A stretch of DNA of 64,000 nucleotides from a bacterium. GTDB lineage: Bacteria > Babelota > Babeliae > Babelales > UBA12409. The notes beneath the pieces were generated by a model. That model was not told where the DNA came from, ran no database searches, and saw only the letters and a list, made by a program, of their open reading frames with translations. Shown here in pieces: positions 1 through 64,000 of the stretch. Position 1 is the stretch's first letter. Every line of letters starts with the position of its first letter. Position numbers and translations under genes: made by a program. The stretch lies in the NCBI GenBank assembly GCA_018660415.1, contig JABJKG010000001.1:15530-79529 (forward strand), read 5' to 3'.

Positions 1-736
1 CTTCCTTTTCAAAGATGGCCTGTAAAAAAGTTTTGGTTGTCGCTAGTAAATTAGCCATGGAAATATCTTTCCCAACCAACAGCCCTTCACATTGCTTAAA
101 CACATAATCATGAGAAGCATCAGTAGCCTCAAACCTATACGCTCTTCCTGGAGCAACAATAGCCAGAGGCGGCTTGGTTTTTTCCATAGTATGAATCTGT
201 ACTGATGAAGTATGAGTACGCATCAATCGTTCTGGCATCTTTAACCAAATGGTATCCTGCATATCTCGAGCCGGATGATCTTGAGGAATATTAAGAGCCT
301 CAAAATTATAAAAATCCTTTTCCATCTCAGGTCCATCAGCAATATCATAACCCATAGTCATGAAAACATTTTCAATGATTTGGGTAATATGAGTATAAGG
401 ATGCAAGCTTCCAGCTTCCTGGTTTGGCCGATAAGCTGAAACATCAAAGCTACTCTTTTGAAGCGCATCCTGTTGGTGACGGCTAGCATCAAGATCGTTT
501 TTCTTCGTAAGATATTGGGCCTCAAGATCCTGTTTTAACTTATTCAATAGAGGTCCAACCTCACGCTTCTCATCAGGAGAAAGCGCTTTGAGAGCTTGCA
601 TAAGCTCAGTAAGTTTTCCCTTTCTTCCCAAGAAATCAACACGGATCTTCTCAAGAAGCTCTATATCTTGTACTGTAGATAAGCGCTCATTGAATGAACT
701 GGTTACCTCTGCAATCTGTTGCTTTATGGTGCTCAC
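1..736 (-). CDS. pheS: Phenylalanine--tRNA ligase alpha subunit; N-terminal part only, gene runs off the left edge
   Basis: Manual minus-strand translation gives VSTIKQQIAEV...FLGRKGKLTELM...HPYTHI...QDHPARDMQDT...MRTHTSSVQI...GRAYRFE, typical PheS blocks. Putative GTG start at 734-736. Absent from the ORF track because it is truncated. Confidence 0.85.
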   Translation of the reverse strand, partial: MSTIKQQIAEVTSSFNERLSTVQDIELLEKIRVDFLGRKGKLTELMQALKALSPDEKREVGPLLNKLKQDLEAQYLTKKNDLDASRHQQDALQKSSFDVSAYRPNQEAGSLHPYTHITQIIENVFMTMGYDIADGPEMEKDFYNFEALNIPQDHPARDMQDTIWLKMPERLMRTHTSSVQIHTMEKTKPPLAIVAPGRAYRFEATDASHDYVFKQCEGLLVGKDISMANLLATTKTFLQAIFEKE

Positions 737-913
737 AAAAGTGCCTTAATTTAGATAGTTTCAACTCTTTATCTTCATCTCTATAATATCAAAGCTGAAA
801 AGGTTTGCAATTGATAGAAATTCGCCATTGACAAAGCCCAGAGCCATTTATACACTTATTAATGTATTCCAATTGAGTTTTTCGGAGATTTTTCCTAAAG
901 ATTCTGTCAATAT

Positions 914-988
914 GCCGAGGTAGCTCAGTGGTAGAGCAGGAGCCTGAAGAGCTCCGTGTCGGGGGTTCAATTCCCTCTCTCGGCACCA
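914..988 (+). tRNA. tRNA-Phe (anticodon GAA)
   Basis: Hand-folded 75-nt cloverleaf: GCCGAGG acceptor, GCTC/GAGC D stem, anticodon loop CTGAAGA, TTCAATT T loop, encoded CCA. Confidence 0.9.
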
Positions 989-1070
989 TTTTCTTGCAAT
1001 CCTTTTATTATTCATTCAAATATATTATGGTATTAAAAAAAAGAGACCATTGAATAATCAAAGGACCCCG

Positions 1071-1721
1071 ATGAAGCCTAGTCCTACTGAAAAATACAAT
1101 GTCGCCTGGTTTAAACTCGCAGAGTTTGTAACTCGTGGAGAAAAAGAACGTGCTCTGGGCATGTTTAGACTGCTCATGCACTCCATCAATAATCAAGCTT
1201 TGGCCTATCAACTACAAGGAGACATGCTCCTATCGTTTGAAGATCCAGAAGCCATAGAATGCTATAGAAAGTCTGCTGCATTATATGTTCAAGACAAAAA
1301 ATTCTTTCAGGCTGCCACCATCTATGAACACCTCCTTTCAATCTATCAGGAGTCCGTTCCTTTCCATGAAAAAATCATTTCATTGTATCAACAGTTAAAT
1401 AATGAAGAAAAAAGTAGATACTTTTTCAAAAAATTAATTCGCTTACTAACTCATAATCAAGAACTTGATCATGCTGAGATGATGTTACAGCAGTTTGAAC
1501 ACTTGGTTACCCTAGAGGAAGAAGCCCTGGTCGCACAACTCAACCTCATGACCCACTTATCAAATCCAGCATATGATGAAAAAGCCAAGAGCAAGTTACT
1601 ATTTAAAACGATTGACCTCTTTTCAGAAATTCCCAACAGTCACCACCTTAATACTTTCCTCTCACAACTTGAATCTTCCCATAAAGAATTCTATACTAAG
1701 GCTTTAGCATATTTAAAATAG
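1071..1721 (+). CDS. Hypothetical all-helical protein, possibly TPR-like
   Basis: Long ORF. An ATG at 1071 preceded by AAAGGA is more plausible than the TTG at 1050. No recognisable catalytic motif. Confidence 0.45.
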   Translation: MKPSPTEKYNVAWFKLAEFVTRGEKERALGMFRLLMHSINNQALAYQLQGDMLLSFEDPEAIECYRKSAALYVQDKKFFQAATIYEHLLSIYQESVPFHEKIISLYQQLNNEEKSRYFFKKLIRLLTHNQELDHAEMMLQQFEHLVTLEEEALVAQLNLMTHLSNPAYDEKAKSKLLFKTIDLFSEIPNSHHLNTFLSQLESSHKEFYTKALAYLK

Positions 1722-1741
1722 TATAGAAGTAGTAAGGCACT

Positions 1742-2344
1742 ATGAAATATTCACTACCCTACGCAATCGTTATTGTCATTTGTCTCGTTATTTTCCTTTC
1801 AGCTCATCAACAATCCAATCGCTTTGATATTGAGCAATTATTCAATAATCAACCGGCTGTAGATCTATTTTCACCTAACGATAATATCCGCAACGCATTA
1901 GTAGATTTTATTGGAAAAGAAAAAAAACATATTAAGATTGCTATGTATTATCTTGCTGACACAGTAATCCTTAAAGCTCTTCAGGATGCCATTCAAAAAC
2001 GAAATATCATCGTAGATATTATTGTAGATCCAACATGTCCTGCACGGGGTATAGAATCAATACATCGTGATGCTCATGTTCATATCTATAATATCAAGAG
2101 CGGAATCATGCATCACAAGTTCATTCTCTTTTGTGGATTAAAGGTCCTAGGAGAAGGCTCTTACAACTTTACTTATTCAGCCCAGAATAAAAATCGAGAA
2201 AACTTCTCTTTTTATCATGGCAAAAAAAAGAACGAGTTTTGTCATCAAAAATACCTACACTTTTCTAAGCGATTTGATTATCTCCTAGAGTCATGCTCAG
2301 ATTATGAGCCAGGAAGATTGATAGGCAAAGAAGTCCATTGTTAA
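1742..2344 (+). CDS. Phospholipase D-family (Nuc-like) protein with signal peptide
   Basis: Single HKD-type motif HHKFILF...GSYNFT. N-terminal hydrophobic signal MKYSLPYAIVIVICLVIFLSA. Confidence 0.6.
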   Translation: MKYSLPYAIVIVICLVIFLSAHQQSNRFDIEQLFNNQPAVDLFSPNDNIRNALVDFIGKEKKHIKIAMYYLADTVILKALQDAIQKRNIIVDIIVDPTCPARGIESIHRDAHVHIYNIKSGIMHHKFILFCGLKVLGEGSYNFTYSAQNKNRENFSFYHGKKKNEFCHQKYLHFSKRFDYLLESCSDYEPGRLIGKEVHC

Positions 2345-2437
2345 CACTCCTTTAACCACAAATTTGAGAAAGTAGATTTCCATTGTTATACTTTGGATAT
2401 ATCCATCTACACTAAAAAAGGTTAAAAAGAGAGTGAT

Positions 2438-3508
2438 ATGCCAGAACAAACCCAAATCTATATTATCACTGATAGTATTACCAATTCTGTTTTTGAAGGA
2501 CTGGTTCTAGCACCAATCTTAAAAAAATTAGACCAAAACCCCGCGCTCAATATTATACTATTCAGTTTTGAAAGCAATATCCTCCATCGGGAAGAAAAAA
2601 AGAAAACTAAAAACATCCATGAAAGACTGAAAATAAAACTCTTTTATCGACCACACTTTTGGGGACGGTTCACTCTGCGCGTATGTATCTTAACACTCCA
2701 ACATAACCTACAAAATCTCTCCAACTATACCATAACTGCGCGCGGCGCCCTGGCTGGATGGATAGCATTAAGGGGAATTAGTCCAGATTGTTCACACATT
2801 ACTATTCAAGCACGTGGTCTTCTTGCTGAAGAATATTGGTATGCCAATCGCTCTAAACTATGGCAGCTCCCTATTACATGGGTTCGCTATCGACAATTTA
2901 AAGCTCTTGAGCGTAAAACCTATCAAAAGCTCATCCCGGCAATGTCACAGCCTACAACCATAGAAGTTGTAAGCAAAGCCATGAAGCAACATTTTATTGA
3001 TATCTACAAGATAGATACTAAGTTCATTTCTATTGCCTCTCAAGATATACCTCCGATAGTAGCAGCAACCAAAATACAAATGTGGCACAAACAAATTCGA
3101 GAACAGTTAAATGTCCCACATGATCGATATGTTTATTGTTATGCTGGCTCGGGTAAAACCTGGCAATGTCCAGAAAAAATCATTCAATTTTTTACTAAAG
3201 AACTAAAAAACAATTCAAAAAGCTACTTATTAATACTTTCTCAAGACGCAAAAGTCTTCCAAGAATTCTGTGATACGGCAAACTTAAAACCTACGGACTA
3301 CCATATAACTCATGTTCCCCATGATGAGTTATTTCAATACATGAGTGCAGCTGATGCAGGTCTGATATTCCGCGAAAACCATATCCTCAACTGGGTATCT
3401 AGGCCAACAAAAATTCTTGAATACCAAAGCGTAGGCCTCAAAATCATCCATAATAATACGGTAGAAATTCTCACTCACGCACAACAACAGTGTCAAATAA
3501 ACCGCTAA
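2438..3508 (+). CDS. Putative GT-B fold glycosyltransferase-like protein
   Basis: The C-terminal half resembles GT4-type layout (YAGSGKTW..., ...MSAADAGLIF...PTKILEYQSVGLKII). Weak assignment made by eye. Confidence 0.4.
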   Translation: MPEQTQIYIITDSITNSVFEGLVLAPILKKLDQNPALNIILFSFESNILHREEKKKTKNIHERLKIKLFYRPHFWGRFTLRVCILTLQHNLQNLSNYTITARGALAGWIALRGISPDCSHITIQARGLLAEEYWYANRSKLWQLPITWVRYRQFKALERKTYQKLIPAMSQPTTIEVVSKAMKQHFIDIYKIDTKFISIASQDIPPIVAATKIQMWHKQIREQLNVPHDRYVYCYAGSGKTWQCPEKIIQFFTKELKNNSKSYLLILSQDAKVFQEFCDTANLKPTDYHITHVPHDELFQYMSAADAGLIFRENHILNWVSRPTKILEYQSVGLKIIHNNTVEILTHAQQQCQINR

Positions 3509-3564
3509 ACAACTTACAATTACTGCTATTTCTTCTATAATTATATTGAGTTTAAATTGCATTA

Positions 3565-4554
3565 ATGTTTTATTACAAAGGTTTCATGAAAAAAATTATA
3601 TTAGGTATTGTCGCTCTTGTCTCAATTACAACAGTGTGTCCACAGGCTGACTTCAATAACCAGAATGATCTTATAGAAGCTGCTAAAAAGGGTAATACTG
3701 AAATTGTAAAACTACTGATTGAGGCCGGTGCTGATCTTAATAATGGTGCAACATATAATAATAACCTTACAGCATTAATATTGGCCGCTCAAAATGGTCA
3801 TACCGAAATTGTAAAACTACTTATTAATGCCGGTGCTGATCTTAATAAAACTGAAACTTTTGGACATACAGCATTAATGCGGGCAGCTAAAAATGGTCAT
3901 ACCGAAATTGTAAAACTGCTTATTGAGGCCAAAGCTAGGCTTGATTTTGTACTTATTAATCTTGATGGTGTGTCTGGTACAGCGTTGGTTCTGGCAGCTA
4001 AAAATGGTCATACTGAAATTGCAAAACTGCTTATTGAGGCCAAAGCTAGGCTTGATGGTGCGTCTGGTGCAGCACTGATGTGGGCAGCTTGCGAAGGTCA
4101 TACCAAAACTGTAAAACTACTTATTAATGCCGGTGCTGATCTTAATATTTTACTTATTAATAACATTGGTGCTACAGCACTGATATGGGCAGCTAAAAAT
4201 GGTCAGACCGAAACTGTAAAACTACTGATTGATGCCGGTGCTGATCTTAATATTAAAGAAAATGGTATCTTAGGTTATACAGCATTGATGCGGGCAGCTA
4301 AAAATGGTCATACTGAAACTGTAAAACTACTGATTGATGCCGGTGCTGATCTTAATATTAAAGATAATGAGTTTGGCTATACAGCATTAATAGAGGCAGC
4401 TGGCGAAGGTCATACCGAAATTGTAAAACTGCTCATTGATGCTAAAGCTAATCTTGATGGTTTTTCTGTTACAGGATTAAAACGAGCAGCTTGCGAAAAA
4501 GGGAGTCATGCTGAAATTGCAAAACTGCTCATTGATGCTAAAGCTGCCCAATAA
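3565..4554 (+). CDS. Secreted ankyrin-repeat protein
   Basis: About nine tandem 33-aa ANK units (TALxxAAxNGHTEIVKLLIxAGADLN). The signal peptide is MKKIILGIVALVSITTV and the true start is probably the ATG at 3586. Confidence 0.9.
   Translation: MFYYKGFMKKIILGIVALVSITTVCPQADFNNQNDLIEAAKKGNTEIVKLLIEAGADLNNGATYNNNLTALILAAQNGHTEIVKLLINAGADLNKTETFGHTALMRAAKNGHTEIVKLLIEAKARLDFVLINLDGVSGTALVLAAKNGHTEIAKLLIEAKARLDGASGAALMWAACEGHTKTVKLLINAGADLNILLINNIGATALIWAAKNGQTETVKLLIDAGADLNIKENGILGYTALMRAAKNGHTETVKLLIDAGADLNIKDNEFGYTALIEAAGEGHTEIVKLLIDAKANLDGFSVTGLKRAACEKGSHAEIAKLLIDAKAAQ
3640..4550 (+). repeat. Tandem ~99-bp DNA periodicity encoding the ankyrin units
   Basis: Near-identical stretches such as ggtcataccgaaattgtaaaactgct and gccggtgctgatcttaat recur about every 99-105 nt. 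Confidence 0.8.
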
Positions 4555-4735
4555 ATCCAATCAGCGGATCCAGTCAATCATATAAGAAATCGCCAAAGAC
4601 CCCACAGACACATTGTTTCAAATAGAAAACCCCGCGGGCGCGATACAGGCCCACCTTTTGCAATTATCGTGGTTTATTTTATACTTGTATTAAGTTAAAT
4701 AAGCATCAATTGTTTTATTATGGAGGTTTTTTATT

Positions 4736-5260
4736 ATGAAAAAAATTATATTAGGGCTTGCAGCTCTTATCTCAATCGCAACAGTGAGTCTATATGCTGG
4801 CGGTGATTCAAATGAGTCATACCTTTTGCCGTATGACAACGAAACACCTCAACCTAGTGCACCTGTAGCTGAAGTTCTTGATGCGAGCATGCTCACTAGT
4901 ATTGATGGAGAAGTTGGAACCGAAACATCTGACTCTGCTGAAAAAGCTTCCGAAGAATCAGAAGAAAGTGTATTTTCTTTTGTAGGAAATATTACTGACG
5001 AAGCATCTTTGATTGCAAAATCATTATATGGTGTTTGTAAGTCTAACTATAAGACTGCTGCAATCAAGTGTGTTAAATACCTCACACGACGTGACTGTAT
5101 CGTTGGTGGACTTGTTTATGGTTCTACTGTTTATGCAGCCATAACACTCAAAAAAGCTGTAAGTAAAAACTATGTCATCGGTGGTGTTGCTATAGCAGCA
5201 GCCGGAGCCGTTGGTACAGTAATGTACAAAAACAATAAAGCTCGAGCTCAACAAGCTTAA
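4736..5260 (+). CDS. Hypothetical secreted/membrane protein
   Basis: Signal peptide MKKIILGLAALISIATVSLYA, an acidic Ser/Glu-rich segment and a C-terminal hydrophobic Gly/Ala-rich region. GGAGG lies upstream of the ATG. Confidence 0.5.
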   Translation: MKKIILGLAALISIATVSLYAGGDSNESYLLPYDNETPQPSAPVAEVLDASMLTSIDGEVGTETSDSAEKASEESEESVFSFVGNITDEASLIAKSLYGVCKSNYKTAAIKCVKYLTRRDCIVGGLVYGSTVYAAITLKKAVSKNYVIGGVAIAAAGAVGTVMYKNNKARAQQA

Positions 5261-6315
5261 GCCTTTCCCCATAGTTTATGCCAAGCCCATAGTAATACAG
5301 TGGGCTTGGTTTCTTTTTTTGGTACTAAAACCAACTCTTCAAGACTAGTATTCACGATTGCGCCTCCACCTTCAGCTTCTGGTCGTTCTTCCAAAACACC
5401 ATTGAGCTGAAAATAACTATGACCCCCTAATGGAAGTTTCAATGTTGTAAATTGACGATTAAGTCGAAACTCACGAAGCAACGCCCTGGCATCAGCTGAG
5501 CTCTTGTCACCTTCAATTCCATCTACAACTTGTTTTAGCATTTTAAAATAAAACTCTTCCAGCCCTGGCTGCTCCAAGATAGATTTTCCTTGACTCATCA
5601 GATGAACCGGACCACCATTACCCCTGCCATTAGGAAAACTGATTCTTAAACCCGAACCACCTGCACCAACGGCCCGAACAAACCATAAAGTTTGAATAAA
5701 CTCACCATTCATGAGCCTTTGCATCTCAGTATCAATACGACTACGGCGTCCTGTAGTGTGAACAATGGCAACAACAGATAATTGATCACGAGGCATAACC
5801 CTGTTAGAAGCATCTTGTTGCAACTCCTCTAACAAGCCTGGGTCTAAAGATAATTGTGATGCATCAGGCATCGCTACCCGTTCAGAACGTACATGGACTT
5901 CTTCAGGATCGCCAAATACAGGAACATTTCTATGACGGGTACAATTTCTTCCCATATGAGAATTAAATTTTTTGCGAGCTTTTTCAGAAACCGGATTCAA
6001 TCCCCTTAAACTTTTAGGGCGCCCTAGTACTTCAAAATCAACAATGGCAACATTTTTCTGCCCAGGTAACTTAAAACGCTCGGTTAACGATACCGTTTCA
6101 TGAGGATCAAACTCAAATAGTGTTCGCTTAGAACCACATAAAAGTTCTAAAACGGTCGAGTCCTCTTCATCGTCAGAAGAATATACTGAGGAGCTATCAT
6201 CCACCACTCTATTAGCTGCCATAGCAACAGCTAAATCGTTTCTCTTCCACTGATCCCAGGCGCCGGTTAAACTCAATGTCGATAATAATAGAATAAATAA
6301 TGCAGTCTTTTTCAT
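5257..6315 (-). CDS. Hypothetical secreted protein
   Basis: 352-aa ORF with N-terminal signal MKKTALFILLLSTLSLTGA. No recognisable domain. Confidence 0.5.
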   Translation of the reverse strand: MKKTALFILLLSTLSLTGAWDQWKRNDLAVAMAANRVVDDSSSVYSSDDEEDSTVLELLCGSKRTLFEFDPHETVSLTERFKLPGQKNVAIVDFEVLGRPKSLRGLNPVSEKARKKFNSHMGRNCTRHRNVPVFGDPEEVHVRSERVAMPDASQLSLDPGLLEELQQDASNRVMPRDQLSVVAIVHTTGRRSRIDTEMQRLMNGEFIQTLWFVRAVGAGGSGLRISFPNGRGNGGPVHLMSQGKSILEQPGLEEFYFKMLKQVVDGIEGDKSSADARALLREFRLNRQFTTLKLPLGGHSYFQLNGVLEERPEAEGGGAIVNTSLEELVLVPKKETKPTVLLWAWHKLWGKA

Positions 6316-6414
6316 CCTTACAGCCCCCTTCTATAAAGAAAGAGGATACAAAAAAACACTGTAGCAATACAAGAAAGAATCCAAGGATCTCAGGTTTTTA
6401 GTATTTGGTAAATA

Positions 6415-7683
6415 CTAAATAAGGAGAGACGCTATCATTGCTGAAGACAGATTTGCAAGAGAGCTTGCAAGTACGGTTTTAAGACCAAGCTCAGTCAGCC
6501 ACTGTCGTTTCTCAGGAACTAAAACCCCAATCCCACCAATTTGAATTCCAATACATGAAAAGTTAGCAAAACCACACAAGGCATACGTAACAATCGTTTC
6601 CGCACGTGCTGATAAGTTCATCGGAACCATTTCCAAAAATGCTACAAACTCATTAATACTCACCTTGGTTCCTAAAAGCTCGGCTACCTTAACTGCAGTA
6701 ACTCCACTAAATCCAAGAAGATAAGCAAACGGTCTAAACAAAATCGCAAAAATCATTTTTAAATTCAATAAAGGCATCTGCCAATCCAAATGTACTAAAG
6801 AACAGAAGGCATTAACCCCTACTGAAAAATACAATAATATCGCATCCAACATACCTATCAACGAAATAAACACGATCAACATCGCACCAACATTTAATGC
6901 TAAGCTCAATCCATCAGAAGTTCCAGCTGAAATAGCATCAAAAATGTTTTTAGTCTTCCGCTCTAGCACGATTGGTGTATCACCACCAGTTTTTGTTTGT
7001 TCAGTCTCAGGAATCATAATTTTTGCTATTAAAATCGAAGCAGGAATAGCCATAGCGCTCGCTGCCAACATAGAGGCAGTAGGAACACCCAACTTAGAAT
7101 AAACAGCCAAAATTGAACCGCTAATGGTCGCCATTCCACTTACCATGACCACAAACAATTCTGAACGAGTCATATCTTTTAAATAATGTTGAACAAGAAG
7201 TGGTGCTTCTGTTTGGCCTAAGAAACTATTAGCAACCGCACACAACGTTTCTGCACCCGAAGTTCCCAGTAAAGGTCGAACCACAAAATTAATCCCAGCA
7301 ACTAAATATTGAACGATGCCTAGATGAAACAAGAGCGACATTAATGCGCCAAAAAAGACAATGATCGGTAGAATTTGAATAGCAAACACCACACCCCATG
7401 GCGCCATATTCACCCCTAATGGTCCAAAAAGAAATTCAATCCCTTTTCCGGCAAACAAATATAGCTGCTCAACCAATGAGGAAACATAGTATAAAGCCGT
7501 AGCACCAATCCACGTTTTTAATGCAATGACACCGATAACAAATTGCATGATTAAAGCAGTAACGACAAGTCGATAGTCAATTTTCTTTTTGTTTGTAGAA
7601 AACACATACGCAATCAATAAAATGAATGCTATACCAAAAAAGTTTAAATAACGATTATGTTCAATTAAATAAGAAAAAAGCAT
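6415..7683 (-). CDS. nupC: NupC-family concentrative nucleoside transporter
   Basis: Polytopic membrane protein with the CNT-like block GTSGAETLCAVANSFLGQTEAPLLV...MATISGSILAVY. Confidence 0.75.
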   Translation of the reverse strand: MLFSYLIEHNRYLNFFGIAFILLIAYVFSTNKKKIDYRLVVTALIMQFVIGVIALKTWIGATALYYVSSLVEQLYLFAGKGIEFLFGPLGVNMAPWGVVFAIQILPIIVFFGALMSLLFHLGIVQYLVAGINFVVRPLLGTSGAETLCAVANSFLGQTEAPLLVQHYLKDMTRSELFVVMVSGMATISGSILAVYSKLGVPTASMLAASAMAIPASILIAKIMIPETEQTKTGGDTPIVLERKTKNIFDAISAGTSDGLSLALNVGAMLIVFISLIGMLDAILLYFSVGVNAFCSLVHLDWQMPLLNLKMIFAILFRPFAYLLGFSGVTAVKVAELLGTKVSINEFVAFLEMVPMNLSARAETIVTYALCGFANFSCIGIQIGGIGVLVPEKRQWLTELGLKTVLASSLANLSSAMIASLLI

Positions 7684-7813
7684 AGACAGGCCTTTTTTTG
7701 TACCGCTAGAAATCGGTTGAGTTAAAGAATAGTTGATGACTTATTTAAAAAGTTTAAAGCATTACTAAAAAATAAATAGACTTGATTTTTTTTAATTTAA
7801 AGGAACAGATAAA

Positions 7814-8893
7814 TTAATCTGTTTTAAGAAACGAGAGCGGTTTCTTTTTACGATCTGTGCGATCACGCTCTTGTAAAGCGTTAACAATATCATCCATCGA
7901 ACCCTCCATAACCTGATCAAGTTTTTTCAAGGTTAAATTAACCTGATGATCTGTCACTCGGTTTTGAGGATAATTGTATGTACGAACTTTTTCAGCACGC
8001 ATTCCAGTTCCAACCAACTCTTTACGCTGTTGGCTCATCTCGCTCTCTTCCTTCTCTTTTTGAGCAGCAAGGATCCGAGACTGTAAAACCTTCATCGCTT
8101 TTGATTTATTCTTGAGCTGGGACCGCTCATCCTGACATGATACAACCACACCCGTTGGTAAGTGTGTAATTCGAACCGCAGAGTCAGTCGTGTTAACGTG
8201 CTGCCCACCAGCACCACTCGCTCTGTAAACGTCAATTCTGAGGTCGGACGGACTAATTTGTACATCTTCCTTCTCATCGGCTTCAGGCAAAACTGCCACC
8301 GTTACCGTTGAAGTATGGACCCGTCCAGCAGATTCTGTATCGGGAACCCGTTGCACTCGATGCACGCCTGATTCATACTTGAGTAACCCATAGACATTCT
8401 TGCCTTTAATATGGATCACAATTTCTTTAAAGCCTTTAAGATCGGTTTCGCTTGCACTAATGATTGAAACATTCCAACGCTTCAAATCGGCATAGGCTGT
8501 ATACATGCGTAACAAGTCAGCAACAAATAATGCTGCTTCTTGCCCACCGGCACCAGCACGAATTTCTATAAAGGCTGAACGATTGTCCAGTTTATCAGGC
8601 GGAAAGAGATAGTCATCGATTTGAGTAAGAAGCTCTTCTTTTTTTTCTTTAAGCTCAGTACTCTCCTCTTGATACAATTCCTGCATCTCTGCATCACCAC
8701 TATCCAATTGTTCTTGAACATCTGTAAGTGATGATTCAATCTCGACTAACTGCTTGTGCATTTCAAGCAGTATTGATAAATGTGAATGCTGTTTTTGTAA
8801 AGTTTGACGTGTTTTTTTATCAATTGCCGGTTGAGACAACTTCTCATTTAACTCATCATACTTTTCAATAACCTGATCCCATTGATCAAACAT
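7814..8893 (-). CDS. prfA: Peptide chain release factor 1
   Basis: GGQ motif (SGAGGQHVNTTDSAVRITHLPTG) and RF1-type block HRVQRVPDTESAGRVHTS. Confidence 0.9.
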   Translation of the reverse strand: MFDQWDQVIEKYDELNEKLSQPAIDKKTRQTLQKQHSHLSILLEMHKQLVEIESSLTDVQEQLDSGDAEMQELYQEESTELKEKKEELLTQIDDYLFPPDKLDNRSAFIEIRAGAGGQEAALFVADLLRMYTAYADLKRWNVSIISASETDLKGFKEIVIHIKGKNVYGLLKYESGVHRVQRVPDTESAGRVHTSTVTVAVLPEADEKEDVQISPSDLRIDVYRASGAGGQHVNTTDSAVRITHLPTGVVVSCQDERSQLKNKSKAMKVLQSRILAAQKEKEESEMSQQRKELVGTGMRAEKVRTYNYPQNRVTDHQVNLTLKKLDQVMEGSMDDIVNALQERDRTDRKKKPLSFLKTD

Positions 8894-9180
8894 TATTTTT
8901 TAGTCGTTTTCACAAGAATGTCTTTTTTGACTTCTTCCTGTTTAGGCTCTGCTTTTTTTGCTGCAGGTTTAGGAGCAACTTTCTTAGGCCCAAATTTCTT
9001 TTGGAATTTTTCAATACGACCAGCTGTATCAACAAACTTTTGAGTGCCCGTATAGAATGGGTGACACGATGAACACAATGTAGAGTGAATATCTTTTTTT
9101 GTTGATCGAGTTTTAATCTCTGCACCACAAGTACAATTTACTGTAATTTCATGTAATTCTGGGTGAATATCTTTTCTCAT
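8893..9180 (-). CDS. rpmE: 50S ribosomal protein L31, zinc-binding type, with Lys-rich C-terminal tail
   Basis: [19 protein letters not shown]...[10 protein letters not shown], followed by [18 protein letters not shown]. Its stop overlaps the prfA start (TAATG). Confidence 0.9.
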
Positions 9181-9272
9181 AATTTTTCGTCTTCCTTACA
9201 ACCAAGTATTATTTTATCGATTATATCTAATTATCCCTTAAAATCACCCTTTTGTAAATGGGGATCTACTGA

Positions 9273-10985
9273 TTAAGAGACGCTTATTTCGCTCAAGTCA
9301 GTTTTAATCGCCTTTTTCACTAAATCTATGATTTGTTCTATCTGTATCTTATCACCCTCCATAATGACCCCTTCACCTGGAGAATAGGCTATTTTAACCT
9401 TATATTTCTTCAAATCCAAGATCCGACGCCCTTCACTAAACCGAATCTCAGATGAAAACTTGGTATTAGCCGAAAGAACATTAACAATCATATTAAAAAG
9501 CTGACTAGTACCTATTATTGGGAACATTCCTAAGTTGACAGTAACAACCCCACCATCCTCAGACACCTCCAATAAATCAAGCTTAGAAAACCCGATCGAG
9601 AGCATGATAGGTGAAGCCACGGTAGTCAAAATAATAACAACCACAGAGATGACATATAATTGGGAATCAATAACACTACTGCCACGCAATATTGAAGCTA
9701 CCACTAGCCCAACCTCACCACGAGGGATCATGGATGACCCAAATATATACCCTTCCAGCCACGTCCAGTGCTTTTGCCCCTTGGACATTGTCAGGTTACT
9801 CATCCCAATAGCCCAATATGTGGCTACCAGTTTAGATACGATTGCAGCAATCAAAAGCCACAATACGACTATCCATGAAGAAAATGAAAGAATCTTTAAA
9901 TCAACCTGCAATCCTATAGATCCTAAAAAAAGCGGTAATAATAGGCTATTAACAAATGGGGACATCACCTTTTCAGCATGGTTGCGACTATCAACCATCC
10001 GATGGAACAGTCCTGCAAAATACGCCCCAGTTATCCCAGCCAACCCGCCAATCAACTCTGCACAAGAGAAAAACAACAACATAAAGATAAAGGCTGCTGG
10101 CCCAATAAGATGAACAAAGTTACTATTTTTTAGCTTTTTTATCACATAAGGCAACACGAAAAGCCCAACACTAAAAAGCGCGATAAAGGCAAAAAACATC
10201 CGTCCAAAAGCTAACCCTAAGCTAGATTCTGGCGCGTGATAACCCACCGGCAAAGCTCCAAACATGCCTGTCTGCATACAAATCAAGAAAACCGATAGGA
10301 GGATAACCGCTATCACATCATCAATAATGGCTGCACCTAAGGTTGCTTGAGAACTGCGAAGATGCATCTTATGACTAGCAAACAACATCGCGATAGGAAT
10401 AGAAACACTGGTAGCAGAAAAGATTATTCCCAACCCGATCATTTGCGCTACAGAAGCATCAGCGGTTAAGAAAAAGTACGCAAGACCACCAATCATCAGA
10501 ATAGGGATAACCGCTCCCAACACCCCAGCATTAGTCGCAACAAGCCCAACCTTAGCAAGACTTTGCAAATTAGTCTCACAACCAGCCGACCATAGCAAAT
10601 AACCTACTGTTACAGTAGCTGAGATAATCAAAACAAAAAGAACAAAAAAATCAGATGAAACAAAAGAATACATCTGACCTGTAAGCATATCAGTAAAAAT
10701 TGCCGGATGCGCAAACACCGGCAACTGTCTGATATTTAATAATGATGGCCCTAGGATAATCCCACCAATAATCTGCCCTGCAATAACAGGCAACCTGAAA
10801 AAATACTTACAAATCTTGCCGATAATCAAGGTCCCAAACAATAGCGTCGCAATAAACAACGCAAATTCAGCTATAAAGTGAGCGTCCAACCCTGAATCAC
10901 TCAGCAACCCATCAGGCATTACAATTGTATCACTACCAAACAACCCCATACATAACAAAAATGGCACCATAAACAGCCATCTCAT
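9273..10985 (-). CDS. Cation:proton antiporter (Na+/H+ exchanger, CPA family) with C-terminal soluble domain
   Basis: 570 aa with about 12 hydrophobic segments, in a Kef/NapA-like arrangement judged by eye. Confidence 0.65.
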   Translation of the reverse strand: MRWLFMVPFLLCMGLFGSDTIVMPDGLLSDSGLDAHFIAEFALFIATLLFGTLIIGKICKYFFRLPVIAGQIIGGIILGPSLLNIRQLPVFAHPAIFTDMLTGQMYSFVSSDFFVLFVLIISATVTVGYLLWSAGCETNLQSLAKVGLVATNAGVLGAVIPILMIGGLAYFFLTADASVAQMIGLGIIFSATSVSIPIAMLFASHKMHLRSSQATLGAAIIDDVIAVILLSVFLICMQTGMFGALPVGYHAPESSLGLAFGRMFFAFIALFSVGLFVLPYVIKKLKNSNFVHLIGPAAFIFMLLFFSCAELIGGLAGITGAYFAGLFHRMVDSRNHAEKVMSPFVNSLLLPLFLGSIGLQVDLKILSFSSWIVVLWLLIAAIVSKLVATYWAIGMSNLTMSKGQKHWTWLEGYIFGSSMIPRGEVGLVVASILRGSSVIDSQLYVISVVVIILTTVASPIMLSIGFSKLDLLEVSEDGGVVTVNLGMFPIIGTSQLFNMIVNVLSANTKFSSEIRFSEGRRILDLKKYKVKIAYSPGEGVIMEGDKIQIEQIIDLVKKAIKTDLSEISVS

Positions 10986-11199
10986 GAGAGTACCCTTTCT
11001 AATAAAATTTCATACTTTTTACTTATAGATAAGCATAATACGAAACAAAATAAAGGCTAATTTTATTCAATAGCTCAATCAACATGGATGCAATCCCCAC
11101 CCTTCAATTCTTTTTTAAGCAAACCAGGCCATATCATTGCTATTTAAAGCACCAGCCTGTTAATATATAAAGAACAAGTTTAACTATGGAGATTGAGAT

Positions 11200-11619
11200 A
11201 TGAAAAAAGTGTTAATATTGCTAGCAACATTACTAGTTGTTGGATCAGGTCATGGTATGATGGCGAAAAATATGGGTCAGAAATTGGGCCCTTATACATG
11301 GAATGTCCTGCATCCAGGAAGAAGCTTGTCTAGCTATCATCCTTATCCAATACTCACGTATGCACAACAACAGCGAGAGTGGGATGATGTGAGCAAAAAG
11401 CTAACCGGTATCCGCCAAGAAAAAAATGAATGGTTTGAGCATAAAAAAGCATTAGTAGATCGCCTTCAACGTAGTTCGAATCCACAACACCATAACGTTA
11501 ACTACTTATGGAAAATTCATAATCCCTTGGATGAGCAGTGGAGAGACCTTTCATTACAAGAAAAAATCTACTCTCAATACTTATATAATCTAGAAGAACA
11601 ACTTAAGCGCAGTAAATAA
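11200..11619 (+). CDS. Hypothetical secreted protein
   Basis: Signal peptide MKKVLILLATLLVVGSG. GGAG lies upstream of the ATG. Confidence 0.45.
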   Translation: MKKVLILLATLLVVGSGHGMMAKNMGQKLGPYTWNVLHPGRSLSSYHPYPILTYAQQQREWDDVSKKLTGIRQEKNEWFEHKKALVDRLQRSSNPQHHNVNYLWKIHNPLDEQWRDLSLQEKIYSQYLYNLEEQLKRSK

Positions 11620-11632
11620 CGAAAAAAATTAT

Positions 11633-12301
11633 ATGAAACCTAACGCTATCAAAGGTATTTTAGCGATATTGTTAATACTGAGTGGTACCTCTTTAGGTAA
11701 GACTCCTCAATTGTTAGGCACTCAGTCCATTGGTGACCAAACTGTTTATGCGTATCAAAAAAATGGGTCATCGAAATTGTATGCCATGGATAATGTTCCA
11801 TATGCTTTATGTTCTAAAGCCTTGTGCACCATCGATCCTAACAATCCGAAGATGTCGATCTGTATTTGTCCTATATATGGTTTAAAAACCGACCCTGCAT
11901 GGCAAAGGATCTCGGTTGGCCCTAAAAGCTTAAAGCAAACTCAACCAACCTACTCACAAAATGGCCAACTAAAAACAGTCGTATCCAACTACTCCATAGC
12001 CAATACCACCCCCGATGTTAAGCATGACTTAAGTGCTCCTGCCACTGCATGCCTCTTTAAAACCAAAACCCCCTGGGCCAACTGTTTTGGTATCCGATGC
12101 AAGGTTCAGTACCAAGCTGATGGGTCTCCACAAGCTATATGCCAATGCCCACTAGTCAAAAGTAGCACCTTCGTATCGGTAGGCCCAAAAAACACTTCCG
12201 AATGCCAACAGCCATCTGACAAGGCATGGTCAGCAGCTTCAACAGGCCAGGGGCCTGATAACAACTATATATTAAGAGAAGTGTACAAGAAAAACTCGTA
12301 G
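11633..12301 (+). CDS. Hypothetical secreted Cys-rich protein
   Basis: Signal peptide followed by many Cys residues (CSKALCTIDP...CICP...CQCP). Confidence 0.45.
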   Translation: MKPNAIKGILAILLILSGTSLGKTPQLLGTQSIGDQTVYAYQKNGSSKLYAMDNVPYALCSKALCTIDPNNPKMSICICPIYGLKTDPAWQRISVGPKSLKQTQPTYSQNGQLKTVVSNYSIANTTPDVKHDLSAPATACLFKTKTPWANCFGIRCKVQYQADGSPQAICQCPLVKSSTFVSVGPKNTSECQQPSDKAWSAASTGQGPDNNYILREVYKKNS

Positions 12302-12304
12302 AAT

Positions 12305-12793
12305 TCAGCTTTGCAAGTGCGCTTCTAAAAACCAAAGACTTTTGTCCAACACTCTGGCCAAGTCAATATACAGATCATTCGTAGCCATATCACCAATCTG
12401 ATCACTTTTTTTAATGTCTTGGCGGGTCAGCTTGCCAAGTATGGCAAAGTTATCAGACAAATGAGCGATATGGTCTTCTATCGCAAAAATATCTACAGGA
12501 TATTCATTCAGTGCTGTATTTTTCACGGCTTGCTGTAATGTCCCTAAAGCGGTTCCTCCCAGGCTGGTAACCCGTTCAGCAACAACATCAACTTGATCCT
12601 CAATCTCTTCTGCTAATTCATCCAGCAGTTTATGAACAGCAATAAACTGTTTGCCTTTAATATTCCAATGCGCCTGTTTTAATTGAACTTGTAAGTCCGA
12701 AGCGCTAGCAAGAGTCTTATTGAGTATCTCTATAAGTTTAATACGATCTTCTTTAGGGATATCAATACGGGTTTCATGCAACAATGATTTCAT
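12305..12793 (-). CDS. dps: Dps-family DNA-protection / ferritin-like protein
   Basis: LKQAHWNIKGKQFIAVHKLLDELAEEIEDQVDVVAERV is a Dps ferroxidase-helix pattern. Confidence 0.8.
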   Translation of the reverse strand: MKSLLHETRIDIPKEDRIKLIEILNKTLASASDLQVQLKQAHWNIKGKQFIAVHKLLDELAEEIEDQVDVVAERVTSLGGTALGTLQQAVKNTALNEYPVDIFAIEDHIAHLSDNFAILGKLTRQDIKKSDQIGDMATNDLYIDLARVLDKSLWFLEAHLQS

Positions 12794-12866
12794 TATATTC
12801 CACTTTTGTTTTAATTATTTAATTTACATAACCGTATCAAAAAAAATCAAAGCAATTCAATGGAAC

Positions 12867-12907
12867 AAAAAAAGAGGTCTCCTGAATAAACAGCAGACCT
12901 CTTTTTT
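12867..12907 (-). terminator. Rho-independent terminator (bidirectional shape)
   Basis: Perfect stem AAAAAGAGGTCT / AGACCTCTTTTT with A/T runs on both sides, immediately downstream of the 12924..13412 gene. Confidence 0.6.
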
Positions 12908-12923
12908 AAAATTTATATAAGGC

Positions 12924-13412
12924 TTAAACTCGAATCCAAATATTAATGGACGCATCTTCTGCTTTAAAGAATTTTTTAATAAATTCAATTGCAGTGTAAG
13001 GATCATAGAACTTACAACTAAAGATATCTAAAAACACTCTGTCATCAGCCCAATGTGCTGAAATACAAGATGTCTCAATAAGCTGTGTTAAAGTATACCC
13101 TTCAACGCCACCTGTACCAAACCACTTAATTGCGGGTGCACCATAACGTTTCATAGCAATCAACTCACAGAGTTCAATAACAAAACGCTTAATTGTAGCT
13201 TCAGATTCATCTGATTCATTCATGATATTTTTACAACCATGAAGATCAATACTGGTACATAAGCCCCAAGCTTGTTCTTGATTAAAAGCTTCCTGAATAA
13301 CCTCTGTTGACTCTCCAGCAAAACTTTTTCTTAACTCGATATCAGATTGAGCATGAGCACTCAAACAAAAAACAGACAACACAACAAACAACCCGGATGA
13401 GACAATACGCAT
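12924..13412 (-). CDS. S-adenosylmethionine decarboxylase-like (SpeH/SpeD class 1) protein with signal peptide
   Basis: Aligns by eye to small bacterial AdoMetDC: DLHGC..., GVEGYTLTQLIETSCISAHW...FLDIFSCKFYDP. N-terminal signal MRIVSSGLFVVLSVFCLSAHA. Confidence 0.5.
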   Translation of the reverse strand: MRIVSSGLFVVLSVFCLSAHAQSDIELRKSFAGESTEVIQEAFNQEQAWGLCTSIDLHGCKNIMNESDESEATIKRFVIELCELIAMKRYGAPAIKWFGTGGVEGYTLTQLIETSCISAHWADDRVFLDIFSCKFYDPYTAIEFIKKFFKAEDASINIWIRV

Positions 13413-13606
13413 AACGGTTCCTAATATGTATGGTAAAAATAAAATAAACGGAATAAACCCCCGAACAACATTTCATGAGTTTTCTATTCTACATAAATTT
13501 CATCTTTTTACAATATTAAACCTGCATTTTGTTTATAAATGTATAAACAAAATAATTAAGTCGCAATAAAGATCTGAGTTGATTATAATAAAAACTATGG
13601 ATTAAT

Positions 13607-14524
13607 TTATGGAAGTTTAACGAACGGAGAACGTTCTTTAACTTCTTTTTTTTCCACCAATGTTAAGCATTGAGAGCTACATGCGTTATTGTATTTTACT
13701 ATACAATCTTTACAGCCAATAAAGTGGCGGTTACATAACGCGTTAACACAGTTGTAATAGTCATCATTAGGCTTTTCACAGATATAACATGAACCTAAAA
13801 CATCATCGTTAACCTTAACGGATATTCGACTATCAAAGACATAATTCTTGCCACGGAAAAAACCATCGGGATATTTTTCACCATATCGCTGAATGCCACC
13901 TTCAATTTGATAAACTTCTTTAGCGATACCTTTTTGTTTGAGGTATGCAGTAGCACGTTCACAACGAACACCACCGGTGCAATACATTAATACAGGTTTA
14001 TCTTTGTATGTCTCCAAATTATCTTCTACATATTGTGGAAAGTCTCTAAAGTTTTTAATGTCAGGAATAATTGCATCATCAAACTTACCAATATCAGATT
14101 CATAGTTATTACGAGTATCTAAAATAACTAAATCATCAGGCTGATTTGAAAGCAGCTCATGAGTTTGTTCAGGAGTAAGGTGCACACCACCATCAGCCAC
14201 AGTCAGCTCTTCAGGGCTAACCCCTAGAGCACAAATTTCTTCTTTTACCACAATACGTAAGCGTGGAAAATATTCAGAGCTTCCCGGGCTAATTTTAAAA
14301 TCAATACCACCAAACAATGGATGCTCATTCATAGCCTTTATATAAGCTTGTGCAGATTCGATAGAGCCACCAACTGTTCCATTGATGCCTTCATGAGCAA
14401 TAAGAATACGTCCCGTTAATTCAAGCTCTTCACAAAGCTCACGTTGCCATTTCATAATAGCTTTTGGGCTCTCCACTTCTACATACTTATAATATAATAA
14501 AATGTTACCTGTAGCTTTTTCCAT
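13607..14524 (-). CDS. trhO: Rhodanese-domain tRNA U34 hydroxylase (UPF0176/YceA family)
   Basis: ILLYYKY...AHEGINGTVGG...CTGGVRCERATAYL plus a C-terminal Cys cluster. The ATG at 14524 has AAGGA upstream; the ORF-track start at 14533 is TTG. Confidence 0.8.
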   Translation of the reverse strand: MEKATGNILLYYKYVEVESPKAIMKWQRELCEELELTGRILIAHEGINGTVGGSIESAQAYIKAMNEHPLFGGIDFKISPGSSEYFPRLRIVVKEEICALGVSPEELTVADGGVHLTPEQTHELLSNQPDDLVILDTRNNYESDIGKFDDAIIPDIKNFRDFPQYVEDNLETYKDKPVLMYCTGGVRCERATAYLKQKGIAKEVYQIEGGIQRYGEKYPDGFFRGKNYVFDSRISVKVNDDVLGSCYICEKPNDDYYNCVNALCNRHFIGCKDCIVKYNNACSSQCLTLVEKKEVKERSPFVKLP

Positions 14525-14609
14525 CGTATCCAATCCTTGAACTTTCCATGTTTGTATAGGTTTTTCTCAGTATACCAAACAGCTTTCAGCTCGTCGATAG
14601 GGGTAAGAA

Positions 14610-15242
14610 TTACTTATGAAAACGCTTCAAAACATATAAGGCACCTTCTAAAAGAGGATGCGGACGCAAACGCTTAGTAAATTTAACCTCTGCTAGCCTT
14701 GTAATATGAGTTTGGTTGAATCCAGTCTTATGGTAAAATCTTTCATTATTAAAGGTTGACCAAAGCTCAACCTTACTAGCGGAGAGATTGGTGCAATCCT
14801 CAATCACATGATCCATCAACAGAGTACCAATACCTTGCCCCCTTAGCTCATTATCAACCGCCATGTGATGGACTTTTACAACTGCCCCATCCTGCTGATT
14901 TAACAAAGCTCGATACCAGGGAGTCTTAAAGCTATAGTTAATAAACCCTTTGGGAACACCCTCCTTCAGATAAACCTTACTGTGATTCTTTCCTTGATTA
15001 AGATTTGGAACATCAAAAAAACACATAACCTGATTGTTACAAGCGGTTTCAGGAACACCTGATTTATGCCACTTGTATGCCAAAAATGACACCAAACCCC
15101 GGACATGGGATAAAGCTATCTTATATACAGCCTCACGGTGATAGGGATGATAATTATGAACACCGTCTTGATTTTCAGATAAAATAGCAACAGAAGTGAA
15201 AAGCAAAGTGATTAGAAACAATCTATAGTGGTATTTAAACAT
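14610..15242 (-). CDS. GNAT-family N-acetyltransferase with N-terminal signal/anchor
   Basis: Acetyl-CoA motif LRGQGIGTLLMDHVI. The ATG at 15242 is preceded by AAGGAG. Hydrophobic N-terminus RLFLITLLFTSVAILS. Confidence 0.65.
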   Translation of the reverse strand: MFKYHYRLFLITLLFTSVAILSENQDGVHNYHPYHREAVYKIALSHVRGLVSFLAYKWHKSGVPETACNNQVMCFFDVPNLNQGKNHSKVYLKEGVPKGFINYSFKTPWYRALLNQQDGAVVKVHHMAVDNELRGQGIGTLLMDHVIEDCTNLSASKVELWSTFNNERFYHKTGFNQTHITRLAEVKFTKRLRPHPLLEGALYVLKRFHK

Positions 15243-15396
15243 TAAATCTCCTTCATATCTCACAAGCATAAATTCCCGTTAATATACTCCTCTTAAATAT
15301 TCTGGCAAGTACAAAATATAATTTGTCACACTATCCAAAAGAATTTTTTATGCTAAAGTGGAAAAAGTTGTTCAATAGTTACCTTAAGGATATTTA

Positions 15397-15804
15397 ATGT
15401 ATACAAATGTAATTGTTATTGGAATCGGAATAGCCACAGTAGTACGTATGATACTGGGAATGATCTGGTATTCTCCATCTGTTTTTGGCGCCACGTGGAT
15501 GAAACTCATTGGCAAAACTAAAAAAGATATCAAACCTAAAGAAGCACAAGTCGCTATCCTTGGGGGCATCTTAACCTCGATCATTATCTCAGCCATGCTC
15601 AGCTGCCTGATTACTCGCTTAGGAATCGAGTCTATAGGCTCAGGCGTTCTTTTAGGAATATCCATATGGTTTGGCTTTGTTGCCACAAATAGCTTTGGCG
15701 GAGTTCTTTGGGAGAAAAAATCGGTCCAATGGTTTGTACTGACCACCGGCTATGAACTCGTTGCATACGGCTTAACAGGCGGAATCCTAGCCTATTTTGT
15801 CTAG
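15397..15804 (+). CDS. DUF1761-like small membrane protein
   Basis: Four hydrophobic segments and GMIWYSPSVFGATWMKLIG, recalled as typical of DUF1761. Confidence 0.5.
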   Translation: MYTNVIVIGIGIATVVRMILGMIWYSPSVFGATWMKLIGKTKKDIKPKEAQVAILGGILTSIIISAMLSCLITRLGIESIGSGVLLGISIWFGFVATNSFGGVLWEKKSVQWFVLTTGYELVAYGLTGGILAYFV

Positions 15805-15821
15805 AAATAGCATTTTTTAAT

Positions 15822-15860
15822 AAAAAAGAACGAGACACTTAAAGTAGCTCGTTCTTTTTT
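15822..15860. terminator. Bidirectional rho-independent terminator
   Basis: Perfect stem AAAAAGAACGAG / CTCGTTCTTTTT between convergent genes ending at 15804 (+) and 15946 (-). Confidence 0.6.
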
Positions 15861-15945
15861 ATTAAAAAATAGATCTCAAAATCACTCATGAGAAATAGTT
15901 AGACGCAGAGTTTTTTAAAAATATCTAACTGGTTGTATTTATATC

Positions 15946-16368
15946 TTAGCTATTAAGTTTTTCAACAAAGCTCTTAAATGGTTTAAATAATGGACTAGGT
16001 AGACTCTCTAAAGTAAACCAATCCCATTTTTCACACCTGTTAGGTTCCAACAGTTTAGGTTCTCCCTGGACAAATCCCTGTACAAAAATAGTAACATAAT
16101 GCTTATCTTCTTTATCAAAAAAGTCATTTGTAAACATAATTTCTTGAGGATCCTCTAAATCCAGCCCCGTTTCTTCTTTGAGTTCCCGAATGGCACACTC
16201 TATTGGTGTTTCCCCAAACTCTAAATGCCCTCCAGGAACAGCCCAATCGCCCTCTCCATGAGTGTTTTTTCGCTTGCCTAACAAAATCTGATTGTTAGAA
16301 TTATACCCAATAACCCCTATCCCAATACGAGGAGATTTATCTTCCATGCCTTTTCCCTTAATTTCCAT
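15946..16368 (-). CDS. NUDIX hydrolase
   Basis: Nudix box GGHLEFGETPIECAIRELKEETGL. Confidence 0.8.
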   Translation of the reverse strand: MEIKGKGMEDKSPRIGIGVIGYNSNNQILLGKRKNTHGEGDWAVPGGHLEFGETPIECAIRELKEETGLDLEDPQEIMFTNDFFDKEDKHYVTIFVQGFVQGEPKLLEPNRCEKWDWFTLESLPSPLFKPFKSFVEKLNS

Positions 16369-16529
16369 TTTGATGCCAATTATTTGTTATAGCCTATCTA
16401 CCCATTATATCAGCTGATTCAACCCTTTTCTATCACTTCTTTACACCTTAATCCTCTCACTGTCGACAGTGTATTGCTATTTGGAATTAATTAATGCTAT
16501 TCTTAAAATAAAGGTGAAGTCCATTTGGA

Positions 16530-16730
16530 ATGCAAAATAAGGAAATAGTTGTTATGAAAAAATTACTGTTGTTATCGCTATTTGTTTTAATAGCAGGCAT
16601 ACAATCAACATCATTGTATTCACATAATCGCGTTCACTGCGAAAGCAATAGGGACTGTGAAAACAATACTGGCGATAATAATATTTGTGGATATCTCCAA
16701 AATTATAAAAAGTGTGGTCGCTCGTATTAA
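16530..16730 (+). CDS. Small secreted Cys-containing peptide, hypothetical
   Basis: Internal start MKKLLLLSLFVLIAG gives a signal peptide followed by 4 Cys. A clean terminator follows. Confidence 0.35.
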   Translation: MQNKEIVVMKKLLLLSLFVLIAGIQSTSLYSHNRVHCESNRDCENNTGDNNICGYLQNYKKCGRSY

Positions 16731-16761
16731 TACATACTTCAAGCCCAATACATAATTAAAT

Positions 16762-16800
16762 AAATGTCGGTAGAATTAAACTCTTCTACCGACATTTTTG
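16762..16800 (+). terminator. Rho-independent terminator
   Basis: Stem AAATGTCGGTAGAA / TTCTACCGACATTT followed by TTG. Confidence 0.6.
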
Positions 16801-16963
16801 TCTATTCTTTAAAATCCTAAACTTCAATTGCAAAAATAATCTTGCCAGCTTTTGTTAAGAATCTTGTTTTACAAGAATTCAGCATGCTAGCGTTTACCTA
16901 AATAAGAACTCATAGTATAAAAATAGGTAAAAATTATTATTTTTTATAACAGTTTATGTAATT

Positions 16964-17161
16964 ATGTTAGTCGATATTCAAGTCTATATCGAAACAGACC
17001 CATTATTTTTACGTTCTTGGGTAGAAGATGTAAGCCAATATATTGCAGTACATAATGCGCATCAGCCTGACAAAATAAAACTAATGATTGAAAATGCATC
17101 TCAATCATTAACTAAATTAGAAGGCAAAATTGAATGCAAGGTAGCCACCCCAAAGACTTAA
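16964..17161 (+). CDS. Hypothetical small protein, first of a possible two-gene module
   Basis: 65-aa ORF followed 7 nt later by an unlisted 58-aa ORF at 17169..17345. No recognisable motif. Confidence 0.3.
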   Translation: MLVDIQVYIETDPLFLRSWVEDVSQYIAVHNAHQPDKIKLMIENASQSLTKLEGKIECKVATPKT

Positions 17162-17603
17162 ATTACTAATGTTGCATTGGAATGTTCGAGCAAAAACGCC
17201 AATAATTTGGAGGAACAATCGGTGGCGTTACGACTTCACTTCCCATATCAATAGATTGCAAAGCGTTCATAAAAATAACCTATTCCTAAGTGTGGTGAAA
17301 GTAATGGAACCATCAAAGTTCTTTTTTTCAGTACAAGCACTTTGATTATTAGGACTTGGCAACCCAGCCAATTCGAGCGCTGGTGACGTTTTCTCGATCA
17401 ATGGGGGAACGAGAAGCGTATAGCATAACGCATGCGATACTGAATGTGCCTAGACCAATGAAAATAAAGTGCTTGTTATGCATAGATAGATAGTTTCGAT
17501 TTTTTACTTACTATACTTTCACATAAGAATAGCACTCAAAAATTATTTCACTAGGACCAAGTTTAAAAAAGCGACTCTACTTCAAATAAAGACATACCCT
17601 AAG

Positions 17604-17638
17604 TACTGCCCTCTAGTTGACATGTTTAATCAAAACAA
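17604..17638 (+). repeat. Cassette-boundary repeat R0, degenerate
   Basis: TACTGCCCTCTAGTTGACATGTTTAATCAAAACAA. It shares TACTG...CTAGTTGACA.GTTTA...AACAA with the consensus and overlaps the Fic stop codon. Confidence 0.55.
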
Positions 17639-18708
17639 TTATAGACCTGAGCCAAAGAATAGCTTCTCGTCTTCTTAGATAAGCTCGCTACTTTTAGAAA
17701 TCCATCCTCCACCCATTGTTGAGCTAATGCACGAGCTGTTCGCGGTTTGATTCGTAGAATTGTTGCTATATCACGCGATGTAACAACTTCTTGATCTTTA
17801 AAGATAGTTAATACTGTACGTTGTCTTGCATCGAGCTTTCTCAAGGTCCTTGATTGGTCTTTACTTCCTTTTTTGCTTGCCTTCAGAGCTTGTGCTTTCA
17901 CATGTTCAAAGCTCTTTTCTACTCCAATACAGAAATATGAAATCCATGGAGTTATATCTTCATCTGCACGACCCATATAATAGTTATGACTTCCTACAGA
18001 AAGTGACCCATAATAATCTGTTAGGTTATCAGCATAATAAGCATCCAGGGAGTAGATTCCTTTAAGATCATAACCATATCTATGCAATAAAAAGGTCGTT
18101 ATTAATCGTGCAGTTCTTCCATTACCATCATAATATGGATGAATCGTAGCAAACTGATAGTGAAATATCGCAGCAATCAATGGTATAGGAACCCCTGTCT
18201 CAACTGCATGATTGATCCATTGGATAAGCTCCTTTATCAACGATGAAACATCTGCTGCTTCTGGTGGCAAATAAACAATCCGTCCTGTTGCACCATCTTT
18301 AATGACATTTTGACCATCTCTATATGCCGTTGGTGTCACAGTTTTTCGACCACCACCCATAATCAATGCATGTAATTTTTTTATCATTTTTTCATCAAGA
18401 TGCTTTTTGGTCAGTGCTAAATTCTCTAACCAAGAAAGTGCCTCGTAATATCCAAGAATTTCCTTTTCATCACGCTCTTTACCTCGAAGCCGTTCACCCT
18501 TAAAAAGAACCTCCTCGACCTCCTTCTTGGTCAGACGATTACCTTCAATCTTGGTAGAGTAATACGTCGACTGTAAAGCAGCCGTCTCCCGCAAGGTAGC
18601 TAAAACCATTGGGGTTAGAGGTAGGGATTCAATCTCCTTCGTTAACGCCTCTATTTTCATTAAACAGGTGGCTATAAAAGAGGATATGATATAATTCGGC
18701 TTAAACAT
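17626..18708 (-). CDS. Fic-family protein (AMPylase-type) with N-terminal inhibitory motif and C-terminal winged-helix-like region
   Basis: Fic motif HPYYDGNGRTAR and an upstream S-x-x-x-E-G element (YYSTKIEGN). Confidence 0.85.
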   Translation of the reverse strand: MFKPNYIISSFIATCLMKIEALTKEIESLPLTPMVLATLRETAALQSTYYSTKIEGNRLTKKEVEEVLFKGERLRGKERDEKEILGYYEALSWLENLALTKKHLDEKMIKKLHALIMGGGRKTVTPTAYRDGQNVIKDGATGRIVYLPPEAADVSSLIKELIQWINHAVETGVPIPLIAAIFHYQFATIHPYYDGNGRTARLITTFLLHRYGYDLKGIYSLDAYYADNLTDYYGSLSVGSHNYYMGRADEDITPWISYFCIGVEKSFEHVKAQALKASKKGSKDQSRTLRKLDARQRTVLTIFKDQEVVTSRDIATILRIKPRTARALAQQWVEDGFLKVASLSKKTRSYSLAQVYNCFD

Positions 18709-18813
18709 ACTAGGTCTCCTTTCTTTAATTCCTATGCCATTATTATGCCATTAAACAGCCATTAAATCAAGTCTTATTGTATGAAAAGTAAATCCAGAGC
18801 AGGATTGTAAGTT

Positions 18814-18848
18814 TACTGGCGGCCCCTAGTTGACACGTTTAGGAACAA
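18814..18848 (+). repeat. Cassette-boundary repeat R1
   Basis: TACTGGCGGCCCCTAGTTGACACGTTTAGGAACAA. It is part of an 80-nt stretch identical to 22665-22744. Confidence 0.9.
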
Positions 18849-18930
18849 TCAAATCGAATTTGCTGTTGGTTTAAGCAGTATAAATAAAGCATTTCCGACA
18901 CTGATGTTCAAATATTAAATATGCACAACT

Positions 18931-19224
18931 CTAAAAGGAAATTCTTTGTAATTTATCATAGATTTCTTTTCTATGACCGATAACCAAGATGATAAGAATT
19001 TTCTTATCTTGAATGACACTAAAAACTACTCGATAACCATCTATTCTCAATCTATAAACGTTCTTGTAGCCTTGAAGCTTCTTTATATCTAAACTTTGTT
19101 GAGTAGGTGCAACTAAATCTTTGATCTTGAACACGACTTTCTTATGCTCTAAGGTATCGAGCTTCTCAAGAAATTTTTGTGCTCTTCTTTCGATGATTAG
19201 TCGATATGAAGGATAAGAAATCAT
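18931..19224 (-). CDS. RelE/ParE-family toxin
   Basis: 97 aa with ...YRLRIDGYRVVFSVIQDKKILIILVIGHRKEIY, a typical RelE/ParE C-terminus. Overlaps the upstream antitoxin by 4 nt. Confidence 0.75.
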   Translation of the reverse strand: MISYPSYRLIIERRAQKFLEKLDTLEHKKVVFKIKDLVAPTQQSLDIKKLQGYKNVYRLRIDGYRVVFSVIQDKKILIILVIGHRKEIYDKLQRISF

Positions 19225-19427
19225 TTTTTTAATATTTTTTTGTTTGCTTCATCAAAATCTATGAACTCACCCTCTTCCAAAGCACGCTCGGCTTGCTCTC
19301 CAAAGTATGAATCTTCTAGCTTTTCTACCATTTTTTCAAAAGTGGAAATATCTAAAACAACTTCTATCTTTTTACCAGTACTATCTACAATATAGCGTGG
19401 CTCTATATCCATGGCATCTTTTTTCAT
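19221..19427 (-). CDS. Antitoxin (Phd/YefM-like) of the RelE/ParE pair
   Basis: 68 aa, acidic, with ...VVLDISTFEKMVEKLEDSYF. ATGA overlap with the toxin. Confidence 0.6.
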   Translation of the reverse strand: MKKDAMDIEPRYIVDSTGKKIEVVLDISTFEKMVEKLEDSYFGEQAERALEEGEFIDFDEANKKILKK

Positions 19428-19510
19428 AGTTTCTACCTATATAAAATTAACATTGTAGCTATTTTACTACATTTTCATAAGCTAAACAACAATAGACAAG
19501 TTCTAAGGAT

Positions 19511-19545
19511 TACTGGCGCCCCCTAATTGGCACGTTTAGGAACAA
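19511..19545 (+). repeat. Cassette-boundary repeat R2
   Basis: TACTGGCGCCCCCTAATTGGCACGTTTAGGAACAA, three substitutions from the consensus. Confidence 0.85.
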
Positions 19546-19607
19546 AATAATCATATTTACCCTAGACCATCCAAGCGAACCCCTTCTAAAACTATCTGTT
19601 TAAACTA

Positions 19608-19638
19608 TTGACTTTTGCCGCATATAGTATTACTATAT
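19608..19638 (+). promoter_or_regulatory. Putative sigma70-type promoter with overlapping palindromic operator for the HigB/HigA-like cassette
   Basis: TTGACT-17 nt-TACTAT. The palindrome ATATAGTA-T-TACTATAT (19622-19638) spans the -10 element. Confidence 0.35.
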
Positions 19639-19671
19639 ATAGTAACGACAGTATAAAAAAGGTCCTTGAGT

Positions 19672-20001
19672 ATGAAGAAATGGAAAATCGAATATTGGAC
19701 TCCTGAAAAAGACATTAGTTCCATCGAAAAGTGGTTCGACAAACTTACGAAAGGACAACTCAAATCTCTAGCTAAAGAAATCGCAATGCTTGAATTGGCA
19801 GGCAACCAGCTTAAGCTACCTCATAGTAAAGCGCTAGGAAAAGGATTGTTCGAGTTAAGAGAACGACGGTTTGGGCTTAGAGTGTATTATGGATTTTGTG
19901 GTGAGCTTGTAATCATAATACTTGCAACAGGAAACAAAAGAACCCAAGAAAAAGATATTGTAATTGCTCGTAAACGCTTATTAGAATTTAAGGAGGAATA
20001 A
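19672..20001 (+). CDS. Gp49/HigB-like RelE/ParE-superfamily toxin
   Basis: ...IEKWFDKLTKGQ...LGKGLFELRERRFGLRVYYGF..., the phage Gp49-like pattern. Toxin-first gene order. The track start at 19666 is TTG; an ATG is at 19672. Confidence 0.7.
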   Translation: MKKWKIEYWTPEKDISSIEKWFDKLTKGQLKSLAKEIAMLELAGNQLKLPHSKALGKGLFELRERRFGLRVYYGFCGELVIIILATGNKRTQEKDIVIARKRLLEFKEE

Positions 20002-20004
20002 CTG

Positions 20005-20310
20005 ATGAAAACAAAAAGCTTTCAAGATTATCTCAATAAACGGCTCAACAAACAAGAAATCGCAGAAATTAAGGAGCAAGCACAACGGGAGATTAAAATA
20101 CTTAAATCATTTCAAAAAATACTTGCTGATATGACCAATGAATATATGGAAAAAAATAAAATCGGGTTCAATGAGCTCGCCCGTCTTCTTGCTTCAAGCC
20201 CATCCCAATTGGCAAAAATTCAAAAGGGAGAAGCTAATTTACGCCTTTCTAGCGTTGCTCACCTCTTTGCCCTTATGAATAAAGACCCCAAGGATATTTT
20301 TAGAAAATAG
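20005..20310 (+). CDS. XRE-type HTH antitoxin (HigA-like)
   Basis: AGGAGG RBS. C-terminal HTH segment GFNELARLLASSPSQLAKIQKGEANLRLSSV. Confidence 0.7.
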   Translation: MKTKSFQDYLNKRLNKQEIAEIKEQAQREIKILKSFQKILADMTNEYMEKNKIGFNELARLLASSPSQLAKIQKGEANLRLSSVAHLFALMNKDPKDIFRK

Positions 20311-20355
20311 AAAGTAAAAACAAACAAGCAAATTAACTTTTGTGAGAATTTAACT

Positions 20356-20391
20356 TAACTGGCGGCCCCTAGTTGACACGTTTAGGAGCAA
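20356..20391 (+). repeat. Cassette-boundary repeat R3
   Basis: TAACTGGCGGCCCCTAGTTGACACGTTTAGGAGCAA, with a 1-nt insertion and 1 substitution. Confidence 0.85.
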
Positions 20392-20439
20392 CCAAATTAA
20401 GTTCCATACTAAGTTTAGCCCTACGCCAAAGCCTTTTCA

Positions 20440-20808
20440 CTAGTTTGAGGGAAAAGTTGGTTTTATAATGCGAATGGTTTTTTCTGTGACAACGACAAAA
20501 TTTTCAAAAAGGTCTTCTGAGTGCTTATTTAAAATTCTTTTTAGTACCAAAATTTTATTGGCTGGTTTTTCGTCAATAAGACATAACAACGTAACACCAC
20601 AATGCGGTTTTTTATCTTTGAAAACCATATCACCAAAATCTTTATCGCTGGTGATAAGTATTCTATTTTCTAGTAATGCCTTCTCTAAAACCGAATTATC
20701 ATCGATACCAGCCAATCCATCATCATAGATCGAAATGGCATCATATCCATTGTTAACTAGCCACCTAGCAACACTTGGCCCTACACATTCATCTACGAGA
20801 AACTTCAT
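20440..20808 (-). CDS. DUF5615-family (PIN-like) putative toxin
   Basis: MKFLVDECVGPSVARWL...ILITSDKDFG, recalled as the DUF5615 pattern, placed downstream of DUF433. Confidence 0.7.
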   Translation of the reverse strand: MKFLVDECVGPSVARWLVNNGYDAISIYDDGLAGIDDNSVLEKALLENRILITSDKDFGDMVFKDKKPHCGVTLLCLIDEKPANKILVLKRILNKHSEDLFENFVVVTEKTIRIIKPTFPSN

Positions 20809-20815
20809 ATCCTAC

Positions 20816-21049
20816 CTACGCGGGCAAAGGTGCAAAGGTTGTATCCTCAAGAGCATCTCGTGCAAATGTCAAACATGCAAAAATATCTTCTTTGGTAAGA
20901 TTACTATATTCTTGCACTATCTCTTCCATCGTCATACCTTGTGCCAAAAGACCCAAAACATGTTGAACTGTCAACCGAGTTCCTTTGATGACTGGCTTAC
21001 CAACCATAACTTTAGGATCTACCACAATACGGCTTTTTGTTTCTTTCAT
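20816..21049 (-). CDS. DUF433-family putative antitoxin
   Basis: IVVDPKVMVGKPVIKGTRLTVQHVLGLLAQGMTMEEIVQEY, the DUF433 pattern. Confidence 0.75.
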   Translation of the reverse strand: MKETKSRIVVDPKVMVGKPVIKGTRLTVQHVLGLLAQGMTMEEIVQEYSNLTKEDIFACLTFARDALEDTTFAPLPA

Positions 21050-21155
21050 TTTAACACCTTTCCAAAGTGATAAATCTATTATATTAATTTGTAGTCTACT
21101 ACGAAAACTAATATAAAAAAAGAATACGCCTAGAAAAGTAAAGATATGCTATAAG

Positions 21156-21190
21156 TACTGGCGGCCCCTAGTTGACACGTTTAGGAACAA
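21156..21190 (+). repeat. Cassette-boundary repeat R4
   Basis: Exact consensus TACTGGCGGCCCCTAGTTGACACGTTTAGGAACAA. Confidence 0.9.
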
Positions 21191-21260
21191 CCAAATTGAA
21201 TTCGATGGTAGTTTATACCGCTATAGAATAAGCCCTACTCCTATAAAAAAGTCCTTAATC

Positions 21261-21289
21261 TTGCACAAGTGTGACCTTTATGCTACACT
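21261..21289 (+). promoter_or_regulatory. Putative promoter of the killer/antidote cassette, possibly giving a leaderless transcript
   Basis: TTGCAC-17 nt-TACACT. The -10 element ends 6 nt before the ATG at 21296. Confidence 0.3.
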
Positions 21290-21295
21290 ATAGAT

Positions 21296-21623
21296 ATGAA
21301 GTTAATTGAGATAGTAATTTACGCTACAGACACAGGAAAAGAGCCTTTTTCTAATTGGGAAGATGGACTCGACAAAAGAATGAAAGCCATTGTAATGAAA
21401 CGGCTTGATAGAGTTAGACTTGTAATTTTGGAGATTCCAAACGTCTACAAGGGGCTAATGGTATCTGGGAATTGCGCATAGACCACGGTCCTGGATATCG
21501 AATCTATTTTGGAAAAGAAGGATCAGTGATTGTAATATTGCTTACAGGAGGAGATAAAAAAAACAAACACAAGATATTGCCAAAGCAAAGCAGTATTGGT
21601 TTGAATATAAGGAATCACTATGA
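21296..21623 (+). pseudogene. Addiction-module killer (RelE/ParE-superfamily) toxin disrupted by two frameshifts
   Basis: Three frames join to ...RLDRVRL|GNFGDSKRLQGANGIWELRIDHGPGYRIYFGKEGSVIVILLTGGDKK|KQTQDIAKAKQYWFEYKESL*. The shifts are at about 21422 and in the A8 run at 21556-21563. Confidence 0.65.
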
Positions 21624-21925
21624 AAAAAAAATTAAGAAGCTATCAAGAAAAATTATTAGAAAACCTGCATGATCCAGAACTAGCTTATCATTATCTTAAT
21701 GAAGCACTAGCTGATAATGATCCTCGCATGTTTTTACTTGCTCTCAAAAACGTTCATGACGCTCAAGGAGGCCAAATGACTGAGCTTGCTCAAAAAACAA
21801 ATTTGAGTCGTGAAAACCTTTATCGTATTCTTTCTGAAAAAGGCAATCCCAAGCTAACTAGCATTGTCTCTCTTTTAGATGCTGTAGGATTTTCTCTTGC
21901 AGTTCAACCAAATAAAAAACGATAG
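21620..21925 (+). CDS. Addiction-module antidote protein (HTH)
   Basis: DPELAYHYLNEALADNDPRMFLLALKNVHDAQGG...LSRENLYRILSEKGNPKLTSIVSLLDAVGFSL. Its start overlaps the reconstructed toxin stop (ATGA). Confidence 0.75.
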   Translation: MKKKLRSYQEKLLENLHDPELAYHYLNEALADNDPRMFLLALKNVHDAQGGQMTELAQKTNLSRENLYRILSEKGNPKLTSIVSLLDAVGFSLAVQPNKKR

Positions 21926-21997
21926 TATCAATAATATTTAATAAGTCTCAACAGATATGCATTAAAGCAAACTATAACCTTAATCGTATTTATTTCT

Positions 21998-22032
21998 TAC
22001 TGGCGGCCCCTAGCTGACACATTTAGGAACAA
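21998..22032 (+). repeat. Cassette-boundary repeat R5
   Basis: TACTGGCGGCCCCTAGCTGACACATTTAGGAACAA, two substitutions. Confidence 0.85.
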
Positions 22033-22081
22033 AAAGATCGAGCTTGGAATAGACTTAAAAACAAAAATATTAAATTATAGA

Positions 22082-22372
22082 CTATGCAAAACTTGAAGAT
22101 TGATAAATGTTTTTTCTATGCCCCACTTCAACTATGTAAATAACCAAGCGTTCAGATTCAATGGTATAAATCACACGAAATCTGCCTACTCTTAAACGAT
22201 ATAAAGCTCTGCGAGACTTAAGTTTTTTAATGTCTAAATTTTCACTATTTGTACGCAACTCTTTGATTTTTGTAATTACACGTTGCCTTGCTGATTTATC
22301 CAATGTTTTTAAAAATTTTTCTGCACTCTTAGAAAAAACTATTGTATATGCACCAAAATTGGCATGTGCCAC
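22082..22372 (-). CDS. RelE/ParE-family toxin, paralog of 18931..19224
   Basis: ...LDIKKLKSRRALYRLRVGRFRVIYTIESERLVIYIVEVGHRKNIY aligns along its length with the cassette-2 toxin. Confidence 0.75.
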   Translation of the reverse strand: MAHANFGAYTIVFSKSAEKFLKTLDKSARQRVITKIKELRTNSENLDIKKLKSRRALYRLRVGRFRVIYTIESERLVIYIVEVGHRKNIYQSSSFA

Positions 22373-22373
22373 A

Positions 22374-22595
22374 CTAATCCTCTTCTTTCAATGACTTCTC
22401 TAGCTCGTCAAGAGTACTTCCTTCTTCTTCTGGTCCTCGAGCTAAGATTTTTTCTGCCTGCATGATATCATGCAAATCCTCTAACTCTTCAACCATAGTT
22501 GTGAATGTTTTTAAATCCAATAAAACTTCAGTTTTTTCTCCACTATTATCAACAACATATTTTGGAGCAAGAGTTTCCAGTATCGATGTTTTCAT
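22374..22595 (-). CDS. Antitoxin (Phd/YefM-like), paralog of 19221..19427
   Basis: ...KYVVDNSGEKTEVLLDLKTFTTMVEELEDLHD parallels the cassette-2 antitoxin. Confidence 0.6.
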   Translation of the reverse strand: MKTSILETLAPKYVVDNSGEKTEVLLDLKTFTTMVEELEDLHDIMQAEKILARGPEEEGSTLDELEKSLKEED

Positions 22596-22709
22596 AGAAG
22601 CTTCCTTTCATGAAATATATTTTAATTAATTATAGTATAACATATCCAACAAAAAGATATCGTGAAGTCTTATTGTATGAAAAGTAAATCCAGAGCAGGA
22701 TTGTAAGTT

Positions 22710-22744
22710 TACTGGCGGCCCCTAGTTGACACGTTTAGGAACAA
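22710..22744 (+). repeat. Cassette-boundary repeat R6
   Basis: Exact consensus. It is the end of an 80-nt stretch identical to 18769-18848. Confidence 0.9.
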
Positions 22745-22846
22745 ACAAATTGATTTCAACCTCCATATAAACCCTATAGGTGTCACATTGTAATCATTTT
22801 ATATCAAGCAACAGCTGATCGTTAAACTACTTCCTAATTGCATAGC

Positions 22847-23725
22847 CTAAGCACTGCGTCTATGATCCGCAAGTATCTCATCAATAGTATGCCTAGATCG
22901 TTCGGCTTCGACGATAGTTGTATCGGTAATCCCAGCTACAACTATCAAGGCCTTCCATAAAGCCCAGGCACGACCACGCTCCCATGTTCCAGCATCAAGC
23001 AAAAGCATTGAGCGAAAAGTTTTTCGGCTTTCACTTTCGAATAGTGTCCAGGCAATCGCTAAATCGCAGGCAGGATCACCAACAGCCAGACCTCCAAAAT
23101 CGATAACGGAACTCAATTGCCCCTCTTGTACCAATAGGTTACCAGGACTGATATCACCATGAATCCATACTGGTGAATCGTGCCAAGTGGTTTTAAGCGC
23201 AGTTTTCCAAATTTCGAGCGCAGCATCAACATCGATATCATCCTTCAAAAGAGCTATAGCTTTCCTGGTTTCAGCGTCATAGATGGCTAATGATCCACCA
23301 CGATAAAAGTTATGTGTTCCCGGCAAAGGTCCCCCTTTTGTATCTATACGCTGTAGAACATTAAGAAAATTTGAAAGGCTGATGGCAATGTCATACAGAT
23401 TAGCTATTGATGCATCTGCAATTGTGCGTCCCTCAAGCCAACGATAGATTGACCAGCTCCAAGGATAACCTTTCTCTGGCCCTCCCTGAGCTAAAGGTTC
23501 TGGAATTGAAAGTGGTAGTAAAGATGCCAATCGTGGAAGCCACAACTGTTCTTTTTCTATTTGTACTGCATATTCCGTAGCACTCGGCATACGCACAAGC
23601 ATGCGCTCACCTAGTCGAAAAGTTCGATTGTCCCATCCACTCGGTACAACACGTCTAATGGGTAAGTCCTTCCATTGTGGAAACTGACTGGCTACCAAGC
23701 GGCTCACGAGTGCTTCATTTATCAT
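22847..23725 (-). CDS. Aminoglycoside phosphotransferase (APH)-family kinase
   Basis: Catalytic loop HGDISPGNLLV and VIDFGGLAVGDPACDLA. Confidence 0.75.
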   Translation of the reverse strand: MINEALVSRLVASQFPQWKDLPIRRVVPSGWDNRTFRLGERMLVRMPSATEYAVQIEKEQLWLPRLASLLPLSIPEPLAQGGPEKGYPWSWSIYRWLEGRTIADASIANLYDIAISLSNFLNVLQRIDTKGGPLPGTHNFYRGGSLAIYDAETRKAIALLKDDIDVDAALEIWKTALKTTWHDSPVWIHGDISPGNLLVQEGQLSSVIDFGGLAVGDPACDLAIAWTLFESESRKTFRSMLLLDAGTWERGRAWALWKALIVVAGITDTTIVEAERSRHTIDEILADHRRSA

Positions 23726-23771
23726 TGAAAGGCTTTCTTTTTAAGAACTATCTAACTTTCGTACCCTTGAA

Positions 23772-24860
23772 CTATATACTACCCTTGTCAGATTCAAGCA
23801 GTTTCAATGCGGCAATTACTGCTGGATTTCGATCTGTAAGTAACTTTACTTCTGGTCTAGCTTGTTCATAGGTCTCTTTAAATGCCTCAGATCGAAAAAT
23901 AGCCTGAATAAATGCATCACGCTCGTTGCCCTTAAAAATACCGCCTGTTAAATAAATTGTCTGTTTTTCACAACCTACCCTTTGTACCATCTTACTCAAC
24001 AGGATTCCAAGGTCCTGTGCGGCAGCATGCACAAGTTGCTTTGCACATTCATCTCCCCTCTTGGCCTCCAAAAAAATAGATGGTGCAAGGCTTGCAACCT
24101 GATCTGGTGTTATAGTTCCTTGCTGTAATGGAGTAACCGCATTTTTTAGCTCCATAACGCTTAAGTGCTCTTTAATGAGTGGAATTAAACTCGTTTGCTC
24201 ACCCTCTTCTTGGTCAATTTCTAATGCCTTTTTAATTGCTTGTAGTCCAATGTGATAACCACTTCCCTCATCACCAAGTAATCTTCCAAATCCCCCACGA
24301 ACGATCCTCTTACCATCAACATCTTTGCCAACACAAGCAGATCCTGTTCCGCAAATCAATAAAATCTCTCCTGGTTTAAAGGCTTGAAACATAAGGCCTC
24401 CATCTGAATAAACAAAAAGATTATCGGGTAAAAAACCAATATCATGTAATATTTTTCGAATAGCTAGGTTATTCATTGAGGCTCCTCCCCCAGCAAGACC
24501 AGCAAGACCAGCAAAAATTATCATATCTTTTTTTACATCATCTATAGGAAGCTTTTTATCTCCAACCTTCATACCATTGAATAGAGATTGAAGCCTTTGT
24601 TGCACTCCTTTTTCACCAATTGTACACATATTGGAACCAGGCACCTTCACAGATTCTACTGGCACATCATGCTTGAAAATGGGCACCAGCCTTCCTTGAT
24701 TATCCATCACCTGCATCTCGGTTTTACTTCCACCGCCATCAATACAACAAATATACGTAGCCGATGACAACTTCTCCCTAATCTCCTGAGCTGATGATTC
24801 AAATGCGACTAGATTTGCAATAATAAGTCCTATCTTTAAAACAAATATAGGATGTTTCAT
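23772..24860 (-). CDS. BadF/BadG/BcrA/BcrD-type ATPase (N-acetylglucosamine kinase-like) with N-terminal signal-like segment
   Basis: CIDGGGSKTE phosphate-1 motif, ICGTGSAC, DEGSGYHIG. N-terminus MKHPIFVLKIGLIIANLVAFESSA. Confidence 0.6.
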   Translation of the reverse strand: MKHPIFVLKIGLIIANLVAFESSAQEIREKLSSATYICCIDGGGSKTEMQVMDNQGRLVPIFKHDVPVESVKVPGSNMCTIGEKGVQQRLQSLFNGMKVGDKKLPIDDVKKDMIIFAGLAGLAGGGASMNNLAIRKILHDIGFLPDNLFVYSDGGLMFQAFKPGEILLICGTGSACVGKDVDGKRIVRGGFGRLLGDEGSGYHIGLQAIKKALEIDQEEGEQTSLIPLIKEHLSVMELKNAVTPLQQGTITPDQVASLAPSIFLEAKRGDECAKQLVHAAAQDLGILLSKMVQRVGCEKQTIYLTGGIFKGNERDAFIQAIFRSEAFKETYEQARPEVKLLTDRNPAVIAALKLLESDKGSI

Positions 24861-24869
24861 AGTTCCTCT

Positions 24870-25271
24870 TCAATCTATAATTTCTGGATATTTTTCAGGA
24901 GCAGCTAAACAATATTTTTCGCCATATCCCCCTTCTGGGTGTTCGGCTACACTAACAAACTTGCGTCCTTCAAAACCACCCCGCTCTTGATGCTTCTGTT
25001 TCTGCTTATCCATAACATCCTGCAAGGTAAATTTATTAACTTCACAAAAAGAATCTATTACTTCTAAAACATCTGCTAGCTCTTCGATCAACTCTAATTT
25101 GTCTTTTGCAGCACAAACCTCTTCAGCCTCTTCCATAAGCTTTAGTTTTATTTGCTCTGAAAATTCTTCATCATTGAGTCTTGTCCAAGTAACCTTGGAT
25201 CCTCGTTGCTCAATAAAATTAACCGCATTGTCTCGCCATAGCTTGTGTTGTTTGAATTTACGAAATTTCAT
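24870..25271 (-). CDS. MazG-like all-alpha nucleoside triphosphate pyrophosphohydrolase
   Basis: KLWRDNAVNFI...KLMEEAEEV...EELADVLEVIDS...ERGGFEGRKF. Confidence 0.55.
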   Translation of the reverse strand: MKFRKFKQHKLWRDNAVNFIEQRGSKVTWTRLNDEEFSEQIKLKLMEEAEEVCAAKDKLELIEELADVLEVIDSFCEVNKFTLQDVMDKQKQKHQERGGFEGRKFVSVAEHPEGGYGEKYCLAAPEKYPEIID

Positions 25272-25284
25272 ATGATTTCCTTTC

Positions 25285-25998
25285 TTACACTTTAAGCTTT
25301 GTTGAATCTGTAAATTTCTGATAAGAATTTAACAACCAAATTGAATGAATTGGCTCTTGAAAGGTCTCCTCATACACTGTAATAAAATCGACGAATTTTT
25401 TATGCGCTTGTCGCTTTTCATCATCGCTTAAGTTGCTATTGTCTTCTGGAGCATGATGAAAAAAGTGCCCAAAAACATCGTTTCCAAATTTAGCATATTC
25501 TTTTGTAAATAGGATGAACATGTGCCATAGATTATCAACATCAGTGCTATACATACCCAACCCCTTACACTTATTACCGAGTATAAAATAGCGTCTCAAT
25601 TCTTTGGAAAGAATTTCCATCTCCTCGTCAGTGTATCTAAATGTGGTTTGGCATTTTTTAATTGCATAGTCCATAGGATAATCCAAAGTCTTAAGATCTG
25701 CCCAACTATTTAGCTTCCACGGCTTTCCTTGGCGATTACCAAAATTACATTCTTGAATCTCTATCATTTCTATTTTAGTGGCTGATATGAATTTGGATAC
25801 AATCTCGGCAGTCTGCGAGGCTCTTTTGAGAGGACTATAAAACACATGTGTTATTTCATGTTGCTGAACAATATTTTCATAAGCCTGTCGTACACCAGTA
25901 TCATTAAGCGGTACATCTACCTGTCCCTGACACAGTCCTTCAAAATTCCAGTCCGTTAATCCGTGCCGCATAAAATAAAATGGTTTACGAATGATCAT
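25285..25998 (-). CDS. Truncated histidine-phosphatase domain fused to a GRDP/DUF1399-like domain
   Basis: N-terminus FMRHGLTDWN...PLNDTGVRQA...SPLKRASQTAEIV. C-terminus VDNLWHMFILFTKEYAKF...FFHHAPED. 4-nt overlap with the upstream gene. Confidence 0.5.
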   Translation of the reverse strand: MIIRKPFYFMRHGLTDWNFEGLCQGQVDVPLNDTGVRQAYENIVQQHEITHVFYSPLKRASQTAEIVSKFISATKIEMIEIQECNFGNRQGKPWKLNSWADLKTLDYPMDYAIKKCQTTFRYTDEEMEILSKELRRYFILGNKCKGLGMYSTDVDNLWHMFILFTKEYAKFGNDVFGHFFHHAPEDNSNLSDDEKRQAHKKFVDFITVYEETFQEPIHSIWLLNSYQKFTDSTKLKV

Positions 25999-35626: not shown

Positions 35627-37084
35627 ATGAAAGCCATCCTTATTGCTCGTGTTAGTACCGAAGAACAAAAAGAAGCTGGCAATTCTCTTCCAGCACAAAT
35701 CGCTCGCCTAGAAGCATATTGCAAAAACAAAGGTTTTCCAATAATGGAAATCTGCAGTTTTGATGAAAGTGCCTACTATAATGACCGCACAGAATTCGAT
35801 CGCATTATTGATTTCATCTTGAGTCAAACTGACAAAATAGCCATCTGCTGCGACAAAGTAGACAGGATAACAAGAAATATTTTTGATACACGAATATCTA
35901 CCCTTTATGAAAAAGCCCTCAAAGGTGAACTGGAATTACACTTCGTATCCGATGGACAAGTCATTAACAGTACAATCTCTGCTGTTGAAAAATTTCAATT
36001 CAGTATCAACTTAGGATTGGCAAAATACTATTCTGATGCCATCAGTGACAACGTTAAGCGCGCACAAGAACAAAAACTTCGTAAAGGCGAGTGGCTAGCT
36101 AAAGCACCGTTTGGGTATAAAAACATTAAAAAGGATGATGGTGCCACAGATGTCATTGTAGAAGAATACCAAGCACAGATTATCAAAAAAACATTTGAGC
36201 TCTATGCAACAGGAACCTTCTCAATGGACCTACTCCTAAAAAAACTAAAAATTGAGCATAATGTTTCGTGGCCAAAAGGAACTCTTGGAAAAATACTGAA
36301 CAACCCTTTTTATTATGGAGTCATGCTTGTAAAAGGTAAAAAATACTCACATCGCTATCCCCCACTAATCTCTCTGGATCTTTTTAACAAGGTACAACAA
36401 GTCAAAGAAGTGTTTAATAAAAAACCTGTTAAATATGCAGGCAAAGCATATGTCTATCGTGGCCTACTTCGCTGTGGGCACTGTGACCTATCCATCACTC
36501 CTGAACAACACAAAGGCTATATCTACTACCATTGCACCCAATACAAAGGTAAACACAATGCTAAGTGGCTCCGAGAGGAGACAATTACCAAACAGCTTGG
36601 ACAAGTATTTAAAAAAATGACAATCCCCACAAAAATCGTGGATGAAATAGTTGAAAACCTAAATACTCTCCAACAGGACAAGGTCGACTTTTATCAACGA
36701 GATTTAGACAAGTTCACCAAAGAGCAAAAATCCCTAACCAAGATGCTAGACAATTTATACCTCGATAAACTCAAAGGGAGTATTACTGAGAGCGACTATG
36801 ACAAATTCTACCAATCACTACACGATCAGCTCATCACTATTAACAGTCGTCTCGAACAGTTAGAAGAATCTGACGATAACTACTTTACTACCGCTAAGTA
36901 TGTACTTTCCCTGGCTAACAAGGCTCAGGAATTATTTGAAAGTTCTGAAGTTGATGAAAGAAGGCAATTAATCAACCTATTACTATCGAACGTAAGAGTC
37001 GAAGACGAATACGTGCTCTACGACGTACAAAAGCCCTTCGATCTGATAGTAAATTGTTCTGATGGTCAACTATGGCGGGGCTGA
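35627..37084 (+). CDS. Large serine recombinase
   Basis: N-terminal resolvase motif MKAILIARVSTEEQ, a recombinase domain, a zinc-ribbon-like CGHCDL...YYHCTQY and a C-terminal coiled coil. The stop lies inside tRNA-Asp. Confidence 0.85.
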   Translation: MKAILIARVSTEEQKEAGNSLPAQIARLEAYCKNKGFPIMEICSFDESAYYNDRTEFDRIIDFILSQTDKIAICCDKVDRITRNIFDTRISTLYEKALKGELELHFVSDGQVINSTISAVEKFQFSINLGLAKYYSDAISDNVKRAQEQKLRKGEWLAKAPFGYKNIKKDDGATDVIVEEYQAQIIKKTFELYATGTFSMDLLLKKLKIEHNVSWPKGTLGKILNNPFYYGVMLVKGKKYSHRYPPLISLDLFNKVQQVKEVFNKKPVKYAGKAYVYRGLLRCGHCDLSITPEQHKGYIYYHCTQYKGKHNAKWLREETITKQLGQVFKKMTIPTKIVDEIVENLNTLQQDKVDFYQRDLDKFTKEQKSLTKMLDNLYLDKLKGSITESDYDKFYQSLHDQLITINSRLEQLEESDDNYFTTAKYVLSLANKAQELFESSEVDERRQLINLLLSNVRVEDEYVLYDVQKPFDLIVNCSDGQLWRG

Positions 37085-37149
37085 CGAGACTCGAACTCGC
37101 GGCCTTTCGCGTGACAGGCGAACGCTCTAACCAACTGAGCTACAGCCCC
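37073..37149 (-). tRNA. tRNA-Asp (anticodon GTC)
   Basis: Hand-folded 77-nt cloverleaf GGGGCTG...CTGTCAC...CAGCCCC-G-CCA. Confidence 0.9.
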
Positions 37150-37161
37150 CAACCAAAATTA

Positions 37162-37237
37162 TGGCTCCCCGGGCAGGACTCGAACCTGCGACCTAACGAT
37201 TAACAGTCGTGTGCTCTACCAACTGAGCTACCGAGGA
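37162..37237 (-). tRNA. tRNA-Asn (anticodon GTT)
   Basis: Hand-folded 76-nt cloverleaf, anticodon loop CTGTTAA, encoded CCA. Confidence 0.9.
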
Positions 37238-37300
37238 ATATATGTCTTTTATTATGACAGATTATTTACACTGCTGCAAAATCACTAATCAAGTATTTCA

Positions 37301-37377
37301 TGGTGGGCGATACAGGACTCGAACCTGTGACCCCCAGTTTGTAAGACTGGTGCTCTAGCCAACTGAGCTAATCGCCC
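37301..37377 (-). tRNA. tRNA-Val (anticodon TAC)
   Basis: Hand-folded 77-nt cloverleaf GGGCGAT...CTTACAA...ATCGCCC-A-CCA. Confidence 0.9.
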
Positions 37378-37455
37378 CCTATATATTCAAAAGGACCTAT
37401 GAAACATAGATATAAGAAAGTTTAAAGGGAATTTATGGGAAAGTCAAAAGACTTT

Positions 37456-37806
37456 TTACTCTTTTCGTCTCACCTTCGCTTCTGACAGCTCTATTTCAGC
37501 CAATGCTTGATGTTCCATGAGATCGAATTGAGCCATTTCTTGCAGCGCTATGGCTTCCGCTAATAGTCCCTGATATTCAACTCTCACTAATGGCTGATCT
37601 ACTAAGGTTATCTGGACCCGATAACCCATCTCACTCCCTAATCTTAAGAGTTCTTCGACCCTCTGATTTGCCAGATCAAATGCCTGTTGTGCTATTTCAA
37701 CGCTCCTCCAGTCATTACCCTCGTCTCTTTCTCTTTTGGTACCTCCCCATAGAGAATGTGAACCTAGAACAAGCAAGCATATCAGTATCCCCTTTAATTT
37801 ATTCAT
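37456..37806 (-). CDS. Hypothetical secreted coiled-coil protein
   Basis: Signal MNKLKGILICLLVLGSHSLWG followed by a helical charged region. Confidence 0.45.
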   Translation of the reverse strand: MNKLKGILICLLVLGSHSLWGGTKRERDEGNDWRSVEIAQQAFDLANQRVEELLRLGSEMGYRVQITLVDQPLVRVEYQGLLAEAIALQEMAQFDLMEHQALAEIELSEAKVRRKE

Positions 37807-37815
37807 ATCAAAAGC

Positions 37816-38220
37816 TCACTTCTGTTTCTTGCTCAAAGCAAGCCCACAATCGACAGACAATTGGTCACACTCTCGTTGAGTATCTAACAATTGCCTTGAA
37901 GCAAAAGCTTCTTGCTCTTGTGCTTTTTCAAACATTTCCAGAGACACTCTCATTCGCTCTCTCCATACCGCCTGTTCGCTAAGGTTGCCCCTATTTCGCA
38001 TTTCATTTTCGTTCTTCAATGCTTCATGAAAGTCACTATGTGCAAGCTGGACTCTCTCTGTCTGAAGCAAAAGTAACCTTTGTGCTTCAGCAAACCTTAA
38101 ATTAATAACATTTTGCACATTATCACTCCCTCTTCTCCTTTTTTTAGGTCCATCCATTCCCAATACCGATAACGATCCTAAAAAAAGCATCAAAGCTAAG
38201 CAAGTTCTTAATCTATTCAT
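37816..38220 (-). CDS. Hypothetical secreted coiled-coil protein, related N-terminus to its neighbour
   Basis: Signal MNRLRTCLALMLFLGSLSVLG, then a KKRRR stretch and a coiled coil. Confidence 0.45.
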   Translation of the reverse strand: MNRLRTCLALMLFLGSLSVLGMDGPKKRRRGSDNVQNVINLRFAEAQRLLLLQTERVQLAHSDFHEALKNENEMRNRGNLSEQAVWRERMRVSLEMFEKAQEQEAFASRQLLDTQRECDQLSVDCGLALSKKQK

Positions 38221-38294
38221 ATTAACCTTTTGTTTATTGTTTTTGTCTGTATAATATTTCTAATAAAGTATCATGGTATTAAGAGGAAAACAAC

Positions 38295-39203
38295 ATGCCA
38301 AAAATCAGCACTATACTATCTACCCTTATTGCCATTATGTTTTTCCTCAGTATGGCACCACCGCTCATTAAAACCCTACAAAAAAATTATGAAGAAGCTC
38401 TTAAACCTAAGACAAAGGTTGGGCGCATCTATATCAAGGGAGGGATAACGGAAAGCCAAACCTACCAAAAGAATCTTGAAGCACTCTTCAAGGATGACTC
38501 TGTTAAAGCAATACTGCTAGAAATGGACTGCCCTGGAGGCACCGTGGGTCACTCACAAGCGCTTTTCTTAGAGATTATTGCACTCAAAAAACTGTATAAT
38601 AAACCTATCGTAACCGTCGTTGAAAATATTTGTGCCTCAGGAGGATACTATATCGCCTGTGCAACAGACTTTATCATTGCGCCGCCTGGTGCTATCATCG
38701 GCAGCATTGGTTGTTATATTGGCCAATTTAAGTACAAAGAACTAATGGAATTTTTCAAAGTACATCATAAAGTCAATCAATCCGGAAAGTTTAAAACCAT
38801 CCTTAATCCATATGGCGATGATGAATCCTATGAAGGGGATGCTCTTATTCAACATATCAGTGATGAAGTCTATGAACAGTTTGTTCGCGATGTTGCTCGC
38901 GCCCGTGGTCTTATAACAAAAAAACGCCATGAGTGGGCTGATGGTAAAATATTTACCGCCAAGGACGCACAACGTATGAGTCTTATCAACAAGACCGGAT
39001 ACCTCAGCGAAGCTGTAGCCAAGATTAAGTCACTCGCCAACATCGAAACCGAAATCGAATGGGTCAGACCTAAAAAGCCAAGCGTGTTTAAAAAACTCAT
39101 TGGCATTGAAGATTTTGAAACTCAATCATACATCCATAGCTTTTTAGAAATTGTTTGGACCTTCTTCCACGCCAAAGCGCAGGGAATAGAAAACAACGTA
39201 TAG
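38295..39203 (+). CDS. sppA: Signal peptide peptidase SppA (36K type, S49)
   Basis: ENICASGGYYIACATDFIIAPPGAIIGSIG, with an N-terminal TM segment. Confidence 0.8.
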   Translation: MPKISTILSTLIAIMFFLSMAPPLIKTLQKNYEEALKPKTKVGRIYIKGGITESQTYQKNLEALFKDDSVKAILLEMDCPGGTVGHSQALFLEIIALKKLYNKPIVTVVENICASGGYYIACATDFIIAPPGAIIGSIGCYIGQFKYKELMEFFKVHHKVNQSGKFKTILNPYGDDESYEGDALIQHISDEVYEQFVRDVARARGLITKKRHEWADGKIFTAKDAQRMSLINKTGYLSEAVAKIKSLANIETEIEWVRPKKPSVFKKLIGIEDFETQSYIHSFLEIVWTFFHAKAQGIENNV

Positions 39204-40007
39204 CTATTTTTGCATTAAGATACAGTAATCAATGCCAGATAGGTCAACCAATGGCTTAACTATTATTTCATAGCTCACGCCTTTGGGAATAACTTTCTCA
39301 ACCGTACCAAGCCCAAGACCTTGTGGATAGATCACCCCTTGCCCACTAGAAATGATACGATCACCCTCTTTGATTTTTTGTAAGTGATTTACAAAATCGA
39401 ATCGTGCTCGATCGCTACTGGTTCCATTATAGATTCCAGTTGTCCGTGTTTTAAAACAGTAACCCGCAACCGTACAACCCTTGTCAGTTATTAATGCAAC
39501 CTTACTGTAATACGGTAATACCTCTACCACGCGACCGACCAAGCAGTTTTTGTGCACCACGACCATATCAGGACGCACACCCTCACGTTCACCAGCTCCA
39601 ATCAAAAAACTATGCTCCGATGGCGAAAAGTTTTTAACCACAACCTGAACGATTTTGCCATCTTTTGGGTAACATCTATCGCGAAACTCTCGCAACTCTT
39701 TAATGCTTTTGTTTAAGTATGAAGCGCCTTGAAGTTCAATGTTCTCGGCCTGCAAATTTTGGCACTGGAGCAATAAACTTTCTTTCTCTTGTATCAATTG
39801 CTGTAAATTTTGCTTGCTTTCTCTCCAGAAGCGATATCGTTGCTCTACGGGCGCAATAAATTTATGATGCAGGAGTAAAAATGGCTGAATACATTGGGAA
39901 CCCATGCGATCCAGGTATCCAGTTTGCAATCGAAAACTACGAAAGACAAAGAAGGTCCCTAAGCATATAAAGAAAAAAATAAGAAATAACTTGATTCCTA
40001 CTCTCAC
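39204..40007 (-). CDS. mreC: Rod shape-determining protein MreC
   Basis: N-terminal TM segment, coiled coil (LQQLIQEKESLLLQCQNLQAENIELQ) and GDRIISSGQGVIYPQGLGLGTV. GTG start. Confidence 0.75.
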   Translation of the reverse strand: MRVGIKLFLIFFFICLGTFFVFRSFRLQTGYLDRMGSQCIQPFLLLHHKFIAPVEQRYRFWRESKQNLQQLIQEKESLLLQCQNLQAENIELQGASYLNKSIKELREFRDRCYPKDGKIVQVVVKNFSPSEHSFLIGAGEREGVRPDMVVVHKNCLVGRVVEVLPYYSKVALITDKGCTVAGYCFKTRTTGIYNGTSSDRARFDFVNHLQKIKEGDRIISSGQGVIYPQGLGLGTVEKVIPKGVSYEIIVKPLVDLSGIDYCILMQK

Positions 40008-40016
40008 ATATTTCTC

Positions 40017-40973
40017 TTAGATTAACTGGTTTAAACTTTCAGTTAGCTGGCCATATGATTCTACTACCATGAGTTCTTTTCGAATACCGGCCGCTTCTTC
40101 AAAATCATGAATATAAAACGGAATATGTTTTCTAAAGTTAAACAAGCCATGATCACCATAATGCTTAGTCAATAAGTCCAAGTGCTTCAACGCACACCTG
40201 ATAATTTCTTGTTGTGATATTTTAAACTCTTGTCCCAAAGCTTCAGTTTGTAACTGTTTTAACTTCCATGGCTGTCCCTGCATACCACGACCAATCATAA
40301 AACCATCCACACCAGTTCTATCATAAACCATGCGTGCATCGTCAATAGTTCTTACATCACCAGAAAAAATTAGCGGTATTGAAATCTCTTTTTTGATCTG
40401 CGCCACCAAGTCATAATCCAACAACCCAGAAAACTTTGCCGATTGTAAGCGTGGATGAATAGCTAACGCATCAACACCATTGTCACTCAACATCCGAGCA
40501 ACCTCAAGCGCGTTCTTCTTTTTAAAACCAGCACGCATCTTAACTGTAAAGGGAATCGGTAACAACTTACGAAACAACTTAACTATCTTTTCTAACGTTT
40601 CCATATTCGCCATCAACTCCGAGCCCGCACCAGACGCAACTACTGCTCGCGCCGGACATCCAACATTAAGATCAACCGAAGTAATGCCATGAGCCAATAA
40701 ACGCTCTACCGCTTCTTCAATAAAATCAGTAGAATTTGCTGAAGTCTGAAAACTGAACGGTTTCTCGAAGTTTTCAAACCTTAATGCCTTTTTTGCACCA
40801 TTATCATGGGAAACTGATGCTACATGACGCATCTCAGAATACAATAGCGCTGATGGTGAGTAGTGACGCGTCAACTGCCTGAATGGAGAATCAGTATATC
40901 CATCCAAAGGGCCACTTATAAAACGAGGGACTTTGATATTGCCTATTGAAAAGTCAGTTTGCCAGTAATTCAT
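40017..40973 (-). CDS. dus: tRNA-dihydrouridine synthase
   Basis: PLDGYTDSPFR, NVGCPARAVVASGAGSELM, MIGRG. The likely start is the ATG at 40973 (MNYWQ). Confidence 0.8.
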   Translation of the reverse strand: MNYWQTDFSIGNIKVPRFISGPLDGYTDSPFRQLTRHYSPSALLYSEMRHVASVSHDNGAKKALRFENFEKPFSFQTSANSTDFIEEAVERLLAHGITSVDLNVGCPARAVVASGAGSELMANMETLEKIVKLFRKLLPIPFTVKMRAGFKKKNALEVARMLSDNGVDALAIHPRLQSAKFSGLLDYDLVAQIKKEISIPLIFSGDVRTIDDARMVYDRTGVDGFMIGRGMQGQPWKLKQLQTEALGQEFKISQQEIIRCALKHLDLLTKHYGDHGLFNFRKHIPFYIHDFEEAAGIRKELMVVESYGQLTESLNQLI

Positions 40974-41032
40974 GGGTTTTTTTCCTAAAAATAATCTGTG
41001 TATATACGTATAGTATAGCAAATCTGCATATT

Positions 41033-41893
41033 TTAGAAATTATAGGAAGCCTGTAGACATGGACTTTTTCTCTTTTGATCGATTCCGACCCCGAACTCAA
41101 CATTTTTAGCCCATGAAAACCGGCCAGCCATCTTGGCATTAATGATCTTACTCGAGGATATCGCAAAGATAGTTCCCACTGTTGCACCAGCGACCACTTG
41201 AGATAAATAATGCTTATTACATTGAATCGTCAATCCCGCAATAACAGCACAGGTCGCACCTACCGGTATTGCCCATTTAGGACCCAATTGCAAACCACAC
41301 AATACCCCAATATAAACACATCCAAGCGTATGTCCCGAAGGAAAACCATTATGAACCCGCTTATGTGGACAAAAATCTTCGTTTAAAGGACGCATAGATG
41401 CACGTAACGGCTGTGTGGCAATCAAATGCTTAATGACCTGATTCATTAACTGGGTCACCACCACCCCCGAAAACGCAATCCCACCAGTCAAACGAACCCG
41501 TGGATCAGAAGAAAATTGCATCAATCCAGAAAAAAGGATGATCGGAACTACCATGCTCCCATCAGTCACCCATTCAAGATACTTGTGCGGATAGTCCTTG
41601 TTCTTATGGCACTCATGATCATAAAAGCCACGATGAACCTCTTCATCCAATATCCGTGCTGATAAATAAATAGGTGTAAAGGCCGTTAAGACCATCATAC
41701 TATCTAAAGAAAATGCTTCTTTGACAATGAGATACATATTGTAGGTAAAGTTGCGTACCCCTTCGCGCGGAGAATCGCCAAAGGGGTCGACATAGTAATC
41801 ACAATTTGGTGTTTTAAAAGCAGGAGTAATCTGAAACAATGTTAACAAAGCTAATAAAAGTATAACGGTACACTTCTTGCCTGTTTTGGCCAT
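41033..41893 (-). CDS. PAP2-family phosphatase, membrane
   Basis: PAP2 motifs FPSGHTLG and KHYLSQVVAGA. Confidence 0.7.
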   Translation of the reverse strand: MAKTGKKCTVILLLALLTLFQITPAFKTPNCDYYVDPFGDSPREGVRNFTYNMYLIVKEAFSLDSMMVLTAFTPIYLSARILDEEVHRGFYDHECHKNKDYPHKYLEWVTDGSMVVPIILFSGLMQFSSDPRVRLTGGIAFSGVVVTQLMNQVIKHLIATQPLRASMRPLNEDFCPHKRVHNGFPSGHTLGCVYIGVLCGLQLGPKWAIPVGATCAVIAGLTIQCNKHYLSQVVAGATVGTIFAISSSKIINAKMAGRFSWAKNVEFGVGIDQKRKSPCLQASYNF

Positions 41894-41931
41894 CTTCTCG
41901 CTTCCATCTACTACAATTACTCTCTTTTTAA

Positions 41932-43392
41932 TTACTCCGATTCAACAAACTGTTCCGGATGCTTTTTATGCCAATCGGTTACCTGCTGATATGCGTGTGC
42001 CGTTTGTAGCATCAAACCTTCAGACAAGTGTGGTCCCACCAATTGAAACCCAATTGGCAATTTGTCAGCCGTAAACCCTCCAGGAACAGACATCCCCGGG
42101 TTGCCAGACAAGTTAACAAAGCAGGTAAAGTAATCCTGTAAATCCATTTGTAATTTGTTTTGCTTATCATAAGCACCAATCTTAAATGCTCCTGCAGGTT
42201 GTGTTGGCGCAAGCAATAAATCAACCTGCGTAAACGCCTGATCCAAGTCCTTACGAATCATACGCTGAACCATTTGTGCATTCTGATAAAAATCAGCAGA
42301 ATGCCCTGCCGACAACACGAAGTTTCCAACCAGGATACGATCGCGAACTTCAAGCCCAAACCCATCATGACGAGTTTGATTATACATTTTTTCCAAACCA
42401 TCAGTCTTACGCTTACGTAATCCATATCGAACACCATCAAAGCGTGCCAAGTTCGATGCAGCCTCGGCCCTACTAATAATAAAGTACGCTGAAGCAGCAT
42501 AATCCAAGATCGGTAAACTAATCTTTTTAACCGTTACACCAAGCTTCTCAAAATCTTTAACAGCCTGATTAATCACACCGTGAACCTCTGAATCAACACC
42601 CTCAGCATTGATCATCGACTCAATAAGACCAATCGTCATGCCCGATTTAATCGAACCATCCAACGTTTGAGTATAATCCTTCTTTTGCACCGATAGTGTT
42701 GATGAATCGCGTACATCCTGACCAGCTAATGCTGACAATACGATCGCCGTATCATGCGCAGATCGAGCAAAGATGCCAACCTGATCCAAGGATGAGGCGT
42801 AAGCAATCACACCATGACGAGAAACCAGACCATAGGTTGGTTTCAATCCCATAATCCCACAAAAACCTGCTGGTTGTCGAACAGAACCACCGGTATCAGT
42901 TCCCAATGCCCACGGTACTAACCCCGCAGCAACCGCTACAGCCGATCCTCCAGAAGAACCTCCAGGAACATACTCCAAGTTCCATGGATTTTTACTCGTA
43001 CCAAACGCTGACGTCTCAGTAGAACTTCCCATAGCAAACTCATCCAAGTTTGCACGACCAGCCAATAAAGCACCCTGCCGTTTTAATCGAGATGTAACCG
43101 TAGAATCATACGTTGCTGTATATCCGTCTAAAATTTTTGAAGCCGCTGTTAACTTGCGATTCTCTTGAGAAATATTATCCTTGATCAACCCAGGAATTCC
43201 CGACAAGGTCCCTTGCTGACGCGACTGCTTATCAATCGAGTCCTTATCAAAAACCTCAATTGCTGCATTAAGTTCTGGGTTGTGTTTTTCTAATCTATTA
43301 AGAAAGAAACTCAACAACTCGGATTCTGTAATTTCTTTATTTTCTAATTTTTGCTTGAGCTCTACAATAGTAGCAAATGCTAAGTTCTTCAT
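41932..43392 (-). CDS. gatA: Glutamyl/aspartyl-tRNA amidotransferase subunit A
   Basis: Amidase signature GGSSGGSAVAVAAG; 486 aa; lies directly downstream of gatC. Confidence 0.9.
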   Translation of the reverse strand: MKNLAFATIVELKQKLENKEITESELLSFFLNRLEKHNPELNAAIEVFDKDSIDKQSRQQGTLSGIPGLIKDNISQENRKLTAASKILDGYTATYDSTVTSRLKRQGALLAGRANLDEFAMGSSTETSAFGTSKNPWNLEYVPGGSSGGSAVAVAAGLVPWALGTDTGGSVRQPAGFCGIMGLKPTYGLVSRHGVIAYASSLDQVGIFARSAHDTAIVLSALAGQDVRDSSTLSVQKKDYTQTLDGSIKSGMTIGLIESMINAEGVDSEVHGVINQAVKDFEKLGVTVKKISLPILDYAASAYFIISRAEAASNLARFDGVRYGLRKRKTDGLEKMYNQTRHDGFGLEVRDRILVGNFVLSAGHSADFYQNAQMVQRMIRKDLDQAFTQVDLLLAPTQPAGAFKIGAYDKQNKLQMDLQDYFTCFVNLSGNPGMSVPGGFTADKLPIGFQLVGPHLSEGLMLQTAHAYQQVTDWHKKHPEQFVESE

Positions 43393-43405
43393 ATGATACC
43401 TCTTC

Positions 43406-43687
43406 CTAGTTGTTCTTCAAGATTGAAGGCACTTCAAAGAAGTTTCCTTCACGCTCTGGTGCCTGTGATAAGATTGGCTCTACATCTGTTTTAGAAACCA
43501 CATCTTCACGAACAATATTTAAATTTTTATTTGATGGCTCATAAATATTAGCTGCAACCTCAGAAACTCGAGCTGCATAGTCCAATACTGACTGTAGGTG
43601 ACTCAACACCTCTTCGATTTCATCAGGTTGGATCTCTATTTTAGATATGGAAGCAATCTTTAACACTTCTTCACGAGTGATACGCAT
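43406..43687 (-). CDS. gatC: Glutamyl/aspartyl-tRNA amidotransferase subunit C
   Basis: 93 aa, MRITREEVLKIASISKIEI...VREDV, in the position upstream of gatA. Confidence 0.8.
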   Translation of the reverse strand: MRITREEVLKIASISKIEIQPDEIEEVLSHLQSVLDYAARVSEVAANIYEPSNKNLNIVREDVVSKTDVEPILSQAPEREGNFFEVPSILKNN

Positions 43688-43698
43688 ACACAGGTTCC

Positions 43699-45084
43699 TT
43701 AATAATCTCGGCGAAATTTTCTTATATATAAAACACTCATCAGGGCACTACACATATAAAACATACCATAAATAATGATAAATTTGAAAAGTAAGTTTTG
43801 CATAGGCATTATAGAAACCGCGTATGAAAGGGGTGCAAACAAGCCAATACAAACAATGAACCTCACCCACATGACAAATCTTACATTGCCAACACCACGC
43901 ATAGCACCTGCTAGTATGAGCTGCAAGACATCAAAAAAGACTAAAACACTAATAATAGGTAACGCTCGAGAGGCAAATGCTGTAAAATCACCCTTCAAGT
44001 CAAACATCCTAATGAAAAAACTTGGATTAAGAGAAAAGATGACCAATAAGCCAAATACCATGATCGAGGCTAAGAATATAATTTTTTTAATGTTCGACTT
44101 AACCGATAAAGTATCCCCACTCCCAAAGTTGTTACTGGCAAGCAATGTAATAATCGATGCAAAGGCAATAGCGGGCAAGAACGCAAACCGCTCAATATCC
44201 TTAATCACACTAAAACTAGCAATCGCCGTAGTCCCCATAGGAGTTATCATCTTTAAAAGCCAAATATAGGCACCAGCCATAGTCGCCTTATCCAAGATTA
44301 AAGGCCAACTCAAGTTGGCAAGCCTTTTAATCGTTTTGATATCTGCAATCGATCTAAACAAGGAAATACTATATTTCCGATATGCTGGATCAAACAAAAC
44401 AATGAAAAAAAGTAAGAAAAACATAAAGCTGTATTGAATGACACCAGCTAACGCCGATCCTTGAAGCTGCATCTCTGGAAATCCAAACTTCCCAAAAATT
44501 AATGCATAATCAAAAAAGATGAAAACCACAGCACCTAAAGAAAAGACCCACATAGGCGTTTGAGTGTTTTTTATACCACGTAAGAATGCTGTAAATGCAA
44601 AATAAAGGAACGTGAAAAAAATACTAATTGCTCGCATCTTTAAGAATGGAACTCCCAGCTTAATCATAGGTTCAGGAACATTTAAAATGTAATAATAAAT
44701 ACCATGAGCACCAAAAAACAAAACTCCCGAAATCACCGAACCTAGCACCACGATCAACCAAAACGAATCTGTCAGAATATGCCCGGCTTTTTTAAACTCC
44801 TGAGCACCATTGTATTGCCCTGCCGTAATAGTAATCACTAAGGACATACCTTCAGCAATCTTGACCAAAAAATGTAAAAAGTTATTACTACTGCCATGCG
44901 TTGCATATACCGATGTAGAACTCAATAACGCAATAAAGCGTGCGTCTAAAAGATTGATCAATGAAAACAGGATTAAAACGCTAATAAATTCTGGTGCAAA
45001 AAGCCTCAAAATTTCAGGATAAGTCGCTCCAACGTTAACATCACAGATGCCTGAAATATAACTTGCTATGATTCCTTTTTTCAT
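43699..45084 (-). CDS. MATE-family efflux transporter
   Basis: About 12 TM segments. N-terminal block LINLLDARFIA...GMSLVITITAGQYNGAQEFKKAG. The ATG at 45084 follows AAGGAA. Confidence 0.6.
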   Translation of the reverse strand: MKKGIIASYISGICDVNVGATYPEILRLFAPEFISVLILFSLINLLDARFIALLSSTSVYATHGSSNNFLHFLVKIAEGMSLVITITAGQYNGAQEFKKAGHILTDSFWLIVVLGSVISGVLFFGAHGIYYYILNVPEPMIKLGVPFLKMRAISIFFTFLYFAFTAFLRGIKNTQTPMWVFSLGAVVFIFFDYALIFGKFGFPEMQLQGSALAGVIQYSFMFFLLFFIVLFDPAYRKYSISLFRSIADIKTIKRLANLSWPLILDKATMAGAYIWLLKMITPMGTTAIASFSVIKDIERFAFLPAIAFASIITLLASNNFGSGDTLSVKSNIKKIIFLASIMVFGLLVIFSLNPSFFIRMFDLKGDFTAFASRALPIISVLVFFDVLQLILAGAMRGVGNVRFVMWVRFIVCIGLFAPLSYAVSIMPMQNLLFKFIIIYGMFYMCSALMSVLYIRKFRRDY

Positions 45085-45098
45085 AAGCCGCAAATTCC

Positions 45099-45734
45099 TT
45101 AATTCGTACCACGTTTAAAAAAAACTAGCTTCCTTTTCTTGGACAAAACTTCATACTCAACCTCGTGAGTCATAAAGGGCTTTACCTTATCGCTCACTTC
45201 CCAACTATCCGATGCCCAGTATACCAAGACCGCGTCTTTGTACAAACTAGAAGGCTTGAACATGAAAATCAACTCTTCTGGCCGTAACGAAGCCCGTGCA
45301 ATAACCATATCAACCTGAAAATCAGTCTTACGTACAAACATCTTCCAATCATACGGATACATTATCACATCACTTAATGATAAGACAGAAGCAACATGCT
45401 CTAAAAATGTCACCCGCTTATGCAAAACCTCAATCAAAACGACCTGCAGGTGAGGAAACGCTATCTTTAGCGGTATAATAGGAAATCCACCACCAGTCCC
45501 AACATCAGCAATAGACTTTAAAGACGCCATATCATAATGCTTTGACAATGCTAATGAATCATCAAAATGCAAGGTTATAATATCTTCCAAAGATGTTAAT
45601 GCCGTAATGTTAAATTTTCTATTCCATTCCTGGAGCAGGTCGGCGTATTGCTGGAACTGCTGAATCTGATGATCCGAAAGAGAATATTTTTGCTGTAAGT
45701 TCTTCCACAGCTGAGAAATACTTAATTTTTCCAA
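45099..45734 (-). CDS. rsmG: 16S rRNA (guanine527-N7)-methyltransferase
   Basis: SAM motif ADVGTGGGFPIIPLKIAFP. 211 aa. Confidence 0.8.
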   Translation of the reverse strand: MEKLSISQLWKNLQQKYSLSDHQIQQFQQYADLLQEWNRKFNITALTSLEDIITLHFDDSLALSKHYDMASLKSIADVGTGGGFPIIPLKIAFPHLQVVLIEVLHKRVTFLEHVASVLSLSDVIMYPYDWKMFVRKTDFQVDMVIARASLRPEELIFMFKPSSLYKDAVLVYWASDSWEVSDKVKPFMTHEVEYEVLSKKRKLVFFKRGTN

Positions 45735-45873
45735 TGCTTATCAATCTTATTTAAATAAAAACATGAACTAATCATCATTATACACCCATTTATATCAATT
45801 GTTTAGATTAAATCATTGCTTTAGGTTATTCAATTGCTTTATATTGAGAAATATACAAAGGGGGATGTATTTA

Positions 45874-46587
45874 ATGAATAAAATGAATAAAATAATCATG
45901 CTTTTTTTGGCAGTAGGTGTTTCAAGCCTATCAGCTATTAAAAAATCTGACCATGTCGTTACATTTTTTGTAGAAAATTACCCGGAAGTCCATCCAACTC
46001 AAGCTATACAGCCATCAATGTTCGCCCCGGGAAAAATTTATAAGAACATGGCTCAATCAATGATCAAAGATTTAGGAACTATTGGTGTTTTTGCTACCTA
46101 TGGTGGTTTTCTAGCACACACTAATCAAAACGGACAAATCATCTTCCCACGAAAAACCCAAAAACCTAATTTTGATCTGTTTATTACTAACGAAATTCAA
46201 CCCTACCTCATGGCTGGGACCACTAATGTTAGATACTGGACCATTGACAATGACGCACAAGCTGCCCGCTTTAAGGTTCAACGCCAAGAGGACCCTAAAA
46301 CAGGCCTATATTACTGGCAAGTAACTAAAGGTGTCGTACCCAAAACTAAAATTATTCCATTGCATTCTATTGTGGTCTTTGCAAAGCCTAAAAACATCTA
46401 TATCCCCCAAGGCATAACTTTAACTAACGATAACTCACAGTTTATCTTGCCTACCATTTATGCTAAACCTCAGTTGGATGATGTTAAAAACGCTTTATTT
46501 GTAATGAACCTTAAAATTTTCTTCCAGCCATTACATCCGAAATTCAAACAAGACAAGCTTGCCATCTCACAAATGATGCAACCATAA
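45874..46587 (+). CDS. Hypothetical secreted protein
   Basis: Signal MNKMNKIIMLFLAVGVSSLSA after an AAGGGGG RBS. The track start at 45799 is TTG. Confidence 0.45.
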   Translation: MNKMNKIIMLFLAVGVSSLSAIKKSDHVVTFFVENYPEVHPTQAIQPSMFAPGKIYKNMAQSMIKDLGTIGVFATYGGFLAHTNQNGQIIFPRKTQKPNFDLFITNEIQPYLMAGTTNVRYWTIDNDAQAARFKVQRQEDPKTGLYYWQVTKGVVPKTKIIPLHSIVVFAKPKNIYIPQGITLTNDNSQFILPTIYAKPQLDDVKNALFVMNLKIFFQPLHPKFKQDKLAISQMMQP

Positions 46588-46601
46588 AAAAGGTAAAAAT
46601 T

Positions 46602-47243
46602 ATGAAGTTACAAGTTTCTTTTGATATGAAAGATATTGATAAAGCACTGGATATAGCAAAACAAATAGAACCGTATGTCGATATTTTTGAAATTGGTTCA
46701 CTCCTGATTGACGCTCATGGAGCAAACGTAGTACAACAATTCCGCACCGCCTTTCCAAATAAAACTCTTTTGGCTGATACCAAGATAGTTGATCGTGGTA
46801 ATGAAACTGCAACCCTGTTTTATAATGCCGGTGCTGACTGGGTTACCGTCATGGCCGGCACAAGCGATGAAGTTATTGCGTCCGTATGTCAGGCTGGCGA
46901 CACTGCAGGAAATAAAAAGGTTATGCTCGATTTAATAGATTCAGATTCCTACGCACAATCCGCCCTTGATGCACAAAACCTGGGCGTGGATGCTATCATG
47001 TATCATATGGCACATGATGACCTGGGAAACCAAACTGATTTCTTTATTGATACATGGGAACTTGTCCGAGAAAACACTAAGCTACCTATCTTTATCGCTC
47101 CTCGTAATAACCTTGATGATCTAGAAGAAACAATTTTACAACGACGACCTGCTGGACTCATCATTGGTAGCGCCATTTGTAAGGCTGACGACCCTGCAAA
47201 AGTAGCAAAACATTTTGCACAATTAATCAAAAAGAAAGATTAG
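46602..47243 (+). CDS. 3-hexulose-6-phosphate synthase / KGPDC-family (OMP-decarboxylase fold) enzyme
   Basis: MKLQVSFDMKDIDKALDIAKQIEPYVDIFEIGSLLI...LADTKIVDRGNETA...GADWVTVMAG, closely following the HPS/UlaD pattern. Confidence 0.65.
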   Translation: MKLQVSFDMKDIDKALDIAKQIEPYVDIFEIGSLLIDAHGANVVQQFRTAFPNKTLLADTKIVDRGNETATLFYNAGADWVTVMAGTSDEVIASVCQAGDTAGNKKVMLDLIDSDSYAQSALDAQNLGVDAIMYHMAHDDLGNQTDFFIDTWELVRENTKLPIFIAPRNNLDDLEETILQRRPAGLIIGSAICKADDPAKVAKHFAQLIKKKD

Positions 47244-48631
47244 AGCTCGTCCTCTTCCTCTGCCAAACCTAATCCAACGACCTGAGCATGCCTGTTTGAA
47301 AAAGTGGATTTTTTACTCCATTCACCAAAGCTATCGCCTACAACAGCCTTGCACTCATCCTCATCATCACTAACCAACCCAGGATATCCTTGATGCCCAT
47401 CACCATCATCATAAACATGATATGGAGCATAAAACCTTGGAATAAACCTCATCAACCAAGGCCTGGTGTTATTATGGCCAACCTTTTTAGGCTTTGAATG
47501 TCGCAACACAAGATCACCCTCATCGCCCCCTTCCTCATCATCACGAACTTCCTCTTCAGAATGCTGTTCTTCATCATCATCAGGATATGGAACTTGCGGC
47601 CACAGATCCCGTGGATACAAAACCCTTCTCCAAAGTGACCGTGTATCTTTAGGCATTCCTTGGAAGGGATCATCGGAATAGTTTGCTTTTTGCTTTGGAG
47701 GCTCACACATACGACGCCAATGTTTTAAATCTTTCTCCCATCCATTCCTTACAAAAACGGCTCTTTCTTCCTCACCAACCAGAGCACCTGCATCATGTAA
47801 TAGCTGAGCAGTCTTCTTTTGCCTAGCTTGTAATGCCAGTAATAGCGCAGATATTTCTAAAGGAGTCCCTATATTAACATCAATATCTGGAGATTGTAAA
47901 AGCGTCCGTACTACCTTGCTACCCTTTTCTCCTGCAGCATTAACAAGCGGTGGACGGCCATGTATATCCCGAGCATTTATAGTACCTTCCGATGCTAATA
48001 AAGAAAGTACACCAGTCTGACGAGACTCAATAGCATAAGATAAAGCTGAACGTCCAACAGCGTCAAAAGCATCGAGCTGAGCATCATGAGCCTTTAACCA
48101 TTCAATCATTGAAATATCACCTCGTTGTGCAGCCACCATAAGAGGAGTTACTCCACTATCAGGATGAGGCTGATTAGGATCTGCACCCGAATTTACAAGA
48201 AAAGTTAAAATTGACAGGTCCCCCGCTTCCGCTGCATATACACTCGGTGGCTTAAGATGATACTTTGCTTTAGCACCACGTAAAAGCAATTCATTAACCC
48301 GCTTTCCATCTTTGCCCTCAACGGCACTAATAAGCTCTTCATCAATATTTTCAGGATGTAAGTAAGTATTAAGACTTTCCAAAAACTTAGGTAAAGAAAC
48401 ATAGGCCGCTGGATTAAAATAACTCAAGCACGTCCCACCAAAAGATCCCAAACCACTACCACCCCATTTGCACACACCATACAAGTACTTGCCCGAGTTG
48501 ACGGTAGATCCACTCGTCCAAGCCCAACTACTCCACAATTTCGCGCTTGTATAAGCATAATAGGATTGATCCTGCGCCGATGATCCCATGCATACGAAAA
48601 AAACTAATGCTATTAACCTGATGTATCTCAT
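47240..48631 (-). CDS. Secreted ankyrin-repeat protein with acidic C-terminal region
   Basis: Signal MRYIRLIALVFFVCMGSSA. ANK units (GVTPLMVAAQRGDISMIEWLKAHDAQLD ...). Asp/Glu-rich tail. Confidence 0.8.
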   Translation of the reverse strand: MRYIRLIALVFFVCMGSSAQDQSYYAYTSAKLWSSWAWTSGSTVNSGKYLYGVCKWGGSGLGSFGGTCLSYFNPAAYVSLPKFLESLNTYLHPENIDEELISAVEGKDGKRVNELLLRGAKAKYHLKPPSVYAAEAGDLSILTFLVNSGADPNQPHPDSGVTPLMVAAQRGDISMIEWLKAHDAQLDAFDAVGRSALSYAIESRQTGVLSLLASEGTINARDIHGRPPLVNAAGEKGSKVVRTLLQSPDIDVNIGTPLEISALLLALQARQKKTAQLLHDAGALVGEEERAVFVRNGWEKDLKHWRRMCEPPKQKANYSDDPFQGMPKDTRSLWRRVLYPRDLWPQVPYPDDDEEQHSEEEVRDDEEGGDEGDLVLRHSKPKKVGHNNTRPWLMRFIPRFYAPYHVYDDGDGHQGYPGLVSDDEDECKAVVGDSFGEWSKKSTFSNRHAQVVGLGLAEEEDEL

Positions 48632-48640
48632 ATTTCTCCG

Positions 48641-50389
48641 TTATTTTTTCTTTATCTTTTGATCCTCAAACAAACGATTCAACTCGGTTACCGTTGTTGC
48701 CTCATTGGAAGACTTGTCTGGACGATACCCCATGAACCGCGGAAAGCGTAGCGCTAAGCCCAGCTCATTGGCAGACTTACCAGCTGCATGTATAGGCGAG
48801 CGAGTAATCTCGTCAGCACGGACCAGACATACAATCTCTGGATTAACCCATACGTCCGGATATAAATCCTTTGCACATTCGACCTGGACTGGCTTATCAA
48901 TAACCTTGATCGCTTCACACTTCTTTTTTAACTCGATCCATTCATCATCCTTCATCCCAGTACCAATCTTGGCCACCGTTTCAAAGATGTCTTTCTTCTT
49001 GTTATACACACCAACCAAAAAAGCCCCCACACCAAACGAAGCACGCTTACCTTGGCCAGTGTAGTAACCGAGAATAACACAATCTATAGTATCTTCAAGG
49101 CTACCTGTTTCCTGGCGCTTGAGCTTAATCCAATTAAAATTTCGCTTGCCTGGTTGATAGTGAGAGTTAGGTTTTTTAACAACCACCCCTTCAAGACCAT
49201 CACCAATCTGATCATTAAAGTAATCTTCAAGCTGCTTGGCCTCTTCAATAGGGACCTCTTCAATCAACTTGATCACATCACTCTTAAACCCAGAAAACAG
49301 TTTCCTTAACTCCGCACGACGCGTCTTTAAGCTCTTATCCAAATAAGACTCACCATTGAAGTATAATAAATCAAAAATATAAACCTGCAGTGGCAACTCA
49401 CTCACTATTTGATCGATGCCATGCTTACGCTTCCTTTTCACTGTTTCTTGAAATGAAACAAAGTTACCCGTATTAGGATCAAATACAATCGCCTCACCCT
49501 CACAGATCATAGTCTCAACTGGAATTCCCTCAAACGCAGCTACCAAGTCAGGAAACATCTGCGACATATCCGTCAGGTTGCGCGAAAAGAATTCAATCTT
49601 AGGCTTCTTATGTGTTTTATCAATATGGATTTGCAATCTAAAGCCATCAAGCTTAGGCTCTACGACACAAGAACCTAATTTCTCAACAATGTCTTTTGCT
49701 GTTGGCAATCGTTCTGCAGCAGACGGCCTGATAGGGATACCGATTGAGATATGCATCGCCTTGATCCCTTCTAAACCATCCTTCTTGGCAACGTATGCAA
49801 TATTACCAATATCGGCACACACGTTATAAGCGTGCTCTAGTGCCCCACGCTCGGATTTATTGCCAACTAACATCCACGACAGCGCGTCAATGATAGTCAT
49901 GTCAGAAAAACCAAGACGCAAGGTTCCAGTCAAAATACGAATAACATACTTTCCAGAATCAGGAGCAAGGTGCTTAACCAGGTCCAGTACTTGCTTGAGC
50001 TTAGTATCCTGGGAACCAGCTCCACCGGTTTCACACAAGTTCTGTAAGTTTTTATAGATCTGTAAGACGGTAGGGTCTTCTCGCTCAGCTTGCCATTCAC
50101 CTTGAGCAAGGACGGACCCAAGGTCGCCAAGTGAATCTAAACGGTTCTTAACCGTCGCTTCAGTTACATCTAATAACTGAGCAATAACTTTTAGAGCACT
50201 TTTCTTTGCAAAATTAAATTGTAACGTAATATACGGCGGTGCTAGCTTACCCAATGCGAAGTATGCAATAACTTTTGCTTCTTCTGGGGAGGCTTCTTCG
50301 AACAACTGACTAAGCAGCTTAGTCATCTCGATACGAGAACCCACTTCTTCTATTTGATTAAAGTATTCTGCAAGTTTACTGAATTTCAT
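48641..50389 (-). CDS. lig: ATP-dependent DNA ligase (three-domain Lig1-like)
   Basis: Adenylation motif I EPKLDGFRLQIH, later EGVVVK and WIKLK. 582 aa with an N-terminal DNA-binding-domain-length extension. Confidence 0.85.
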   Translation of the reverse strand: MKFSKLAEYFNQIEEVGSRIEMTKLLSQLFEEASPEEAKVIAYFALGKLAPPYITLQFNFAKKSALKVIAQLLDVTEATVKNRLDSLGDLGSVLAQGEWQAEREDPTVLQIYKNLQNLCETGGAGSQDTKLKQVLDLVKHLAPDSGKYVIRILTGTLRLGFSDMTIIDALSWMLVGNKSERGALEHAYNVCADIGNIAYVAKKDGLEGIKAMHISIGIPIRPSAAERLPTAKDIVEKLGSCVVEPKLDGFRLQIHIDKTHKKPKIEFFSRNLTDMSQMFPDLVAAFEGIPVETMICEGEAIVFDPNTGNFVSFQETVKRKRKHGIDQIVSELPLQVYIFDLLYFNGESYLDKSLKTRRAELRKLFSGFKSDVIKLIEEVPIEEAKQLEDYFNDQIGDGLEGVVVKKPNSHYQPGKRNFNWIKLKRQETGSLEDTIDCVILGYYTGQGKRASFGVGAFLVGVYNKKKDIFETVAKIGTGMKDDEWIELKKKCEAIKVIDKPVQVECAKDLYPDVWVNPEIVCLVRADEITRSPIHAAGKSANELGLALRFPRFMGYRPDKSSNEATTVTELNRLFEDQKIKKK

Positions 50390-50473
50390 TATTAACTCTT
50401 TCCCCTCAATAATTTATTTGTTAGTAACTATTCTACTACAAATCAAAAAAAGGGTAATCAAATCCAGGAAAAA

Positions 50474-51064
50474 TTAAGCAAGCGTTTTAAGCTTTTCCAA
50501 AGTGTTTTGGTAGTACTTGAACGCTGAATAAAAAGAAAAAAACATGGTAGCGACAAGAAGTAATACTTCCAACAAGGTCCAGAGGTAACCACCATACACC
50601 CCAATCCAACGATATGGATTAAGAATAATTACCACGAGTAAAATCCCTTGAAAGGTTGTCTTGAGTCTTCCTAGCATAGAAACGTTGACGATGTGTCGCT
50701 GTTGAGCTGCAAAAGCTCGCAATCCATTCATTGCAAATTCACGACCAATCAGCAAGATGGCCCACATAAAATAAAACTTTTGAACAGCTACCAAAGTGAT
50801 AAACATAGCACTCATGAATAACTTATCCGCTATAGGATCTAGCAGCTTTCCTAATGATGTCACCTGGCTATACTTACGAGCCAAGTACCCATCTAAAAAA
50901 TCTGTTAGGCAAACAAAGGCGCACAATGAAGCTAGGATAATATGAGTAATAAAACTCTGGGAAGGGAATAAGTAATAGATTAGAAATGGTAAAAGCAAAG
51001 GAGCAATAGCTAATCGTGTTAATGTAAGGATTAAAGGAATATTCAACCTACGAACAAGATGCAT
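50474..51064 (-). CDS. pgsA: CDP-diacylglycerol--glycerol-3-phosphate 3-phosphatidyltransferase
   Basis: CDP-alcohol phosphatidyltransferase motif DFLDGYLARKYSQVTSLGKLLDPIADKL. Confidence 0.8.
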   Translation of the reverse strand: MHLVRRLNIPLILTLTRLAIAPLLLPFLIYYLFPSQSFITHIILASLCAFVCLTDFLDGYLARKYSQVTSLGKLLDPIADKLFMSAMFITLVAVQKFYFMWAILLIGREFAMNGLRAFAAQQRHIVNVSMLGRLKTTFQGILLVVIILNPYRWIGVYGGYLWTLLEVLLLVATMFFSFYSAFKYYQNTLEKLKTLA

Positions 51065-51091
51065 TAGTCAGCCTTTGCGTTTAACAATTTC

Positions 51092-51168
51092 TGGTAGCGG
51101 CGCAGGGACTCGAACCCCGGACCTACGGATTATGATTCCGCCGCTCTAACCAGCTGAGCTACGCCGCC
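51092..51168 (-). tRNA. tRNA with CAT anticodon (elongator Met or Ile2; not initiator-like)
   Basis: Hand-folded 77-nt cloverleaf, loop ATCATAA. It has G1-U72 and lacks the three G-C pairs at the base of the anticodon stem. Confidence 0.85.
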
Positions 51169-51190
51169 AAAAGTACTTATTAAAAGGATA

Positions 51191-52765
51191 CTAAATACTA
51201 ATGTTTTGTACATCTTTTTTAGCAAGTATGCAGTCAAACATTGATCGTAAGAAGAAGAATCCTGTGATAAGTGTAGAAACAATACCAATCATCATGGTAA
51301 TCGCAAACCCACGGATAGGACCTGTACCAAATTTATATAGAACAATTCCCACAATAAAGGTGGTTATGTTACCATCCAAGATAACCTCGGCAGCATTGGC
51401 AAACCCCATCTTAACAGCTTTTCTCACAGACTCACCATCAGCGAGTAACTCTTTAATTCTTTCATAAATAAGAATGGAAGCATCAATCGCCATACCAGTA
51501 GTAAGTACCATACCTGCAATACCAGGCAATGTTAATGCTGCACCAAACCAGGAAAGAGCCAACAATACAAGGATCAAGTTGTAGATCAATGCAAAGAAAG
51601 CAAACAACCCTGAAAGCTTATAATAAAAAATACTGAATATTAAGAGCATTCCTAGACCTACCAAGCAAGCTAGTAAACCACTCATGATTGAATCATACCC
51701 TAAAGAAGGACCAACTCGGCGTTCTTCTTCAAAAGTAACTGGTGCTACAAATGCACCGGACTTAAGCATCAATGATAATTCTTTAGCTTCTTTATCACCA
51801 AACTGGCCAGTAATTTCACCATTGGTAGTAATTTCACTTGATATGTTTGGTGCTGATAAAACCTTACCATCAACCAATATCGCTAATCTTCTATTAATAT
51901 TGTTACGAGTAAGATCACCAAATCGCTCTCCACCTTCTCGGGAAAGAGTAAAGCTCACACCCCATCCTGGACGACCCATGCTTTGAGACATGGTAGGAGT
52001 AGCATCTTTTAAATGACGACCTGTCACTTCAGAATAATCTTGTAATAAATAGTACTCTCCACGCTCAGTGCTACGTGACTTGCTTGCATAAATAGAGCTT
52101 CCTTCTGGAACTTCTCCATCAAGCATATCCAAAAGATCTTCTTTGTTAGAAGCAATTGCAGGACGATCACCGATATAATCAACTAACTTAAACTCAAGAA
52201 GAGCTGGAGTTCCGATCATTTTCTTTGCACGAACAGGATCTTGAACATCTGGCAACTCAATAATAATATTTCTTTCACCACGACGAGCAATAGTTATTTC
52301 TTCAACTCCAAGAGAGTTAAGGCGGGTTCGTAGTACATCAACAGTACCTTCTACAGCCCATTTTTCAATTGCTTTAATTTTTTCATCAGCCAAGGTAACA
52401 ATAACGGTTGATCCATCAACACGAGAAAAGAAATCTGTTTCATCACCAAATTCACGTTGAGCACTCAATGCAGCTTGTGCATTTTCAAAAGTAAAAACGA
52501 TTGCATGCTTATCTGCCTTACTTGAGATAGGCATTGGCAAATCACCACGCTTTAATTGTCGGTTGAGAGTGCTGGATAAGGATAGCAGTTCATTATGAAC
52601 TGCCTTGTTAGCTTCAACACCCAATGTGATATAGGTACCACCTACTAAGTCAATACCAAACTTTAAACGCTCACGAGGAGGATAAAGAAAGTAACATGCT
52701 ACAACGCCAAAAAGTAACCATAAAACAAAGCTCGAGCAAGATAGTCTGCTAACTGAAAGGTTCAT
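51191..52765 (-). CDS. secD: Protein translocase subunit SecD
   Basis: N-terminal TM segment, large periplasmic domain, FGIDLVGGTYITL, and a C-terminal five-TM bundle with GIAGMVLTTGMAIDASILIYERI. Confidence 0.85.
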   Translation of the reverse strand: MNLSVSRLSCSSFVLWLLFGVVACYFLYPPRERLKFGIDLVGGTYITLGVEANKAVHNELLSLSSTLNRQLKRGDLPMPISSKADKHAIVFTFENAQAALSAQREFGDETDFFSRVDGSTVIVTLADEKIKAIEKWAVEGTVDVLRTRLNSLGVEEITIARRGERNIIIELPDVQDPVRAKKMIGTPALLEFKLVDYIGDRPAIASNKEDLLDMLDGEVPEGSSIYASKSRSTERGEYYLLQDYSEVTGRHLKDATPTMSQSMGRPGWGVSFTLSREGGERFGDLTRNNINRRLAILVDGKVLSAPNISSEITTNGEITGQFGDKEAKELSLMLKSGAFVAPVTFEEERRVGPSLGYDSIMSGLLACLVGLGMLLIFSIFYYKLSGLFAFFALIYNLILVLLALSWFGAALTLPGIAGMVLTTGMAIDASILIYERIKELLADGESVRKAVKMGFANAAEVILDGNITTFIVGIVLYKFGTGPIRGFAITMMIGIVSTLITGFFFLRSMFDCILAKKDVQNISI

Positions 52766-52787
52766 TAAACTATTCTCCGTGTTATTT

Positions 52788-52874
52788 TGGTGCCGAAGAG
52801 GGGACTCGAACCCCTATAGGATTTCTCCTACAGCGCCCTTAACGCTGCGTGTCTACCAGTTTCACCACCTCGGC
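52788..52874 (-). tRNA. tRNA-Leu, class II long variable arm, anticodon AAG
   Basis: Hand-folded 87 nt: GCCGAGG acceptor, stem CAGCG/CGCTG, loop TTAAGGG (positions 34-36 = AAG), variable arm TAGGAGAAATCCTAT. Confidence 0.8.
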
Positions 52875-53001
52875 AATACCATACTAATTTTTAAGAAGAT
52901 TTATAGAAAAGGTATCATAAAGAATATGACTTAGCAAACTTTTATGCCTACCAAATCGAACTTTCCACCCTGAAAAATGGATGAATTAACTCTTCAAAGA
53001 A

Positions 53002-53033
53002 AAAGTCCCCTAGATTTAATCTCAGGGGACTTT
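53002..53033 (-). terminator. Rho-independent terminator
   Basis: Stem AAAGTCCCCT / AGGGGACTTT, followed on the minus strand by a T-rich tract (TTCTTTG), just downstream of the 53056 stop. Confidence 0.5.
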
Positions 53034-53055
53034 GAAGTTCTTTAATAAGTCTGAC

Positions 53056-54219
53056 TTACCAAAACTTAATCATGCTAATGATTTTGCTGAAAAAGCCTCC
53101 CACAGCTGTAAAGATGCCTATGAAAAAGCCACTGATTGCATTCCAAATACTGCCAACAAAACCGCCGGCTGCTTTTTTCTTCTTCTTGGCTGCTGCCTTA
53201 GCTTTTGCTAGTCGTTCTCGTTCCTCTTCTTCCTGACGCTCTTTTTCAACTTCCTCGTCAGTTTTTTTGAACTTAACCATTTCAGCCTTAAGATCGACAC
53301 CGCTTGCTGTAAGCGCTTCTATAGAAGAAGAAATCTTACTGAGTTGTTCCCCAACCTTGTTAGCGTTAGCTACAACGGAACTCCATAAACCATGGTTGAT
53401 ATAATCGGCAACCTTTTGAACACTCGTATAATAACCATGCACTTGATAGAAAAGCTTGTGTGCTTCAACATGATCTAATATTTGACCAATCTTTTTAAAG
53501 TCATTCCAGGCTTTATTTTCATAATCACGAGATATTTTAATCTGTTGAGAAACCTTCTTAACAGCTCCTTGAACGGTATCGTCCAGTTCGCCTACTGCTT
53601 TTAAATCAAGTTCAAGCTGTTTAATCTTCTCTTGCTTCTCTTTGAGCTCACGTAAGAACTCGCGTTCAGGCTCACTCAAATCTCCACGCTCTTTACGCTC
53701 TTTTTCAATATCAGCATTCAAACTTTTTAAAAGTTCAATCAGTTCGCCCTGCTCAACACCTATAGTAGTAAACGCTGTGTCCACTTTCTTTTCAATATCA
53801 GCACTCTTATCAATGTACTCCATTTGTTTTTTCAACAAGGAATCATTGATGTTTCTAATTTTTTCAAATGTGGTTTGCGCCTCTTCCCAGTATTGCTTTT
53901 TTAAAACCCAGTTTCCTGATGCTTTATTTTCAGTATCAAGACCAGTCGTTTTAATACCAGGCGCCTCTTGAGCCACTACTGGTGTAGGCGGTTGAACTGG
54001 CGCCTTAGCAACAGGCTTAGACGTTACAGGACTTTTTGGTACGGTATGAACTGATGGCTTAGATGCTGGCGGTGTTGCCACCTTAGTTACCGGTGATTTT
54101 GACTTTGCAGCCTTCTTTTTGGTAACACTCGCAGCATCAATAGTTGTATTAACTACAAGACTAACAACTGAAAGCACCATTAATGACTTAATTGTTTTCT
54201 TTCCAACACCAAGATTCAT
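53056..54219 (-). CDS. Hypothetical secreted Pro/Lys-rich coiled-coil protein with C-terminal hydrophobic tail
   Basis: Signal/TM segment, PVTSKPVAKAPVQPPTP repeats, long charged helices, and the C-terminus GFFIGIFTAVGGFF. The ATG at 54219 follows AAGGA. Confidence 0.5.
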   Translation of the reverse strand: MNLGVGKKTIKSLMVLSVVSLVVNTTIDAASVTKKKAAKSKSPVTKVATPPASKPSVHTVPKSPVTSKPVAKAPVQPPTPVVAQEAPGIKTTGLDTENKASGNWVLKKQYWEEAQTTFEKIRNINDSLLKKQMEYIDKSADIEKKVDTAFTTIGVEQGELIELLKSLNADIEKERKERGDLSEPEREFLRELKEKQEKIKQLELDLKAVGELDDTVQGAVKKVSQQIKISRDYENKAWNDFKKIGQILDHVEAHKLFYQVHGYYTSVQKVADYINHGLWSSVVANANKVGEQLSKISSSIEALTASGVDLKAEMVKFKKTDEEVEKERQEEEERERLAKAKAAAKKKKKAAGGFVGSIWNAISGFFIGIFTAVGGFFSKIISMIKFW

Positions 54220-54232
54220 ACCCAATCCTTTT

Positions 54233-54697
54233 TTATAGGATCCGTGCCAAGTCTTTTAACTCATTTTGTAAGCCATTCAATAATTCTTCAGCTTCCCATG
54301 AGGTATAACTCCAACGCACTCCTGCATCAACACGAGTTAGCACAGATCGATCACATTTTATGTCTATAATATCAATGCGAACCACATTCATCAATGGATG
54401 AACTTCAGATGGTGCTCTAACCACCCCAGCACGCCCTAAAACACTATAAGCCACATTGTTCTCATCCATGAAACAAATCATGACTTTTTTCTGCCAAACC
54501 ATATTGTGATAACCTGTATGATCTTTATGAATAGAAATTAAGATACTTTCTAACCCTTTGGGATACACGGTGGAAATAGGTGTTGTGTGAGGTAATCCTT
54601 TTTCAGAAAAGGTTGCTAAAGTGCCAACTGTCTTCCCTTGCTTCAAAACTTCTACGAGATCTTCCGGTAACTTTACACCAACATGTTTTGCTGCCAT
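54233..54697 (-). CDS. Pyridoxamine 5'-phosphate oxidase-like (split-barrel flavin-binding) protein
   Basis: Size and N-terminal pattern LPEDLVEVLKQGKTVGTLATFSEKGLPHTTPIS. Assigned by eye. Confidence 0.45.
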   Translation of the reverse strand: MAAKHVGVKLPEDLVEVLKQGKTVGTLATFSEKGLPHTTPISTVYPKGLESILISIHKDHTGYHNMVWQKKVMICFMDENNVAYSVLGRAGVVRAPSEVHPLMNVVRIDIIDIKCDRSVLTRVDAGVRWSYTSWEAEELLNGLQNELKDLARIL

Positions 54698-55227
54698 AAA
54701 TGGTTTCCCCTATACTTTATTAAAAAAAAACATAAATTTTTATACACATTCCGACAATAATAATGGAAAACAGACTTTTACTCAAGAGATAAATTATTCC
54801 AATTATAATTTTACTCAATTAAATTTTGTACTGTTACCTATATTTTTATACATTTTCATTATACTGTCAGAAAAGAACTATTCAGTAATGGTATACAACA
54901 TATGTGACTTGTTATTGTATACAAAAAATTCAACCCCTTTATGGTGAGACTGTGCACCCTGTTCCATTGTTATCATCCTGCTGCAATCGTTTAACCCTTT
55001 ATTAGAATTGCACAATGAATGTGCCATTGGATTAAGTTCTAGAGCAATTTCAACATCATCTGTTTCAAACCCTTATTATTTAAGTATAGCAGACGTGTCA
55101 AGGGATTGCGCGTTTTTTTTGATCACAATCGACCAACTCAAACACGAATAACTGCAGCCAAAGCGTTAATAAAGAAATTTATAAAAATTTTAAATAGAAC
55201 TCTTTTTGGTGCCATTTTTGAAAAAAA

Positions 55228-55812
55228 CTACCTTTTTTGCTGCAAACTTTTTGGCGTTTTTAAAAAAGTGATAAAAATTGGATTGTTTTCTCGAGGAAGC
55301 ATCCGTTCATATTCAGCTGTCAGTACAGCTATCGATGATACATGCTTACGAAAAGACGCTACTCCTATCGACGACCCTGCATACTTGGACACATAAAGCT
55401 CTTCAAAGATAGGAATCAAAACTGTTGAAAGATCTTTAGAAACCATTGAAGCATCATTGCGTTGCGCCGCCTTAAGCCAGTCCGATACCTGTGCATCGGA
55501 TAAACCTATCAACGAAAAACCGTACACCATGCTTAAGTATTGTTTAATAAGGTCGGTGCATTGAATACAAATAGCAGGAGTAATTACTTGAGCTGTGGCA
55601 GTAGTTTTTTGTAATAACACAAGGCTGTTCTGGACTTGCTCTTGCGGTGTTAGCTCGACAACCTTTTTCTTACTCCTAAACAACCACAAACCTATGCCAA
55701 CAACAAGCATACATGCCATGGTTATACCTGCCATAAACCACCACTGTGACCACCAAGGAACAAATGAAAGCGTTTGAATCGATAAATCTAAATCCTGTAA
55801 CAAGGCATCCAT
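55228..55812 (-). CDS. DUF4381-like membrane protein
   Basis: Single TM segment after a Trp-rich stretch (VPWWSQWWFMAGITMACMLVVGIGLWLF), positioned downstream of DUF58 as in Bat-type operons. Confidence 0.4.
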   Translation of the reverse strand: MDALLQDLDLSIQTLSFVPWWSQWWFMAGITMACMLVVGIGLWLFRSKKKVVELTPQEQVQNSLVLLQKTTATAQVITPAICIQCTDLIKQYLSMVYGFSLIGLSDAQVSDWLKAAQRNDASMVSKDLSTVLIPIFEELYVSKYAGSSIGVASFRKHVSSIAVLTAEYERMLPRENNPIFITFLKTPKSLQQKR

Positions 55813-55815
55813 GTT

Positions 55816-56715
55816 TTACCTTCTTCTTAATCTTGTTTTCAAAAACATAATCATGTCTTCAATAAAATCTTGAGTTGACTCAATGTCTAAGCAAGCAACC
55901 CCATATCGTTCTAAAGTTTTTTTCTGTTTGGATAATCGTTGAGCAAAGTCGAAATGAAACTGTTTCATCTGCCTTGAGCTTAACATAAGTGGCTCTGATC
56001 TATTCATATCGACCATGGTTAATGGACCAAACAATGACAAACTTTTTTCATTACGATCTAAACAACGAATCGCCACCAACTCAAAACGTCTTGAAACTTT
56101 TTTTATCTCATCTTCCCATTGAGTGTTAAGAAAATCAGATAAAATAAACACTAATGCATCACGCTTAAAACGCTCTACTAACGACTTGAAAATAGGTGAT
56201 AATGACGGCTGTTTACCAGAAGGGTTAGTCGCAAACAATTTTTCTATCATTGCATACACCGCCCTTTTGCCAGTCTTGGCCGGTAATACCAGCTCAGTCT
56301 CATCAGTAACAACGACGATAGAAACACGGTCTTTATGCCAAGTGCCCGCAAGTGCCAAGGCACCGGCAGCCTGAGCCATGATAGAAAATTTTAAATGTTC
56401 CTGTGATCCATAAAATTCTGTTGATGAACCGTCAATCATGATTACAATCGTTCGCTTCTGTTCCTCAAAACATTCTTTAACGAGCATTTTTCCCGAACGA
56501 GCAGAACCTTTCCAATCAATAAAACGAACGTCATCACCCTGCTGATATTCTCGTATTTGATTAAACTCAAATCCAATACCTTTAATCTTACTATGGACAT
56601 CACCAGTCCGCAGCCCACGCATAAGGCGCCGGACATGTAACTCAAGGTCATGAACTTTTTGTAATATTTGAGGATCTATCATAACGAAAAGTATCTTTCG
56701 ATTAGAGGAGACCAA
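55816..56715 (-). CDS. DUF58-domain (vWA-like) protein
   Basis: EYQQGDDVRFIDWKGSARSGKMLVKECFEEQKRTIVIMIDGS. Confidence 0.75.
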   Translation of the reverse strand: MVSSNRKILFVMIDPQILQKVHDLELHVRRLMRGLRTGDVHSKIKGIGFEFNQIREYQQGDDVRFIDWKGSARSGKMLVKECFEEQKRTIVIMIDGSSTEFYGSQEHLKFSIMAQAAGALALAGTWHKDRVSIVVVTDETELVLPAKTGKRAVYAMIEKLFATNPSGKQPSLSPIFKSLVERFKRDALVFILSDFLNTQWEDEIKKVSRRFELVAIRCLDRNEKSLSLFGPLTMVDMNRSEPLMLSSRQMKQFHFDFAQRLSKQKKTLERYGVACLDIESTQDFIEDMIMFLKTRLRRR

Positions 56716-57937
56716 ATCCCTTTAAAGCGTCCGGTAATTTAATGGTGCCATCTGCCTGTTGATACGTTTCTATCAATGCTACCATAAGTCGTGGCAATGC
56801 CAACGATGAAGCGTTCAATGTATTAACTAACTGGGTCTTATCGTTTTGATGTGCTTTAAATCGCATGCCACCACGTCGCGCTTGAAAGTCGGTACAGTTA
56901 CTACCAGAAGAAACTTCATAGTATTTTTGTTGCCCCGGCATCCAAACTTCAATATCAAATGTTTTTGCCGACTGGAATGACATGTCTTGTGAGGCCAACA
57001 AACTCACCTGATAATGTAATCCTAATTGCTGCAATATATCTTCTGCACACGCCAACATTCTATCTAACTCATCATTAGCTTTTGAAGGTTCACACACAGT
57101 ATACAATTCAGCCTTTTCAAATTGATGAATACGAATAAGGCCACGCTCTTGTGCACCATAGCCCCCAGCTTCACGCCTAAAGCAACTGGTCCATGAAGTC
57201 ATTCGTTTAGGTAGCTCTGAAGACATAAACGTCGTGTCTCGATAAAGATTAGTTAAACTTACCTCCGATGTAGGAATAAGATATAACCCTTCCTCAGGAA
57301 CGCTGTATACTTCATCTTTAAACTTTGGAAAATTGCCAGCAACTTCTAATGATTTTTCATTAACCAAGTATGGTGGCAACATTGGAGTAAATCCATGCTT
57401 CATATTATTTTGCATCATAAACATCATGAGCGCATATATTAATTTAACACCCTCATCTTTATAAAAAACAAATTGGCTACCCGTCATCTTGGCTGCCGCT
57501 TCAAAATCAAACCACCCTAAAGCTAGCCCCAAATCAACATGGTTTTTTGGCTCAAAATCAAATACTGGTTGTTCTCCGACCGTTTTGACTACCTTGTTTG
57601 CTTCCTTCCCACCAACAGGAGTATCATCCGCGGGAATGTTAGGACATCGTAGATATAATTCCTTAAAATCCTTAGAAACCTGTTCAAGCTCTTCAGTCTT
57701 ACTTTTAAGCGTCGTTCCTATTTCCTTCGATTGCTCTCTTATTTCAGGAGTAATCCCACCCTTAGCCTGAGCGGCCAGTTGGTTCTTTTGAGCGCGTAAC
57801 GTTTCTACCTGAACCAGGAGAGCTCGTTGTTGTTTGTCGAGCTCTGCAAGCTTTTGTCCATCAAAGCTTGGGTCTTTTTTCTTCAGCGCATTAATCACCG
57901 CTTCAGTATTTTCTCGTAATTTTAATAAATCAATCAT
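56702..57937 (-). CDS. serS: Serine--tRNA ligase
   Basis: N-terminal coiled coil, class II motifs (FRREAG..., GLIRIHQFEKAE, GSGLALPR-like NASSLALPRLMVALIE). The likely start MIDLLKLR is at 57937. Confidence 0.9.
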   Translation of the reverse strand: MIDLLKLRENTEAVINALKKKDPSFDGQKLAELDKQQRALLVQVETLRAQKNQLAAQAKGGITPEIREQSKEIGTTLKSKTEELEQVSKDFKELYLRCPNIPADDTPVGGKEANKVVKTVGEQPVFDFEPKNHVDLGLALGWFDFEAAAKMTGSQFVFYKDEGVKLIYALMMFMMQNNMKHGFTPMLPPYLVNEKSLEVAGNFPKFKDEVYSVPEEGLYLIPTSEVSLTNLYRDTTFMSSELPKRMTSWTSCFRREAGGYGAQERGLIRIHQFEKAELYTVCEPSKANDELDRMLACAEDILQQLGLHYQVSLLASQDMSFQSAKTFDIEVWMPGQQKYYEVSSGSNCTDFQARRGGMRFKAHQNDKTQLVNTLNASSLALPRLMVALIETYQQADGTIKLPDALKGFGLL

Positions 57938-58005
57938 GGGGGTCCCATTAGTTTGCAATTGAGTAGGTTTGTATCCAGGTTATCGCAAAAGAGAGCGCAT
58001 GCCAA

Positions 58006-58037
58006 GAAAAAAGGCCGCTTTATAAGCGACCTTTTTT
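58006..58037 (-). terminator. Rho-independent terminator downstream of hup
   Basis: AAAAAGGCCGC-tttataa-GCGACCTTTTT, with one mismatch and a T-run on the minus strand. Confidence 0.5.
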
Positions 58038-58069
58038 GTGCGGGTAAAAAATTTTATTTGAAAAACAAT

Positions 58070-58348
58070 TTACATTGCTCTCACTACTTCACGTAGATTT
58101 TTACCTGGCTTAAAGCGAGGAATTTGAATTTCTGGAATATCAATGCGCTCTTTAGTCGCAGGGTTAATTCCTTTACGTGCTGGACGAACTGAGGTAGTGA
58201 AGGTTCCAAATCCTGTAAGAGAAACTTTTTCACCTTTTCTCAATGAACGTTCAATAATGCGTGTAAGAGATTCTAATACACGTGTTACATCTTTTTTGCT
58301 AAATGTAGTTTCTACACTTAGTGCGTCGATCAATTCAGTCTTGTTCAT
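58070..58348 (-). CDS. hup: HU-family DNA-binding protein
   Basis: MNKTELIDAL...GFGTF...RPARKGINPATKERIDIP...PRFKPGKNL. Confidence 0.9.
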   Translation of the reverse strand: MNKTELIDALSVETTFSKKDVTRVLESLTRIIERSLRKGEKVSLTGFGTFTTSVRPARKGINPATKERIDIPEIQIPRFKPGKNLREVVRAM

Positions 58349-58550
58349 AAGACACTCCCGATTAAGGTTAATATACGGTTAAACACTGCTTTGTTTTTGC
58401 TTTGAAGGCTAACTCTCTTTTTTTATACAATTCTTAACGTATCATATTCTTATTAATTAGTTTGTCAATTGTTTTTTCTTTTATATATACTCATACTTAA
58501 CAAAAACTAAAAAAATCCAAACTAAAAAAATTATTCTAGAAGGAATAATA

Positions 58551-59357
58551 ATGCTAATTGATTCTCATTGTCACATTAATTTAATGGTTAAAAAAAAGTT
58601 TGATATCTTACTAACAAAAAAAGAAATAGAACTGGCACAACCAATTATCGATCAAGCAAAAAAACATAATGTAGATATTATTGTTAATGTTGGAACAAGT
58701 CTTCCTGAAAGCAAAAACTGTATCTCATTAGCACAAGCATATCCAACGCTGTACGCCACAGCCGGAATCCATCCTAACGATTGTTCCGAAGATTGGAAAA
58801 ATGACTTTACAGAAATTACTAAACTCGTCAAAGAGAAAGAACACAATAAAATTGTTGCTATTGGAGAAATTGGAATTGATTTACATTACCCCGACTCTAA
58901 TCTTTCTCGACAAACTGACGCTTTTAAAGCACAAATCGAATTGGCACTCGAAAACGATCTTTGTATTGTCATCCATAGTCGCGATGCTTATGATGAAACA
59001 TTATCAATCTTAGAGCCATATCAAAAGGATATCAAACGTGGTATTTTCCACTGCTTTTCCTATGACCAACCATTTGCACGCCAAGCCGTCGAATGGGGTT
59101 TTGCATTAGGAATCGATGGCCCTGTCACCTATCCTAAAAATGATATCTTGCGAGCTGTGGTCAGAGAAACACCATTTTCATCCCTAGTACTCGAAACCGA
59201 TTCGCCCTACCTTCCCCCTCAAATAATCCGAGGCAAGCCAAATTCCCCGCAATACATTGCCACAATCGCTTCTTTTATCGCCGACCTTAAAAAGGTTTCT
59301 CTTGAAGAAGTATCAGAACAAACAACACAAACAGTTCGTAGGCTGTTTAACATATAG
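58551..59357 (+). CDS. tatD: TatD-family metal-dependent hydrolase
   Basis: MLIDSHCHIN...GEIGIDLHY...IHSRDA...FHCFS...ETDSPYL. Confidence 0.85.
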   Translation: MLIDSHCHINLMVKKKFDILLTKKEIELAQPIIDQAKKHNVDIIVNVGTSLPESKNCISLAQAYPTLYATAGIHPNDCSEDWKNDFTEITKLVKEKEHNKIVAIGEIGIDLHYPDSNLSRQTDAFKAQIELALENDLCIVIHSRDAYDETLSILEPYQKDIKRGIFHCFSYDQPFARQAVEWGFALGIDGPVTYPKNDILRAVVRETPFSSLVLETDSPYLPPQIIRGKPNSPQYIATIASFIADLKKVSLEEVSEQTTQTVRRLFNI

Positions 59358-59411
59358 ATATTCTGGTATGCTCAAGTAAATAATTATAAAATTTGAAAAA
59401 ATGAAAGTATC

Positions 59412-60821
59412 ATGAATTATTTAATATTGTTAGCATTTCTGATTTATTTTGCCGTCCTGTTTTCTATTGGTTTAGTATTTTATAGACAAAAAACAAGTGA
59501 AGCTGGATTCATCCTTGGCAATCGCTCACTTAACTATTGGGTGACAGCAATCTCCACACAAAGTAGTGATATGGGATCGTGGCTATTTTTAGGATTACCG
59601 GCAGTAGTTTTTACTACCGGATTGTTTGAGATTTGGACACCAATAGGACTCGTCATTTTTATGTTTCTTACATGGCAATTTATTGCCCCACGCTTACGCG
59701 TAGCAACAGCTCATTACCGTACGCTCACACTCTGGTCATTCTTTGAAAAAAAATTCAATGACACGAGTGGTTATCTGAGCTTGTTGTGTGCGCTCATTAC
59801 GATCTATTTTTTCACGTGCTATATTGCCGTAGGCCTGGTTGGTCTGAGTACCCTTTTTGAATCAGCATTTGGCCTTAATTATCATATCGGTATTTTGGTG
59901 GCCGTAGCAGTAACGGTCGGGTATACCATCGTTGGTGGTTTTCTTGCCGTAGCCTGGTGTAACTTATTCCAAGGGTTATTTTTACTCTGCATGATTCTGT
60001 TAGTACCCATATCGGCTTATAACCATGTCGGTGGCATGACAGCAATCATCAACGCTGCCCATCACCAAAACGTCTCTCTGTCTATTTTCCCTTCTCTCTC
60101 TTCAACCTTTTGGGCACTGATTAAATTAGCAGGTTGGGGACTTGGTTACTTTGGAATGCCACACCTACTTGTTAATTTTATGGGTATTAATGATGCTCGT
60201 AATATTCGTAAGGCTAAAGTTGTTGGAATTATCTGGCAAATCATTGTTTTGAGCTCAGCAGTAGCCATGGGATTGATTGCCTTAGCCTACTTCCCATTAG
60301 GACTTAACCACCCACAACAGATCTTTAGTATGATGGTCGAAGAACTATTCTCGCCATTGGTTGCCGGCTTTGCACTCTGTGGAGTTCTTGCTGCCACCCT
60401 TTCAACAATTACAACCCAGATCATTGTAGGGGCATCCTCTATTGCAGAAGATATTTATAAACGATTTGTTAATCCTGCAGTAACATCTTCACAGTTAGTC
60501 TTAGTAACTCAGTTGAGCACTTTAAGCATCGGTATTCTTAGTATCATTACTGCATGGAATACTTCATTATCTATCTATGATCTTACTCAGTACGCATGGA
60601 CCGGCCTTGGTGGTTCATTTGGACCTTTAGTATTATTATCTCTCTATGGAAAAAACATTACAGCCCGTGGTGCAATGACAGGCCTTTGCTTAGGAGCTTT
60701 CATTACCATCTTCTGGCCATTGACCCATATCAGTCAAGACGTTGGCTTAGTGACAGCTTTTATCATTAATTTTGTAAGTACAATTATAGTTTCACGAACT
60801 TCACAAAAATCTTTCGCATAA
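59412..60821 (+). CDS. Sodium:solute symporter family transporter (PutP-like)
   Basis: About 13 TM segments, N-terminal GFILGNRSLNYWVTAIS...SDMGSWLFLGLP. Confidence 0.7.
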   Translation: MNYLILLAFLIYFAVLFSIGLVFYRQKTSEAGFILGNRSLNYWVTAISTQSSDMGSWLFLGLPAVVFTTGLFEIWTPIGLVIFMFLTWQFIAPRLRVATAHYRTLTLWSFFEKKFNDTSGYLSLLCALITIYFFTCYIAVGLVGLSTLFESAFGLNYHIGILVAVAVTVGYTIVGGFLAVAWCNLFQGLFLLCMILLVPISAYNHVGGMTAIINAAHHQNVSLSIFPSLSSTFWALIKLAGWGLGYFGMPHLLVNFMGINDARNIRKAKVVGIIWQIIVLSSAVAMGLIALAYFPLGLNHPQQIFSMMVEELFSPLVAGFALCGVLAATLSTITTQIIVGASSIAEDIYKRFVNPAVTSSQLVLVTQLSTLSIGILSIITAWNTSLSIYDLTQYAWTGLGGSFGPLVLLSLYGKNITARGAMTGLCLGAFITIFWPLTHISQDVGLVTAFIINFVSTIIVSRTSQKSFA

Positions 60822-60822
60822 C

Positions 60823-60854
60823 AAAAAAGGCGACCGTATAATGGTCGCCTTTTT
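60823..60854. terminator. Bidirectional rho-independent terminator
   Basis: Perfect stem AAAAAGGCGACC / GGTCGCCTTTTT between convergent genes. Confidence 0.65.
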
Positions 60855-60875
60855 ATGATCTTAATACATATTAAA

Positions 60876-61337
60876 TTATGCAGCTGATGAGTGCTTACCC
60901 AATCGTTCAAAATACTTACGTTGATAAACCTCACACTTACGAAGTTTCTCTTCCAAAGCAGCCTTCTCTTGCTGCAAATCCGTCACTTTGTTGTTTTCTG
61001 GTTCAACTATTTCTTCTGATTCTTCAAATGAAATATTTTCTCCATATTCATATTCTTGTAGCTCTTGTTTAAGCCTTGCTACTTCTTTTTGAAGAATAAC
61101 TCTTTGATCCTTGCCTTCTTTGGCTACTTCCAAAAGTTCCTTATATGCCTTACACAGGTACTTCTTATCCGCAACTACCCTTTCACGGTAATAAGAAATA
61201 GCCCTTGCAGCACCAACAGTACCAAGAACTACAACCACCGCAGCTCCACCTAAAATGTTATCCGACACCTCACGTGCGTCCAGCTGAGAAGCTCCTAGAC
61301 TTAATAAGCATCCTGCAAGTATAATTTTCTTAATCAT
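60876..61337 (-). CDS. Signal-peptide / Gly-Ala hydrophobic / coiled-coil protein, tandem family member A
   Basis: MIKKIILAGCLLSLGASQLDAREV, GGAAVVVVLGTVGAA, coiled coil, C-terminal RKCEVYQRKY. Confidence 0.6.
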   Translation of the reverse strand: MIKKIILAGCLLSLGASQLDAREVSDNILGGAAVVVVLGTVGAARAISYYRERVVADKKYLCKAYKELLEVAKEGKDQRVILQKEVARLKQELQEYEYGENISFEESEEIVEPENNKVTDLQQEKAALEEKLRKCEVYQRKYFERLGKHSSAA

Positions 61338-61388
61338 GATCTAATCCTATTGTTTTCTTTTGTTGTAAAATGTCCGCAATTCAACGAT

Positions 61389-61907
61389 CTAAAAGCGTTC
61401 TTCTCGTTCGTCTTCTACGCTCTGATATTGCTTATAGTATAAATTGCGAAGACGTGTACATTCTTTAAGTTCTGCAATTAAAGCCTTTTTATCTTTCTCG
61501 CATTGATCCTTATCTGCACGTAATTTGGAATCAAAAGAAAATTCATTAGCCTTTGATAAAGCATCTTCAGTTTCTTGTAATTTTTGATTAAGCACTTCTA
61601 ATTTTGCTTGAAGATTTTTTTCACGCTCAAGACCTTCTTCTATTTTGGTTCTATGAAATTTAATAGTTCCTCCACGCTCATCATAGCGAGCAGTAAGGTT
61701 ATTATTTTTTTTTCGTAGCTCTTCTTTTCTTTCTTCGCTTTTTGTTAGCTCAGCCCGACAATTTTTAATAATCTTTGCTGCACCAGCAACACCAAGAACT
61801 ACAGCAGCAGCCCCCACGCCCAAAACAGTATCTGGTACTTCGCGCGCATTCAATTGAGAATTTCCTAGACTTAATAAACATCCGGCAAGTAAAAATTTCT
61901 TCATCAT
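61389..61907 (-). CDS. Tandem family member B
   Basis: MMKKFLLAGCLLSLGNSQLNAREVPD, GVGAAAVVLGVAGAA, coiled coil, LKECTRLRNLYYKQY. Confidence 0.6.
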   Translation of the reverse strand: MMKKFLLAGCLLSLGNSQLNAREVPDTVLGVGAAAVVLGVAGAAKIIKNCRAELTKSEERKEELRKKNNNLTARYDERGGTIKFHRTKIEEGLEREKNLQAKLEVLNQKLQETEDALSKANEFSFDSKLRADKDQCEKDKKALIAELKECTRLRNLYYKQYQSVEDEREERF

Positions 61908-62235
61908 GATATAATCCTATTGTTTGTTTTGTTGTAAAAATATAAACCTTGCGACACTACTTATCTCAATTTAAACACCATTCTCATCAATTACTTCCTC
62001 CAGAAACCTCTGCCAATATTCGCTTGATACATGGTCTTTACTACCATTATTTTTTTCACATGAAGACACTAACCCAGTCCCAGGCTTGAGAGATCTTTCT
62101 AATAATTTTCTTGCACTACTCTTAAAATCATATCAAGTCCCTGGTTTTTTACTCTGTGGTAAAATAAAAACAACCGCAACCAAACCCATGGCTAATAACA
62201 ACTTCTTCATAATTTTTTATATTTTTCCTATTTTT

Positions 62236-62595
62236 TTATTGAGTAGTGTTCCATTCTCTCATCCACTTAGAGAAGCTACTGTCGCCTGCTTTTCCAACTA
62301 GCTTCCACCGATTACGTAACCTCTCACATTCTTTAAATCGCTTTTCCATATCATCTCGTTGGTTACACACTCTTTCTACTTTTCTTTCAGCTCGGTGAGC
62401 ACGCAACACTAACTGTATCTTATCTTCTTTTAATGCTGCTTCGTTACTGCTCTTCCTTCCAACCCACACTCCTGCTAGCCCTGTAGCCACAGAAACCAAA
62501 GTTACCTTTGTTATAAAAGCCATATCAATTTCTGCTTTCACTTGTGGAGTTACGAAGCTCAACAAGCATCCAAGAAGTAATATTTTTTTCATCAT
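62236..62595 (-). CDS. Tandem family member C
   Basis: The likely start MMKKILLLGCLLSF is at 62595; the track start at 62658 adds 21 unlikely residues. Hydrophobic VSVATGLAGVWVG and FKECERLRNRWK. Confidence 0.55.
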   Translation of the reverse strand: MMKKILLLGCLLSFVTPQVKAEIDMAFITKVTLVSVATGLAGVWVGRKSSNEAALKEDKIQLVLRAHRAERKVERVCNQRDDMEKRFKECERLRNRWKLVGKAGDSSFSKWMREWNTTQ

Positions 62596-62731
62596 TGTTG
62601 TATTTCCTTGTAGTTCGTTTTTGTAAGTAATGATAAGGTAATGACTTGTATGAGTCAAGGCCTTTTCAAAGGCATTTTATTACCCTTTTCATAGACCAAT
62701 TAGATATATCGAAAATTATACAATTAATTAT

Positions 62732-62760
62732 AAAAAAAGAACGGCCTTTTACAGCCGTTC
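62732..62760 (-). terminator. Rho-independent terminator downstream of family member D
   Basis: Stem GAACGGC / GCCGTTC followed on the minus strand by T7. Confidence 0.5.
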
Positions 62761-62795
62761 ACTTCACATGCTTTGCAGTAATATTATTTTAGAGT

Positions 62796-63149
62796 TTAAT
62801 ACTCGTTGCGACTTGTGGATGATGAAAAGCGAGAACCTATTTTAGCCTTGCTCAACCTTAACCGAGCCTCTTCACACTCTTGAAGTTTTTTTCGAAGCTC
62901 AGATACTTCTTTTTTATCTGATTCTCCAGCAACTTTTTCTTTTGCTAGGTCTGCTTCAGCTTCTTCTTTTTCTTGTTGAAGTTTTTTTGCATCAGTATAC
63001 CAGCGATCCCAGGCCATGCCGACACCAGCACCAACCGCTAACAAGATAAATCCTGTTGCTGTTGGACTATCTGCACCTCTTCCACCGTATGCTTGAAGTT
63101 GACTTGCTGTTCCACTTAATAAACATGCAAGTAAAAGTATTTTTTTCAT
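62796..63149 (-). CDS. Tandem family member D
   Basis: MKKILLLACLLSGTASQLQA, GFILLAVGAGVG, coiled coil, LQECEEARLRL. Confidence 0.55.
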   Translation of the reverse strand: MKKILLLACLLSGTASQLQAYGGRGADSPTATGFILLAVGAGVGMAWDRWYTDAKKLQQEKEEAEADLAKEKVAGESDKKEVSELRKKLQECEEARLRLSKAKIGSRFSSSTSRNEY

Positions 63150-63185
63150 ATGTTACATCCTATTGTTTTGTATTGTTGTAATAGT

Positions 63186-63629
63186 TTATTCTGTTACTGC
63201 TTCCACATGTTGATTTTGTTGTTGTGATAGATTTTCGATCTCAATGAGATACCCGTCACGTTCTTTTTTCAATGCTGTTATTTGTTGTTCTAGTGCAACC
63301 ACTCGATTACTTTCAGCTGCTACTGCTGCATCTTTATCTGCTACAGACAACTCAAGTTCTTTTTTCTCTTGTTCAAGCTCAACAATCTTTTTACTAAATG
63401 CATCAAGTTGTGCTTGCAAGTCTTGGACTTTATCTTTAAATTCAATATCTGCAACTTCAAGATTCATACAGTTTCGAGACGTATACAGCAAATGACAAGC
63501 TAGCCAAGTTCCTGCAGCACCTACTGCTCCTGCAATCAAACTGGTTTTCACATTACATGATGCATGTGCTTGCATTGCAAGGGCACTCATTAACCCAATC
63601 AGTAAAGCTTTCTTAACTACCATAATCAT
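63186..63629 (-). CDS. Tandem family member E, more divergent
   Basis: Signal ALLIGLMSALAMQAHA, hydrophobic LIAGAVGAAGTWLACHLL, then a long coiled coil. Confidence 0.5.
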   Translation of the reverse strand: MIMVVKKALLIGLMSALAMQAHASCNVKTSLIAGAVGAAGTWLACHLLYTSRNCMNLEVADIEFKDKVQDLQAQLDAFSKKIVELEQEKKELELSVADKDAAVAAESNRVVALEQQITALKKERDGYLIEIENLSQQQNQHVEAVTE

Positions 63630-63708
63630 TTCCTTTTTGTGTTATGTTTAGGTGATTTCTTATGCTCAACATATTATAGGAAAAGCAACACTTTGCAAAG
63701 GAAAGATT

Positions 63709-64000
63709 TTATACACTCACGATACGTTTTTTAACCTGTTTTAATGAAAAGGCTATCATACGCTTTTGTTGTTGACCTAAATCATAAATTGTATGATAAA
63801 AAAAATCACGATCCGGGCCCTTAACTACCGCCTGCTCATGCGCTTCAGACAACACAACAGGGTACCCAAAACCTTTACGTGATTGATCACAAATTGTTTT
63901 GACAATGGAATCTATATTATCTTTACTCTCAGCAACCCAAGCCGGCACTTCGATACGTACAATTTCATCACCAACATGTAAATAAAAAAAGTATGGTTTT
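63709..64000 (-). CDS. C-terminal part of a gene running off the right edge, possibly NurA-like nuclease
   Basis: The frame stays open upstream of the listed Met to the window end. GYPVVLSEAHEQAVV resembles the NurA-type YP..L..AH..A motif from memory only. Confidence 0.3.
   Translation of the reverse strand, partial: KPYFFYLHVGDEIVRIEVPAWVAESKDNIDSIVKTICDQSRKGFGYPVVLSEAHEQAVVKGPDRDFFYHTIYDLGQQQKRMIAFSLKQVKKRIVSV

Follow-up and report, generated by a model that had tools for sequence, protein, structure and literature searches.

The 64-kb stretch of DNA analysed here (the window, over which this genome was inspected) comes from an uncultured Babeliales endosymbiont and carries, beside a tRNA-Asp gene, a row of small toxin-antitoxin modules separated by direct repeats, followed by a 14.4-kb element that ends in the gene for a large serine recombinase (LSR) (Table 1). 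The initial annotation had counted seven copies of a ~35-nt repeat. A search with the 35-nt query returns six plus-strand matches with 0-3 mismatches, at 18814, 19511, 20357 (rather than 20356), 21156, 21998 and 22710, and none is expected by chance (100 shuffles); the conserved block is larger, ~49 nt. The seventh copy, R0 at 17604, is genuine but truncated, retaining only TACTG..CCCTCTAGTTGACATGTTTA (core-pattern search; nhmmer E 0.0016-0.011), and comparison with an intact homologous copy at locus L051 (L051:3390) reveals a ~26-nt deletion that extends up to the Fic stop codon. The set is accordingly six near-identical direct copies and one truncated copy, and every interval contains one addiction module. 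In at least two arrays the distal copy has degenerated (window R0 and L004), and the weak outermost copy of L054 may be a third.

Pfam supports the proposed layout of one self-contained module per interval, i.e. a cassette array, together with the Fic, Gp49(HigB)/HTH and DUF5615/DUF433 assignments and the killer pseudogene with its antidote (a Gp49-type killer with two frameshifts and an HI1420-type antidote); the two modules called RelE/Phd are instead ParE_toxin/RelB-like. Cassette 3 has its own predicted promoter at 19608-19636 (promoter scan).

Table 1. Features of the array and the adjoining element, in window positions
Feature	Position	Strand	Basis
R0, distal truncated att copy, overlapping Fic stop codon	17604-17628	+	Core-pattern search, nhmmer, comparison with L051:3390
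Cassette 1: Fic/DOC-family protein, 360 aa, C-terminal HTH	17626-18708	-	Pfam PF02661, E 1.6e-19
45-nt left extension of R1	18769-18813	+	Identical to 22665-22709 (end of cassette 6)
R1, attL-type: tAC, core TGGCGG (18817-18822), P' arm to 18848	18814-18862	+	
R1 relic recombinase-tail ORF WRPLVDTFRNNQIEFAVGLSSINKAFPTLMFKY	to 18915		BLASTP against P0261: 55% identity, E 9e-13
Cassette 2: ParE-family toxin (18931-19224), RelB-like antitoxin (19221-19427)	18931-19427	-	Pfam PF05016, PF18506
R2, attL-type, 3 mismatches	19511-19559	+	
Cassette 3: Gp49/HigB-type toxin (19672-20001), HTH antitoxin (20005-20310)	19672-20310	+	Pfam
R3, attL-type	20357-20404	+	
Cassette 4: DUF5615, PIN-like (20440-20808), DUF433 (20816-21049)	20440-21049	-	Pfam PF18480, PF04255
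R4, attL-type	21156-21204	+	
Cassette 5: Gp49-type killer, two frameshifts (21296-21672), HI1420-type antidote (21620-21925)	21296-21925	+	Pfam
R5, attL-type	21998-22046	+	
Cassette 6: ParE toxin (22082-22372), RelB-like antitoxin (22374-22595)	22082-22595	-	Pfam
R6, attL-type; doubles as left end (attL) of LSR-bearing element	22710-22758	+	
LSR-element cargo: APH, BadF-type ATPase, MazG-like, His_Phos, PAF-AH, DUF6624, two GNATs, DUF2608, unknowns	22759-35626		
LSR, 485 aa: Resolvase, Recombinase, Zn ribbon; N-terminus MKAILIARVSTEEQ	35627-37084	+	
attR: P arm (…TTGTTCTGATGGTCAACTA), core TGGCGG (37073-37078), B' arm (reverse complement of tRNA-Asp 3' end)	37048-37100	+	
tRNA-Asp(GTC), integration target; CCGCCA 3' end complementary to core	37073-37149	-	

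The repeats as the displaced end of the recombinase gene

Each repeat copy reads tAC-TGGCGG-CCCCTAGTTGACACGTTTAGGAACAA, that is, tAC, the core TGGCGG, a P' arm of ~26 bp and a decaying tail ORF, and one frame encodes WRPLVDTFRN…. The left boundary of conservation is razor-sharp, tAC alone being conserved, and strong conservation runs ~26 bp rightward and then ends, a distance that we take to be about the length of an LSR attP half-site. The left arms of the cassette sites are merely A-rich, and each cassette site has a single recognisable half-site. One plus-strand frame is open in all 25 of 25 distinct copies from 9 loci, as WRPL[VI]D[TSAM]FRN, and stays open for a mean of 17 codons past the core, versus 8-10 in the other two frames; minor-allele counts by codon position in these 25 copies are 17/14/37, mostly third positions, and synonymous first-position changes occur as well (CTA/TTA, AGG/CGA).

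The LSR of the window, with the C-terminus …NCSDGQLWRG-stop, is truncated at TGGCGG, at the junction with the tRNA-Asp 3' end (…LWRG-stop corresponds to 37073-37084), and the peptide of the repeats continues the LSR reading past its gene end. Searching 1.84e9 proteins with a profile built from the six window peptides recovers P0261, which has an LSR N-terminus and the C-terminus DVQKPFDLIVNCSDRIVWRPLVDTFRNNNVVFGVTLQSVQTAFTTF…, where the window LSR ends in DVQKPFDLIVNCSDGQLWRG-stop. The DNA of P0261, metagenomic contig L060, carries an uninterrupted version of the gene (…NCSDRIVWRPLVDTFRN…) with an intact P-TGGCGG-P' site; each repeat is thus an attL-type site made up of the core and P' arm of the attP of this LSR, which is located within the LSR gene. 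By inserting at the CCGCCA end of tRNA-Asp, the element interrupted its LSR gene at the codons TGG CGG (W R): a 485-aa body stayed fused to the tRNA, and the last ~35 codons, with the P' half-site, came to lie at the other end of the element. The repeats are attachment-site copies together with this displaced tail of a gene 13 kb away. The core TGGCGG is common to the repeats, the LSR end and the tRNA end, and the LSR stop overlaps the tRNA-Asp 3' end in the window and in L049, L046 and L057. Once reconstituted, the attP shows a perfect inverted repeat of 8 bp (GTCAACTA/TAGTTGAC) and an outer TTGTTC/GAACAA pair around TGGCGGCCCC; the shuffle p of this dyad is ~0.015 in the window and 0.027 in L049, and its symmetry is weak or absent in L060 and L058, which counts against the LSR explanation.

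The initial annotation had seen an integron-like array with no integrase visible, setting the serine recombinase aside as lying 13 kb away; that recombinase is the cognate enzyme, the repeat being its detached 3' end plus P' att arm, and the alternative then offered, a cassette system that uses another site and another recombinase, is the one now supported, with a serine recombinase att site. The reported absence of a tyrosine recombinase stands among the ~55 ORFs tested. A genuine integron remnant (CALIN) whose attC sites are unusually short was suggested by the one-module-per-interval layout, which is confirmed, by the toxin-antitoxin cargo and by the lack of an adjacent integrase, but it is virtually excluded, since the hairpin tests failed: no attC-type fold in 111-nt windows of either strand is better than shuffles (DNA folding, z -1.0 to +2.3), RNAalifold on 15 copies gives -0.15 kcal/mol with no covarying stem, no R''/R' boxes are seen when the sequence is read by eye, and the site is part of the coding sequence of a serine recombinase.

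A dispersed repeat of a generic kind, either REP/MITE-like or regulatory (promoter, operator, terminator) and intergenic by chance, would suit the perfect TTGACA hexamer within the repeat and the promoter-like score of one copy (R2). Such a repeat is nevertheless very improbable, as a profile built from 15-25 copies finds no further copy in the 64 kb, an exact-pattern scan gives 0 matches in 185,579 species-representative genomes, genes are oriented either way with respect to the repeat, and there is no consistent -10 element, terminator hairpin or Rfam match. Every other recovered copy is part of an array, sits at its end or is found upstream of an LSR, and the repeat is limited to cassette boundaries in every recovered locus.

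A composite island with cassette turnover

Since every repeat is the P'-arm junction of a split LSR, window positions 17604-37084 form a tandem composite at tRNA-Asp, with one autonomous 14.4-kb LSR element (22710-37084) and six small LSR-less cassettes, each with its own P' arm. In loci that carry an LSR the sites are invariably on the LSR strand and upstream of it. L049 has a single diverged copy 6 kb upstream (E 3e-10), and L058 has a weakly supported site 4.7 kb upstream (nhmmer E 1.8; 32 of 46 nt in common with the L049 copy by hand count); a cargo ORF of the window element (32331-33452) is conserved upstream of the LSR in both. The arrays of L004 and L054 abut tRNA-Asp directly via the same tAC/TGGCGG junction, in favour of the LSR explanation; the absence of an LSR at these two loci counts against it.

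Other Babeliales species have the same site with different cassette sets (the window, L051, L004, L054, L001 and L005 all differ), and a given cassette sits beside different neighbours in different species. Shared cassettes are repeat-bounded, ending inside the sites, with 77-92% identity versus 65-75% for flanking housekeeping DNA. Cassette 1 is 88.7% identical to L051:3445-4605 (backbone 69-75%), cassette 2 82% to L051:5008-5747, cassette 3 80% to L054:13631-14268, and cassette 6 91.8% over 756 nt to L004:10588-11341, where homology stops within both flanking sites and the backbone is 70.7% identical. Cassettes have thus turned over between species, and their identity far above backbone implies recent inter-species transfer of site-bounded units.

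Movement of the cassettes

Within the window species, which is clonal, the array is invariant in dozens of samples, counting against active LSR mobilisation; the whole array, broken killer included, is base-identical in several independent assemblies, and no circle, empty site or variant junction was observed, which also counts against it. This invariance would be expected if the sites were fossil attL scars of full LSR islands that integrated repeatedly and then decayed, the cassettes being immobile, the LSR no longer acting on them, and shuffling now due only to RecA-dependent homologous recombination or gene conversion between ~50-100-nt repeats. The 92-nt tract common to R1 and R6 resembles a conversion or deletion product (it reaches 45 nt past the site, and at R1 this extension stands in place of ~400 nt present in the L051 Fic cassette); the T/C variant in GTT[T/C]AGG, uniform across the copies of one genome and differing between genomes, suggests concerted evolution; and the tail ORF is decaying in many copies. 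However, all copies have the same sharp tAC/TGGCGG left boundary, where island decay would leave LSR P arms (…CTA/TGGCGG) or random deletion end points, and the cassettes are small, single-module and mutually unrelated. The changing neighbours and high identity of shared cassettes also speak against scars, as does the P' arm of the close clade, which is nearly invariant even at synonymous positions with the backbone only ~70% identical, and we consider this origin doubtful, though worth weighing.

The cassettes might also be moved by another recombinase elsewhere in the genome, e.g. an Xer-type or other tyrosine enzyme, the likeness to LSR sites reflecting only the landing of the first element. 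The inspected 64 kb is only part of the genome, a weak ACTGG-N6-CTAGT dyad is present in the left part of the site, and xer-type recombinases are reported for Chromulinavorax, another member of the Dependentiae (PMC6561590). This is distinctly less likely, as the LSR attP core and P' arm together account for the conserved block, the locus has neither a dif-like palindrome nor a GC-skew switch, and no tyrosine recombinase is found in the window or beside any examined array.

We favour, with a probability of roughly 0.65, the reading of the repeat as an attL-type junction of an LSR element that targets tRNA-Asp and has its attP within the 3' end of its own LSR gene, and we infer that the LSR moves the cassettes; the locus is probably a recombinase-built, non-integron stack of toxin-antitoxin cassettes beside tRNA-Asp. 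The cassettes would be miniature hitch-hikers with a circular form bearing one X-core-P' site, which the LSR would insert in trans at the tRNA-side junction or at the island attL. In a possible cycle, attL x attR excision of the LSR element would restore the full-length LSR, cassettes would enter the vacated X-core-tRNA site and the LSR element would re-enter last, so that the oldest units would be distal and decayed (R0) and the newest would adjoin the element (cassette 6). The toxin-antitoxin cargo may stabilise each cassette against loss. Against this reading, canonical LSRs, to our knowledge, act only on attP x attB and require a directionality factor to excise, and the cassette sites have one recognisable half-site each. 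Conservation and synteny of the LSR across Babeliales, mostly without known arrays, also count against it and make another main role of the LSR possible.

Relation to known systems

The SCC/SCCmec composite islands of staphylococci are built at rlmH by the large serine recombinases CcrAB/CcrC. Like the present locus, they use recombinases of the large serine family, accumulate several elements in tandem at a single chromosomal site, have direct att-core repeats between the elements, and include recombinase-less units beside an enzyme-bearing unit with presumed mobilisation in trans. Here, however, the target is the tRNA-Asp 3' end, the repeat is a fragment of the recombinase gene rather than of the target gene, the cassettes are single toxin-antitoxin modules of 0.7-1.2 kb, and the host is an uncultured endosymbiont. 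Tandem accretion in tRNA-targeting islands is known from CIMEs with ICESt3 and the tycheposon islands of Prochlorococcus; these too, as generally understood, stack several elements at one tRNA 3' end, have att repeats flanking integrase-less units and form a hypervariable island next to a conserved tRNA cluster, but they use tyrosine integrases and tRNA-fragment repeats, whereas here the tRNA gives only 6 nt (CCGCCA) and the rest of the repeat comes from the coding sequence of the recombinase.

Phage-type large serine integrases (phiC31, Bxb1, A118) have the same domain set (Resolvase, Recombinase, Zn ribbon), a ~50-bp attP whose short core lies within an imperfect dyad, and integration products that are hybrid attL/attR; the attP inside the gene, the lack of phage genes in the element and the tandem attL-type sites, unexpected from canonical unidirectional integrases, are the differences. 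Integrons, sedentary chromosomal integrons and CALINs resemble the locus in their ordered, small one-module cassettes with uniformly oriented sites, toxin-antitoxin cassettes that carry promoters of their own, distal-end decay, and a resident recombinase that diverges in step with the backbone (~70% nt identity) while the cassettes look horizontally exchanged. Yet the recombinase here is of the serine type and IntI is a tyrosine recombinase, the site is double-stranded and unstructured where attC is a folded single strand, no attI or Pc lies beside the recombinase gene, and that gene is at the tRNA end of a 14-kb element.

The placement of the att site inside the recombinase ORF, with integration partitioning the gene, a C-terminal fragment at the far element end and expected restoration of the full gene upon excision, is shared with the SSV1-type "suicidal" tyrosine integrases of archaeal viruses and plasmids, and self-disrupting recombinases are described as known only in Archaea (PMC8371274). 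Here the host is bacterial, the recombinase is of the serine type and only the last ~35-38 codons are detached. The window LSR is probably not "suicidal", because its 485-aa gene keeps all Pfam domains and is conserved (63-74% identity) with uniform length across Babeliales. The system of this Babeliales endosymbiont combines SCC-like accretion, integron-like arrays and an archaeal-style partitioned integrase.

The repeat array and its cassettes

A 35-nt query representing the repeat gives six plus-strand matches in the window, each with 0-3 mismatches and none expected by chance, and alignment of the copies defines a conserved block of ~49 nt, TTACTGGCGGCCCCTAGTTGACACGTTTAGGAACAAnCAAATTGAATTT. 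The initial annotation had counted seven repeats; six are full copies, and the seventh (R0) is real but partial, with ~26 nt missing up to the Fic stop codon by comparison with the intact homologous copy at L051:3390 of a related locus. A profile HMM made from 15-25 copies detects no further copy in the 64 kb. The layout of one module per interval that had been read from the sequence is borne out by Pfam, and the cassette cargo fits type II toxin-antitoxin systems in its adjacent small genes of known families, the toxins being predicted ones. The Gp49-type killer of interval 5 carries its frameshifts near 21420 and in the A-run 21556-21563, both identical across all independent assemblies, and its antidote gene is intact. 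Repeats R1 and R6 have a tract of 92 nt in common at 97% identity that includes 45 nt left of the site from the RelB/ParE cassette end; the Fic cassette of L051 has ~400 different nt where the window has this 45-nt left extension of R1. The tract is a sign of deletion or gene conversion. At this 92-nt repeat several assemblies are interrupted, probably for technical reasons, and no population variants of the array were found within the species in the assemblies examined.

The array had been likened to that of an integron; neither attC-type hairpins nor an IntI-type tyrosine recombinase was found. DNA folds of 111-nt windows around the repeats, on both strands, are no better than those of shuffles (z -1.0 to +2.3), the consensus fold of 15 copies has an energy of -0.15 kcal/mol with no covarying stem, and Rfam has no match for the repeat, so that attC or another structured element is ruled out. 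No Phage_integrase-type (tyrosine recombinase) match occurs in the ~55 window ORFs tested, nor is there a tyrosine recombinase beside the arrays of the related loci L004, L043, L051 and L054. A dif/Xer site was rejected, since the repeat has no palindrome (dyad symmetry in the repeat alone is absent) and the locus has no GC-skew switch; a promoter or terminator role, since scan results vary among copies and no consistent signal emerges; and a tRNA- or tmRNA-derived repeat, since ARAGORN is negative at the repeats. On the basis of the negative folding, Rfam, promoter, dyad, GC-skew and tyrosine-recombinase tests, the repeat is therefore not an integron/CALIN component, a dif site or a REP/MITE-type element. 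Local alignment of the repeat to the rest of the window returns only AACAACCAAATTGAAT, an exact match of 16 nt to the repeat's right part; it lies inside a His_Phos gene without an adjoining core and is probably due to chance (score 32 versus a maximum of 29 in 20 shuffles).

Coordinates of features in the window
Feature	Position	Strand	Description
Ankyrin-repeat protein	3565-4554
Palindrome	15812-15870		near-perfect, 29 nt, 93% complementary, 1 nt between arms; between convergent DUF1761 and NUDIX genes; probably a bidirectional terminator
Region left of R0	16369-17603		1.2 kb; no long ORF and no gene remnant detected
Small ORF left of R0	16530-16730		66-aa Cys-rich secreted peptide, weak defensin-like matches; one of several small ORFs
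Composite at tRNA-Asp	17604-37084
R0	17604		partial; interval 1 follows: Fic, without separate partner gene
R1/R6 92-nt tract	18769-18860 and 22665-22756
R1	18814	+	interval 2 follows: ParE/RelB
R2	19511	+	interval 3 follows: Gp49(HigB)/HTH
R3	20357	+	interval 4 follows: DUF5615/DUF433
R4	21156	+	interval 5 follows: Gp49-type killer with two frameshifts, HI1420-type antidote
Killer gene	21296-21672
R5	21998	+	interval 6 follows: second ParE/RelB
R6	22710	+	LSR element follows
attL	22710-22758		B-core-P'
MazG-like gene	24870-25271		in LSR element
16-mer	25331-25346		in His_Phos gene
24-nt direct repeat	34265-34288 and 35607-35630		92%; one copy directly upstream of ORF 34289-35104, the other directly upstream of the LSR start codon
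LSR domains	35615-37084		PF00239 (Resolvase), PF07508 (Recombinase), PF13408 (Zn ribbon)
LSR gene	35627-37084	+	485 aa
attR	37048-37100		P-core-B'
tRNA-Asp	37073-37149	-
Ankyrin-repeat protein	47240-48631
ATP-dependent DNA ligase	48641-50389		Pfam DNA_ligase_A_N/M/C domains

Relation of the repeat to the serine recombinase gene

Every copy of the repeat is open in one plus-strand frame, reading (Y)WRPL[VI]D[TSAM]FRN[NK]xIE[FL]…, with a stop 14-44 codons past the Trp codon, upstream stops at 0-35 codons and no in-frame start codon seen. Between species, differences fall mainly on third codon positions (17/14/37) and include synonymous changes at first positions (CTA/TTA Leu, AGG/CGA Arg), and past the core this frame runs open for about double the length of the other two. 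One antisense frame has the same periodicity but, on a reading of the listed copies, more and less conservative amino-acid replacements. The repeat peptide has no family match in Pfam, NCBIfam or PHROGs. When the six window peptides were made into a profile (A3) and run against 1.84 billion proteins, P0261 (E 1e-4) was retrieved together with two short ORFs spanning similar sites. P0261 is an internally deleted serine recombinase, MKAIIIARVSTEEQ…DVQKPFDLIVNCSDRIVWRPLVDTFRNNNVVFGVTLQSVQTAFTTFGIQHPMPMV, to which the large serine recombinase (LSR) of the window, ending …DVQKPFDLIVNCSDGQLWRG at its stop, matches up to WR, and the R1 peptide matches the P0261 sequence after WR (55% identity, E 9e-13).

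The DNA gives the same division around a TGGCGG core. The LSR gene ends …GGTCAACTA TGGCGG GGCTGA, in which TGGCGGGGCTGA… is the reverse complement of the tRNA-Asp 3' end; the repeats read tAC TGGCGG CCCCTAGTTGAC…; and the contig L060 has an uninterrupted …CATCGTA TGGCGG CCCCTCGTTGACACATTCAGGAAT…, i.e. an intact P-core-P' (P and P' being the attP arms, B and B' those of the target). From this intact site, the LSR end and the repeat sequences it follows that the repeats are attL-type junctions, in which the core and P' arm are preceded by a left arm of variable sequence with tAC at its end; the last ~35 LSR codons, detached from the gene, are carried along with them. The LSR element is bounded by hybrid attL and attR, which have TGGCGG in common with the tRNA-Asp end, and the att site lies inside the recombinase ORF, so that the gene is split on integration. 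Joining of the window halves gives an attP with inverted repeats GTCAACTA/TAGTTGAC and TTGTTC/GAACAA around TGGCGGCCCC, i.e. an 8-bp perfect inverted repeat with outer 6-bp repeats (shuffle p ~0.015 for the window and ~0.027 for the related locus L049, not significant for L060 and L058). The inverted "partner site" TAGTTGAC at the LSR end can be understood as the P arm of attP; it is not conserved there in L046 or L057. Left of the core conservation is limited to the tAC, with no conserved motif in the left arms, and strong conservation to the right ends after ~26 bp, which we take to be about one attP half-site by comparison with LSR att sites generally; beyond that it weakens, as a relic coding tail would. 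Taken together, the probability of the repeat being the LSR's P' arm along with the displaced 3' end of its gene is put at about 0.9.

The LSR has an intact N-terminus, MKAILIARVSTEEQ, a motif that, judging from other serine recombinases, should hold the catalytic serine. Its homologues form >120 clusters across Babeliales, are 63-74% identical and in most cases exactly 485 aa long. The stop codon lies inside the tRNA-Asp 3' end in four genomes (the window, L046, L049 and L057), and the latter three have the same downstream synteny as the window. Because the nucleotide divergence of the LSR (~71%) equals that of the backbone, these sequences suggest a long-resident gene, mostly inherited vertically, and not a recent arrival. 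Longer homologues (P0031, P0060, P0064, P0066, P0077 and P0080) end in peptides such as WLGRKDSNLRMPGPKPGALPLG; these tails resemble reverse-translated tRNA T-arms, which suggests, from the peptides, that the family is also inserted in other tRNAs. The 24-nt direct repeat that precedes the LSR start codon may represent a leader or ribosome-binding region common to the two ORFs it adjoins, and no other repeat families occur near the LSR.

Single sites are found near other members of the family. L049 has one diverged copy on the LSR strand 6 kb upstream of the LSR (E 3e-10); a 32-nt direct repeat (91%) at 3913-3944 and 11599-11629 of the same locus, one copy 20 nt left of the att site and the other between tRNA-Asp and tRNA-Asn, may represent the borders of older islands. 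In L058 there is a weak match on the LSR strand 4.7 kb upstream (nhmmer E 1.8), with 32/46 positions common with the L049 copy by hand count. There (11447-14288) the LSR is 507 aa, and a 2.7-kb LSR-less segment with two unknown ORFs of 180 and 647 aa lies between the LSR TGGCGG and AAGTA/TGGCGG/tRNA-Asp; its P'-like junction is diverged, is only weakly similar and was missed by the site profile. Since an LSR-less segment flanked by TGGCGG is what insertion of a second unit would produce, the segment has the appearance of an LSR-less unit that entered at the tRNA-side junction and gave the LSR back a long tail.

Cassette exchange among related arrays

The window is 100% identical to contig JABJNT010000006.1 of GCA_018664705.1, and its flanking TrhO gene assigns it to Candidatus Babeliales (Dependentiae), with the nearest species representatives only 55-64% identical. 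The species is present in dozens of metagenome assemblies, in which the array is base-identical wherever examined. The exact repeat pattern has no match in 185,579 species-representative genomes (GTDB representatives) and is present in five metagenome contigs, and further copies were recovered by protein-guided look-ups; in viral contigs there are no exact-pattern matches for either the site or the attP junction. In every recovered locus the copies have one orientation and bound small units.

Related loci with copies of the site
Locus	Copies and setting	Units
L004/L043	four, adjoining a tRNA Val-Asn-Asp cluster	P-loop kinase, RelB/ParE, ParE/RHH, then MerR
L051/L050	six, chromosomal position as in the window (TrhO-DUF1761 … APH-PAF-AH)	RHH/ParE, 160-aa ORF, Fic, ParE/RelB, transpeptidase-like gene
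L054	three diverged and one weak, abutting tRNA-Asp	RHH/ParE, 3.1-kb NUDIX+methyltransferase+ADK unit, Gp49/XRE
L001	two, 1.4-kb contig	AdoMetDC-like unit, then RHH/ParE
L005	two, 1.3-kb contig	MazG-like unit

Cassettes shared between loci show higher identity than their host genomes do, and the homology stops inside the sites: the RelB/ParE cassette of the window is 91.8% identical (756 nt) to that of L004 against a backbone of 70.7% (7.6 kb), the Fic and ParE/RelB cassettes are 88.7% and 82% identical to those of L051 against 69-75%, and the Gp49/XRE cassette is 80% identical to that of L054 against 66-72%. The initial annotation had proposed comparing cassette content between relatives, and it does differ in the loci compared; the annotation had also named a dispersed repeat and an invariant arrangement in relatives as the outcomes that would speak against it; neither was encountered, because the copies bound units and the shared cassettes exceed backbone identity. 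The cassette sets turn over between species. L004 and L054 have no LSR at the locus, and their last cassette joins tRNA-Asp via …AAC/TGGCGG or …TAC/TGGCGG.

Several loci show further peculiarities. The first copy in L005 (691-739) resembles two P' arms head to head (GTGTCAATTAGG-TTACTGGG-CCCTTAGTGACAC) and may reflect an inverted duplication or a palindromic form of the site. The MazG-like gene in the LSR element of the window has a 39%-identical relative at L005 743-1144, a site-bounded cassette of another species, and former cassettes may be among the LSR-element cargo. L045 has a ParE homologue and no site. L012 (15660-19810), from another Dependentiae MAG, has four to five repeats at 650-1850-nt spacing and was rejected as an analogous array; its repeats are the conserved 5' ends, with signal peptides, of a paralogous secreted-protein family.

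Proposed mechanism and relation to known systems

At tRNA-Asp, six LSR-less cassettes and one 14.4-kb LSR element make up a composite, with attL-type sites separating all units. That the LSR builds and exchanges the cassettes is judged probable with moderate confidence, its catalysis of integration and excision at these sites being a candidate activity. The cassettes would be mini-elements with one X-core-P' site (X being the variable left arm), whose insertion by the LSR in trans would target the tRNA-side junction or the attL of the element. If the LSR element were excised (attL x attR), a full-length LSR would be restored with the tail of whichever attL copy took part; an attP of …GGTCAACTATGGCGGCCCCTAGTTGACACG is predicted to arise, and an X-core-tRNA site like that of L004 and L054, predicted as …GTAAGTTTACTGGCGGGGCTGACGAGAC, would be left. 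No circle and no empty-site sequence occurs in the material searched. The LSR element would re-enter last, which would explain why it adjoins the tRNA, why the neighboring cassette 6 has the most recent-looking transfer (92%), and why the distal units are either inherited in common with L051 (Fic, ParE/RelB) or decayed (R0). Against the model stand the canonical LSRs, which act in one direction only and on two full sites, the left arms of the cassettes, in which no recognisable half-site is found, and the lack of any recombination product among the sequences. The main rival is that the sites are fossil scars shuffled only by homologous recombination, and some gene conversion is indeed favored by the 92-nt tract of R1 and R6 and by a genome-specific T/C variant; however, the uniform and sharp tAC/TGGCGG boundary and the site-bounded transfers between species argue against pure decay.

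The system shares features with three known families. Like integron/CALIN arrays it has discrete cassettes that vary between relatives, and like sedentary integrons a resident recombinase and toxin-antitoxin cargo in exchangeable cassettes of one module each, but it is without attC and IntI. Like SCC composite islands it has a serine recombinase, tandem accretion and enzyme-less units, here six tandem recombinase-less cassettes with att repeats beside one LSR element; however, its target is tRNA-Asp and not rlmH (orfX). Like the SSV-type archaeal integrases the LSR has the att site inside its own gene, but it is a serine recombinase and not a tyrosine recombinase of the SSV1 subfamily, its host belongs to Babeliales and not to the Archaea, and, unlike the inactive fragments left after SSV integration, its 485-aa product is conserved at 63-74% identity in >120 clusters. 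The system thus lacks defining features of each of the integron, SCC and SSV-type families. According to a 2021 review, recombinases that interrupt the gene encoding them are known exclusively from Archaea (PMC8371274).

A wider reading, put forward tentatively as possible rather than probable, takes the system as a bacterial equivalent, built on a serine recombinase, of integrons and of archaeal self-partitioning integrases alike, combining an att-in-gene LSR, alternative tails, an excision switch and cassette exchange between Babeliales species. A long-resident tRNA-Asp LSR with the att site in its own last codons would, by excision against any of several attL copies, become a full-length enzyme with one of several array-encoded C-terminal tails, a restoration that would act as a built-in switch between the integrated and excised states, and toxin-antitoxin and enzyme cassettes that bear a half-site would be captured by it and exchanged among these species.

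Such a system would widen the notion of a "gene-cassette platform" from integrons to a serine recombinase that works on ordinary double-stranded att sites, and the LSR would be the first bacterial, and first serine-type, integrase with an att site within its own gene, when set against the review (PMC8371274). The compact LSR, the defined ~50-bp attP, the tRNA attB and possibly half-site substrates would be of interest for serine-integrase genome-engineering tools. Nothing was found in the literature on cassette arrays or this LSR in Dependentiae, among whose described members ankyrin-repeat proteins, two of which are encoded in the window, are common (PMC6561590). The locus points to a gene-exchange route among the obligate intracellular Dependentiae, in which mobile elements are almost undescribed.
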